A stretch of DNA of 64,000 nucleotides. Source: an uncultured Clostridium sp. Its GTDB lineage: Bacteria > Bacillota > Clostridia > TANB77 > CAG-508. Below, piece after piece: positions 1 to 64,000 of this stretch (within the stretch, counting starts at the first letter, position 1; every line of letters starts with the position of its first letter). The DNA is taken from positions 1,171 to 65,170 of the forward strand of contig CANSII010000005.1 of assembly GCA_947646915.1 (NCBI GenBank), read 5' to 3'. Below the pieces are notes generated by a model. The model had not been told where the DNA came from. It searched no databases and saw nothing but the letters and a program-made list of their open reading frames with translations. The position numbers and the translations under genes are program-made.

Positions 1-85
1 TAATATATAATTGTAACTTGAACAAAGATAGAGCATGTGAACAAAGTTAAAAGGTTATAAAAGTTTAATCATGCTCTTTATGTTC

Positions 86-382
86 CTATTTATAAATTGG
101 AATCTTTATTTTTTCCCCCTCATCTAATATTGAATTTGATAAATTGTTTATATTTTTTAATTCACTTACAACTTCCCTAATATCTTTATTTTCAAAATAC
201 TTGTTATTGGAAATTTGTTGTTCAGCAATGCTCCATAAAGTATCTCCTGAATACACATAATCTTCTTTAAAACTAATTTCAACTTTTGAATATGTATTTT
301 TAGAAAAAACTATCAATGCTCCTATAATAATTATTATTATACTAATTGTTCTTATAAATTTTCCTTTATTTACTACTTTCAC
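86..382 (-). CDS. LysM-domain, membrane-anchored protein, YneA-like (SOS cell-division inhibitor family)
   Basis: 98-aa ORF with a GTG start and AAGGGGG RBS. N-terminal hydrophobic anchor (IIIIIIGALIVF) followed by LysM core SGDTLWSIAEQ...GEKIKIP, the same layout as B. subtilis YneA. Confidence 0.55.
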   Translation of the reverse strand: MKVVNKGKFIRTISIIIIIIGALIVFSKNTYSKVEISFKEDYVYSGDTLWSIAEQQISNNKYFENKDIREVVSELKNINNLSNSILDEGEKIKIPIYK

Positions 383-402
383 TACAATTACCCCCTTTTG
401 GT

Positions 403-435
403 AGCAAACATATTATTTGGGAATACATGTTTGCT
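403..435 (-). promoter_or_regulatory. 9-bp perfect inverted repeat AGCAAACAT-N15-ATGTTTGCT about 20 nt upstream of the LysM gene start (operator or 5'UTR hairpin)
   Basis: Inverted repeat read directly. The inner part GAATACATGTTTG resembles a degenerate GAAC-N4-GTTC LexA box. Confidence 0.3.
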
Positions 436-512
436 TGTTGATATGATTATAAGCGAACATTTATTTTTTGTCAATAGTTTTTTTTATTTTTTTATTATAT
501 ATTCTATAATAC

Positions 513-568
513 TAGAGAAATTGCTGATTTATAATATTTTATAATATTATAAATCAGCAATTTCTCTA
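513..568 (-). terminator. 26-bp perfect hairpin downstream of the 627..1541 gene
   Basis: TAGAGAAATTGCTGATTTATAATATT / AATATTATAAATCAGCAATTTCTCTA with a 4-nt loop, located just after the stop codon of the minus-strand gene. Confidence 0.5.
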
Positions 569-626
569 AAGTATAAAAATAAAATAATTAAATAATAACA
601 CAAACATTACTCGTTAAAATTACTAA

Positions 627-1541
627 TTATCCATTAAGATTTAATTTATGTTTTGTAAAATCAAACTTTTTAGGCTCATGAATTTTTAAATAATGAGATG
701 GAATATCTTTCAATAAGCCTGAAATATATATAATGTTCCCATTAACATCAGTAACCTTAATATTAGGGAAAGTTCTAATCATTTTCCTATCTCCCCAATA
801 TTTATAAATAAAATTAGATAATTTTTCATTATTATATATTTTTTCATATTGTATATGAACTGCCTCTTTATTTGGTACATCTAAATCATTTTGAACGATC
901 ATTCTTATCAAAAAATAAGACATTGCAATACCTGTTATAATACAATCAATAAATAGTATAATTATAGTTGATAAAGTTAGTATTCTTAAAGATTTTATAG
1001 AAACTTTTGATTTTATCCAATTAATTAATTTATCTATTTTAGTATTAAAAGAAACTATTAAATATAATGCTAAAAATCCCCAAAATATTGAAAAATACAC
1101 ACAGATTCTTCCATTTATATTAAGTGGCATATCTGAATAATCCCACCATTTAACATGTAATATCAGTTCTCCTATCAAGCTTACTACATATTCTATAATA
1201 GAGCCTAATAAAAAACCTCCAAAAAATAAAATATTATATCTTTTATTATATTTGTGTAAAAATATTATCATTAAAGAAGCACCTAATCCATAAATTGCAC
1301 ATACTGGGCCATATATAAAGCTTTGCCTACTTTCCCAAACACCTTTCGTTATTATTCCAAATATTGTTTCTATGATATATCCAACAACACTATAAATGAT
1401 AAAATATGCGAAAATTCTCCATATACTTAATCCCATTATAGTAAAAGTTTTTTTATTATCTTTTGTTGAAGTATTTATTTTTTCTTCATTTATTATTCCA
1501 TTTTCTGTTGTATTCTCTGACATCAAATTTCCAACCTCCAA
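627..1541 (-). CDS. polytopic membrane protein, PF06541-like (CmpB / 'putative ABC-transporter type IV' family)
   Basis: Multiple TM segments and the family-typical WWDYSDMPLNINGRICV motif. The true start may be an internal Met. Confidence 0.5.
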   Translation of the reverse strand: MEVGNLMSENTTENGIINEEKINTSTKDNKKTFTIMGLSIWRIFAYFIIYSVVGYIIETIFGIITKGVWESRQSFIYGPVCAIYGLGASLMIIFLHKYNKRYNILFFGGFLLGSIIEYVVSLIGELILHVKWWDYSDMPLNINGRICVYFSIFWGFLALYLIVSFNTKIDKLINWIKSKVSIKSLRILTLSTIIILFIDCIITGIAMSYFLIRMIVQNDLDVPNKEAVHIQYEKIYNNEKLSNFIYKYWGDRKMIRTFPNIKVTDVNGNIIYISGLLKDIPSHYLKIHEPKKFDFTKHKLNLNG

Positions 1542-1551
1542 CTAATTAAAT

Positions 1552-3339
1552 TTAAAGTATTTTTAATATATTTTCTAATTCTTCTATTTTTCTGTTATAA
1601 AAATCTATAGTATTATTATATGTTTCAATACTTTCTAAATCTACATCAACCATTTTTAATAAATCTATTGATTTTTTACTACAACCTTGTTTTAACATTT
1701 CTATATATTTTTCTACATAACCATCTTCTTTATTCAAAATTTTTGTGGCAATTGAGATTGCAGCTGATATTCCTGTAGCATATTTATAAACATAAAAATC
1801 ACTATAAAAATGAGGAATACGTTCCCATTCATATTTTATTTGTTCATCAATTATTATTTTACTACCAAAATATTTTTCATTTAATTTATAATAAATATTA
1901 TTTAAGTCATCTCTAGAAAGTGTCTCATTATTTTCTATTTTATCATGAACAATCTTTTCAAACTCTGCAAACATAGCTTGCCTGAAAAATGTAGCTCTAA
2001 TCATTTCTAATAATTCATATAATAATTCTACTTTTTTAGTATCATCTTTTTCATTTTTAATTTGATAATCACTTAATAAAATTTCATTTACAGTCGAAGC
2101 TACTTCAGCAACCATTATTGTATAATTTGCGTCAATTACACTCTGATTTTTATTTGAGTAATATGAATGCATACTATGCCCTAATTCATGTGCTATTGTG
2201 CTTACATCTCTTTTGCTATTAACAAAATTCATTAATACATATGGATGAACACCATATACTCCCATACTATATGCTCCACCTTTTTTATTTGGCTTTTCAT
2301 ATACATCTATCCAATTATTTTCAAAAGCTTCTTGTAATTTTTCTGTATACTCTTTTCCTAATATTTGTAAAGCATTTAAAACTTCATTTTTAGCTTCTTC
2401 AAATGTTATACTGTCCTTTTCTTTTTGAAATGGATTTACATATAAATCATACATGTGCATTTCTGATAAATTTAACATTTTCTTTTTTATATTTATAAAT
2501 TTATGATTAACATCTAAATTTTTATTTACTGCTTCTATTAAAGCCTCATATACTTTTATACTTGCATCATCTTGAATTACAGCTTGTTCTAAACTTGTTT
2601 TATATTTTCTTATTTTTGCAGTTGTTGATTTTGCTTTAACATTTGTTATATACATTTCTGTAATTGTATTTACAAATTCGCTATATTTCTTATACATTAA
2701 TTCAAATGCTTGTTTCCTGATATCTTGATTTTGACTTTTTAAATATATTGAGTATGTACTATCTGTTAATTCTACTTCTTCCCCATTTTCATTTATTAAT
2801 TTACCAAATTTGATTTCTGTGTTTGTTAGCGTATCATATGTATTTTCTGCTGCAGATATTATTTCTGAATAATTTGCTAATAAATTTTCCGCTTCTTTTG
2901 ATAATGTATGTTGTTTTTCTTTCAAAATATCTCTTATATCTCTTGAATATTTTTGTAATCTGTAATCATTCTCTAAATATTCTTCGATTTTAGTTTCATC
3001 TGCATATGTAATTTCAGGTGTAACAAAAGATGTTGCAACATTAAATTCTGTTCCTAAAGCTTCCACTTCTTTAAATAGCTTAATTCCTTCTTGATTAGAC
3101 ATATCTAAATGATATTTTAACATTCCATAAGCATATAACTTTTCGAATATTTCTAATGTTTTCTCATATAAATTATAAAATTTATATAAATTGTCTGATG
3201 TTTTACATAGTGTTCCTTCCATTTCTTTTATTTGTTTTAGTATTTGTTTTATTTCATTTTTTGATTTGTTATATTCTTCTTCATTTTTAAATATGTCTTG
3301 TAAGTTCCAATTATATTTTTGATTTTCAACTTCTTTCAA
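1552..3339 (-). CDS. pepF: oligoendopeptidase F (M3B metallopeptidase)
   Basis: 595 aa with zinc motif HELGHSMH and PepF-like length and sequence throughout. Confidence 0.9.
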   Translation of the reverse strand: MKEVENQKYNWNLQDIFKNEEEYNKSKNEIKQILKQIKEMEGTLCKTSDNLYKFYNLYEKTLEIFEKLYAYGMLKYHLDMSNQEGIKLFKEVEALGTEFNVATSFVTPEITYADETKIEEYLENDYRLQKYSRDIRDILKEKQHTLSKEAENLLANYSEIISAAENTYDTLTNTEIKFGKLINENGEEVELTDSTYSIYLKSQNQDIRKQAFELMYKKYSEFVNTITEMYITNVKAKSTTAKIRKYKTSLEQAVIQDDASIKVYEALIEAVNKNLDVNHKFINIKKKMLNLSEMHMYDLYVNPFQKEKDSITFEEAKNEVLNALQILGKEYTEKLQEAFENNWIDVYEKPNKKGGAYSMGVYGVHPYVLMNFVNSKRDVSTIAHELGHSMHSYYSNKNQSVIDANYTIMVAEVASTVNEILLSDYQIKNEKDDTKKVELLYELLEMIRATFFRQAMFAEFEKIVHDKIENNETLSRDDLNNIYYKLNEKYFGSKIIIDEQIKYEWERIPHFYSDFYVYKYATGISAAISIATKILNKEDGYVEKYIEMLKQGCSKKSIDLLKMVDVDLESIETYNNTIDFYNRKIEELENILKIL

Positions 3340-3566
3340 TTAAATTCCTCCTTCTTATCAATAATATGTATTTTACCATAGTATTAATTAATTTTCTATA
3401 GTATTTTTTATTTAATTTAAAAGGTTAATATCAACCCATTACAGTTCCTAATGAAAAAAATATTATAAAAGATTGAAATATATTTGGTAGTGAACTGTAA
3501 AATCAAACTATTAACTATTAAGATAAATTTTTCATATAATATATAGATGTCGAATGAAAGGAGGTA

Positions 3567-4155
3567 TTGTTGAAATTGGAAGTAAAAGATAAAAAAATTG
3601 GTTTTGTTTTTACAGGTTCTTTTTGCACATTTAGTAAAACAATTCCAAAAATGAAAGAATTAATAAAAAAAGGTGCTGAAGTTATTCCAATAATGTCTTT
3701 TAATAGTTACAATATGGATACTAAATTTGGAAAAGCTGAAGATTTTATAAATGAAATTCAAGAGTTAACAGGTAATGAAATTATTCATACAATACAAGGT
3801 GCTGAACCAATTGGTCCAAAAAGATTGACTGATATTATGGTAGTTAGTCCTTGTTCAGGTAATACTATGTCTAAATTAGCTTATGATATTATTGATACTC
3901 CTGCTACTATGGCTGTTAAATCTCATTTACGTAATAATCTGCCTGTTGTTATTGCTCCTTCTACAAATAATGGTCTTAGTCGGAAATGCTGTTAGTATTG
4001 CTTATTTACTTAATAGAAAAAATTATTATTTTGTTCCTTTTAGACAAGATAATCCAATTACTAAACCTCGTTCAATTGTTTTTGATACAGAATATCTTAT
4101 AAAAACAATTGAATTTGCTCTTGATGGTGAACAAATTCAACCAATATTGCTTTAG
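3567..4155 (+). CDS. dpaB: dipicolinate synthase subunit B (flavoprotein), interrupted by a 1-nt insertion at 3981
   Basis: GFVFTGSFCTF...VSPCSGNTMSKLA...VIAPSTNNGLS then, after skipping C3981, GNAVSIAYLLNRKNYYFVPFRQDNPITKP. This is collinear with B. subtilis SpoVFB. The ORF-track pieces 3567..3995 and 3883..4155 join. Confidence 0.8.
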
Positions 4156-4207
4156 TGAATTTGTATACAAATGTTATTTTATGTAAGTATATTTATATAG
4201 TATAAGT

Positions 4208-4242
4208 AAAAGTACCAAAAAACTTTGGTACTTTATTTTTTT
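4208..4242. terminator. bidirectional rho-independent terminator between convergent dpaB and the HTH-repeat gene
   Basis: Stem AAAGTACCAAA / TTTGGTACTTT followed by a T-run. Confidence 0.65.
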
Positions 4243-4272
4243 CTAAATATTAATCATATTGATCTAAATTAT

Positions 4273-5857
4273 CTATCTGCAAAAATTTAAAAAGTCTAAT
4301 TGTTTACTATTGTTAAAAATGATACTCACTTCTGATGAACTAATACCTAACACTTTACCTATATCAGCATTATTCATACCTTGCTTTTTTAAATCCTGTA
4401 TTTGAGGAAGTAAAGCTAATTTTTTCATCCATCCAATATACTCAGCTAACATCTCATAATGTTTAGTATATCTTAATATATCAGCAAGTTCAATTGCAAT
4501 ACTTGTAGCAGCTTTAAGACCTTCCTTTTTACTTGCATTCAAAATAAGAGCTTTTATACAATCTCTATTAGCAAATTCAGGATAATTATATAAAGTATTT
4601 AAAATAATTTCTATATCCTTATCAGATATATTAATATCTAAGTTATGTAAGGCAGTTACTATCTCAATAAATTTTTTTCTTCCTTCTGTAGATATATTTT
4701 TCTTGCCTTCTAACTCTAATTCATCTTCTTCTCTTGCAATTTTACTATATTTTTTATATTTCTCAATATAACTTTTTATCTTTTCTGCTCTCTCTTTCAT
4801 TAACTTTTTAGCTTCTTCTTGTGATATTATTCCTTTTTGTATTAATTTTCTTTTTTGATACAATACCCTATGCATAGTTAGACTTTTTGTTCTATCACTT
4901 TGAACAATTTCTGTTGGAGTATAGCCTTGTTTTACTTTTTCTAAAACATATTGCTCTTGTTCAGCTAAAGGCATTTCTATATCTTTAGATAGTGTTTTTT
5001 TAAAACTATTTTTTGCATTTTCTGTTACTTTCTCTCGAGTTATAGCACCTACATTAATAAGTTCGTTTATCATTTGAGTAGTTTCTCCATAATCAAGTTC
5101 TGGTCTTAACTCTCGTATTTGTTTGTGAGTTATTCCTTTATTTATACAATCCTTAACAAATTTCAAATCTTCTTGCTTTTTTGTTTCTCTTGCTATATTT
5201 ATTTCTTCTACTGTTATTAATTTTTCATTTTTAATATCTTCCATATAAATATTAAAATCATACGATGTTATATTTAGTTGTTTATTGATCTTATAATTTT
5301 TCAAACCTTTTCTCAAAAGATGAACAATTTGATCTCTTTTTTTAATATATTCTAAATCTGTTTTATCTATTGATGAATTATCAATTTCTATAATACTTAC
5401 TTTTTGTATTTCATCTCTTTGGAGTTTTCCGTTCTTCTATCAGTTCATTTATATGCCAGTCTACAGTATATTTATTCATTTTCAATAAATTAGAAATTTG
5501 TAATTTAGTATATTTTTGTTTTACTAATTTAAAAATTGTTTCCCTATTTTCTAAAAATTGTTTATGTTTTATTTCAGCTTTCCCCGTTTTTGTTGATTTT
5601 CTAACTTTTGTTTTATTTAAACCTTGAGCCGATGGATGTTCCTTATAATATTGTGCAGAAGCTGATTTAATCTCACCTTCTGTTAAAATACCTTCCTTAA
5701 TTAAAGTATTTCGCATATTAGTAACATATGTTTTTGTATAGCCAAATCGTTCAATCATCCTGCGCATTGGAAGCCCCTCTTTAAACGATTTTAATATTAC
5801 TTTCTTATCTTTTTCATATTTTTTTGTTTCAACCATGTTCTTATTTGGTTTACTCAT
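4273..5857 (-). CDS. tandem helix-turn-helix repeat protein (about 525 aa when joined), interrupted by a 1-nt insertion at plus coordinate 5431
   Basis: ORFs 5411..5857 and 4273..5316 join through an open frame when the C of gaa-C-gga is skipped. The product has 5-6 modules of about 40 aa of the form KxGxxxxxI...LIxxGxIxxEEI. Confidence 0.6.
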
Positions 5858-5952
5858 AAAAATTTCTCCATTCTATATTTAAAATACTTTTTTAACATTC
5901 TATTACATTTACTTTGTGCTTAAAAGTTTCTAATCTCCATGAAATAGTGAAA

Positions 5953-6097
5953 GTGATCTCACAGATATCATCATGTGAGACCACCTTTACCAAAAGAGGG
6001 GGATACAACAAGTATAACTTAGGAGGCAATATGTTTAAAGGATCCTCCCCCTCCTATTGGTATAACCAAAATATGTAAAGTTTCCAAAAGGAAACGT
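5953..6097 (-). promoter_or_regulatory. GC-rich structured leader or candidate ncRNA upstream of the HTH-repeat gene
   Basis: Three hairpins: GTTTCC-AAAA-GGAAAC (6080..6095); a long stem CCAAAAGAGGGGGAT (5990..6004) pairing with ATCCTCCCCCTCCTATTGG (6042..6060); and TCTCACA/TGTGAGA (5955..5982). The G5/C5 runs stand out in AT-rich DNA. Confidence 0.4.
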
Positions 6098-6103
6098 ATA
6101 ATT

Positions 6104-6133
6104 ATTATACATTATAATACATAATTATGTCAA
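6104..6133 (-). promoter_or_regulatory. sigma-A-type promoter TTGACA-N18-TATAAT driving the structured leader and HTH gene
   Basis: Minus-strand TTGACA at 6133..6128 and TATAAT at 6109..6104, read directly. Confidence 0.5.
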
Positions 6134-6143
6134 GCTTTTTTGA

Positions 6144-7862
6144 CTATTTTTTCAAAATTAATTTGATTTCTTCATTTCTTTTAACTTTTTTAGTAGTAGT
6201 TTTAATCAATTCTTTATCAGTCAAAATCATATTAGTAATATGTTTGTATCTTGGAACAGTCTCATTAACCTCTTTTTTAATTCTATTCCAAATTATATCT
6301 TTTATTTCATCTTCAGATATATCTCCAAATTTTTCATAAACTTCATCTTTATTATAAACAACCTTTACAGATAATTTTAAATCATTTTTATCATTTTCAT
6401 CAGGAAGACCAAAAACCATAGATTCTTCTATCAATTCAATTCTATTAACTAGTGTCTCTAATTCTTCTGGGAAAATCTTTTTGCCATTTTTTAAAACAAT
6501 CATATTCTTCTCTCTGCCTGTTATAAAAATAAAACCATCTTTATCAATATATGCTAAATCTCCTGTATGAAACCAACCATCTTTTAAAACTTTTTGAGTT
6601 TCTTCTTCATTCTCGTAATATCCAAGCATTACATTTGGTCCTTTTGCAATAAGTTCACCGATTCCATTACTATCCTGATTTATTATTTTTACTTCTACAT
6701 TTTCCATTGGAACACCTATTGATCCTACACGAGCTTTATAATCATTTTCAGCAACTAAAACTGGAGATGTTTCTGTAAGACCATATCCTTGAACCATTCT
6801 AATTCCTAAATTAATAAATCCTTGTTCAACTTTTGGATCTAGTGGTGCTCCACCTGAAATTACAAATCTCATTTTTCCACCAAGTTGATCTATTACTTGT
6901 TTGAATAGTTTTCTTCTTATGTCGATATGAAATTTTAACAAAAAGTTACTTATTTTTATAGCATTTTTTATTAGTTTTGTTTTTCCTTGTTTTTCAATTT
7001 CTTTTTGAATTCTATTATAAATTGCTTCGACTAATAAAGGCACTCCTACAAACACTGATATTTCATATTCTTTTAAATTTTGAGATACATATCTCAATCC
7101 ATCGGGGAATGATGTTCTTACTCCAAATGCAAGCATTACAATTAATGCAGTTGATCCAAATATATGATGAAATGGTAAAAATGCTAAATTTGAATCTGTA
7201 TCATAAATACCTTCTGCTTTTTGCATTGCATATACATTTGATGCAATATTATTTTGAGATAACATTACAGCCTTTGATTTTGATGTTGTTCCAGATGTGA
7301 ATAGTAATATTCCCATTTCATATGAATTTATCTTTGTTGAAATGTATTCTTTATTTCCATTTTCTAATAATGTTTTTCCTTCTTCTTTCAAATTGTGTAT
7401 ATCCTTATATCCTTCTAATTTTGACATACATATAAATTCCTTTAAATTGCTATTATTTCTTAATTTTAGTTGTTCTATTTTTTCAATATACTTTTCATCA
7501 AAAATTATACAATCAGCTTTGCTTCTTATTAATGAACTTTCTAATTCATCTATTTGTAAATCTTTATCTAATGGAATTGATATTATTCCTCCTAAAAGAT
7601 TTGTTAAATGTGCTAATGCCCATTCATATCTATTTCGTCCAATAATAGCTATTCTTTTGTTTTTTAATCCTAAGTCATATAATTTAGTACCTAACGCATT
7701 TATGTGCTCCAATAGCCTTTTATATGTGATATTTTCGTATCTTTGATTTTTTTCTTCTTTATGTTTTATTATAAATGCTATATTATCTGCATATTTCTCA
7801 GCTGAATTATAAATTATTTCTTTTATGTTTTTAAACAACTCGACATCTTTGTTTTTTTTCAT
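6144..7862 (-). CDS. AMP-forming long-chain acyl-CoA synthetase (FadD-like)
   Basis: 572 aa with AMP-binding motifs TSGTTSKSKAVMLS, GYGLTET and TGDLAYIDKDGFIFITGREK. Confidence 0.85.
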   Translation of the reverse strand: MKKNKDVELFKNIKEIIYNSAEKYADNIAFIIKHKEEKNQRYENITYKRLLEHINALGTKLYDLGLKNKRIAIIGRNRYEWALAHLTNLLGGIISIPLDKDLQIDELESSLIRSKADCIIFDEKYIEKIEQLKLRNNSNLKEFICMSKLEGYKDIHNLKEEGKTLLENGNKEYISTKINSYEMGILLFTSGTTSKSKAVMLSQNNIASNVYAMQKAEGIYDTDSNLAFLPFHHIFGSTALIVMLAFGVRTSFPDGLRYVSQNLKEYEISVFVGVPLLVEAIYNRIQKEIEKQGKTKLIKNAIKISNFLLKFHIDIRRKLFKQVIDQLGGKMRFVISGGAPLDPKVEQGFINLGIRMVQGYGLTETSPVLVAENDYKARVGSIGVPMENVEVKIINQDSNGIGELIAKGPNVMLGYYENEEETQKVLKDGWFHTGDLAYIDKDGFIFITGREKNMIVLKNGKKIFPEELETLVNRIELIEESMVFGLPDENDKNDLKLSVKVVYNKDEVYEKFGDISEDEIKDIIWNRIKKEVNETVPRYKHITNMILTDKELIKTTTKKVKRNEEIKLILKK

Positions 7863-8068
7863 AATATTACCTACCTTTTGTTATTATAATATAGTATTTT
7901 TAGAAAAATGTCATTAATCGTAGTGGTCAGTTAATATAATATGATAGTCATAAATTTTTTTAATAACACATATATTCTATTAATAAGTTACCATTCACAT
8001 CTAATATAATGTAATAAATTTTTAAAATGTGAGTGTAAAACTAATAAGTATATAAAAGAGGGTTCTAT

Positions 8069-8621
8069 ATGTTTGTTTTTAATGTAAAAGTAAATCGGAA
8101 GTAAACTATTTAAACAATTTTTTATAGGAGTTATAATACTTTTAATATGTATTTTAGGAATTGTAATGTATAGAGTTTTTGCAGGAGCTAATAACTCAAC
8201 TAGAGAAGACGCTTGTATTAATAAAAATGGTGTATCACATATATCTGCTAAAAATTATACAAATATTTTAAAATCAGTTCACGAAAATATTGATTCTTTT
8301 GTTGGAAAAAAAATAAATTTTACAGGTTATGTTTATAGGGTTTTAGATTTACAGGATAATCAGTTCGTTCTTGCTAGAGATATGATTATTAATTCAAATT
8401 CTCAAACTGTTGTAGTTGGTTTTTTATGTGAATGTGATACCGCTAAAGATTTTTCAAATGATTCTTGGATTGAGATTACAGGGGAAATAATAAAAGGTAC
8501 ATATCATGGTGATATGCCTATTATAAAAATTACTGATATAAAATCTGTTGATAAACCTTCTAAAGATGAATATGTTTATCCTCCTGATGATAGTTATATT
8601 CCAACTACTGGAGTTTTGTAA
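8069..8621 (+). CDS. DUF1980/TIGR03943-like membrane protein, N-terminus separated by a 1-nt insertion at 8096
   Basis: GAGGG RBS plus ATG at 8069 gives MFVFNVKVN. Skipping C8096 continues as GSKLFKQFFIGVIILLICILGIV, running into annotated ORF 8166..8621. The TM segment has no canonical start codon of its own. The C-terminal region VVGFLCECDTA...SWIEITGEI is DUF1980-like. Confidence 0.55.
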
Positions 8622-8622
8622 A

Positions 8623-8660
8623 ATGTAAGGGCTACTAAAAAAGTAGCCCTTACATTTTTT
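8623..8660 (+). terminator. rho-independent terminator
   Basis: ATGTAAGGGCTAC-loop-GTAGCCCTTACAT followed by TTTTTT. Confidence 0.8.
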
Positions 8661-8805
8661 ATTGTGGAATCAAGAGCTTTTTTAAAATTTCAATTACTTT
8701 TCCTTCTTCTGGAAGATTTTCAAATTCTTCGCATTTGAAATCCTCCCATCCTCCTTGATTCTTCAAAAAAAATTCTACTAGTTCCAATACATAATCTGTC
8801 TTCAT
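8659..8805 (-). CDS. hypothetical 48-aa protein (MKTDYVLELVEFFLKNQGGWEDFKCEEFENLPEEGKVIEILKKLLIPQ)
   Basis: ATG preceded by AGAAAGAGG. The ORF is below the ORF-track size cutoff and no homology is recognised. Confidence 0.25.
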   Translation of the reverse strand: MKTDYVLELVEFFLKNQGGWEDFKCEEFENLPEEGKVIEILKKLLIPQ

Positions 8806-8907
8806 AAAGCCTCTTTCTACCATTTACAAATGGTTTTAATCCAGAGTTTTTCAGTTTCTTTTATATATTAACATAATTTCAGTAAAAAGTAAAGTTTTTT
8901 TAATTTA

Positions 8908-8981
8908 TTTAAGTTTCGACTTTTTGAAAAAAAATATAATATTTAGAAAAAAATATATTTTGCAAAATACCAAAACTTAAA
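8908..8981. repeat. R4 repeat copy (TTTAAGTTTCGR-CTTTTTG ... inverted partner)
   Basis: TTTAAGTTTCGACTTTTTG (8908..8926) pairs with CAAAATACCAAAACTTAAA (8963..8981). The left half and spacer recur at 58174 and 62050. Confidence 0.4.
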
Positions 8982-9026
8982 ATTTCAAATTATTCATAAT
9001 TTTCTGTAATATTTTTTAATAACAGT

Positions 9027-28100: not shown

Positions 28101-28979
28101 TTACACCTCATCATGACATTTTTTAGTCTCTTTTATATATCTTCTTAACCCATCTTTCCAATCAGGTATTTTAATACCTTGTTCTAATAATTTATTTTTT
28201 GATAATTGTGAGTTATATGGTCTTTTTGCTTGTATAATTTTCATCATATTTATATATTCTTCTGTTGTTACAGGATTTATCTTACATTCAATTCCTTGTT
28301 CTTTTAATATTTCTTTTGTGAATTCATACCATGTTGTATAACCTTGATTTGTTGCATGATATATTCCATATGGTATTTTATTTTCTATTGCCTGATATAT
28401 TATATCACTAAGATCTTTTGCATATGTAGGACTTCCATGTTGATCTGCTACAACATTTATTTCATTTCTCGAAGTTCCTAGTTTTGTCATTGTTTTTACA
28501 AAATTATTTCCACCTATACCATATAACCATGCTGTTCTAAATATATAATATTCATCCATGTTTTGCTGTATTCCTTGTTCTCCTCGTAATTTGGTTTTTC
28601 CATATACTGTTATAGGATTTGTTTCATCATCTTCTTTATATTCTTTAGTAATATCTAAATCTCCTTTAAATACATAGTCTGTTGAAATGTGTATTAATTT
28701 TGCTCCTACTTCTTTTGAAGCTTTTGCTAAATTTGTTGGTCCTTCTCCATTTATTTTATCTGCTATTTCATAGTTTTCTTCTGCTTTATCAACTGCTGTA
28801 TATGCTGCACAATTTATTATATATTCAGGTTTTATTTTTTTTATATATTCAAATACTACTTTTTGATTTGTTATGTCTAATTGTTCTTTGTCTGCTGCTA
28901 TTATTTCATTTTCTTTTTCAAATTTCTCTTTTACTTCTTTCGCAAGCATTCCATTTGATCCAGTTATTAAAATTCTCAT
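28101..28979 (-). CDS. rfbD: dTDP-4-dehydrorhamnose reductase
   Basis: [17 protein letters not shown] and YGKTKLRGE. Confidence 0.9.
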
Positions 28980-29094
28980 TTTGTTTTCCTCCTATTGATA
29001 AGATAATATCATAATGTATATTATTTAACAAGGGTTTAAAAAATTTTTTGTAGTTAAATTTATTTACCTTTTTGCCCTTGTCATTATCTATAAT

Positions 29095-29138
29095 AAAAAA
29101 ATCAGACCATTCAAATAAAGTTGAAGAGCTGATTTTTT
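29095..29138 (-). terminator. hairpin terminator (AAAAAATCAG...CTGATTTTTT) separating the upstream glycan genes from the rfb operon
   Basis: 10-bp stem flanked by A and T runs. Confidence 0.5.
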
Positions 29139-29140
29139 AA

Positions 29141-29179
29141 ATGTCCAAAAGGAAACGTCTCCAATAGACAAATGGACAT
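29141..29179. repeat. R3 small palindromic element
   Basis: ATGTCCAAAAGGAAACGTCTCCAATAGACAAATGGACAT, abutting the stop codon of the 29179..30861 gene. Confidence 0.65.
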
Positions 29180-30861
29180 TAAATAGTAATTATACATAAA
29201 GTATCAACAATAATAAAATAAGCACTTACCATGCAAATTCTATTATAAGGTTTGTCATCAAAATCTATATTAACAACCATTTTACTACTAAAGCAAGACA
29301 AAACTAAAGGTAAAATAGAAATTAAATATCTAGGTTGATATCCATTAATAGTTAAAGCTCCAACCTCAGTATAAGCTAAATACAAAATAAAAGTAGTCAT
29401 AAAAAAAGTAACAAAAAAAGATAAACACATAAAAAACTTTTCTCTAAATTTAAAGTTATATGAATTATCTGTTATTGAAGTATAAACAATAAAAATAAAT
29501 AATAAAAAAGCTATAACAGAATAATAATCTCCATAGAAAACCTGTAAATTATAACCTTTTTGCCAGCTCAAATTAAATAAAGAAGTACGTAAATAATTTT
29601 TATATACTTTTACTATATTTGTTGGATTTTCCATTAAAAATTGTATTTGTGAAATAGGACTTGTATTTGAAACTCTTTCATCTCCAGTTGGTTTTATATT
29701 TTTATTTGCTTGATTTATGCCTATAATAAAAGCTATTATAAATATAATAGACATTACTCCTAAAAAAACTTTATTTTCTTTTATTATTTTGATTATTGGT
29801 AAAATGCATACCAATATACAAATTCCCATATATGAACCATTTTTACATGTTAAAACTAACAAAAATAATAACAATAAAACTAATACATGTTTTAATTTGA
29901 TATTATCATATTTTTCATTATAAATTTTTAATGTATATGCAATAAAAATGCCTACTAATCCAATTGTTATGCCATCTGCTGAATATGAACCTGCCAATGC
30001 AAACGCTAATGGAATAGTGTATAACGCATAAAATAAATTCTTTTTAAATGGTAATAATTTGAAAATTATAATTAGCATTATTGAAAATGCAATCATATTA
30101 AACATTCTTCCTGCAATAAAAATATCTGCTATACTTCCACCTAAAAATCTTGCTATATTTATTCCAATACTACTTGGTATATAAGTAATAAAACTATAAT
30201 CTGCTGGTGTAGAAAAAGTAGCTTCATCATCTTTTATTGGGTGCATTTCAAAGTTACTTTTTTGATTAAAATATTTCATAGCTAAATTTACCATTGGATA
30301 ATCAAATTCAATCTCATTAAATTTATCATTTGTTAAGGGATTTTCAATATAATTAAAATTGCATACAGATAAATTTAATGCTGATAAAAAATGCTTTTTT
30401 TCGTCTATTAGATGATAGGCATCTAATGCAAGAGTTGATATAAATCCCATTGTAAGTGTAGTTACTATTATATTTTTTATATAATCTTTTGTTATATATA
30501 ATATAAGTAATAATCCATTAAGTTCTGCCAAAATAATTAAACTTCTTATATAATTATGTTTTTGAAATATAAATGTATATATTGTATTTATCAATATTAG
30601 TATACTATATATTATAATTATTTTTTTTTTACTTTTTATAGTTTTTTCTGCCTCTGCTATAAATTTGTATGAAAATTTTTTATAAAGCAATATAAATATG
30701 ATATACATTACTATTCTATATAAAGAAAAATTATATGTACCTTCCTTTATTGCATTAAGATTACAAAAACAAAATTCATATATAAAAATACCTAAACACA
30801 GTATTAAAATAGTTACTGCTTCTAAATTATTTATCTTTTTATTTTTCATATCTATCCCCAA
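29179..30861 (-). CDS. polytopic membrane protein, DUF2142-like (putative GT-C-type glycosyltransferase)
   Basis: 560 aa with more than 10 TM segments. It is a paralog of 41493..43193 (shared HLIDEKKHFLSALNLS, YSADGI and GYQPRYL motifs). Confidence 0.6.
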   Translation of the reverse strand: MGIDMKNKKINNLEAVTILILCLGIFIYEFCFCNLNAIKEGTYNFSLYRIVMYIIFILLYKKFSYKFIAEAEKTIKSKKKIIIIYSILILINTIYTFIFQKHNYIRSLIILAELNGLLLILYITKDYIKNIIVTTLTMGFISTLALDAYHLIDEKKHFLSALNLSVCNFNYIENPLTNDKFNEIEFDYPMVNLAMKYFNQKSNFEMHPIKDDEATFSTPADYSFITYIPSSIGINIARFLGGSIADIFIAGRMFNMIAFSIMLIIIFKLLPFKKNLFYALYTIPLAFALAGSYSADGITIGLVGIFIAYTLKIYNEKYDNIKLKHVLVLLLLFLLVLTCKNGSYMGICILVCILPIIKIIKENKVFLGVMSIIFIIAFIIGINQANKNIKPTGDERVSNTSPISQIQFLMENPTNIVKVYKNYLRTSLFNLSWQKGYNLQVFYGDYYSVIAFLLFIFIVYTSITDNSYNFKFREKFFMCLSFFVTFFMTTFILYLAYTEVGALTINGYQPRYLISILPLVLSCFSSKMVVNIDFDDKPYNRICMVSAYFIIVDTLCIITI

Positions 30862-30868
30862 TTAACAT

Positions 30869-32269
30869 TTATTTAAGATATGTAACACTTAATATAAATT
30901 TAATATTAAATATAAGTTCTATAGCTTTTAAAGTACCTAATAAAATTATACATGTCAAAATAAAATAACTAATTTTCTTATTTTTCATATTATTATTAAT
31001 CTCACTAATTAAAGAAGTTGCTACAATTAAATTCATTATATCATTTACGAAAAATATTCTATACCCTGAAGCAAAAATAGTTGGTGAAAAACTTAAAGCT
31101 AATGTAGCACAAATTCCAGCTAAATATATTAATGTATATATAATCGATTTTTTTGTATCTTTAAAACTATTAAAAATTAATAATGCTATTAACAATAATA
31201 TAAAAATCCCTATTCCAATTACTATAAAATTTAATGGATTGTAAACAGTTTCAATATTATATGGTTTAAAAGTATATAATAAATTACTGATATTAGTAAA
31301 TGAAAATATTTTAGATATGATTCTTAATATAAAATATATTAATGGTATTATAGATAAGAAAATCCTCTGCTTATTTTTATTTTGTATAGCATTAATTAAT
31401 AATAGAGCTGATATTATTATAATTATTATATTTGAATTTATTAAATTCTCTAAAAGCACACTACTTCCAATAATTATCTTATCTATAAATGAATTCATTT
31501 CAAAATTAGGAAACCATCCCAATAACTCTGCTTCATATCTAACACGATTTCCTATTGCATTAAGTGACAAAAAGAATACTAAAATACATAATATGTAATT
31601 TAATATCATAAATTTTGGTATTTTTATTTTGCCAAACTTTGATAAAATTAGTAATATTGTAGCAAAAGTAACTAGAATAGCTCCTGTCTGTTCTATGTTA
31701 CAAGCAAATATTGAAGCTAAAATATATAATATATATTGCCATTTTTTAACATCTTTATTACAATAAACTTGAATAAATGGTATTAGTGCAATAACTAAGG
31801 CAACACAAGGCCACAAATAATTAAAAGCTCCCGTAACCCACATAACTGCCTCATTAAATATTGGGTTATAAATACATAAGAACATTGACATTATTGCTAA
31901 TAATAATATTGGTAAAGTTTTAGTTTCTTTTTCTTCTGTATCATTTATTATTTTGTATATATAATAAATTAATAAAACTGCTACAATAGCATGTATAATA
32001 ATATAAATATTTGTATTTATATTTAAAAAAATTGTACATAACCCTAAGGCAATAATTCTACCTCCCCATAATGAGAGAAATCCATTAGCCCATTCAAAAA
32101 AGCTTGAAATATCATAATATGCGTTTTTATATATCTTATCATCAGCAGTATCATTTATTGGATTTTGAAAAATTGCAAAAAGAACTATAAAAATAATTAT
32201 AATCATTGCAACTGTTTTTATATTTATCTTTTTCATTAATTCTACCATATCTATGTATAAACTCCCCAT
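30869..32269 (-). CDS. polytopic membrane protein (GT-C-like, DUF6056-like)
   Basis: 466 aa with many TM segments and an N-terminal loop carrying acidic residues (NDTADDKIY). Confidence 0.5.
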   Translation of the reverse strand: MGSLYIDMVELMKKINIKTVAMIIIIFIVLFAIFQNPINDTADDKIYKNAYYDISSFFEWANGFLSLWGGRIIALGLCTIFLNINTNIYIIIHAIVAVLLIYYIYKIINDTEEKETKTLPILLLAIMSMFLCIYNPIFNEAVMWVTGAFNYLWPCVALVIALIPFIQVYCNKDVKKWQYILYILASIFACNIEQTGAILVTFATILLILSKFGKIKIPKFMILNYILCILVFFLSLNAIGNRVRYEAELLGWFPNFEMNSFIDKIIIGSSVLLENLINSNIIIIIISALLLINAIQNKNKQRIFLSIIPLIYFILRIISKIFSFTNISNLLYTFKPYNIETVYNPLNFIVIGIGIFILLLIALLIFNSFKDTKKSIIYTLIYLAGICATLALSFSPTIFASGYRIFFVNDIMNLIVATSLISEINNNMKNKKISYFILTCIILLGTLKAIELIFNIKFILSVTYLK

Positions 32270-32316
32270 TCTATTTATCTTAATAATTTTATAATTTTAA
32301 TTTTTAAATTATAAAA

Positions 32317-32847
32317 TTAAAATTTACCTATATTTTTATAATAAGTATGATTTTTAGATTTATAATTATCATTATAGTCTTCTTGTATAACCCCTATATT
32401 ATAGTCATTCTCAAACGTATCTTTATTAAAAAATACAGATGTTAAAATTATATAATCATTTTTATCTTTCTTATTAAAATTCTGTTCGATTTTTCTTTCA
32501 TTTAATATAGTTTTCGTTTTAAATATCTTTTTGTTATTATCAAGAACTAAAGTATAATTCATATAATATCTTTTTCCTGGTCCTAATGTATAATTTGTAA
32601 AACTTTTTAATTCTGAATCTTTTAGTTTCTTTTTCATAACTATTTTAGAAAGACTTCTTCCTTTACTAATTTCTTGGATTTCAAAGTCTTCAGTTTGATT
32701 TTCAATTGTTTTTATTTTATCTCCTATTGTTAGCTTTTTAGGTCTTAAATTATTTAAATAATAAATTGTCATAAATCCTAATATTAAAACAAGTAATATT
32801 ATAGAAATAATTATTAAGTTGAACTTTTTTAATTTATCCATATTCAT
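32317..32847 (-). CDS. hypothetical membrane-anchored protein
   Basis: 176 aa with a single N-terminal TM segment. Confidence 0.45.
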   Translation of the reverse strand: MNMDKLKKFNLIIISIILLVLILGFMTIYYLNNLRPKKLTIGDKIKTIENQTEDFEIQEISKGRSLSKIVMKKKLKDSELKSFTNYTLGPGKRYYMNYTLVLDNNKKIFKTKTILNERKIEQNFNKKDKNDYIILTSVFFNKDTFENDYNIGVIQEDYNDNYKSKNHTYYKNIGKF

Positions 32848-32892
32848 TAATTTCCCTTTTTTATAATATATTTTTTAATAAAACTACTTAAA

Positions 32893-33022
32893 GCTAAATA
32901 ATAATAATTTTAAAAAATAAGTTTGACCTGAGTTGTTATTCACTTTAACAAGTTATAGTATATATCTAAACATTGAACTTTTAGTAACTAAAACTCCTTG
33001 AAAAACGGAATTAATTATTTAG
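32893..33022 (+). repeat. R2 MITE-like repeat, overlapping the stop codon of the GT2 gene
   Basis: GCTAAATAATAATAATTTTAAAAAATAAGTTTGACCTGAGTTGTTATTCAC...AAAAACGGAATTAATTATTTAG. Confidence 0.65.
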
Positions 33023-33959
33023 ATATATTAATTGTCTTATCAACTATATATTGAGGTCTTTGTTTAGTTTCATCATAAATTCTACCTACATATTCAGCAA
33101 TAATCCAAATTGACATAAGTTGAATACCTGAGAAGAATGTAATAGCAACCATAATAGAAGTCCAACCAGCAGACAAATTATTCAAATGAAAAATATATGA
33201 AACTAAAGCATAAATCAATAATACAAAAGATATTACTATTGATAAAATTCCTAATGCTCCAACTAATTTTAAAGGTTTTGTTGAAAAGCTTATGATACCG
33301 TCAGATGCTAGTTTAAGCATTTTCTTTAAAGGATACTTTGTCTCTCCTGCAAATCTTTCTTTTCTTTCATATTCAAAAGGTGCTTGTTTATAACCAACCC
33401 AACTGAATAATCCTCTTAAAAATTTATTATGTTCTGGTAAAGTATTTATTGTTTCAACCACTTTTTTATCTACTAATCTAAAATCTCCTGTATCTTTTGG
33501 AATTTCAACGTCTGATAAAGCATTTAATGTTTTATAGAACATTTTTGCTGTAAATAATTTAAATGCACTTTCCCCTTCTCTTGATTTTCTTTTTCCATAG
33601 ATAACTTCATTTCCTTCTTCCCATAATTTTAACATATCAGGAATTAATTCAGGTGGATCTTGAAGATCTGCATCCATTATTATTATTGCATCACCTGTTA
33701 CATATTGTAGACCAGCAGTTACTGCTGCTTGATGTCCAAAGTTTCTTGAAAATGATATTATTTTTACATTTTCATCTTTTTTTGCAATATTTTCTAATAT
33801 TTCTAAAGTTTTGTCTTTACTTCCATCATTTACATATACTATCTCATGTTCATAATTTTCTAACTTTTCTAGATTTTCTTTTACTCTTTTGTAACATTCT
33901 TCTGCGACTTTTTCTTCATAATACATTGGTATAACAAGTGATACTTTTTTCTTTTCCAT
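33015..33959 (-). CDS. GT2 polyprenyl-phosphate glycosyltransferase (GtrB/CsbB-like)
   Basis: VSLVIPMYYEE, NDGSKD, MDADLQDPPE and two C-terminal TM segments. Confidence 0.85.
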   Translation of the reverse strand: MEKKKVSLVIPMYYEEKVAEECYKRVKENLEKLENYEHEIVYVNDGSKDKTLEILENIAKKDENVKIISFSRNFGHQAAVTAGLQYVTGDAIIIMDADLQDPPELIPDMLKLWEEGNEVIYGKRKSREGESAFKLFTAKMFYKTLNALSDVEIPKDTGDFRLVDKKVVETINTLPEHNKFLRGLFSWVGYKQAPFEYERKERFAGETKYPLKKMLKLASDGIISFSTKPLKLVGALGILSIVISFVLLIYALVSYIFHLNNLSAGWTSIMVAITFFSGIQLMSIWIIAEYVGRIYDETKQRPQYIVDKTINISK

Positions 33960-34002
33960 ATTATATTTTATCCTTTCTCATATAAATAATCTTTTTTATT
34001 AT

Positions 34003-34097
34003 AGCTGAAAAATATTAATTTAAAAAATGAGTTCGCCCATAAGTTGTTCTTCATGTTATAAGAAAACGGCATTTTTTAAAATTCATATTTTTCAGCT
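34003..34097 (+). repeat. R2 MITE-like repeat, short variant (internal deletion)
   Basis: AGCTGAAAAATATTAATTTAAAAAATGAGTTCGCCC ... AAATTCATATTTTTCAGCT. Both ends carry the same variant sequence in complementary form. Confidence 0.65.
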
Positions 34098-34122
34098 TAT
34101 CATATAATAAAATAAATATTTC

Positions 34123-34545
34123 TTATTTATTTTTCTTAAACACAAATAATTTACTAAATATATAATTTGAAACTATAATAATAACCTGAGAAATTAATTT
34201 AATAATTTTATCATTTAGAAGTAAAATAGTTACTCCTAAATACATAATAAGCATATCCATTATAAGAGTTATAACTCTTGCTGAAACAAACTTTCCAGCC
34301 TCTTTAAGTTTATTCTTTTCTTCACTTTTAAATACAAACTTTCTATTTGTAAAATATGCAAATGCAACTCCTGCTATCCAAGAAAGAATATTTGCAATTT
34401 GCAACTGTATTGGATTATCAGGATTTAAAATTGTAAATACTGATATATAGTATACTAATAATGAAACTACTGTTGTTAATACTCCAAATATTAAATAATT
34501 TATTATTTCTTTATATTTCTTATATAGTTCTTTTATTTTTTCCAT
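34123..34545 (-). CDS. GtrA family membrane protein
   Basis: 140 aa with 4 TM segments and the FTNRKFVF motif. Confidence 0.8.
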   Translation of the reverse strand: MEKIKELYKKYKEIINYLIFGVLTTVVSLLVYYISVFTILNPDNPIQLQIANILSWIAGVAFAYFTNRKFVFKSEEKNKLKEAGKFVSARVITLIMDMLIMYLGVTILLLNDKIIKLISQVIIIVSNYIFSKLFVFKKNK

Positions 34546-34604
34546 AGTTTTTTAATATTGTTTTAATTGTACCAATTTTACAATATTTCTGCTCCTTTTT
34601 ATAT

Positions 34605-36848
34605 TTATTGATATTTTTTATAGCAAATATTCATATCAACTTTTCCTAATATACCATTTACAGTTCCTCCACTAGTGTATTGCCATATTGAATATTTCCC
34701 ATTATAACCTGGATTTCCACTTCTATAACTTGCAATCCAGGTATCATATTCTGATAAATCTGACATATTTAATTTATTTGTAGCCCAATTTACATTTGTA
34801 TATATAATTGGAGTATATCCTGCACTTTGTATTGTTTGGCAAAATAATTTTGCTAAATTTGTACGTGTGCCATTATCTAAATGTTGTGTTCTAGGTACAT
34901 CTGTAGGAGATTCTAATCCTGGTGCTTCAATATCAATTGCTACAGGATATTCTATATTATAGTCTTTTATTCTTTCAATTACCCAATTTGCTTCTTCTAT
35001 TGCTTCTTGTGGAGTTATTGCTTGTGTCACAAAATAAACTCCTACTGGTATCCCTGCAGTTTTTGCAGCTTCTATATTAGCTCTAAAAGTTGAATCTTCT
35101 CTAAAATTGCCTGCTTGTCCATATCCTCTAAATCCTACTCTTATAAATGCAAAGTCTATTCCTGTTCTTTTTACAAATCCCCAGTTTATACTTCCATTAA
35201 ATTGGCTTACATCTATTCCATGATATTCTCTTTTATATTTTGGTACAATTTTAATTCTTATTGCTTCTATTCTTTTTGCTTGACCTACAGTTCCCGCTGT
35301 TTCTCCATCTATGTACCAGTCACTCCAACCTTTATCTTGAATATGAACTTGGTATTGTACGGTATAATCATCAAGATTTTCTAATTTTATTTGAATTGCT
35401 TCAATTCTCCATGCTCTTCCTTCTGTTCCTGCTAGTGCATTATTTGATACCCAATCTTGCCATCCTATATTTTCTACATGTGTTCTATATGCAATTTTTG
35501 CATTGTTAGGAGCATTTATTAAATTAATGTTTAATGCTTCTATTCTGTAGCTTTTTTTCTCTGTACCTGATGTATTTCCATCCATTACATATCCTTGCCA
35601 ACCTATTTCTTGAACATGTGATTTATATTGTACATGTAAATCTCTATCTATAATTATTGTTGTTGAAGCTTCATTTATTATTTCTGATTTTGGTGTGCAA
35701 AGTCTTATTTTTATAGTATGTCTTCCATTTGTTATTTTACTTGTATCTATATTAATTTCAAACCCTGGGTTTGGATTTTCTATTGATGTTCCATATCCAA
35801 ATATGTTTTCTAATACATCATTTCTTTGTTTATATGTAATAAATTTTTCATCAAGTGGTGTTTCTTGTTCATCTATATATACTTTTATTTTTGTATTTGC
35901 TACATTTGACATTTTCCAACCTGATACTTTTATGTCTTCAGGACTATAATATGTTGTTTCACTAATTGGAGAGTCTATATACATTTTTCCTTTTTTTATT
36001 TTTGGTATTATTTTAATTTGCATTGCTTCTAATCTTAATGCTTTTCCTTCTGTTCCTGCAATTTCTCCATCTGTTTTCCATTCTTGCCAGCCTATGTCTT
36101 GTATATGTACTCTATACATTATAGAATATTCTTCTGTGGCTTCTAATTGAATTCTCATTGCTTCAAGCCTTAAGCCTCTTCCCTCTGTTCCTGCAATTTC
36201 TCCATCAGTTTTCCATTCTTGCCAGCCTATATTTTCTATATGAACTTTATATTTAATTTTTATTCCTTCTATATTTTGTAATTTTATGTCTAATGCTTCA
36301 AGTCTTAAGCTTTTTCCTTCTGTCCCTGCTACTTCTTCATTTTTTACATAATTTTGCCAGCCTATTTCTTCTACATGTGTTCTGTATATTACTCCTGTTG
36401 CATTTTTTACATTTGAATACATTTCGATTTGTTCTTCTTCTGTTTTCTCTTCTTGTTTTTCTTCCTCTTCATTTTTTTTGATTTCATCTATATTGTCTTG
36501 CTTTTCTTTTTCTTTATCTACTTCATTTGCGTCTTCTCCTATTTCATTGTTTTCTTCTTTTTCATCTATTGTATTATCTATTATTTCATTTTTATTGTCA
36601 TTTATATTATTTTCTGTATCTTCTATTATATTATCAACTTCATTATGTTCAATATTTTCAATGTTATTTGTTGTATTTTCTATTTTGTTGTTTTCTTCCT
36701 CTTTTATTTCATTTTTAGTTTCATTTATTTGATTTTCTTTGATTTCTTGTATAGTATTGCTGTTTGAAATTCCATATACTACTCCTGATAAAATGTTAAT
36801 AATCAGTACTATTAATGTTATTGTTGCATATATTTTTATACTTTTCAT
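34605..36848 (-). CDS. secreted ChW-repeat protein with C-terminal GH25 muramidase
   Basis: Signal peptide and an acidic low-complexity region, then 3+3 ChW repeats (Y.THV..IGWQ.W...G..AGT.G...R.EA..I.L) split by an Ig-like module, then GH25 (GIDVSQFNGSINW...DFAFIRVGFRGYG). Confidence 0.85.
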   Translation of the reverse strand: MKSIKIYATITLIVLIINILSGVVYGISNSNTIQEIKENQINETKNEIKEEENNKIENTTNNIENIEHNEVDNIIEDTENNINDNKNEIIDNTIDEKEENNEIGEDANEVDKEKEKQDNIDEIKKNEEEEKQEEKTEEEQIEMYSNVKNATGVIYRTHVEEIGWQNYVKNEEVAGTEGKSLRLEALDIKLQNIEGIKIKYKVHIENIGWQEWKTDGEIAGTEGRGLRLEAMRIQLEATEEYSIMYRVHIQDIGWQEWKTDGEIAGTEGKALRLEAMQIKIIPKIKKGKMYIDSPISETTYYSPEDIKVSGWKMSNVANTKIKVYIDEQETPLDEKFITYKQRNDVLENIFGYGTSIENPNPGFEINIDTSKITNGRHTIKIRLCTPKSEIINEASTTIIIDRDLHVQYKSHVQEIGWQGYVMDGNTSGTEKKSYRIEALNINLINAPNNAKIAYRTHVENIGWQDWVSNNALAGTEGRAWRIEAIQIKLENLDDYTVQYQVHIQDKGWSDWYIDGETAGTVGQAKRIEAIRIKIVPKYKREYHGIDVSQFNGSINWGFVKRTGIDFAFIRVGFRGYGQAGNFREDSTFRANIEAAKTAGIPVGVYFVTQAITPQEAIEEANWVIERIKDYNIEYPVAIDIEAPGLESPTDVPRTQHLDNGTRTNLAKLFCQTIQSAGYTPIIYTNVNWATNKLNMSDLSEYDTWIASYRSGNPGYNGKYSIWQYTSGGTVNGILGKVDMNICYKKYQ

Positions 36849-37048
36849 AATTGGTCTCCCCCTTCTTATTTTTATTCAACTTAATTGTATATTTTTCTAC
36901 AACATTTGTCAATACTTTTTTATTGGAAATTTTTTTATAAAATTACTGGTCAGCCTTAATCAAAATGGTTTGTTAAAAGAATAATAATATTAATAAATTA
37001 TTTTAATTAAGGCTGACTAGTAACTAATAAAAAACAAAACTAGATCAT

Positions 37049-37426
37049 TTATGATACTTTCCAATTCATCACTACAATTCCAATAATAACCAAACATGCA
37101 CCAATTATTCCATATGTACTAATTGTTTCTTTAAAAATAACTTTAGAAGCAACAAGAGTCAAAACCTGAACAATACCTGTACATATTGGCATAATATAAC
37201 TTAAATCAAACATAACAACAATTCTTGTAAATAGTAAAAAACTACATAAATAACAAACAAGTCCTAAAAGGCTTACTAAACTTATTCCAAAATTTGCATT
37301 ACCATTTTCTATTGCTAAACTTCCAGGGTTTCCACCCTTCTTCAGTAATATCAACCCTGAAAGTGTTAAAATTAAATATATACATATTAGAACTATTTTC
37401 ATAATATTTTTTTCTCCTTTTTTCAT
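37049..37426 (-). CDS. small EamA/SMR-like 4-TM membrane protein (possible lipid-linked sugar flippase subunit)
   Basis: 125 aa with 4 TM segments. Its start overlaps the upstream stop (ATGA). Confidence 0.45.
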   Translation of the reverse strand: MKKGEKNIMKIVLICIYLILTLSGLILLKKGGNPGSLAIENGNANFGISLVSLLGLVCYLCSFLLFTRIVVMFDLSYIMPICTGIVQVLTLVASKVIFKETISTYGIIGACLVIIGIVVMNWKVS

Positions 37427-39186
37427 GATTTTTCTCCTTTTTTTATTTCATTAATCACACAACCATACATTATAGGTAAAGATAAATACATTGGAATTAT
37501 ATATCTAAATTCTGCATTAGAAGGACCTGCTAAAATAATCAAATAATTAAATATAAAAGGTAATAAAGTAAATAATAATCTATATTTTTTGCTATATATA
37601 ATATAAAATATTAAAATTAAAAGTATCCATAAAGTAAATCCTGCACTAAAGAACATTCCAATTACAGGTATGTGTCTTTTTTCAGTAAGAGGATCCAAAG
37701 TATCTTATACACTACTTTTTATAAGTGTTTTTTCTTCTATTCCTAATTCATTAACAATAACACCCTTATCAAATATATTTTTATGCTTTTCAGGGAACCA
37801 ATATCCTGATGTATTACACATTAATGATTCTATATAAAAATGAGGATAACGTACAAATAATTTAACATTTAATAATAAATATTGCATTTTATGGCTTTCT
37901 AGATATTCAGTTCTAAAATGTCCCATTTCAGGATCACTTAAACTTGGATTATAAGATCCAGGAAGTTCATCATATTCCACAAATAGATTTATTTCATGTT
38001 TTTCTTCTTCTGTCAGATTAATATCATTTAATGTAACTAATCTTGCCATAGCTTGCATAGGTACACAAAGAAATCCTGTTGATGAGTTATTTGCAACATC
38101 AAATATTGCAAACATAGTTGTATTAATCAATTTTACACATATTAAAGTTCCAATAATAAAAACACTGAGTTTTATATATTTTTTCCTTAAAATTATATAT
38201 AAGAAAGGAATTAATAAAATATAAATATACATTCCATTATGTCTAACTATTGTTGTTAGTACAATAAATAAAAAAGAAACTAATATTTTTATTTTTGATT
38301 TTACAAATTCTTCTGTATTTGTAGCAAATTCAAATAATAATATAAAATCTGCTAATAACATTGTTGCAAATAGTGAATCTTTTTCTAAACTTATTGAATA
38401 TAATGAGATTGCTGGGTTTAAAATAAAAAATAATAAAATTAATAATCTTATTCTTGGATCCACATTCTTTTTAGATAAATATTTCAATGCAAAAGATATT
38501 ACAAATGCCATAAATATCATTTTTAGTATTGTGCATATTGCTATAGAAATGGTCATATTATTAAATATAGGCATTGTTAAATCTATTATCAATTTTAATG
38601 TTAATGTTGTACATATAGGACTTCCATTCCAAAATGGTTTTTCTCCTACTGCTTGCTTTAATTGATCTAATGTATCAAATCCTACTATACCTGGAAAATA
38701 TTTTAGAAAATATGGTAACCATGCAACTAATAAAACAGCAGAAACAATAAAAATTGATCTTTTATTGTTTGTAAAAAATTTGCACTCTTTTCTTTCTGAT
38801 ACTTTTATTGAATTTTTCAAGTAAAAGAATAAAATTTTTATTATAGAACTTATAATTATTAGATAAAAAGAAAATTTTATTATACTTTTTAATATTGTTC
38901 TACTATTATATAAAATTCCAGTTAAATTTCCATAATTTACAATAGAATTCCCAATTACTTCAAAGGATGCAAATATAAATCCTAAAATAACAGAAATAAT
39001 ATTTAATCTTTTATCTTCACTTTGAATTGCTTTATAAATTAAAAATATAAAGGCTACAAATACTATAATAATTGAAATCTCATTTCCACTAAATGAATTC
39101 TCAATTTTTAAATTCATATCTAAATTTAAGTTCATACCTAATATAGAAATAAAAGCTAAAATTACTGCCATAGATTTCTTTATCAT
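37423..39186 (-). pseudogene. polytopic membrane protein (DUF6020-like) split by an in-frame TAA at 37705..37707
   Basis: ORFs 37705..39186 and 37423..37698 are in the same frame, separated only by TAA-GAT-ACT. The second piece starts at TTG and adds 2 more TM segments. Confidence 0.5.
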
Positions 39187-39203
39187 ATTAGATTTCTCCT
39201 TTA

Positions 39204-39992
39204 CTATATTTTATTTGTATCTACTGCTTTTTTATAAAATTTCATTATAAATTTTGCTATTGGTTCAGGCCAATATCTTTTTAGCATTAACAAATCTTCT
39301 TCTAATCTAATATTATTTTCAATTAAATTTGAAGTTTCAGATTCCTCGTGTATTCTATGTTGCATTAATTCTTTTGGAATATATAAAAAATTTGATTTAT
39401 ACTGTGTCATTTTGTCCCAAGTATCCCAATCCAAGTCACATTTAAGTTCTGTCTTATATGGTTTTTCACCTGTTATTTTCTTATTAATAGTTACACTTGG
39501 ACAACAAATACTACATCCTAATGATAATACTCTCCTTTTTATAAATTTTGACTTTTTAAATATTCTTAATGGGAATAATAAAACTTTCTTTAATTTCAAA
39601 TTGTTAGTTAATTCAATTTCTTCTCCATTTTTTAGTTCTCTATAATCTGTAAAAGCAATGACAAAATCTTTGCCGTTTTCTAATTGATTTACTATTTCTT
39701 CAAGATAAGTTGATTTATAAACATCATCTTGATGTGCAATTGTTACATAATCTGTCTTAACTTTGCTTACACCAAAATTCCAATCTTGCCCTATTCCCTT
39801 TTCTCCTTCATTAACAAATACTGGTATTTCGTATTTTTTTGCTAAATTTTTTATAAAATCATTTGGTGTTGATGTTGTTATTATTATATTACTTTTTACA
39901 GTTTGTTTTATTACTGATTTTATACATTCTTCTAAATATTTTGATGTTTTATATGCACATATAACAAAAGTATGTTTTTTAAACTCTTTCAT
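39204..39992 (-). CDS. GT2 glycosyltransferase
   Basis: FVICAYKTSKYLEECIKSV and HQDDVY. Start taken at MKEFKK. The upstream 42 codons of the track ORF are R1 read-through. Confidence 0.8.
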   Translation of the reverse strand: MKEFKKHTFVICAYKTSKYLEECIKSVIKQTVKSNIIITTSTPNDFIKNLAKKYEIPVFVNEGEKGIGQDWNFGVSKVKTDYVTIAHQDDVYKSTYLEEIVNQLENGKDFVIAFTDYRELKNGEEIELTNNLKLKKVLLFPLRIFKKSKFIKRRVLSLGCSICCPSVTINKKITGEKPYKTELKCDLDWDTWDKMTQYKSNFLYIPKELMQHRIHEESETSNLIENNIRLEEDLLMLKRYWPEPIAKFIMKFYKKAVDTNKI

Positions 39993-40004
39993 TTTACTAT
40001 TTAT

Positions 40005-40223
40005 CCTTTCACTTCGCTTCGCTTCGTTCATCGTCATCCTAAAAATTCTTCGAATTTTTCGTCTGCCAAATTTTTTTCTTTGGGGCCTTTTCGCTTCGCT
40101 TCGTTCATCGTCATCCAAGCTTATGTATACAGAATTTATTTCATAAATTCTGCATAAGATATCTGTATTTCGCTTTGCTCAAACAGCTTTTTTAATTTTT
40201 CGTCTGCCAATTCTTTTCTTTGG
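40005..40223 (-). repeat. R1 leader repeat, composite: short form (40005..40083) plus long form (40086..40223)
   Basis: Two copies of CTTCGCTTCGCTTCGTTCATCGTCATCC. The second carries the CAGAATTTATTTCATAAATTCTG hairpin. Both end with CGTCTGCCAA-T-rich-CTTTGG. Confidence 0.8.
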
Positions 40224-40225
40224 AT

Positions 40226-40615
40226 CTATTTTGATTCGCTTTGCTCTTCGCCATTGGTTGGAATAGAATTCTTCTCCAATTCTTCTACTCTTTTTTTCAA
40301 CATTGATATTTCTTGTATCAATAATATATTTTTATTTTCTTGTTTTGTTATTAATCGTGTTAAATCAAATATTAAATATAATATAACAAATATCGCAAAA
40401 CAAAATATCATATTTATTGGAAGTCCAAATCCTAAAGAATTTGAAATATTTTCAACAAAATTTGGAGCTATAAGTGCAATTATTAGAATAATTCCTATTA
40501 TAGACCAAAATATTAAATAATTTATACGCATATTTTTTCTTTTTACAGATTTTGATATACAAAATAGGTATATTAATAATATTACTATTAATGCTATCTT
40601 TAATGTTATTTGCAT
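40226..40615 (-). CDS. DUF2304-like small membrane protein
   Basis: 129 aa with 3-4 TM segments and a C-terminal coiled segment. Its start overlaps the stop of the GT2 gene upstream in the operon (shared base 40615). Confidence 0.6.
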   Translation of the reverse strand: MQITLKIALIVILLIYLFCISKSVKRKNMRINYLIFWSIIGIILIIALIAPNFVENISNSLGFGLPINMIFCFAIFVILYLIFDLTRLITKQENKNILLIQEISMLKKRVEELEKNSIPTNGEEQSESK

Positions 40616-41337
40616 TATCTTTTGCCCCCTCTTTTTCTAAAACTAATGCTATCTATTATTATTGCTAAAACTACTTTCATCATATAATCTGCTGGCTTCC
40701 AAAATTTACTTGTTAATGAAGAAACTCCACCTTCTCTTTCATTCATATTTACAGGAACTTCTTTAATTTCATATCCATTTACTAATAAAGATACTGTTGA
40801 CTCTGGCTCAGGATATTCAGTTGGATAATTTTTAGCAAATTCTTCTATTACTTTTTTATTTGCAGCTCTAAACCCTGATGTAGGATCTGTTATTTTTTTA
40901 CCACAAAATAATTTAATACATAATGTAATTATATTTGCACCTATTCTTCTAATTAATGTTGATTGAAATTCACTTTCTTTTTTATCTAAAAATCTTGTTC
41001 CTATTACCATATCAGCTTGTCCTTTTTTTATTAATTCACTAACTTTCTCAACATAACTTACATCATGCTGTCCATCTCCATCAAATTGAATTGCAATATC
41101 ATAATTATTTTCATAAGCATATTTATATCCAGTTTGTACTGCTCCTCCTATTCCAAGATTATGAATAAGTTTTATATGATTTATATTGTTTTCTGTTAAT
41201 ATCTTTTCTGTATTATCAGTTGATCCATCATTTATAACTATATAATCTAATTCATTACTATAATCTTCTATTTTTTTACATGTATTTAAAATATTTTCTT
41301 CTTCATTATAAGCTGGTATTATTAATAAAATATTCAT
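40615..41337 (-). CDS. GT2 glycosyltransferase (polyprenyl-phosphate sugar synthase-like)
   Basis: LLIIPAYNEE, VINDGSTDNT and QFDGDGQHD. Confidence 0.85.
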   Translation of the reverse strand: MNILLIIPAYNEEENILNTCKKIEDYSNELDYIVINDGSTDNTEKILTENNINHIKLIHNLGIGGAVQTGYKYAYENNYDIAIQFDGDGQHDVSYVEKVSELIKKGQADMVIGTRFLDKKESEFQSTLIRRIGANIITLCIKLFCGKKITDPTSGFRAANKKVIEEFAKNYPTEYPEPESTVSLLVNGYEIKEVPVNMNEREGGVSSLTSKFWKPADYMMKVVLAIIIDSISFRKRGGKR

Positions 41338-41492
41338 CTAATTCTCTCCTATTTTATATTTAGGTTAATAATTTTAATGTCGTTATATTTTGTTAGAATT
41401 TCTTAATGTCTACAAGACCAACCGAGATACAAATAAATATTTATATATCAGCAGTTTCACTATAATATTTTCTAAAAATTATTAACCTGTAA

Positions 41493-43193
41493 CTATTTTA
41501 ACATTTCACCTAATAAAGCTACTGCAATAAAAATATTTTGTGCAATTGTTATTTTCATAACAAAATTTGTATCATTATTACTTTTTAAACTCTTATTTGA
41601 TATACACAACATAATTAATGGTAAAATTGGAAAAATATATCTTAATTGGTATCCTAATACATAATCAGCTCCAACTGGTGCACATGCAATATATAAAATT
41701 CCACTTGTAAATCCGTATGTTAATAAAAAAATTATAAACATTAAACTTTTCTCTTTAAATGTAAAGTTTTTACTGTCATCTTTAATAGCAACATAAAAAT
41801 AATATAAAAGCATTATTACAAAAACATTGTTTGCCTTTGAAGAGAAAAATATTTCAGAATTAATATGTTTTAGCCATTCCATATTTAATAAGGTATTTCT
41901 AATATGATTATAAATAACCTTTGGAATAATTAATGGATGTTGTATTGCATTTTTTATTTGTTCAGTTGAATTTACGTTTTCAAATCTATTATCTGTTAAA
42001 TTAACTTTAGGTTGAATGACAAGTACTATTGCATTAGCAATTATAAATCCTATAATAATTAGCGGAATTTGTTTTTTATATTTTTTAATTAGCTCTTTTA
42101 TTGGAAGTAATAAAACTAATAATCCAACTAAAGCATATGACATAGATTTATATGATAATAATAAAGTATAAATAATTGCTAAATTTATCAATTGTTTCAA
42201 TGTTATATTTTGTTTATTATTATTTAGCTTTAAACAATATGCTATAAATAACAATACAAACCCTATCCCAATTCCATCTGGAGAATATGTTGCAGATAAA
42301 CATATTATCATAGGAATTGTCATTATAATTAAGAATAGATTTTTTTTATATGGTAAATTTTTTATTATTAAACTTATTAAAATAATATAGGCAATCAAAT
42401 TAAAAAATCTTCCTAATAAAAATATATCTGCTACACTTCCTTGTAAAATTCTTCCTATTAATATTCCTAATGCTGAAGGCATATATATTATTGGACTATA
42501 TGTTGCTGGTGTAGAATCTACTGTTCCCTCTTTAGGTAATTCTCCTTCTTGAAAATCATATTTAACTTTAAAAAATCCTTCCAAAATTGTATAATGTGTA
42601 CCTGTTTTTAAATCTGTCATGAATTGCTTATCAACAATTGGTTCTTCATAATTTATATTACCATATGATAAATTATAAGCTGACATAAAATGTTTTTTTT
42701 CATCAAATACATGATACGCATTAACTGTAATGCAAAATATACATCCAATCAAAAATATTGATACAATATTAGTTATATATTTATTTGTTACATATTCAAT
42801 TGCCCAAAATAATGTTATTAACAATATAGATACCATTGAAAATTGAATGAGAGCTAATTCTTGTTTTATTAAAAATTTATATAAATAAATTATAAACAAA
42901 ATTACTGCTATTAACATATATATAAGTAAAGCATATTTTTTTATTTTATTTTTAAAAGAATCTGAAACTTCATTTATTATATTGCTCTTATTTAAATAAA
43001 ACATTGCAATTAATATTAATAAATAAAATATTCCTCTACATAGTGAAAAGAAAAATCCTTCTGATGGTCTATGTGTTAAAACTGCTGTTGTAAATTCTAC
43101 ATTACAATAACCAAATTCAAAAATTGCAATTAATACTATTAGTAATATCCAATTGAAAATTTTTATATTTCTATTATTAAATATTTTTTCCAT
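41493..43193 (-). CDS. polytopic membrane protein, DUF2142-like (paralog of 29179..30861)
   Basis: 566 aa with shared motifs HVFDEKKHFMSAYNLS, YSPDGIG and GYQLRYI. Confidence 0.6.
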   Translation of the reverse strand: MEKIFNNRNIKIFNWILLIVLIAIFEFGYCNVEFTTAVLTHRPSEGFFFSLCRGIFYLLILIAMFYLNKSNIINEVSDSFKNKIKKYALLIYMLIAVILFIIYLYKFLIKQELALIQFSMVSILLITLFWAIEYVTNKYITNIVSIFLIGCIFCITVNAYHVFDEKKHFMSAYNLSYGNINYEEPIVDKQFMTDLKTGTHYTILEGFFKVKYDFQEGELPKEGTVDSTPATYSPIIYMPSALGILIGRILQGSVADIFLLGRFFNLIAYIILISLIIKNLPYKKNLFLIIMTIPMIICLSATYSPDGIGIGFVLLFIAYCLKLNNNKQNITLKQLINLAIIYTLLLSYKSMSYALVGLLVLLLPIKELIKKYKKQIPLIIIGFIIANAIVLVIQPKVNLTDNRFENVNSTEQIKNAIQHPLIIPKVIYNHIRNTLLNMEWLKHINSEIFFSSKANNVFVIMLLYYFYVAIKDDSKNFTFKEKSLMFIIFLLTYGFTSGILYIACAPVGADYVLGYQLRYIFPILPLIMLCISNKSLKSNNDTNFVMKITIAQNIFIAVALLGEMLK

Positions 43194-43332
43194 TTTTTAA
43201 CCTTTCTTTGTTACTTGTTAATATTTTTCATATTTCTATTTAATGAAATTGTTAATATATAAATATTTATTCAACTTTTCGATTACCTTGCACAACACTT
43301 AAGAAATTCTAAAAATAGACCTGTAAATTTGT

Positions 43333-45564
43333 TTATTTTTTTAAATGTCCTTTTATTTTTTTTGCAATCTTCCACGCTTTTGAATTTCTCATCATTTCAT
43401 ATCTGTGTACAACATGTCCATATATTGCCTTATATTCATTAAAATCAAATACATTACTTATAGCTTTATAATCTAGAAATTTATATATATCAACTAATTC
43501 AATTTTTTCATCAGTTTTAATATTCGTATATAAATTATTATAATATTCTTGCATTTGTTCAATAGTTTTAAATTTATAATTTTTAAAATTTTCTTTTTTC
43601 TTTTTATATTCATCTTTATTATTACTTATTTCTACTATTTTTTCAAGTATTTTTGAATTATTTGTATTAAATTCAATAACCCATCCTAAATTGTCTTTTT
43701 TTACTCTATCACCTACAGCTCCAATATCAAATGTAAGTATAGGTATGTGTCCCATATAGCATTCAGATAATGTATACGAATATGTTTCTGGACATGTAGC
43801 AAAAATACATGCTAAATCTATATTATTATCAATTAATAATTGTGGCAATTCTTCTCTTACATATTTACCATGATTTATATACATTTTTGTACTTTTTACT
43901 AATTCTTTATCATTAGTTTTTCCAAAAAGATGTATTTTTATATTAGAATTTGTATTAGTTTTAACCAATTCTTTTAAAATTTTTTCACCCTTATGTATTG
44001 CCATAGCTCCAACAAACGCAATATTGAATTCTTTTTTGTTGCTTCTATTTTCTTTATTTTTGATATTTATAACTTTTACTCCATGTTCTACAACTTCTAT
44101 TTTTAAATCTTTATATATATTGTTAAACAGTTTTTTTGTATTTTCAGATGGAACGATTATCTTATCAAACTTTTCTATAACATTTTTGCAAGTTTCTTGC
44201 CATTTATCTAAAATATTATTATTTACTTTTAATCTATTATACAAGCATTTTTCACAGTCTTTTTGTTTATCATATTCACAATAAATGTCTTTATAAATCA
44301 TATTGATTGACGGACAAATCATATATAAATCATGTAATGTAATTATTGAATATATATTTTTTTCTTTTGCAATATCAATTGCATCAAATGTTTGGAATAG
44401 AAAGTGATGTACATGCAAAATATCAATCTTAAAACTATCAAATATATTTTTTAACATTTCTTTATATGTATTATTTGTATATACTACTTGTCCATAATGA
44501 TTTATATCTGTCTTATAATTTGCAATTTCTCTCGCATAGTCTTTTGTATATAAATATAATTTAAATCTTGATAAATCATATCTATCTGGTGCTAATACAA
44601 AACTTGCTATATTGTTTTTTATATTTGATAATATTATATCTTTTATATGAAGTGATGTTCCCCCTGTCATATCCATATTTTCTTCCCATTCATTCACAAG
44701 ATATAATATCTTTTTCTTCTTATATAATTTAGTATTTAAATCTACATTTTCTTGTATATCACGAAGCGGATTATTTGCTATAAAATTATCTGTTTTTTGT
44801 ACATAAATTGGATATTTTTCTTTCAATAATTGCATATGTTCTTTAACTAATGCCATTCTTGATGATGTTAAGTTTTCCTTTTTAAAACTTTGTGTTCCTT
44901 TATGATAAATAAATGTATTATCACATAATACATTTGTATATCCATGGTCTAATGCTCTATAACAAAAATCATTTTCTTCTCCATAACCTTTACCAAATGT
45001 TTCATCATCAAATAATCCTATTTTATTTATTACATCTCTTTTTATATACATACAAAATCCATTTCCTGTTGTTAATTCAGGATATCTATTTTTAGATATT
45101 TCTTCTATAATTTGAGCATATTCATCTAATGTTATATCTTGTGGCAATTCATTATCAACACCAAAATTTGGTACTGAACATATTGTTCCATTATTTGTAA
45201 GTGGTGTTACTGTTGCTATGTATTCATTTGAATATGCACATTTTTGAATTTTTTCTATCCATGTTTTTGTTACTTCTGTGTCACTGTTTAATAAAATTAC
45301 ATCGTTTTCAGAATATTCCATTCCTTTATTTACTGTTTTTACAAATCCTAAATTTTGTTCATTGTCTAATACTACTATTTGCTTTCCTTCATTTTCATTT
45401 TTATATTTTAATAACATCGGCATTATTTTTTCATCTGGACTTTTGTCATTTATTAAAATTATTGTGTGTTTTGTTAAATCTGTATTTTTTATTAGACTTT
45501 TTATACATTCTTCTGTATATTCATATGCATTATAAATTGGTACTATAATATCTATGTTTTTCAT
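43333..45564 (-). CDS. bifunctional GT2 + GT4 glycosyltransferase
   Basis: N-terminal IDIIVPIYNAYEYT...LNSDTEV (GT2). The C-terminal half is GT4/GT1-like (HVHHFLF, EGFG-type region). Start taken at MKNIDI. Confidence 0.8.
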   Translation of the reverse strand: MKNIDIIVPIYNAYEYTEECIKSLIKNTDLTKHTIILINDKSPDEKIMPMLLKYKNENEGKQIVVLDNEQNLGFVKTVNKGMEYSENDVILLNSDTEVTKTWIEKIQKCAYSNEYIATVTPLTNNGTICSVPNFGVDNELPQDITLDEYAQIIEEISKNRYPELTTGNGFCMYIKRDVINKIGLFDDETFGKGYGEENDFCYRALDHGYTNVLCDNTFIYHKGTQSFKKENLTSSRMALVKEHMQLLKEKYPIYVQKTDNFIANNPLRDIQENVDLNTKLYKKKKILYLVNEWEENMDMTGGTSLHIKDIILSNIKNNIASFVLAPDRYDLSRFKLYLYTKDYAREIANYKTDINHYGQVVYTNNTYKEMLKNIFDSFKIDILHVHHFLFQTFDAIDIAKEKNIYSIITLHDLYMICPSINMIYKDIYCEYDKQKDCEKCLYNRLKVNNNILDKWQETCKNVIEKFDKIIVPSENTKKLFNNIYKDLKIEVVEHGVKVINIKNKENRSNKKEFNIAFVGAMAIHKGEKILKELVKTNTNSNIKIHLFGKTNDKELVKSTKMYINHGKYVREELPQLLIDNNIDLACIFATCPETYSYTLSECYMGHIPILTFDIGAVGDRVKKDNLGWVIEFNTNNSKILEKIVEISNNKDEYKKKKENFKNYKFKTIEQMQEYYNNLYTNIKTDEKIELVDIYKFLDYKAISNVFDFNEYKAIYGHVVHRYEMMRNSKAWKIAKKIKGHLKK

Positions 45565-45577
45565 AATTACTTCTTTT

Positions 45578-45710
45578 CCTTTCACTCGCTTCGCTCGTTC
45601 ATCGTCATCCAAGCTAATGTATGCAGAATTTATTTCATAAATTCTGCATAAGATATCTGTAATTTGCTTCGCTCAAACAGCTATCTTAATTTTTCGTCTG
45701 CCAAATCTTT
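45578..45710 (-). repeat. R1 leader repeat, long form, upstream of the GT2+GT4 gene
   Basis: CCTTTCACTCGCTTCGCTCGTTCATCGTCATCC + hairpin + TTTTCGTCTGCCAAATCTTT. Confidence 0.8.
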
Positions 45711-45733
45711 ATTTTAAAAATAAAACTATTTAA

Positions 45734-45878
45734 AGTCAAATAATATTAATTTGAAAAAATGAGTTTGACCTGAGTTGTTATTCACTTTAACCAATTTTAG
45801 TGTGTTTCTAAAATATGAATATTCAGTATCTTAAACGCCTTGGAAAACGAAATTTTTGAAAATTCATATTATTTGACT
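45734..45878 (+). repeat. R2 MITE-like repeat, full copy (first of a tandem pair)
   Basis: AGTCAAATAATATTAATTTGAAAAAATGAGTTTGACC ... AAAATTCATATTATTTGACT. Confidence 0.8.
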
Positions 45879-45920
45879 TATATTATTATTTTTTTATCCC
45901 TAACAAACTAAATAATTTAT

Positions 45921-46059
45921 ATAATACTTAATTTGAAAAAATGAGTTTGACCTGAGTTGTTATTCACTTTAACCAATTATAGTGTGTTTCTAAAATATGA
46001 ATATTCAGTATCTTAAACGCCTTGGAAAACGAAATTTCTGAAATTCATATTATTTGACT
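45921..46059 (+). repeat. R2 MITE-like repeat, full copy (second of a tandem pair)
   Basis: Near-identical to 45734..45878, and the flanking about 45 bp is duplicated as well. Confidence 0.8.
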
Positions 46060-46096
46060 TATATTATTATTTTTTATACATAACAAACTAAAAAAT

Positions 46097-47797
46097 TTAT
46101 ATAATACTTATTCCTGTATTTGTTTTACTTAAATTTGGGCTAAAATAAGCATCACCTTTTTTATATTCTTCTCTCCATTTGTTCATTATTTTTTCTTCAT
46201 CTTCTTTATTCTTTTCAATTTGGTTTACCCCTCTAACTTTTATAGAAATTATTGGATTTATTATTACTTGTTTTCCTGAAGCAAGCATTTTTAAACATGT
46301 ATCAACACTAACAGCTAAACCTGTAAATTCACTTGTAAAACCACCTATTTGCATAAATACATCTTTATCTATCATTGCATATTTTGTATATACACAAGAT
46401 ACATTATGTATAATCAATAATCTTTGCATATATGTGCCTATATCTTTTGGAACTCCTTTATATAGCAGATCTGCCATTCCATTCATTCCTAATATAATTC
46501 CACAATGTTCAACTAATTCCTCTTTATTATATAATTTGGTTCCTACTATTCCAACATTTTTATCTTGACAAATTCCAATTAAATCTTGTATAAAACTTTT
46601 TTTATCTATATAATCTAATTTTTCATCTAATATCATAAAGTATTTTCCATTAGATTGAGAAATTGCTTCATTATAATCTTTAAATATATCTTGTGATGGT
46701 TTCACAACCTTTTCTACATTTTCTACTTCTTTACTAGAAATAGCTATAATTTCATAATTTTCATAGTCTGTTGATTTTTTTAGTTTTTCAACTATTGATT
46801 GTATATCATTTTCAAAACAATTTCTGCCATCTATTATTATACTAACTTTTGGATTTCCTTTTACAATATATTTTATCTCATAACTTCCAGGTGTTAGACC
46901 ATCTGTAACTTCTACATCTGTATCTAAATTTCTTTTTATATGATCCTTTATTACTTTTTTTCCTATTTCAAACGCATATGGTTTTGAATCAGAATTTTGT
47001 GCTGTTGAATTTTTATGTGCTCTCCAATGATATAATACTTTTGGAATATGAACTATATTATCAGTAATCTCTGATGCTCTTGCAACTATATCAAAATCTT
47101 GACTTCCATCATATTCACTTCTAAATCCACCTAACTTGTCCATTAATTCTTTTTTAAATACACTGAAATGGCAAATATAATTTGCACTATTTAATGTATA
47201 TGGTGAAAAATCTGGTTTGAAAAATACACCATATCTAGGTCCTTTCGTTGTTTCAAGCTTATCTTCATCTGAGTATAAAAATTCTACATTTGAATTTTCA
47301 TTTATTGCTTTTACTATCTCATATAAAGAAAAACTAGGTAATAAATCATCGTGATCTAATAAACCTATAAAGTCTCCAGTTGCAAGTGTAAGTGCTTCAT
47401 TAGTGTTTCCTGAAATGCCTTTATTTTCACCTATTATTTTGTATTTTATTCTATCATCTTTTTTTAAATATTCTTTTATATATTCAATTGGTTCAGGTGA
47501 ACCATCTGCCAAACAAAGTTCCCAATTTGAATAAGTTTGGTCTTGTAAACTTTTTACCAATTCGTCAAAAAAATCTTTTGGTGTATTATATACTGGCACA
47601 ACTATACTAATTTTAGGTTGAACTTTAAATACAGTAATTCTTTGATTTTTTAATTCTTCTTTACTTGGTTCATTTTTATTAATCCAATTTTTATAAATTC
47701 TTTCTTCTTCACTATATTTTGAAAAATATTTTGTATATATATTTTTTATAAATTCTCTTCTTTTTGACCCTCTTGGTAATATTCTATCTATGCTCAT
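46097..47797 (-). CDS. two-domain GT2 glycosyltransferase
   Basis: ISIVVPVYNTPKDF...LDHDDLL (GT2) plus a second Rossmann-like GT module (VSIIIDGRN...). Confidence 0.8.
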   Translation of the reverse strand: MSIDRILPRGSKRREFIKNIYTKYFSKYSEEERIYKNWINKNEPSKEELKNQRITVFKVQPKISIVVPVYNTPKDFFDELVKSLQDQTYSNWELCLADGSPEPIEYIKEYLKKDDRIKYKIIGENKGISGNTNEALTLATGDFIGLLDHDDLLPSFSLYEIVKAINENSNVEFLYSDEDKLETTKGPRYGVFFKPDFSPYTLNSANYICHFSVFKKELMDKLGGFRSEYDGSQDFDIVARASEITDNIVHIPKVLYHWRAHKNSTAQNSDSKPYAFEIGKKVIKDHIKRNLDTDVEVTDGLTPGSYEIKYIVKGNPKVSIIIDGRNCFENDIQSIVEKLKKSTDYENYEIIAISSKEVENVEKVVKPSQDIFKDYNEAISQSNGKYFMILDEKLDYIDKKSFIQDLIGICQDKNVGIVGTKLYNKEELVEHCGIILGMNGMADLLYKGVPKDIGTYMQRLLIIHNVSCVYTKYAMIDKDVFMQIGGFTSEFTGLAVSVDTCLKMLASGKQVIINPIISIKVRGVNQIEKNKEDEEKIMNKWREEYKKGDAYFSPNLSKTNTGISII

Positions 47798-47800
47798 ATC

Positions 47801-49324
47801 TTAATTCCTCTTTAAAAATTTTTTATTATTTGCATTTTTTTCTATTTCATTTTCTAATGCATTAATGTATTCTTGCTTTTTTGCATTATCATTTTTTGCT
47901 TCTTCTAAATATTTTTCTAAGTTTTTAATATATTCACCACTTCTTATTATTTCTTGCCAATATGATTTATTTTCATTTATTAAATTATCTATTGCTTTCA
48001 AATTATCTTTTTTATACATAGCTTCATATACTTGTTTATCTATTATTTCTTCTCTTAATTCTTTATCTATATTTTCAAAAAGTTCTTTATATTGTAAAAT
48101 ATTAAGCTTTTCTAATAATTCATCTATATTTATTTTTCTAACTAAATCATATGAATTTATAATTGCTCTATAAATAACAAATTCTACTGGTAAATAGTCT
48201 TTTTCCCATTCTTGATCGAAAAATACAAATTCATCATTAATGTAAAAACAATTTTTAGGAACCATATCCCAATAACCTTTTTCCATATAATTTAATTTAT
48301 CTAAAATTTCTTCATCATCGCTGAAATTTAATTTATCTTTGCATTCTTGGTATTTTACAGAATCTTTTAGCAACATATCCCTTTGTTTATTTAGTATTTC
48401 AACTACTTTATCAATATTATTAGCGTTATTAGCTAATATACTATCTAATGTTGATTGATTTTTTATTAATTTGCTATATATTTTTCCATCTTTTTCATAA
48501 TCTAATATTTTTATATTTTCATATTTTATGTTGTTTATTATATCTATCATATTATTAATATGTTTTTCTGCTTTATTATTTGCTGTTAACTTTTCTACAA
48601 CATTATCTTTAATTATTGTTATTAATTGATATTGTTCTTTTCTATAATTATTAAAAGAAACATAATTAATAGAATTTTCGCTTTCTTCTTTTGATATTTC
48701 AATTAAGTAGGAATTTACAAAAAAACTAATCATTTCTGGCGCATTTAATACTATCGTTTTTAACATTTTTATTTCATCAAATACTTTTATTTCATCTTCT
48801 GATATATTTGGATTATATCTTTCTATATAGCTTATATCTATGTTATAATTTTCATTTATAATTACTTCTGATGTTTTATAGTCTGGAAAAGCATAAAAAG
48901 TATTTATTTTGGTTAAATTATTTTTTTGTAATTCTTTTTTTACATAGCTTAACGTTTTAATTTTTTCATATTGATTTTCTAAAGATAAAATACCATTTTT
49001 ACTTTCAATATCATATTTGCTCCAATTGTTTATTCCTAATTGATTATTTCCAATTATTAACATTTTTCCTTTGTCGTTCATTATTTCAATAACTTTTTCA
49101 ATAATATCATTATAATTTTCATATCCATATATTAATATATAATCATATTTAATATCTAAACTCAAATCATCAATATTTTCAATTGTTTTTATATTTTTAA
49201 AATTTTTTTCTAATTCTTTTGTAATACATTCATTTAAGCCTATTTGAATTATTGTTTTATCTTTTTCAAAAGGATACCATTTGATTATATTTGAATTAAA
49301 TATTTTTAATTTATCTTGGTTCAC
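47801..49324 (-). CDS. hypothetical protein: weak methyltransferase-like N-terminal region, central domain, C-terminal coiled coil
   Basis: 507 aa with IIQIGLNECI...DYILIYG and a heptad-like C-terminus (YLEEAKNDNAKKQEYINALENEIEKN). Confidence 0.4.
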   Translation of the reverse strand: MNQDKLKIFNSNIIKWYPFEKDKTIIQIGLNECITKELEKNFKNIKTIENIDDLSLDIKYDYILIYGYENYNDIIEKVIEIMNDKGKMLIIGNNQLGINNWSKYDIESKNGILSLENQYEKIKTLSYVKKELQKNNLTKINTFYAFPDYKTSEVIINENYNIDISYIERYNPNISEDEIKVFDEIKMLKTIVLNAPEMISFFVNSYLIEISKEESENSINYVSFNNYRKEQYQLITIIKDNVVEKLTANNKAEKHINNMIDIINNIKYENIKILDYEKDGKIYSKLIKNQSTLDSILANNANNIDKVVEILNKQRDMLLKDSVKYQECKDKLNFSDDEEILDKLNYMEKGYWDMVPKNCFYINDEFVFFDQEWEKDYLPVEFVIYRAIINSYDLVRKINIDELLEKLNILQYKELFENIDKELREEIIDKQVYEAMYKKDNLKAIDNLINENKSYWQEIIRSGEYIKNLEKYLEEAKNDNAKKQEYINALENEIEKNANNKKFLKRN

Positions 49325-49346
49325 TTATACTTTCCCCCCATTTTAA

Positions 49347-50132
49347 CTAAAAAATCTTTATATCTTGAATTCCATCTTTAGCAACATAATTTTGTTTTAC
49401 TTTTAGATCTTCCATCCATTTTCTAGTTTCTTTTGTTTTCCAAGGTCCAGAATCCTCTGCTCCATTTGCATTATTATTCCATAACCATTCAGGGGTTGGC
49501 CATAAACATATTTTAGGTTTTACTATTTTATAGAATTCTTCTGTTGCACCACTTTGTCCATGATGTGCAACTTGTACAATATCTGCTTTTAAGTTTTCTC
49601 TTTGATTTTTTATTAATTTTTCACTACTTTCTACTCCAGTATCACCTAAAAATAATATTTTTTTATGATTTACTTTTATTTGAAAAACCATACTTTGATT
49701 ATTAATAGCATTATTTGTTATTTCTGGATTTTTAACTCCTAATATTTTAACAGCTACATTATCAATTTTTATGATGTCATTAATTTCAGGCTCTATGTCA
49801 ATTTCTATATTTTTATTTTCTGATATAACTTCAAATGCTCCTGCATGATCTATATGTGGGTGTGTTATAAACCAACAGTCTACTTTGCCTCCATTATCTT
49901 CAATATAGCTTTCTAATTGAGGAGCATCTTCTTTAGTTCCACCATCTATTACTATTATTTTTCCATTAATTGATTTAATTCCATATCCCATCATTTGTCT
50001 TGTTGATGATGGGGTAAATTGTGTTAAGTATATATAATTGTTTATTCTTTTTATGTAATATACTCCAAAGATTAGCATTACTGTTAAAAATACTATTATT
50101 AATATTTTTATAATTTTATTTTTTTCTTTCAT
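49347..50132 (-). CDS. membrane-anchored MBL-fold metallo-hydrolase
   Basis: THPHIDHAG motif and an N-terminal TM segment. Start taken at MKEKNK. The longer track ORF reads through repeat R1. Confidence 0.7.
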   Translation of the reverse strand: MKEKNKIIKILIIVFLTVMLIFGVYYIKRINNYIYLTQFTPSSTRQMMGYGIKSINGKIIVIDGGTKEDAPQLESYIEDNGGKVDCWFITHPHIDHAGAFEVISENKNIEIDIEPEINDIIKIDNVAVKILGVKNPEITNNAINNQSMVFQIKVNHKKILFLGDTGVESSEKLIKNQRENLKADIVQVAHHGQSGATEEFYKIVKPKICLWPTPEWLWNNNANGAEDSGPWKTKETRKWMEDLKVKQNYVAKDGIQDIKIF

Positions 50133-50145
50133 TATTAGTTTCATT

Positions 50146-50212
50146 CCTTTCGCTTCGCTCATCGTCATCAATGATTCTTTAAACTTCATTTGCCAACTCT
50201 TTGTTTTCGAAG
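50146..50212 (-). repeat. R1 leader repeat, degenerate short form, upstream of the MBL gene
   Basis: CCTTTCGCTTCGCTCATCGTCATC ... TTTGCCAACTCTTTGTTTTCGAAG. Confidence 0.5.
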
Positions 50213-50220
50213 TCATTTAT

Positions 50221-51531
50221 TCATATTTTTTTTACATTTATATCTGAATCTAGTCTATATAATCCAACACAGTCCTTATTAGATGTTATCTCTACTAATA
50301 AAGCATCATATTTTCTGCTTAATACTTCTAATTCTCCACTACTATTAAAATGTGTACAACTAAATGATAATGTATATTTGTTTGGTGCTAAGCTTAATTT
50401 TTGTCTAAATTCCGCAATTGCTGTATCACCTTTATTAAAATCTCCTGTTACTATTTTTTCTTGTACAGTATTTGTTCCCATCATATCTAATCCTTTAAAA
50501 TCTTTTACTGTCATTGTAAAAATAGGGTCAGTGACCTTTTCATTAAATATTACTTTTGATTTTAATATAACTTCTTTATCATTTTCAATTGATGTTATGA
50601 TATTTCCATCTGTATCAAAAATTCCAAAATCAATTAAGTCTGCTTTTCCATTTCCATACTCAATTATATTTGGATTTATTGTATAATTTTTTTTCCATTC
50701 TTCCTGTTTATTATTTATTTTTTTTATTTTTATATCTTTTCTTTGTTCTACTTCAATTTTTTCTTTTTTTTCTATTTGTTCTCTATCTTCATCTAATTTT
50801 ACAATTATCTTTTTGTATCTTTCAACTCCTCCTTTTACATCACCATCATATATTTTTTCGCCACCATTTATGATAATTGCTCTTGTACAATTTCTTATAA
50901 CATCTGTAACATTATGAGTAACAAAAAGAATTGTTTTTCCTTTTTCTTTAAATTGTTCGAATTTCTTAAAACATTTTAATTGAAACGCCATATCTCCAAC
51001 AGATAAAACTTCATCTACAATTAATACTTCTGGATCAACATTTATTGCACAAGCGAATGCAAGCCTTGCAAACATTCCTGAAGAATATGTTTTTATAGGT
51101 TGATATAAATGCTCTCCAATATCTGCAAACTCTATAATATCTTGTTTACTGGCTTCTATCTGCTCTTCTGTTAGCCCCATAACTTGTCCATGTTGATAAA
51201 TGTTTTCAAGTCCTGTTAATTCAGAATTAAATGCAGCTCCTAATTCAAGTAATGAGCTTATTTTTCCTTTTACTTTGAGTTCTCCACTTGTTGGTGTTAC
51301 AACTCCTGTTATCATTTTTAATAGTGTCGATTTTCCTGCTCCATTTTTTCCAAGAATTCCTAAAACTTCTCCTTTTTTTAATTCTAAATCTAATCCATTA
51401 ATAGCACAAAATGTCTCATGATTGCTGTAAAAAGGTAGAATAGTTTCTAATAGTCTTGCTTTTTTACTTTTATACATTTTATATTCTTTTCTTAGTTTTT
51501 TAATTTCAATTACATTTTCTTCTTTTTCCAT
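50221..51531 (-). CDS. polysaccharide/teichoic-acid export ABC ATPase (TagH/Wzt-like) with a C-terminal beta-sandwich extension
   Basis: Walker A GKNGAGKST, signature YSSGM and Walker B LIVDE, plus a C-terminal domain of about 190 aa resembling a Wzt carbohydrate-binding domain. Confidence 0.85.
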   Translation of the reverse strand: MEKEENVIEIKKLRKEYKMYKSKKARLLETILPFYSNHETFCAINGLDLELKKGEVLGILGKNGAGKSTLLKMITGVVTPTSGELKVKGKISSLLELGAAFNSELTGLENIYQHGQVMGLTEEQIEASKQDIIEFADIGEHLYQPIKTYSSGMFARLAFACAINVDPEVLIVDEVLSVGDMAFQLKCFKKFEQFKEKGKTILFVTHNVTDVIRNCTRAIIINGGEKIYDGDVKGGVERYKKIIVKLDEDREQIEKKEKIEVEQRKDIKIKKINNKQEEWKKNYTINPNIIEYGNGKADLIDFGIFDTDGNIITSIENDKEVILKSKVIFNEKVTDPIFTMTVKDFKGLDMMGTNTVQEKIVTGDFNKGDTAIAEFRQKLSLAPNKYTLSFSCTHFNSSGELEVLSRKYDALLVEITSNKDCVGLYRLDSDINVKKI

Positions 51532-51540
51532 TTTTACTAT

Positions 51541-51681
51541 CCCTTCACTTCGCTTGTTTTACTCCGCTCGTTCATCGTCATCCAATCTAATGTATACAGA
51601 ATTTATTTCATAAATTCTGCATAAGATATCTGTATTTCGCTTTGCTCAAACAGCTATCTTAATTTTTTGTCTTCCAAATCT
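51541..51681 (-). repeat. R1 leader repeat, long form, upstream of the ABC ATPase gene
   Basis: CCCTTCACTTCGCTT...CCGCTCGTTCATCGTCATCC + hairpin + TTGTCTTCCAAATCTTT. Confidence 0.75.
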
Positions 51682-52680
51682 TTATCTTGTCCTTTTTTTT
51701 AATAGCCTTAAAATACAATACCTTATTTTAAATATTGGCTTTCCTAATAAAGGCAAATTCATTATAACAAAATTCATAATATAATATTTTAAATTTTCTG
51801 TCTTATATAATTTATGATATATATTCCAGTGTCTAAAATTCAAATTTTTCTTTTTTTGTATCATTTTAAAATATTTTAAGCTATCTATATTCAATTTTTG
51901 AATAGATTTTGGAAATCTATCATTATTTTCTACATATGTTCCAAAAACACCTAGTTTTACATTAATAAAATGTTCTCTTACTTGCTCTATTTTACTAAAT
52001 CCATGAGAAATTTTATTTGTTCCAACTTGATTATTCCCATGTTGCCTATATTTAATATACTTTTCTGACATATATGCTAATTTTCCATTTAATGCAACTA
52101 TTAATCCAATCCAATGATCATGTATCAAGAATTTTGAATTTTGAGGTAATGGTAGTATCTTATCAATATATGTTTTCTTTGATAAAACTGTACATCCAGT
52201 CACACAATTATATAAATAATTGACTTTATAACTATTTATATATTTTTTTATTTTTTTATTTAATAACATAAAATCTCCAAAAGATGGATATATTGTATTT
52301 AAAGTTTTATCAACAACTTCTAAATCTCCAAAAACTAAATCTGCATTTTCCTTTTTTAATTTTTCTATAGATTTTTCCGCTTTTTCTTTAAGCCATACAT
52401 CATCTTGATCTGAAAGCATATAAAAATCATTTGTTACTTGTTTTAATAAAAATTCTATGTTTTTTACAACACCTAAATTTGTTTTTTGAAGATACACTTT
52501 AACTCTATCATCAATTTTTTCATATTTTTTTAAAATATTAGGTGTATCATCTTTAGAGCAATCATCTGATATTATTAAATTAAAATTTTTATATGTCTGA
52601 TTTAATATACTTTTTATTTGTTCATCTACATATTTTTCACCATTATATGTAGCTAACAAAATATCTATTTTTTCGTCCAT
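51682..52680 (-). CDS. GT2 glycosyltransferase (rhamnosyltransferase-like), paralog of 57110..58102
   Basis: IDILLATYNGEKY...ISDDCS...SDQDDVW. Confidence 0.8.
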   Translation of the reverse strand: MDEKIDILLATYNGEKYVDEQIKSILNQTYKNFNLIISDDCSKDDTPNILKKYEKIDDRVKVYLQKTNLGVVKNIEFLLKQVTNDFYMLSDQDDVWLKEKAEKSIEKLKKENADLVFGDLEVVDKTLNTIYPSFGDFMLLNKKIKKYINSYKVNYLYNCVTGCTVLSKKTYIDKILPLPQNSKFLIHDHWIGLIVALNGKLAYMSEKYIKYRQHGNNQVGTNKISHGFSKIEQVREHFINVKLGVFGTYVENNDRFPKSIQKLNIDSLKYFKMIQKKKNLNFRHWNIYHKLYKTENLKYYIMNFVIMNLPLLGKPIFKIRYCILRLLKKRTR

Positions 52681-52689
52681 TAATTCTCC

Positions 52690-53481
52690 TTATAATACAT
52701 CTGCAAAATCTTTCTTATTTTTATTAAAAATATGGTTTCCCCATAAAAACATCAAAATTGTTATTATCCAAAAAATAATTGTGTACATTCCATTATTTGC
52801 TGTTATAATATTTTCGCCCATAAACGCTTGCCTAAAACCTGTTACTAAATATGTAAAAGGCATATATTGCATTAATTTTAACATTGTTTGATGATTTTCA
52901 AGTCTTGTTAAGCTCCATATTACTGGTGTTGCCCAAAAAAATAATTGCATTAATATTCCTAATAAATTTGAAAAATCTGGTACAAGAGTTGTTATTGCTG
53001 ATGTTAATCTTGTAAATGCTATAATAAATGCGTATGTTGCAAAAATAATATATAATATAATCCATACATTAGGCATAAACTTAAATATTATACAAACTAT
53101 AATAGCTATTATAAGTAAAAATATTGACACAAAACTACTTCCTATTAGAGATACAATTGGAATAATGTCAACTGGAAATACCACTTTCTTAACTAAATAA
53201 CTATAATTTCTTATTGCACCACTTGCACTCATAATACTATCATTTAAACATTGCCATATAGCCATACCTGGTAAAAACCATACAATATATGGTGCTCCAC
53301 CTTCTCCTGGTGTTTGAAATATAAATTGAAATACAAATACATACATCATCATAAATATAAATGGTTGCAAAAAGCCCCATATGCTTCCTAAGCTTGTACT
53401 TGCAAATCTATTTTTAAAGTCACTTTTTCCTAGTTTCCATATTATATTTTTATTTTTCCATACAGCTTTTATAAAATCCAT
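52690..53481 (-). CDS. ABC-2 type polysaccharide/teichoic-acid export permease (TagG/Wzm-like)
   Basis: 263 aa with 6 TM segments and an ABC-2 fold, adjacent to the ATPase. Confidence 0.85.
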   Translation of the reverse strand: MDFIKAVWKNKNIIWKLGKSDFKNRFASTSLGSIWGFLQPFIFMMMYVFVFQFIFQTPGEGGAPYIVWFLPGMAIWQCLNDSIMSASGAIRNYSYLVKKVVFPVDIIPIVSLIGSSFVSIFLLIIAIIVCIIFKFMPNVWIILYIIFATYAFIIAFTRLTSAITTLVPDFSNLLGILMQLFFWATPVIWSLTRLENHQTMLKLMQYMPFTYLVTGFRQAFMGENIITANNGMYTIIFWIITILMFLWGNHIFNKNKKDFADVL

Positions 53482-53541
53482 TATGTTTCCACTCCTTTTT
53501 ATACTATATCCTATATTAAAAATAAATTTTTGTCAATACAA

Positions 53542-53605
53542 ATGTCCAAAAGGAAACGTCCCCAATGGACAAAAATGTCCAAAAGGGACGATTCCTTTTG
53601 GACAT
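53542..53605. repeat. R3 small palindromic element, double copy
   Basis: ATGTCCAAAAGGAAACGTCCCCAATGGACA + ATGTCCAAAAGG-gacgatt-CCTTTTGGACAT (12-bp perfect stem). Confidence 0.7.
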
Positions 53606-53606
53606 T

Positions 53607-54323
53607 TTAAAATAATTCAACAATACTATTAAATATCTCTTCATTAGTCAACTGATTCTTACTATTTTCATTAATAAACACTATCATCTTATTATCATCT
53701 TGAAAATATTCATAAGTTTGAAATTTATCCATTTTTTCAAAAGTATAATTCCAAATATCACCTGATAATTCATCAACAATATAGCAAACACTTGAAACAT
53801 CTAAAATATACTGTTTATCTCCATTAATAATTTTATCTATTTTCTTATCTATATCATTTTGCTTATTTTTTTCTTGTATTCTTAAATATCCATTATTATC
53901 TATGGTATATTTAGAATTAACATTCTCATTATTAAATAAATTTAAAATTTTATCTCTACTATCCTTTTCAATCCATATACCATTTTCTTTTGGTAAATTT
54001 TCATTTAGTATAGTATCTAATTCTTCCATTGTTGGAACTGATTTTTTTATCATTCCAGCAAATGCTACTTTATATTTTATATTTGCTTTTACTGTTAATA
54101 CTTGTCTACCATCAAATTCTTGTTGAACTTCATATATTTCAGTATTTCCTGTCAATCCTGTTTCTTCTTTTAATTCTTCTACAGTTGCTATATTTTGAGC
54201 CGAATCTTTTTCTTTATTTTGTTCTTCTTTTTTTATTATTTTAAAAAAAATACATATAAAAATTATTACTAATATTATTAATATTACACTTATAATTGTT
54301 TTCTTATTATCTTTCACTACCAT
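53607..54323 (-). CDS. hypothetical membrane-anchored protein
   Basis: 238 aa with an N-terminal TM segment. No family recognised. Confidence 0.45.
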   Translation of the reverse strand: MVVKDNKKTIISVILIILVIIFICIFFKIIKKEEQNKEKDSAQNIATVEELKEETGLTGNTEIYEVQQEFDGRQVLTVKANIKYKVAFAGMIKKSVPTMEELDTILNENLPKENGIWIEKDSRDKILNLFNNENVNSKYTIDNNGYLRIQEKNKQNDIDKKIDKIINGDKQYILDVSSVCYIVDELSGDIWNYTFEKMDKFQTYEYFQDDNKMIVFINENSKNQLTNEEIFNSIVELF

Positions 54324-54350
54324 AAACCTCCTAGTAAAATTTATACAAAA

Positions 54351-54385
54351 CCAAATAATATTAATTTGACTTGTATTAAAATTTT
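54351..54385 (+). repeat. R2 MITE-like repeat, left-end fragment only
   Basis: CCAAATAATATTAATTTGAC... Confidence 0.35.
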
Positions 54386-54455
54386 TTTACAATCCTATAA
54401 ATGTCAGAACTTAGATATAAATTCACATCTAAACTCTGACACTTAATAACAATAA

Positions 54456-57005
54456 TTATATATTTCTTAGCATATCTAATGTTGCTTCAATATATCTATT
54501 AGGGAAGTTTTTATTCAAAACAGCTTCATGCCCAGTAACACCTGAATGTGGTAACTCTATTAAAGCCGCTTTAGCATTTCTAGTTGAAGATCCTAAAGAT
54601 AATCTTGCCCAATTAACCAAATAACCTGTTCCATATCTACCAACTGCAGAACTATCATTTTCAGGGAACTGTTTACCATAGAATGAACAAATTGTAGGAT
54701 CTCCTATTAATTGTTGTGTCCATCCATGTAAGTCAACTAAAACAGTTTGTCCATTTTGTGATTTATTATTTAGTAAGAAATTTCTTAATGCTTGTGCTTC
54801 ATATGCTTGAAATCCTTCTGTACCATTGTAATTTCTATTATCAGTATATCGTGTATATGAATTACCAACTTGCCAACATCTATTTAAGTCTATTCCTTTA
54901 TGATTAGGTGCTTGACTGTATAATGTTGTTCTTCCAGGTCCATTATTTGTGTTTCCATGTCTTAATCCATCTTGATTTACACCAGGGAATAAATATATTG
55001 TCCATTTATCAGCAATACTATTATCATTACTATCTATTAGTCTTTGATAGAATTTATTTGCTATTTCAACTAATTCAGTTCCATCTTTCCACCATAAATC
55101 TTCAAATCCATGTATTGCAAAAGTTCCAAAAAATACATTTGGTCCAGTTCCAAATTGATAATATTCTAGATCGGATCCTCTTGCATCTCCTGCTACTTTT
55201 AATCCTGAATATCCATAAGTTCCTTTAGTATAAAAAACTCTTTTTTGTATTGTAAATGGTTGTTCTAACTCTTTTATTACATTATTATTATGTATAGCTT
55301 GTACTTTTATAGAATGTGTTCCTAAAGAATATTGAGAAAAATCAACATCTATCTCAAATCCTGGTGCAGTATTATATAAGTTTTCATCTCCAAATCCTTT
55401 TTTTGAATTTATAACATCAACTCTTGCTGTTCTTTGTAGTTTACTTAAATCTATTTCTTTATTATCAATAAATATTTTTAATCCTACATCTCGAAATGTT
55501 GTCATTACCCAGCCTTTTACTTTACAAACTTCATTGTAAATAGTGTTTACTGGACTATCTATATACATGTCTGTTCTATTTAATGTTACTTTTGGAACTA
55601 TTTTTATTTCTATAGCTTCTAATTGTTTTGCTAAACTTTGTGTTCCTGAGGTTTCTCCATCATAGCACCAATCTTGCCACCCTACATCTGAAATATGTGT
55701 TCTATACATAATAGAATATTCTGTTGTTCCTTCTAATTTTATTTTTATAGCTTCTAATCTTAATGCTCTTCCTTCTGTGCCAGCTGTTTCTCCTTCTGTT
55801 CTCCAATCCTGCCATCCTATTTCTGCTACATGTGTTTTATATTTTATATTAACACCTTCTGGTACATTTACTCCTTTTATTTTTATAGCTTCTAATTGTA
55901 ATGCTTTGCCTGATGTTCCTGACATTTCTCCATCATTTTTGTAGTCTTGCCATCCTATTTCTGATACATGTGAACTATATTGTACATGAAACCCTTTATC
56001 AATTTTTATTTTTTTACTATATGATTCTAATACCTTATTATCTGTAGTTACTAAATCTATTTTTAATAAGTGTTCTCCTGTAGTTGTACCAGTAATTGGT
56101 AAATCAAATTCAAATCCTGGCGTTGGATTTTCTTTTATTGTTCCATATCCTTTTACAAAACTTAAAACATCAGCTCTTCCTTTATAACTAATATTTTCAA
56201 TTTTTGTATCATCATATGTAACTTGAATTTTTGTATTAGATACATTTGCCAATTTCCAACCAGATACATTTATTGTTGTATCTCCATAATATAAATCTGA
56301 AATAGGTGTTTCAATATTTAATTTTCCTTTTGTAACTTTTTCAATTACTTTAATTTCTATAGCCTCTAATCTTAATGCTTTTCCTTCTGTTCCTGCTACC
56401 TCTCCATCATAACACCAGTTTTGCCATCCTATTTCTTCTACATGTACTCTATACATTACACTATATTTTTCTGTATTAGTTAATTCTATTTTTATAGCTT
56501 CTAGTCTTAATGCGCATCCTTCTGTTCCTGCTAAATCTCCATTTTGTTTCCAATCTTGCCATCCTATCTCTTCTACATGTGTTTGATATTTTATTCCTAT
56601 ATCTGATATTGTATCTAACTTTATTTTCATAGCCTCTAATCTTAATGCTTTTCCTGATGTTCCAGAAGTTTGTCCATCTTTTACTGAAAAATCTCTTTCC
56701 CATCCAATATCTTGTATATGTGAATTATACATAACGCTTAATTTTTCATTCTGTACATTCTTTTTATCTACTTCTAGTGTATTCTTTGTTTCTACTTTTG
56801 GTGTATTTTCTGTTTTTACTTGTTGTTCATCTTTTGCTTGTGTTTCTAAATCACTTTCTGTTTCTACTTGTATTTCTTTATTTGTATCAACAATGCTATT
56901 TACATCATTTGCATACTTGCTTCCAATACAGCCAAAAACAAGTGCTAACATTAACGTTATGCTTAAAAATATTTTTGTTATTTTTTCTGTTTTTATAAAT
57001 TTCAT
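54456..57005 (-). CDS. secreted ChW-repeat protein with C-terminal M14-like zinc carboxypeptidase domain
   Basis: Signal peptide and 3+3 ChW repeats with Ig-like modules. The C-terminus has HGFED, NQDG, IDLNRCW and VDLHGW, arranged like M14 peptidases. Confidence 0.75.
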   Translation of the reverse strand: MKFIKTEKITKIFLSITLMLALVFGCIGSKYANDVNSIVDTNKEIQVETESDLETQAKDEQQVKTENTPKVETKNTLEVDKKNVQNEKLSVMYNSHIQDIGWERDFSVKDGQTSGTSGKALRLEAMKIKLDTISDIGIKYQTHVEEIGWQDWKQNGDLAGTEGCALRLEAIKIELTNTEKYSVMYRVHVEEIGWQNWCYDGEVAGTEGKALRLEAIEIKVIEKVTKGKLNIETPISDLYYGDTTINVSGWKLANVSNTKIQVTYDDTKIENISYKGRADVLSFVKGYGTIKENPTPGFEFDLPITGTTTGEHLLKIDLVTTDNKVLESYSKKIKIDKGFHVQYSSHVSEIGWQDYKNDGEMSGTSGKALQLEAIKIKGVNVPEGVNIKYKTHVAEIGWQDWRTEGETAGTEGRALRLEAIKIKLEGTTEYSIMYRTHISDVGWQDWCYDGETSGTQSLAKQLEAIEIKIVPKVTLNRTDMYIDSPVNTIYNEVCKVKGWVMTTFRDVGLKIFIDNKEIDLSKLQRTARVDVINSKKGFGDENLYNTAPGFEIDVDFSQYSLGTHSIKVQAIHNNNVIKELEQPFTIQKRVFYTKGTYGYSGLKVAGDARGSDLEYYQFGTGPNVFFGTFAIHGFEDLWWKDGTELVEIANKFYQRLIDSNDNSIADKWTIYLFPGVNQDGLRHGNTNNGPGRTTLYSQAPNHKGIDLNRCWQVGNSYTRYTDNRNYNGTEGFQAYEAQALRNFLLNNKSQNGQTVLVDLHGWTQQLIGDPTICSFYGKQFPENDSSAVGRYGTGYLVNWARLSLGSSTRNAKAALIELPHSGVTGHEAVLNKNFPNRYIEATLDMLRNI

Positions 57006-57109
57006 TTGTTATCCCCCTTTATTATTCATCTTATATATTTATATTTCGAAATTCAAAGCTTCATATTTTATCCTGTACAATAAAATGCCATTAAATAACC
57101 GTAAACTAC

Positions 57110-58102
57110 CTATATAAATATAAACAATATGTAACTCAATAATGGAAAATGTAATATCATAATTTCCTTAAATGCTCTCTTTTTTATACCTCTAAAATAT
57201 AAATATTTAAAATATTTATGGATTGGTAAATATAAAAATGTAGATTTTTGAGCTTTTTTATAATATTTCACAACATCTTCTTCTATATCTTGTAATTTGT
57301 TATTTTCTAAATTTTTACTATATTCTTTACACATCAAGACTCCTGCTAAATAAGTTTCAGTAATAACTTTGTATCTATATTTAGAATATGAACTATAGCT
57401 TTTACCATTTTCTTTTTTCCATATTTCCATATTTTGCTTAAAGCTTCTACCACCAAAAATGTTATTTCCATGAAGCCTATATCCAAAAAGAGGTTCATCT
57501 ATACAATATATACCTTTCATATTACTTGCTATATAAGTTGAATGCCAGTCATGTGCAAAAGTATTTTCTGTAAATGGTAACATCTTTTCTTTTACATTTT
57601 TTGTAATCATTTGACTACATCCTATTGCTATATGCCTAGAAAATGGTAGTATAAAATTATTGCCACTTAATATTGGCATATTTTTATATCTTAAATAGCT
57701 ATCATGTAAGATATTTCCATTCTCATCGATTTGTTTTGCATCGCAATATATTAAATCAACATCTTTTTTTTTCATTATTAATAAACTTTTTTCTATTTTG
57801 TTTGGATACCATATATCATCATGGTCTGAAAATGCTATATAATCTGCTGTTGATTGTTCTAGTAAAAATTCAAAACTACTTGTACATCCTAAATTTTGTG
57901 GTTGTATATATAGTTTTATTCTTTTGTCTTTTTTTTCATATTCTTTTAATATTTTTCTTACTTCTTCATTTGGTGAACAGTCATCTGATATTATTAAATT
58001 AAAATTTTTATGTGTTTGATTTAATATGCTATCTATTTGTTGTTTTAAATATTCTTCTTTTGTATTATATGTTGTTAATAAAATATCTACTTTATCTTCC
58101 AT
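57110..58102 (-). CDS. GT2 glycosyltransferase (rhamnosyltransferase-like)
   Basis: VDILLTTYNTKEEY...ISDDCS...SDHDDIW. Confidence 0.8.
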   Translation of the reverse strand: MEDKVDILLTTYNTKEEYLKQQIDSILNQTHKNFNLIISDDCSPNEEVRKILKEYEKKDKRIKLYIQPQNLGCTSSFEFLLEQSTADYIAFSDHDDIWYPNKIEKSLLIMKKKDVDLIYCDAKQIDENGNILHDSYLRYKNMPILSGNNFILPFSRHIAIGCSQMITKNVKEKMLPFTENTFAHDWHSTYIASNMKGIYCIDEPLFGYRLHGNNIFGGRSFKQNMEIWKKENGKSYSSYSKYRYKVITETYLAGVLMCKEYSKNLENNKLQDIEEDVVKYYKKAQKSTFLYLPIHKYFKYLYFRGIKKRAFKEIMILHFPLLSYILFIFI

Positions 58103-58173
58103 TTTTATTCCTTTTTTATTCTTACAATTTTATTTTATTCTTTTAAAACTATTTTGTCAATGTAAATTTTTAT

Positions 58174-58220
58174 TTAAGTTTCGGCTTTTTGCAAAAATAT
58201 ATTATTTAGAAAAAAGATAT
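58174..58220. repeat. R4 repeat copy (left half plus spacer)
   Basis: TTTAAGTTTCGGCTTTTTGCAAAAATATATTATTTAGAAAAAAGATAT aligns with 8908..8955. Confidence 0.4.
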
Positions 58221-58230
58221 ATATTATTCA

Positions 58231-58340
58231 GCTTTGTTTTCCATGGCGTTTAAGATATTGAACATTCAAACCTTAGAGACACAATATAATGACTTAAAGT
58301 AAATAACGACTCACTGTCAAACTCGCTTTATAATATATAT
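58231..58340 (-). repeat. R2 MITE-like repeat, degenerate, reverse orientation
   Basis: The reverse complement contains GAGTTTGACAGTGAGTCGTTATTTAC...CAATATCTTAAACGCCATGGAAAAC. Confidence 0.5.
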
Positions 58341-58382
58341 CTTTTTTCTATAATAAAGTTTGAAAAATAAAAAAACTAAAAC

Positions 58383-64000: not shown

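Follow-up and report, generated by a model that had tools for sequence, protein, structure and literature searches.

The minus strand of the 64-kb window (the whole stretch of DNA analysed, 64,000 nucleotides long) carries, directly behind an acyl-CoA ligase gene, what we read as a lineage-specific small RNA gene of ∼150 nt that is young and may act in trans. Taken as a whole, we consider this reading to have an even chance of being right. Its parts differ in strength, the likely one being that a real RNA is made from the minus strand and is ended by its last hairpin, H3. The locus exists in three variants: that of the window (W), the G023-type (G) and the L099/L107-type (L). All three keep the promoter, a fold of three helices (H1, H2 and H3) and the sequence CCUCCU in the interior of H2. 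An initial annotation of the region had offered a riboswitch, an attenuator or an sRNA; the structured, promoter-driven RNA survives from that proposal, with the sRNA now favoured and the riboswitch and attenuator disfavoured.

The promoter lies at the very edge of the ligase ORF (7862–6144, minus strand; Pfam AMP-binding, E = 5.6e-63). Its −35 box starts 10 nt past the ligase stop codon TAG (6146–6144). A promoter scan placed the −35 hexamer TTGACA at 6128..6133 and the −10 hexamer TATAAT at 6104..6109, both on the minus strand and separated by an 18-nt spacer. This TTGACA-N18-TATAAT arrangement (6133..6104), already reported in the initial annotation, matches the consensus at 12/12 positions and is the sole 12/12 site within 5300–6400. 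The −35 hexamer is the same in the G and L variants; L107 likewise scores 12/12, and G023 has the same hexamers and 18-nt spacer. By its spacing alone, this consensus promoter of housekeeping type is predicted to start transcription near A6097.

The predicted 158-nt RNA folds with −53.9 kcal/mol versus −33.2±3.7 kcal/mol in dinucleotide shuffles. The same order of H1, linker, H2 and H3 is predicted for all variants, with z-scores of −5.65 (W), −7.45 (G) and −9.30 (L). Folding defines H1 as a 5′ hairpin, GUUUCC-UUUU-GGAAAC (6080..6095, minus strand), three of whose six pairs change on both sides among the variants. Its stem had been recognized before, with the loop given as AAAA; that is the plus-strand reading, and the loop on the RNA strand is UUUU. 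H1 is followed by a single-stranded linker of 17 nt (6063..6079, minus strand), delimited by the alignment and by unpaired probabilities of 0.89–0.96. Within it an ACAUA motif (6076–6072) is kept in 3/3 variants and is predicted to be unpaired in each. Inspection by eye revealed no pseudoknots, neither loop-to-tail nor linker-to-loop pairings.

H2 (5988..6062, minus strand) is a long helix of 15 pairs, of which folding and comparison show seven changing on both sides and two going from G·U to A-U. Its purine-rich 5′ arm, UACCAA-U-AGGAGGGGG (6062–6047), pairs with the pyrimidine-rich 3′ arm, CCCCCUCUU-UUGGUA (6002–5988), and the two enclose 44 nt, as expected from the long stem around about 45 nt that had been proposed. 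The enclosed region holds the anti-Shine-Dalgarno-like CCUCCU (6021..6026, minus strand), the sole interior motif common to all variants. CCUCCU has an alternative partner, UAGGAGG, which bears out the competing GGAGG/CCUCC pairing of the initial annotation; in every variant the 3′ arm and the interior CCUCCU are alternative partners of the 5′ arm of H2. The predicted unpaired probability of CCUCCU is 0.42 in W, where it is half-paired with AGGA, 0.77 in G and 0.97 in L.

H3 (5950..5987, minus strand) directly abuts H2 and is a 14-bp hairpin, AAGGUGGUCUCACA / UGUGAGAUCACUUU (5987–5974 with 5963–5950), whose sequence is conserved in all variants and which is predicted to be an intrinsic terminator. 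It extends to 14 bp a UCUCACA/UGUGAGA core that had been spotted earlier; the U-rich stretch reported behind that core is only moderate (CACUAUUUC). The tail 3′ of H3 (5937..5949, minus strand) reads CACUAUUUCAUGG, an eroded U-tract, and similarity to the L variant stops at 5949. The impression that runs of G5 and C5 are conspicuous in this AT-rich genome proved correct: such runs number only 10 in the window, whose G+C content is 25.4%, and two of them fall 49 nt apart in this RNA and pair together.

Comparison with relatives gives good, though not overwhelming, support for structure at the RNA level. A covariation search with homologous intergenic regions had been suggested as a check, and relatives show both conservation and compensatory changes. 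Ten pairs change on both sides (3 in H1 and 7 in H2), and 91.9% of cells are paired across six distinct sequences versus 44–50% with the partners slid by 1–3 columns; none of 500 shuffles reaches such values, which come from a model-guided alignment fitted to the structure and represent few events in only three deep lineages. In five further pairs G·U alternates with A-U, or U·G with U-A. Across the helices there are 20 G·U or U·G cells and no A·C or C·A cell, which places the RNA on the minus strand. Moreover, reverse complements of the variants fold 10–15 kcal/mol worse. Together with the direction of the promoter, these observations point clearly to the minus strand as the functional RNA strand.

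Strand assignment bears on a different explanation, in which a small ORF on the plus strand is functional and the minus-strand RNA is its antisense partner, the ORF encoding either the toxin of a type I toxin–antitoxin pair or a variable signalling peptide. In type I pairs such as Sib/Ibs, an antisense RNA lies opposite a small toxin ORF. On its plus strand, the H2 interior reads AGGAGG followed after 4–6 nt by ATG or TTG. The ORFs that begin there have 15 codons in W, 25 in G and 28 in L; the respective peptides are MFKGSSPSYWYNQNM, MTKHKTLLLQFFYVNAPSGACEYYT and MFKSLLPFGFNIYVYTCSNIGTCTYYTL. Like Sib/Ibs, the locus would have a strongly promoted RNA of ∼150 nt fully opposite a very short ORF with a good Shine-Dalgarno sequence, which stands at a working distance from the start codon in 3/3 variants. 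The frames also stay aligned into the reverse-complemented promoter region, where they end in ...YYT(L)*, and fast divergence with retained pairing fits cognate antisense pairs. In L107 the reverse complement of H1 was even called terminator-like on the plus strand.

Unlike the Sib/Ibs toxins, however, these peptides are neither hydrophobic enough nor conserved: they are mutually dissimilar, contain no membrane-spanning stretch and have no Pfam match, and the W copy is cut to 15 codons by a stop. No promoter-like site was detected ahead of the ORF on the plus strand; each of the three contexts has its own sequence there, that of L following a terminator. Read on the plus strand, the 20 G·U cells become A·C mismatches, a pattern that favours function of the minus-strand RNA alone. 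In addition, we estimate that a start codon falls 4–9 nt from a fixed AGGAGG by chance in about one in four AT-rich sequences. We therefore hold a functional plus-strand ORF to be quite improbable. Nor does the region look like a decayed coding remnant, a possibility raised in the initial annotation, the small plus-strand ORFs differing in sequence and one of the three being cut short.

The pattern of divergence is unusual. The W, G and L ligase genes are ∼93% identical in DNA; right after the −10 box identity drops to 26–66% per 50-nt block across the RNA (about 30–65% in H1–H2), H3 excepted, and 3′ of H3 the sequences are unrelated. Judged from these alignments and the predicted fold, H1 and H2 diverge unusually fast yet stay paired. 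What is kept in H1 is the UCC...GGA at its top; in H2 it is the AGGAG-like 5′ arm, the CUCUU-containing 3′ arm and the interior CCUCCU. H3 is conserved over nearly its whole length. W and L are recognizably homologous in H1 and H2, with G more distant. Templated repair of quasi-palindromes in DNA is a process that could likewise keep hairpin arms complementary.

Between its arms, H2 encloses 36–45 nt that show no sequence conservation among the variants apart from CCUCCU, which leaves nothing like an aptamer core. This weighs on the idea of a metabolite-sensing riboswitch of an undescribed class, which would account for a structured RNA that lies next to a promoter and finishes in a terminator-like hairpin. 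Such an RNA would be expected to keep a junction or loop core; here none is conserved, the H2 interior being variable except for CCUCCU though the flanks are 93% identical. There is also no consistent downstream gene and no antiterminator. A covariance-model scan with Rfam 15 found no family at the gathering threshold across the 64-kb window. At permissive E-values the best match to the W variant reached 18 bits against a threshold of 62, G-type loci gave nothing and L-type loci gave at most 22 bits. The initial annotation had recognized no riboswitch class, and with no Rfam family matching W, G or L this agrees; we regard a riboswitch as extremely improbable.

In the L variant H3 has the make-up of an intrinsic terminator, a 13–14-bp stem followed by a full U-tract, UUUCUUUUUU. 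In L107 H3 is preceded by AAAA and lies 4 nt from the stop codon of a convergent dpaB-like flavoprotein gene. Flanked in this way by an A-run and a U-tract next to the dpaB stop, it is predicted to be a bidirectional terminator. W and G keep the H3 stem and have an interrupted U-tract (UUUCACUAUUUC and UUUCAUUUAUAUU). A terminator scan called H3 in neither the window nor L107; likely reasons are its loop limit of 3–8 nt and, for the window, the weak U-tract. Since there is no terminator between the ligase gene and the RNA, transcripts of the ligase gene are expected to finish in this structure too.

What lies beyond H3 differs entirely between the variants. In W two ORFs follow (5857–5411 and 5316–4273), their frames consistent with one tandem-HTH gene. 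The ATG at 5857 is 92 nt past H3, close to the ∼95 nt given initially for the start of this HTH gene. Relative to L107, blastn blocks delimit a 1.8-kb insertion (4155..5948, minus strand) that carries the tandem-HTH gene (5857–4273) and is not part of the RNA; its junction falls right behind the H3 stem. In G the downstream gene starts about 130 nt past H3 and encodes a 522-aa ECF-sigma-like protein with sigma-70 regions 2 and 4 and a membrane segment, unrelated to the tandem-HTH gene. The studied genome has no homologue of the relative of this protein in G036 (the one full-length copy that was tested). In L no gene follows, and H3 runs up against the end of the convergent dpaB. Both insertions exchanged the distal U-tract for other sequence, which probably makes termination leakier in W and G.

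The HTH protein is seldom encountered, occurring in three clusters among 5.8 billion proteins and, in addition, in genome G165. Where its homologues occur elsewhere, the upstream regions are short and unrelated and contain no match to the RNA model. The initial annotation had taken the structure for a leader of the HTH gene. This does not hold up, since it is the 3′ end of the ligase gene that the RNA accompanies, sister lineages carry an unrelated sigma-like gene or none, and HTH homologues elsewhere have no such RNA upstream. The RNA is thus very probably independent of the HTH gene. As for the gene itself, the promoter scan lists no promoter-like site in the 92 nt between H3 and its ATG; nothing there convinces as a promoter for the tandem-HTH gene alone, and in W the RNA may in practice be its 5′ leader.

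In a broader form of the leader explanation, the RNA would be a 5′ leader or attenuator of whichever regulator gene lies downstream, with H3 as a conditional terminator; a protein, an RNA or a ribosome acting on H2 and its AGGAG, CUCUU and CCUCCU alternatives would set read-through. The order of promoter, structured leader, terminator hairpin and gene in two of the three variants does resemble the terminator/antiterminator leaders of Firmicutes. A transcription-regulator gene in the same direction follows in both (92 nt away in W and ∼130 nt in G), the promoter scan offers that of W no closer start, each variant offers the 5′ arm of H2 its two alternative partners, and the weakened U-tracts are precisely those with cargo genes behind them. 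Unlike Firmicute attenuators and riboswitch platforms, however, the locus lacks a mutually exclusive antiterminator, a conserved sensor core and a constant downstream gene, there being none at all in one variant. When the three sequences were inspected, neither arm of H3 had a complementary segment elsewhere that could serve as an antiterminator; H2 also abuts H3 without a gap, and every predicted fold keeps both helices stable, H3 being complete in the minimum-energy and centroid folds. The L variant has no gene to regulate where H3 meets the dpaB end, the two cargo genes are unrelated and both sit on insertions, and the HTH homologues elsewhere do without the RNA. We judge conditional termination at H3 to be unlikely, and regulated read-through set by H2 equally so.

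The RNA has a narrow distribution. All genomes compared are metagenome assemblies of uncultured organisms. A BLAST search of the region against 60 relatives gave one real match, genome G023, the rest being AT-rich noise. The G023 ligase is 95% identical, with a promoter and an H3 that hardly differ from those of W; H1 and H2 differ in sequence and still pair. In a protein database the ligase homologues split into a group at 94–96% identity and, after a gap, one at 82–83%. A covariance model found the RNA in 10/10 loci on contigs of six proteins from the 94–96% group. Among ligase orthologues in 80 genomes of the genus, unrelated sequence follows the gene once identity is at or below ∼83%. Three covariance models run twice on 150 genomes of the genus, and applied to 150 genomes of the order, returned only weak hairpin matches, and with lax filters they found no convincing homologue in the 10 closest relatives. 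The weak matches in G156, G096, G036 and G212 were judged to be ordinary terminators or chance. A pattern scan for H3 recovered G023 itself and chance matches among GTDB genomes, three chance matches in metagenome contigs and none in viral contigs. As far as the searched collections show, the RNA predicted here is confined to one shallow clade of uncultured gut Clostridia.

Within its own genome the element is single-copy by both BLAST and covariance model. BLAST of phage and plasmid collections gave no match to the RNA, and none to the HTH protein. An interspersed repeat or MITE was ruled out by the single copy together with the lack of matches in phage, plasmid or viral sets, and the RNA bears no relation to a MITE-like repeat at 15470–15614.

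This distribution, and the state of the locus, could also be read as reflecting events in DNA with no RNA function at all, a strong promoter and palindromes having been left by an insertion or rearrangement at a recombination hot spot and the arms kept by templated quasi-palindrome repair. The locus is indeed rearranged in every lineage, with two different insertions and a dpaB segment inverted between lineages, and the element is limited to one shallow clade, not found in the 150 genus and 150 order genomes searched. Against this stand the promoter, which is kept at 12/12 in all three variants despite strong divergence 3′ of it, and the CCUCCU and ACAUA motifs, which are kept amid otherwise scrambled sequence. 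The element is single-copy, hence not a repeat family. Finally, the helices accept G·U pairs and swap them with A-U but contain no A·C, an RNA-level signature. An origin purely in DNA rearrangement and repair is in our view improbable.

We return to the small RNA gene, for which a history can be proposed. In the outgroups G097 and G016, whose ligase is ∼81% identical, a short spacer and one hairpin separate the ligase stop from the dpaB stop, the hairpin abutting the latter and the dpaB end being recognized from its ORF; neither outgroup has the promoter, H1 or H2. The ancestral state would have been the ligase gene, a shared terminator hairpin and dpaB. The promoter, H1 and H2 would have been added between the ligase stop and the pre-existing terminator in the common ancestor of W, G and L. 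H1 and H2 would since have diverged far faster than their surroundings, with pairing kept. Regulator cassettes appear to have been inserted later, right behind H3, in W and G, shortening the U-tract, and the dpaB segment to have been inverted between lineages. In the proposed mechanism the transcript would fold into H1, the ACAUA linker and then H2, whose large interior would show CCUCCU, and would end at H3 as an intrinsic terminator. Read-through from the strong promoter probably also feeds the inserted regulator genes of W and G.

Trans action would proceed through the anti-Shine-Dalgarno loop and adjacent bases, pairing with the ribosome-binding region of target mRNAs. That the CCUCCU loop acts in this way is a tentative proposal, somewhat more doubtful than probable, and one site in the studied genome speaks for it in W. 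The sole second match in the genome at E≤0.001 (E = 4.8e-4, BLAST) lies on contig C23, where a YetF/DUF421 gene joins a DUF4363 gene, and is antisense to this junction. There, 31 of 36 nt of the W RNA around CCUCCU (∼6046–6011) are antisense to the DUF421 stop/DUF4363 start junction, including 15 contiguous bases over the Shine-Dalgarno sequence, spacer and AUG. The local alignment scores 45 versus 18±2.4 in shuffles, and the predicted duplex is nearly continuous. In a seeded genome-wide duplex scan the C23 site ranks first among non-self sites, narrowly, with −48.6 versus −47.8 kcal/mol for the next.

The DUF4363 gene, which follows the yetF-like gene, is the best candidate target in the studied genome and is a lead for the W allele only. 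Neither the G nor the L variant matches the DUF4363 site. For the G variant in its own genome, the best antisense matches reach no significance (E = 0.036 and 0.13) and fall within coding sequence. Nothing notable emerged when the RNA was paired with the translation starts of the ligase or the cargo genes. One could go further and suppose that the alleles are distinct regulators with different targets, held different by diversifying selection, so that the locus records the birth of an sRNA and its rapid retargeting; we think this unlikely.

Two known groups of small RNAs help to place the RNA. DapZ and MicL in enterobacteria are of a type in which an sRNA at the 3′ end of a gene has its own promoter and uses the terminator of its host gene. 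The present locus is similar in that the promoter lies at the very end of the upstream gene with no intervening terminator, and sRNA and mRNA would end at one shared terminator. It differs in that the promoter is just past the stop codon and not within the coding region, the host is a Firmicute with no known Hfq dependence and the RNA is a prediction from sequence. RsaE/RoxS (RF01820) are base-pairing sRNAs of Firmicutes that block ribosome-binding sites (Durand et al. 2015, PMC4409812; PMC6158497), and an exposed anti-Shine-Dalgarno motif in a stable scaffold is a hallmark of sRNAs of this kind (PMC4409812, PMC6158497). Shared features are a stand-alone RNA of ∼100–150 nt with its own promoter and intrinsic terminator, few hairpins and an exposed C-rich motif resembling an anti-Shine-Dalgarno sequence. 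On the other hand, the window has no RsaE match, and the opposite strand of L107 reaches only 16 bits against a gathering score of 79. The present RNA has a single CCUCCU within the interior of a long helix, whereas RsaE/RoxS have several UCCC/CCCC loops. RsaE/RoxS are also conserved across Bacillales, whereas the present RNA is confined to one shallow clade.

By these comparisons the predicted small RNA gene belongs to a familiar kind, is not catalogued and is restricted to one clade. Small RNAs specific to a lineage are numerous, most of them have yet to be characterized, and the addition of one more carries modest weight. The locus also corrects the annotation, as the strong promoter is not simply that of the HTH gene. 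Its interest lies more in an origin that can be reconstructed, the outgroups representing the empty state, one lineage the bare RNA and two lineages the RNA with regulator genes inserted behind it. At this one site three alleles differ sharply, yet promoter, fold, terminator and anti-Shine-Dalgarno loop are all kept. It may thereby offer a compact test case for the birth and the target change of bacterial sRNAs.

The interval between the acyl-CoA ligase gene and pepF has been rearranged in every lineage. A segment of about 640 bp that carries the dpaB-like flavoprotein gene (window about 3527-4171; L107 5927-6554; L100 7698-8340, the last two on contigs from relatives) lies in one orientation in the window and in L099/L107 and is inverted in the G023-type contigs, with 96-97% identity retained. 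On the minus strand of the window, positions 4273-5857 hold two HTH ORFs of 148 and 347 aa; skipping a single base at a CGG near 5431 would make one frame run on into the other. The family of this protein is extremely rare, comprising 3 clusters among 5.8 billion proteins.

The interior of the small RNA predicted in the window is antisense to the junction between a YetF/DUF421 gene and a DUF4363 gene that starts 12 nt downstream of it, on contig C23 of the same genome (L002 838-1917). The same junction sequence is also found in the relative genome G023 (C167:2617-2650). Opposite the RNA, on the plus strand, are short ORFs of 15, 25 and 28 codons in the window (5914-6078), G023 and L107, respectively. 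Each starts 4-6 nt past AGGAGG, the complement of the conserved CCUCCU of the RNA; they share a common frame as far as the reverse complement of the promoter region and have the C-terminal end YYT(L)*.

Other sequences follow the ligase gene in two further relatives. In G036 (L041), a G+C-rich palindrome, TGTGCCAAAGGGGGCGTCCCTTTTTGGCACA, occurs twice, in inverted orientation, within 120 nt downstream of the ligase stop and precedes an ECF-sigma-like gene related to the cargo gene of G023. A different element occupies the same post-ligase position in G035 (L034), where the ligase is 82% identical. Within the first 260 nt after the stop, it has a TTGACA...TATAAT promoter and, downstream of that, a tandem array of three ~45-nt units, each bearing a GAGYGUUUCRCARCUC hairpin. 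This element may be another uncatalogued RNA.

Follow-up and report, generated by a model that had tools for sequence, protein, structure and literature searches.

R1 copies in the 64-kb window

The locus under study holds a long-form copy of a modular repeat, R1, placed directly 5' of a GT2+GT4 gene in a 64-kb stretch of clostridial DNA that was analyzed as a whole (hereafter the window). All seven R1 loci proposed in the first-pass annotation of this DNA are present where it had placed them, each on the minus strand, which is the gene strand. At fabG the proposed locus (22082..22270) stood and its end did not, as the array there extends to 22312 and comprises three 75-nt units. The gene names proposed for the loci (murD, accB, fabG, GT2, GT2+GT4, MBL, and ABC/Wzt) agree with Pfam. 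The copies, with the modules of the flagged copy, are as follows.

45578..45711, minus strand: flagged R1 copy, long form, 5' of the GT2+GT4 gene (ATG 45564-45562)
45692-45711, minus strand: A' of the flagged copy (AAGATTTGGCAGAC)
45612-45690, minus strand: module B of the flagged copy, with a 14-bp stem (45620-45633/45637-45650) and a GAA loop
45578-45611, minus strand: C module plus GAAAGG of the flagged copy (GAAAGG 45578-45583, 13 nt before the ATG)
13330..13470, minus strand: murD copy, long form (A, B, C); ATG 13320-13318
19955..20034, minus strand: accB copy, 5'-truncated, with the second B hairpin and a degenerate C only
22082..22312, minus strand: fabD-fabG array, three 75-nt short-form units; fabG ATG 22069-22067
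40005..40223, minus strand: GT2 array, a long unit A-B-C (40091-40223) and then a short unit (40005-40074); ATG 39992-39990
50146..50212, minus strand: MBL copy, a degenerate short unit (GAGTTGGCAAA ... GATGACGATGAGCGAAGCGAAAGG) between the Wzt ABC-ATPase and MBL-fold hydrolase genes
51541..51682, minus strand: Wzt ABC-ATPase copy, long form, with an 8-nt insertion in C; ATG 51531-51529

The accB copy occupies the fabF-accB spacer, where the accB ATG lies at 19943-19941 and its Shine-Dalgarno (SD) sequence, GAAGGGAG, at 19953-19960. The first unit of the fabG array has an internal deletion and codes for the last codons and the stop of fabD (22265-22267). The short unit of the GT2 array forms the hairpin AAAAATTC-GAA-GAATTTTT, and the likely start codon of the MBL-fold hydrolase gene is ATG 50132-50130. 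We note that a degenerate C-like stretch together with the module TGTCCAGCTCTGCATAAGTCATCTG lies 5' of the murD copy (~13480-13517), and that an additional C-like stretch, weak and degenerate, lies by the GT2 array (40236-40284).

Module C is exact at 13330 and 22082, and module A occurs with at most 3 mismatches at four places; the chance expectation for these matches, obtained from dinucleotide-preserving shuffles, is 0. Searches of the window with nhmmer and a covariance model found 9 C-module copies and at least 12 units, every one of them on the minus strand.

Anatomy of the R1 unit

Read on the gene strand, an R1 unit consists of GATTTGGCAGA, an A/T hairpin with a GAA loop, and the purine-rich GATGACGATGAACGAGCGAAGCGA. 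In its fuller form it runs from (CYACAAAGAAA)AGATTTGGCAGA through an A/T hairpin of 8-13 bp, closed by a GAA loop, to GGATGACGATGAACGAGCGAAGCGA. Two forms exist: (i) a short form of 57-76 nt (57, 61, 74, 75, and 76 nt were seen); and (ii) a long form of ~135-140 nt, in which a two-hairpin module B is substituted for the simple hairpin. The module order is fixed, with A' followed by either the simple hairpin or module B and then by C. The three-module description in the first-pass annotation thus captured the modular build, while its optional module of ~75 nt is better described as a B module that replaces the short hairpin of an A', hairpin, and C unit.

Units occur singly or in arrays of up to three, and the final unit of every array continues into (G/A)(T)GAAAGG. 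The 3' ends of R1 are fixed and the 5' ends ragged. The sequence that follows GAAAGG, comprising the spacer and start context, is locus-specific and different at each R1 locus. The two ends of the unit (GATTTGGCAGA and GCGAAGTGAAAGG) are without complementarity, the A' and C modules do not pair with each other, and an inverted-repeat search listed the R2 and R3 families only. We rejected classification as a MITE, as R1 lacks terminal inverted repeats and showed no target duplication (examined at rpsQ, see below). A peptide-coding or read-through repeat was also rejected: the 75-nt fabD-fabG array is in frame with both genes, but units at other loci measure 57, 61, 74, and 76 nt, and indels alter the frame.

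The hairpin arms remain complementary despite sequence variation

RNA structure and covariation analysis, which the first-pass annotation had suggested, was applied to the R1 hairpin. Its arms remain complementary despite sequence variation, with 96.5% of cells paired against 85.9% in shuffles and 24-72% in slid controls. Both-sided changes occur in 6 of 11 pairs, with 25 compensatory cells, a result reached by 0 of 500 shuffles, although covariation among paralogous copies such as these may stem from subfamily structure, gene conversion, or DNA-level palindrome maintenance as well as from RNA-level selection. Among mismatches in the stems, G-T (G-U) pairs exceed A-C on the sense strand (~11 variants versus 2). 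The nucleotides flanking the hairpin are conserved, as is the GAA loop.

Predicted folding differs between the two forms. Structure is significant in the long form (z -3.6 to -4.4), whereas the short form has hardly any (z +1.6 to -1.3), its hairpin being A/U-only with -3 to -6 kcal/mol. Between the hairpin and the SD runs an unstructured tract. An intrinsic terminator was considered and rejected, given an A/U-only hairpin without a U-tract.

R1 is sense-oriented and anchored at ribosome-binding sites

The first-pass annotation had stressed that all copies share one orientation relative to the gene. This is true of the window, and is by itself uninformative there because ~54 of 58 long open reading frames lie on the minus strand; it acquires meaning with a wider census. 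In ~1 Mb of DNA from related genomes we counted 52 arrays before ~30 different genes (33 downstream-gene groups), of which 52 were sense and 0 antisense, with the reservation that ~90% of genes are co-oriented in these genomes, such that gene orientation and replication orientation are confounded for R1. No R1 copy was seen before a minority-strand gene, where only 2-3 would be expected. A fuzzy-regex census returned almost exclusively exact copies, and a covariance-model census was used in its place; it gave 67 matches in 290 kb and 15 further matches in 718 kb, every match lying on the gene strand. All copies in the census are direct and on a single strand, and inverted pairs were not seen.

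In 30 of the 33 gene groups the start codon lies at most 27 nt past the R1 core, which corresponds to 7-13 nt past the terminal GG of GAAAGG. The orientation lock and start-codon adjacency first noticed in the window are therefore borne out in ~1 Mb of related DNA, where neither random orientation nor random distance was found. Ribosomal-protein, fab, and mur operons have R1 in their intercistronic spacers, and operon-internal sites include rpsS, rpsQ, rplX, rplR, adk, rplQ, rplT, murD, murI, mreB, and fabG. At the GT4 locus the order is a predicted terminator, a TTTACA-17-TAAAAT promoter-like site, the R1 array, and the ATG.

In each of three loci (L007, L011, and L021), a palindromic R3 element contains one R1 unit whose immediate 3' neighbor is an AAGG other than a start-proximal SD. 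The three composites are probably one event copied later.

Origin of the Shine-Dalgarno sequence

The first-pass annotation had proposed that the repeat itself provides the ribosome-binding site (RBS). For the window this is likely: R1 loci there uniformly have GAAAGGA, the R1-type SD, with long spacers, other genes of the window differ, and R1 probably serves as the SD at these loci. At rplR, rpsQ, rplX, and adk the claim needs amending, for orthologous sites without R1 in relatives have the same AGAAAGGAG/GGGAGG SD and spacer. The presence of the same SD at R1-free orthologous sites indicates in-register fusion of R1 to a native SD.

We compared predicted RBS openness, defined as the mean predicted unpaired probability from -18 to +6, between R1-led genes and other genes. 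All openness tests were small, relied on start codons called heuristically, and counted orthologous loci; within those limits R1-led genes were more open (0.64 vs 0.53; n=24 vs 245, p=3e-4). In-silico inversion of the R1 unit lowered openness from 0.69 to 0.55 (p=0.03). In-silico removal or shuffling of the unit did not significantly alter it.

R1 is confined to one clade and turns over quickly

The exact 24-nt R1 core was found at 31 loci in genomes (MAGs) of ~12 uncultured Clostridia species. Among the R1-bearing MAGs are CAPNAQ01 (MGBC107383), URZW01 (UMGS1516), MNRS01 (Clostridium sp. 28_17), and CAKPJK01. The host clade is that of uncultured gut Clostridia with roughly 25% GC. Among metagenomic ribosomal-protein operons, R1 is restricted to those whose L18 shares at least 87% identity with its counterpart at locus L010, from a reference genome that carries R1. 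The loci L001-L031 were retrieved by the core 24-mer, and their perfect core conservation reflects ascertainment because that 24-mer was the search key; copies found without it (L010:5108, L025:1615, L028:888, L032, and L035) are more degenerate.

Comparisons between close relatives revealed gain, loss, and changes in unit number. At rpsQ, R1 is present in L016 and absent in L013 and L032, with S17 98-99% identical. In the filled site 7-11 native nt are replaced and the unit is 5'-truncated, and comparison of filled with empty sites revealed no target duplication. L040 and L041 have identical flanks and differ by one 60-nt R1 unit, with TGA as the only shared repeat. Across seven species the GT4 locus holds 1-3 units, and between L036 and L040 the entire hairpin has been swapped while the flanks are conserved. 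We rejected L034 as an empty site at 98.6% identity, as its neighboring genes are far more divergent and the contig is possibly a chimera or recombinant. Given its fast gain, loss, and unit-number change among close relatives, R1 seems closer to an unstable repeat than to a conserved riboregulator. Separately, we observed that the contigs of L012, L019, L022, L023, and L028 end inside R1.

R1 matches nothing in the collections searched

Rfam 15 at the gathering score gave 0 matches in the whole window, and a permissive Rfam scan of 39950-40300 returned noise only (E >= 0.24). Searches of phage, plasmid, and viral collections gave no blastn matches to R1, and the exact core occurred 0 times in viral contigs. 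In the literature the core string appears in unrelated primers only. These results agree with the initial impression that R1 is not a named repeat family and, as regards the suggestion that it might be a fragment of a known element, link it to no known phage or plasmid sequence. R1 is an authentic family of small DNA repeats, without earlier description, in uncultured low-GC gut Clostridia.

Discussion

We read R1 as an RBS-anchored dispersed minisatellite of the MIRU/REP2 kind, which would be co-transcribed and is predicted to be harmless in sense and mildly harmful in antisense (probability roughly 0.55). R1 would lie within 5' UTRs and intercistronic spacers, transcribed together with its genes, and would reach new leaders and alter its unit number through recombination. 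Its SD-like 3' end would be the anchor, and such an anchor would explain the fixed 3' junctions, the ragged 5' junctions, and the absence of target duplication. Thermodynamic prediction suggests why only one orientation would survive. In sense, the purine-rich tail would be unable to pair with the purine-rich SD and the RBS would stay open; an antisense copy would bring CCUUUC and pyrimidine runs beside the SD.

A more specific proposal, which we put forward tentatively, is that R1 homes to SDs as a mobile or recombinational element whose 3' end (…GCGA(A)G(T)GAAAGG) uses microhomology to pair with the gene's own SD. Were this so, each new copy would arrive in register with the RBS and the gene would stay translatable, by a target-site logic not described for bacterial repeats. 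One element would then sit in the leaders of roughly a tenth of genes, several ribosomal-protein cistrons included, and a common 5' leader would have been created that is open to later use by a single trans-acting factor.

Two other accounts we regard as doubtful. A functional cis-regulatory leader, in which a trans-acting RNA-binding protein or sRNA recognizes the GAA-loop hairpin and its flanks (UUGGCAGA / GAUGACGAUGAAC) and co-regulates the translation or stability of >100 mRNAs, is possible and would fit the strict SD adjacency and sense-only placement at ~30 independent loci, several ribosomal-protein cistrons among them. Strict SD adjacency could equally reflect selection for leader function, and both the conserved flanks around a structurally maintained hairpin and the excess of G-U over A-C mismatches on the sense strand point the same way. 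Yet R1 presence and unit number vary at one gene between very close relatives, copies decay, the short form is barely structured, and copies are nearly identical, as is usual after recent spread and not for old riboregulators. A CsrA-type double GGA site in particular was rejected, as the first GGA (UGGAUGA) is not conserved and reads AGAUGA (AGATGAC in the DNA) in several species. Slightly more doubtful is a non-autonomous single-strand mobile element that is recognized by its hairpin, resembles IS200/IS605-derived elements or REP/RAYT, and inserts with sequence specificity beside (A)AAGG (the SD) or its complement, with orientation set by the replication fork and the target. The conserved hairpin flanks, the lack of terminal inverted repeats and target duplication, the filled and empty sites among close relatives, and the single orientation in genomes with ~90% of genes co-oriented are all as such an element would have it. 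The R1 unit 5' of a non-SD AAGG inside R3 is likewise consistent with it, although the three composites probably count as a single event. Against it, no transposase was found among the 20 window genes scanned, which include all R1 neighbors; each unit has one hairpin instead of the two sub-terminal hairpins at IS200/IS605 ends; BIME-like inverted pairs are absent from the census; and the rpsQ junction, with its replaced native nucleotides and truncated unit, is not a clean cut-and-paste product.

The remaining accounts concern what R1 might do for its transcript. An mRNA processing or stability module recalls the 5' stabilizers and STAB-SD elements of Firmicutes: cleavage near the hairpin would split polycistronic transcripts, and the 5' hairpin with its SD-proximal purine tract would shield the downstream cistron from 5' exonuclease. 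R1 is intercistronic in long operons, its hairpin gives way to an unstructured tract reaching the SD, and the long form is significantly structured; we nevertheless consider this reading unlikely, given a short-form hairpin that is A/U-only and weak and a presence and unit number that vary among close relatives. We think it very unlikely that R1 works as a MIRU-like upstream ORF (ATG ACG ATG AAC ... = MTMNERSE...) that ends at the start codon and hands ribosomes on by translational coupling, as described for MIRUs, which insert at start codons with a coupled ORF (PMC12548453). Every C module does contain a frame that opens with ATG, and at 6 of 30 loci the stop of this frame and the gene start overlap as ATGA, but the gene-start frame relative to this ORF is uniform (13/9/8), stops are spread from -76 to >+1000 nt, unit lengths of 57, 61, 74, 75, and 76 nt are not codon-periodic, and chance alone should put stops nearby in spacers of 25% GC. 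In addition, the internal ATG is without an SD at a usable distance because the GG abuts it. Least credible of all is a portable promoter-plus-RBS cassette as in Neisseria REP2. The position directly 5' of ORFs, the terminal RBS, and a TTGGCA in A' that resembles a -35 box would suit a cassette of this kind. A consensus scan of 39900-52000 nonetheless found no sigma-70 promoter-like site of at least 9/12 inside R1 copies. The site nearest the flagged copy stops at the copy's 5' edge, inside R2, and that of the GT4 locus precedes the array; TTGGCA and any -10-like hexamer are wrongly spaced, their distance changes by ~65 nt in the long form, and many copies lie inside ribosomal-protein operons. 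A sigma-54 promoter was likewise rejected by eye, as the TGGCA in A' lacks a -12 TTGC.

Should the anchoring hold genome-wide, ~1 gene in 8 (7 of ~57 in the window) would share a 60-140-nt leader before its RBS, with ribosomal-protein, cell-wall synthesis, and fatty-acid synthesis genes among those led by R1. Either selfish repeats have settled the most constrained spacers of a compact genome harmlessly, by merging with the SD and keeping to the sense orientation, or R1 marks a large post-transcriptional regulon of abundant uncultured gut bacteria. On the practical side, unit-number polymorphism offers MIRU-like strain-typing markers for these MAGs. R1 also accounts for assembly breaks, since several contigs end within it, and it calls for caution with gene callers, which may produce false N-terminal extensions and C-termini out of R1 sequence.

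Under the minisatellite reading, R1 invites comparison with several known repeats. It resembles REP/RAYT or IS200/IS605-derived elements in its conserved hairpin and flanking nucleotides, and differs from REP/RAYT (BIME) in that every copy is direct and all share one strand. BOX elements of Streptococcus pneumoniae consist of boxA, a variable boxB, and boxC, are intergenic and transcribed, and can modulate neighboring genes (PMC3184786). R1 has a similarly modular build (A', optional B, and C). BOX, however, is regarded as MITE-like and is neither RBS-anchored nor locked to gene orientation, whereas R1 is sense-only, always abuts an SD, and has ends that are not complementary.

The TAACTGA repeats of marine Beggiatoaceae, some Cyanobacteria, and Bacteroidetes are orientation-specific and lie a few nucleotides 5' of start codons, including those of ribosomal-protein operons, and a translational role has been proposed for them (PMC4679880). 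Like them, R1 forms orientation-specific direct repeats close to start codons, ribosomal-protein operons included. TAACTGA repeats are heptamer arrays that replace canonical RBSs, in contrast to R1, a structured unit of 57-140 nt that ends in a canonical SD. Neisseria REP2 and the inverted repeat (IR) of Borrelia plasmids lack terminal inverted repeats, have internal stem-loops, lie directly 5' of ORFs, and contain an RBS (PMC3184786). R1 shares each of these traits: a repeat without terminal inverted repeats, with a stem-loop, directly 5' of ORFs, and including an RBS. A promoter and an ATG are further parts of REP2 and the Borrelia IR, and R1 has neither, the promoter-like sites of our consensus scan lying outside it; R1 further differs in its frequent operon-internal sites and tandem arrays.

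R1 also has parallels with MIRUs, which are 40-100-bp units in operon spacers, often in tandem and with variable copy number, oriented with the flanking genes, placed at start codons, and barely affecting expression upon insertion (PMC12548453, PMC3184786). R1 is alike in its 57-76-nt units, its arrays of 1-3, and its varying copy number (the GT4 locus; L040/L041), as it is in gene-strand orientation (52/52 arrays) and start adjacency (30/33 gene groups). The host phylum of R1 is unrelated and its sequence differs, R1 being A/T-rich with an A/T hairpin, in a comparison made with MIRUs as described. MIRUs contain a small ORF coupled by a -4 overlap, whereas R1 has no conserved frame and lengths that are not multiples of 3. 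Unlike a MIRU, R1 merges with the SD.

R1 copies in the window

GC content of the window is approximately 25%. Its strands are strongly asymmetric, and the minus strand encodes about 54 of the 58 long ORFs. The first-pass annotation had placed the R1 repeat at seven loci. Searches with a repeat finder, with nhmmer and with a covariance model recovered all seven, without exception on the minus strand, and Pfam upheld the flanking gene names (murD; fabF/accB; fabD/fabG; DUF2304/GT2; GT2/GT2+GT4; Wzt ABC/MBL; GT2/Wzt). Module C (GGATGACGATGAACGAGCGAAGCGAAGTGAARGG) is matched exactly at 13330 and 22082, and module A at four sites, allowing up to 3 mismatches; the number of module C/A matches expected by chance, from shuffled sequence, was 0. 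The spacer containing the flagged copy consists wholly of repeat DNA:

45578-45711, minus strand, flagged R1 copy
45578-45583, minus strand, its terminal GAAAGG, 13 nt before the ATG at 45564-45562
45565-46096, 532-nt spacer 5' of the GT2+GT4 gene: two tandem copies of a second repeat, R2, plus R1

Between fabD and fabG, R1 forms an array of three 75-nt units, the first of which is internally deleted and encodes the last ~16 codons of fabD and its TAG stop (22265-22312). Mechanically called ORFs of murD, GT2, GT2+GT4 and MBL reach into R1 through upstream TTG/GTG codons. Gene callers are thus expected to mis-annotate gene ends at R1 (the fabD 3' end, and the 5' ends of these four). We note that fabG (21266-22069, minus) carries a +1 frameshift near 21506, its protein resuming in another frame (...NCIAP | GFIDTDMT...GGMLM*); either the assembly is in error here or the gene is a pseudogene. 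The gap of ~550 nt 5' of the murD copy (13520-14075) includes a low-complexity tract, T-rich on the gene strand, and holds no ORF of at least 100 aa.

Unit structure and arrays

Read on the gene strand over at least 50 copies, the basic unit opens with (GCTACAAAGAAA)AGATTTGGCAGA, continues with an 8-13-bp A/T stem closed by a GAA loop (rarely AAA or TTTA), and ends with GGATGACGATGAACGAGCGAAGCGA. The 75-nt module B, described as optional in the first-pass annotation, replaces the simple hairpin and adds two, one with a 14-bp stem (TATGCAGAATTTAT-GAA-ATAAATTCTGCATA), and in the murD copy the former half-stems still stand on either side of it. Arrays are single (29), double (16) or triple (7). 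A coding repeat was excluded by unit lengths of 57, 61, 74, 75 and 76 nt and by frequent indels. Several copies are 5'-truncated with intact 3' ends (19955-20034, 22241-22312, L025:5213 and L031). Five MAG contigs (L012, L019, L022, L023, L028) start or end within R1 arrays, which evidently break short-read assemblies of these genomes.

R1 lies in sense next to gene starts

We extended the census to ~1 Mb, comprising the window and 111 loci. The single orientation claimed for the seven copies held throughout, with 82/82 model matches on the local gene strand; the sole antisense "match" was the palindromic stem itself. These matches group into 52 arrays before 33 downstream-gene groups (~30 with orthologues merged), including rpsS, rpsQ, rplX, rplR, adk, rplQ, rplT, murD, murI, radC, mreB, fabG, accB and glycosyltransferases. 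The adjacency to start codons was likewise borne out: (A)G(T)GAAAGG closes the array in 30/33 groups, and the start codon follows its GG by 7-13 nt. The other three groups (L007, L011, L021) represent a single composite, where R1 is embedded in a palindromic R3 element and the AAGG of that element comes immediately after it.

At a glycosyltransferase leader site, the GT4 locus, rpmA is followed in turn by a terminator-like hairpin, a promoter-like TTTACA-17-TAAAAT, the R1 array and the ATG. From this order and the downstream-gene sites, we place R1 in 5' UTRs and intercistronic spacers, where it is almost certainly transcribed in sense. Gene co-orientation is ~90% in these genomes, so orientation alone cannot separate locking to the gene from locking to the replication fork. 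The distance from R1 to the start codon is fixed, whereas that to the upstream stop varies from 0 to >200 nt, which argues for locking to the gene.

Origin of the Shine-Dalgarno sequence

The claim that the repeat provides the RBS stands in part. At GAAAGGA-type loci the R1 end is probably the working Shine-Dalgarno (SD) sequence, but R1-free relatives have an identical native SD and spacer at the corresponding genes. Their native SD at rplR is AGAAAGGAG-N7-ATG, and GAAAGGAGAATAAAAATG at this gene is identical in R1-bearing L041 and R1-free L043/L044; those at rpsQ, rplX and adk are AAAAAAGGGAGG, AAAAGGAGG and AAAAGGAGAG. At filled sites the ...GCGA(G)(T)GAAAGG of R1 overlaps the native SD in register, and the junction therefore falls inside AAAGG microhomology. 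All R1-led genes of the window have a uniform GAAAGGA-type SD. In the R1-bearing genomes taken together, the SD strings of R1-led genes are GAAAGGA/AGAAAGG and their spacers are long (10-12 nt); among the remaining genes, GGAGG-containing SDs with spacers of 5-9 nt predominate.

RBS openness, defined as the mean predicted unpaired probability over positions -18 to +6, was 0.64 for R1-led genes (n=24) versus 0.53 for 245 others (p = 3e-4). Deleting or shuffling R1 in silico at 13 loci gave 0.65 and 0.66 versus 0.69 (not significant); inverting it lowered openness to 0.55 (p = 0.03). By this model, a sense copy of R1 would be neutral and an antisense copy mildly harmful, which would give the orientation lock a simple basis in selection. 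MIRU-type uORF coupling was rejected, as the ATG ACG ATG AAC... frame has no conserved gene phase (13/9/8) and its stops are scattered. A REP2-type promoter was also rejected, there being no promoter-like site within R1 at the level of a consensus scan.

Hairpin maintenance and turnover

Across 27 distinct short units, 96.5% of stem cells are paired, versus 85.9% in shuffles and 24-72% with slid partners. Both sides have changed in 6/11 stem pairs, giving 25 compensatory cells (reached by 0/500 shuffles), and new stems at r-protein loci are perfect palindromes, e.g., TTTAGAATTTC-GAA-GAAATTCTAAA and GGAAATTTCC-TTTA-GGAAATTT. Sense-strand mismatches are G-T in ~11 variants versus A-C in 2, a weak hint of sense-strand folding. 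Thermodynamically, short forms are predicted to have hardly any structure (z +1.6 to -1.3) and to leave the C tract and SD unpaired; long forms are significantly structured (z -3.6 to -4.4). The pairing statistics come from paralogous copies with subfamilies, and between L036 and L040 the whole hairpin is swapped with flanks identical; the compensatory pattern is therefore accounted for equally well by gene conversion, by DNA-level palindrome maintenance or by RNA-level selection.

Close relatives differ in their R1 content. The rpsQ site holds two units in L016 and is empty in L013 and L032 (S17 98-99% identical). In the filled allele, R1 stands in place of 7-11 native nt and begins with a 5'-truncated A'; comparison with the empty alleles showed no target duplication. 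L040 and L041 are identical across rplF-rplR except for one 60-nt unit flanked by TGA repeats, which parsimony with L036 suggests was deleted. The GT4 leader carries 1-3 units among seven species. The rplR copy in L032 is diverged (~82% by our count), even though its rplR coding sequence is 98.6% identical to that of the R1-bearing reference locus L010. Given these filled and empty sites, unit-number changes, and diverged and truncated copies, R1 appears to behave as an unstable repeat and not as a conserved riboregulator. We favor, with a probability of roughly 0.55, R1 as a tolerated co-transcribed repeat that would spread and resize by recombination anchored on its SD-like end; this mode of spread, like any effect on expression, is what we infer. 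A true regulatory leader is unlikely by comparison, and a hairpin-dependent ssDNA mobile element marginally less likely still.

Other repeats and neighboring features

R2 is a MITE-like repeat (~135-176 nt, terminal inverted repeats ~44 nt) found in both orientations; one copy ends in a promoter-like TTGACT-17-TAAAAT that adjoins the 5' edge of the flagged R1. R3 is a palindromic family of the form TGTCCAAAAGG...CCTTTTGGACA.

11763-11936, R2
15464-15647, R2
19296-19499, R2
32892-33069, R2
45736-45911, R2
45918-46093, R2
58210-58313, R2
16456-16531, R3
29139-29172, R3
53540-53612, R3
L007:2040-2180, L011:7217-7350 and L021:2200-2340, R3/R1 composites in three different MGBC107383 spacers

Each composite runs from a left end plus module TGTCCAGCTCTGCATAAGTCAGCTGAG through one R1 unit to the R3 right part AAGGAAACGTCCCCGATGGACA, so that R1 is immediately followed by an AAGG that is not an SD; this 5' module is also found ahead of the murD R1 copy in the window (~13492-13517). 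Two large secreted-type proteins (34605-36848 and 54456-57005), one with a GH25 muramidase and the other with an M14 carboxypeptidase domain, have six ChW (clostridial hydrophobic W) repeats each, and these proteins explain the direct repeat families D1 and D2 (135-138 nt). In distant relatives (L043, L044, L054, L056, L065, L071, L086, L111) the rplF-rplR spacer holds a different, strongly palindromic repeat (…cttcgtctaacgtcgttaacc…ggttgcctagttatactcg…), and rplN-rplX and secY-adk spacers hold other insertions; r-protein operon spacers are hot spots for small repeats across the whole group. L034 was left out of the evidence on R1: its rplR shares 98.6% identity with the L010 gene, its neighboring rplX (44% aa) and rpsQ (73% aa) diverge far more and have a higher GC content, and the contig was probably assembled as a chimera or arose by recombination.

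Distribution and relation to known repeats

The exact 24-nt core of R1 occurs in 31 stretches from ~12 species-representative MAGs, all "uncultured Clostridia/Clostridium sp." of human and mouse gut, the closest being MGBC107383 (~93% identical to the window at murD); it was not found in phage, plasmid or viral collections. Among 80 metagenomic r-protein operon loci picked by the L18 protein of L010, independently of the repeat, model matches occurred only where L18 was at least 87% identical to the query; the family is therefore restricted to a narrow clade.

R1 forms a repeat family that is real and so far undescribed; the first-pass annotation did not recognize it as a named one, and neither Rfam nor the searchable literature gave a match. 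Its closest functional analogues are three: (i) MIRUs, which are operon-internal, sense-oriented, at start codons and variable in copy number, but whose defining coupled ORF is absent from R1; (ii) the REP2 repeats of Neisseria, which lie 5' of ORFs and bring an RBS, but whose promoter and ATG features R1 does not share; and (iii) Beggiatoaceae TAACTGA repeats, which lie just 5' of start codons, r-protein operons included. MITE ends are also absent. R1 thus belongs to a known kind, the small, dispersed repeats of intergenic DNA that are found at gene starts, and is a new variant among them, set apart by its in-register SD fusion, maintained GAA-loop hairpin, purine-rich tail, and ragged 5' but fixed 3' ends.
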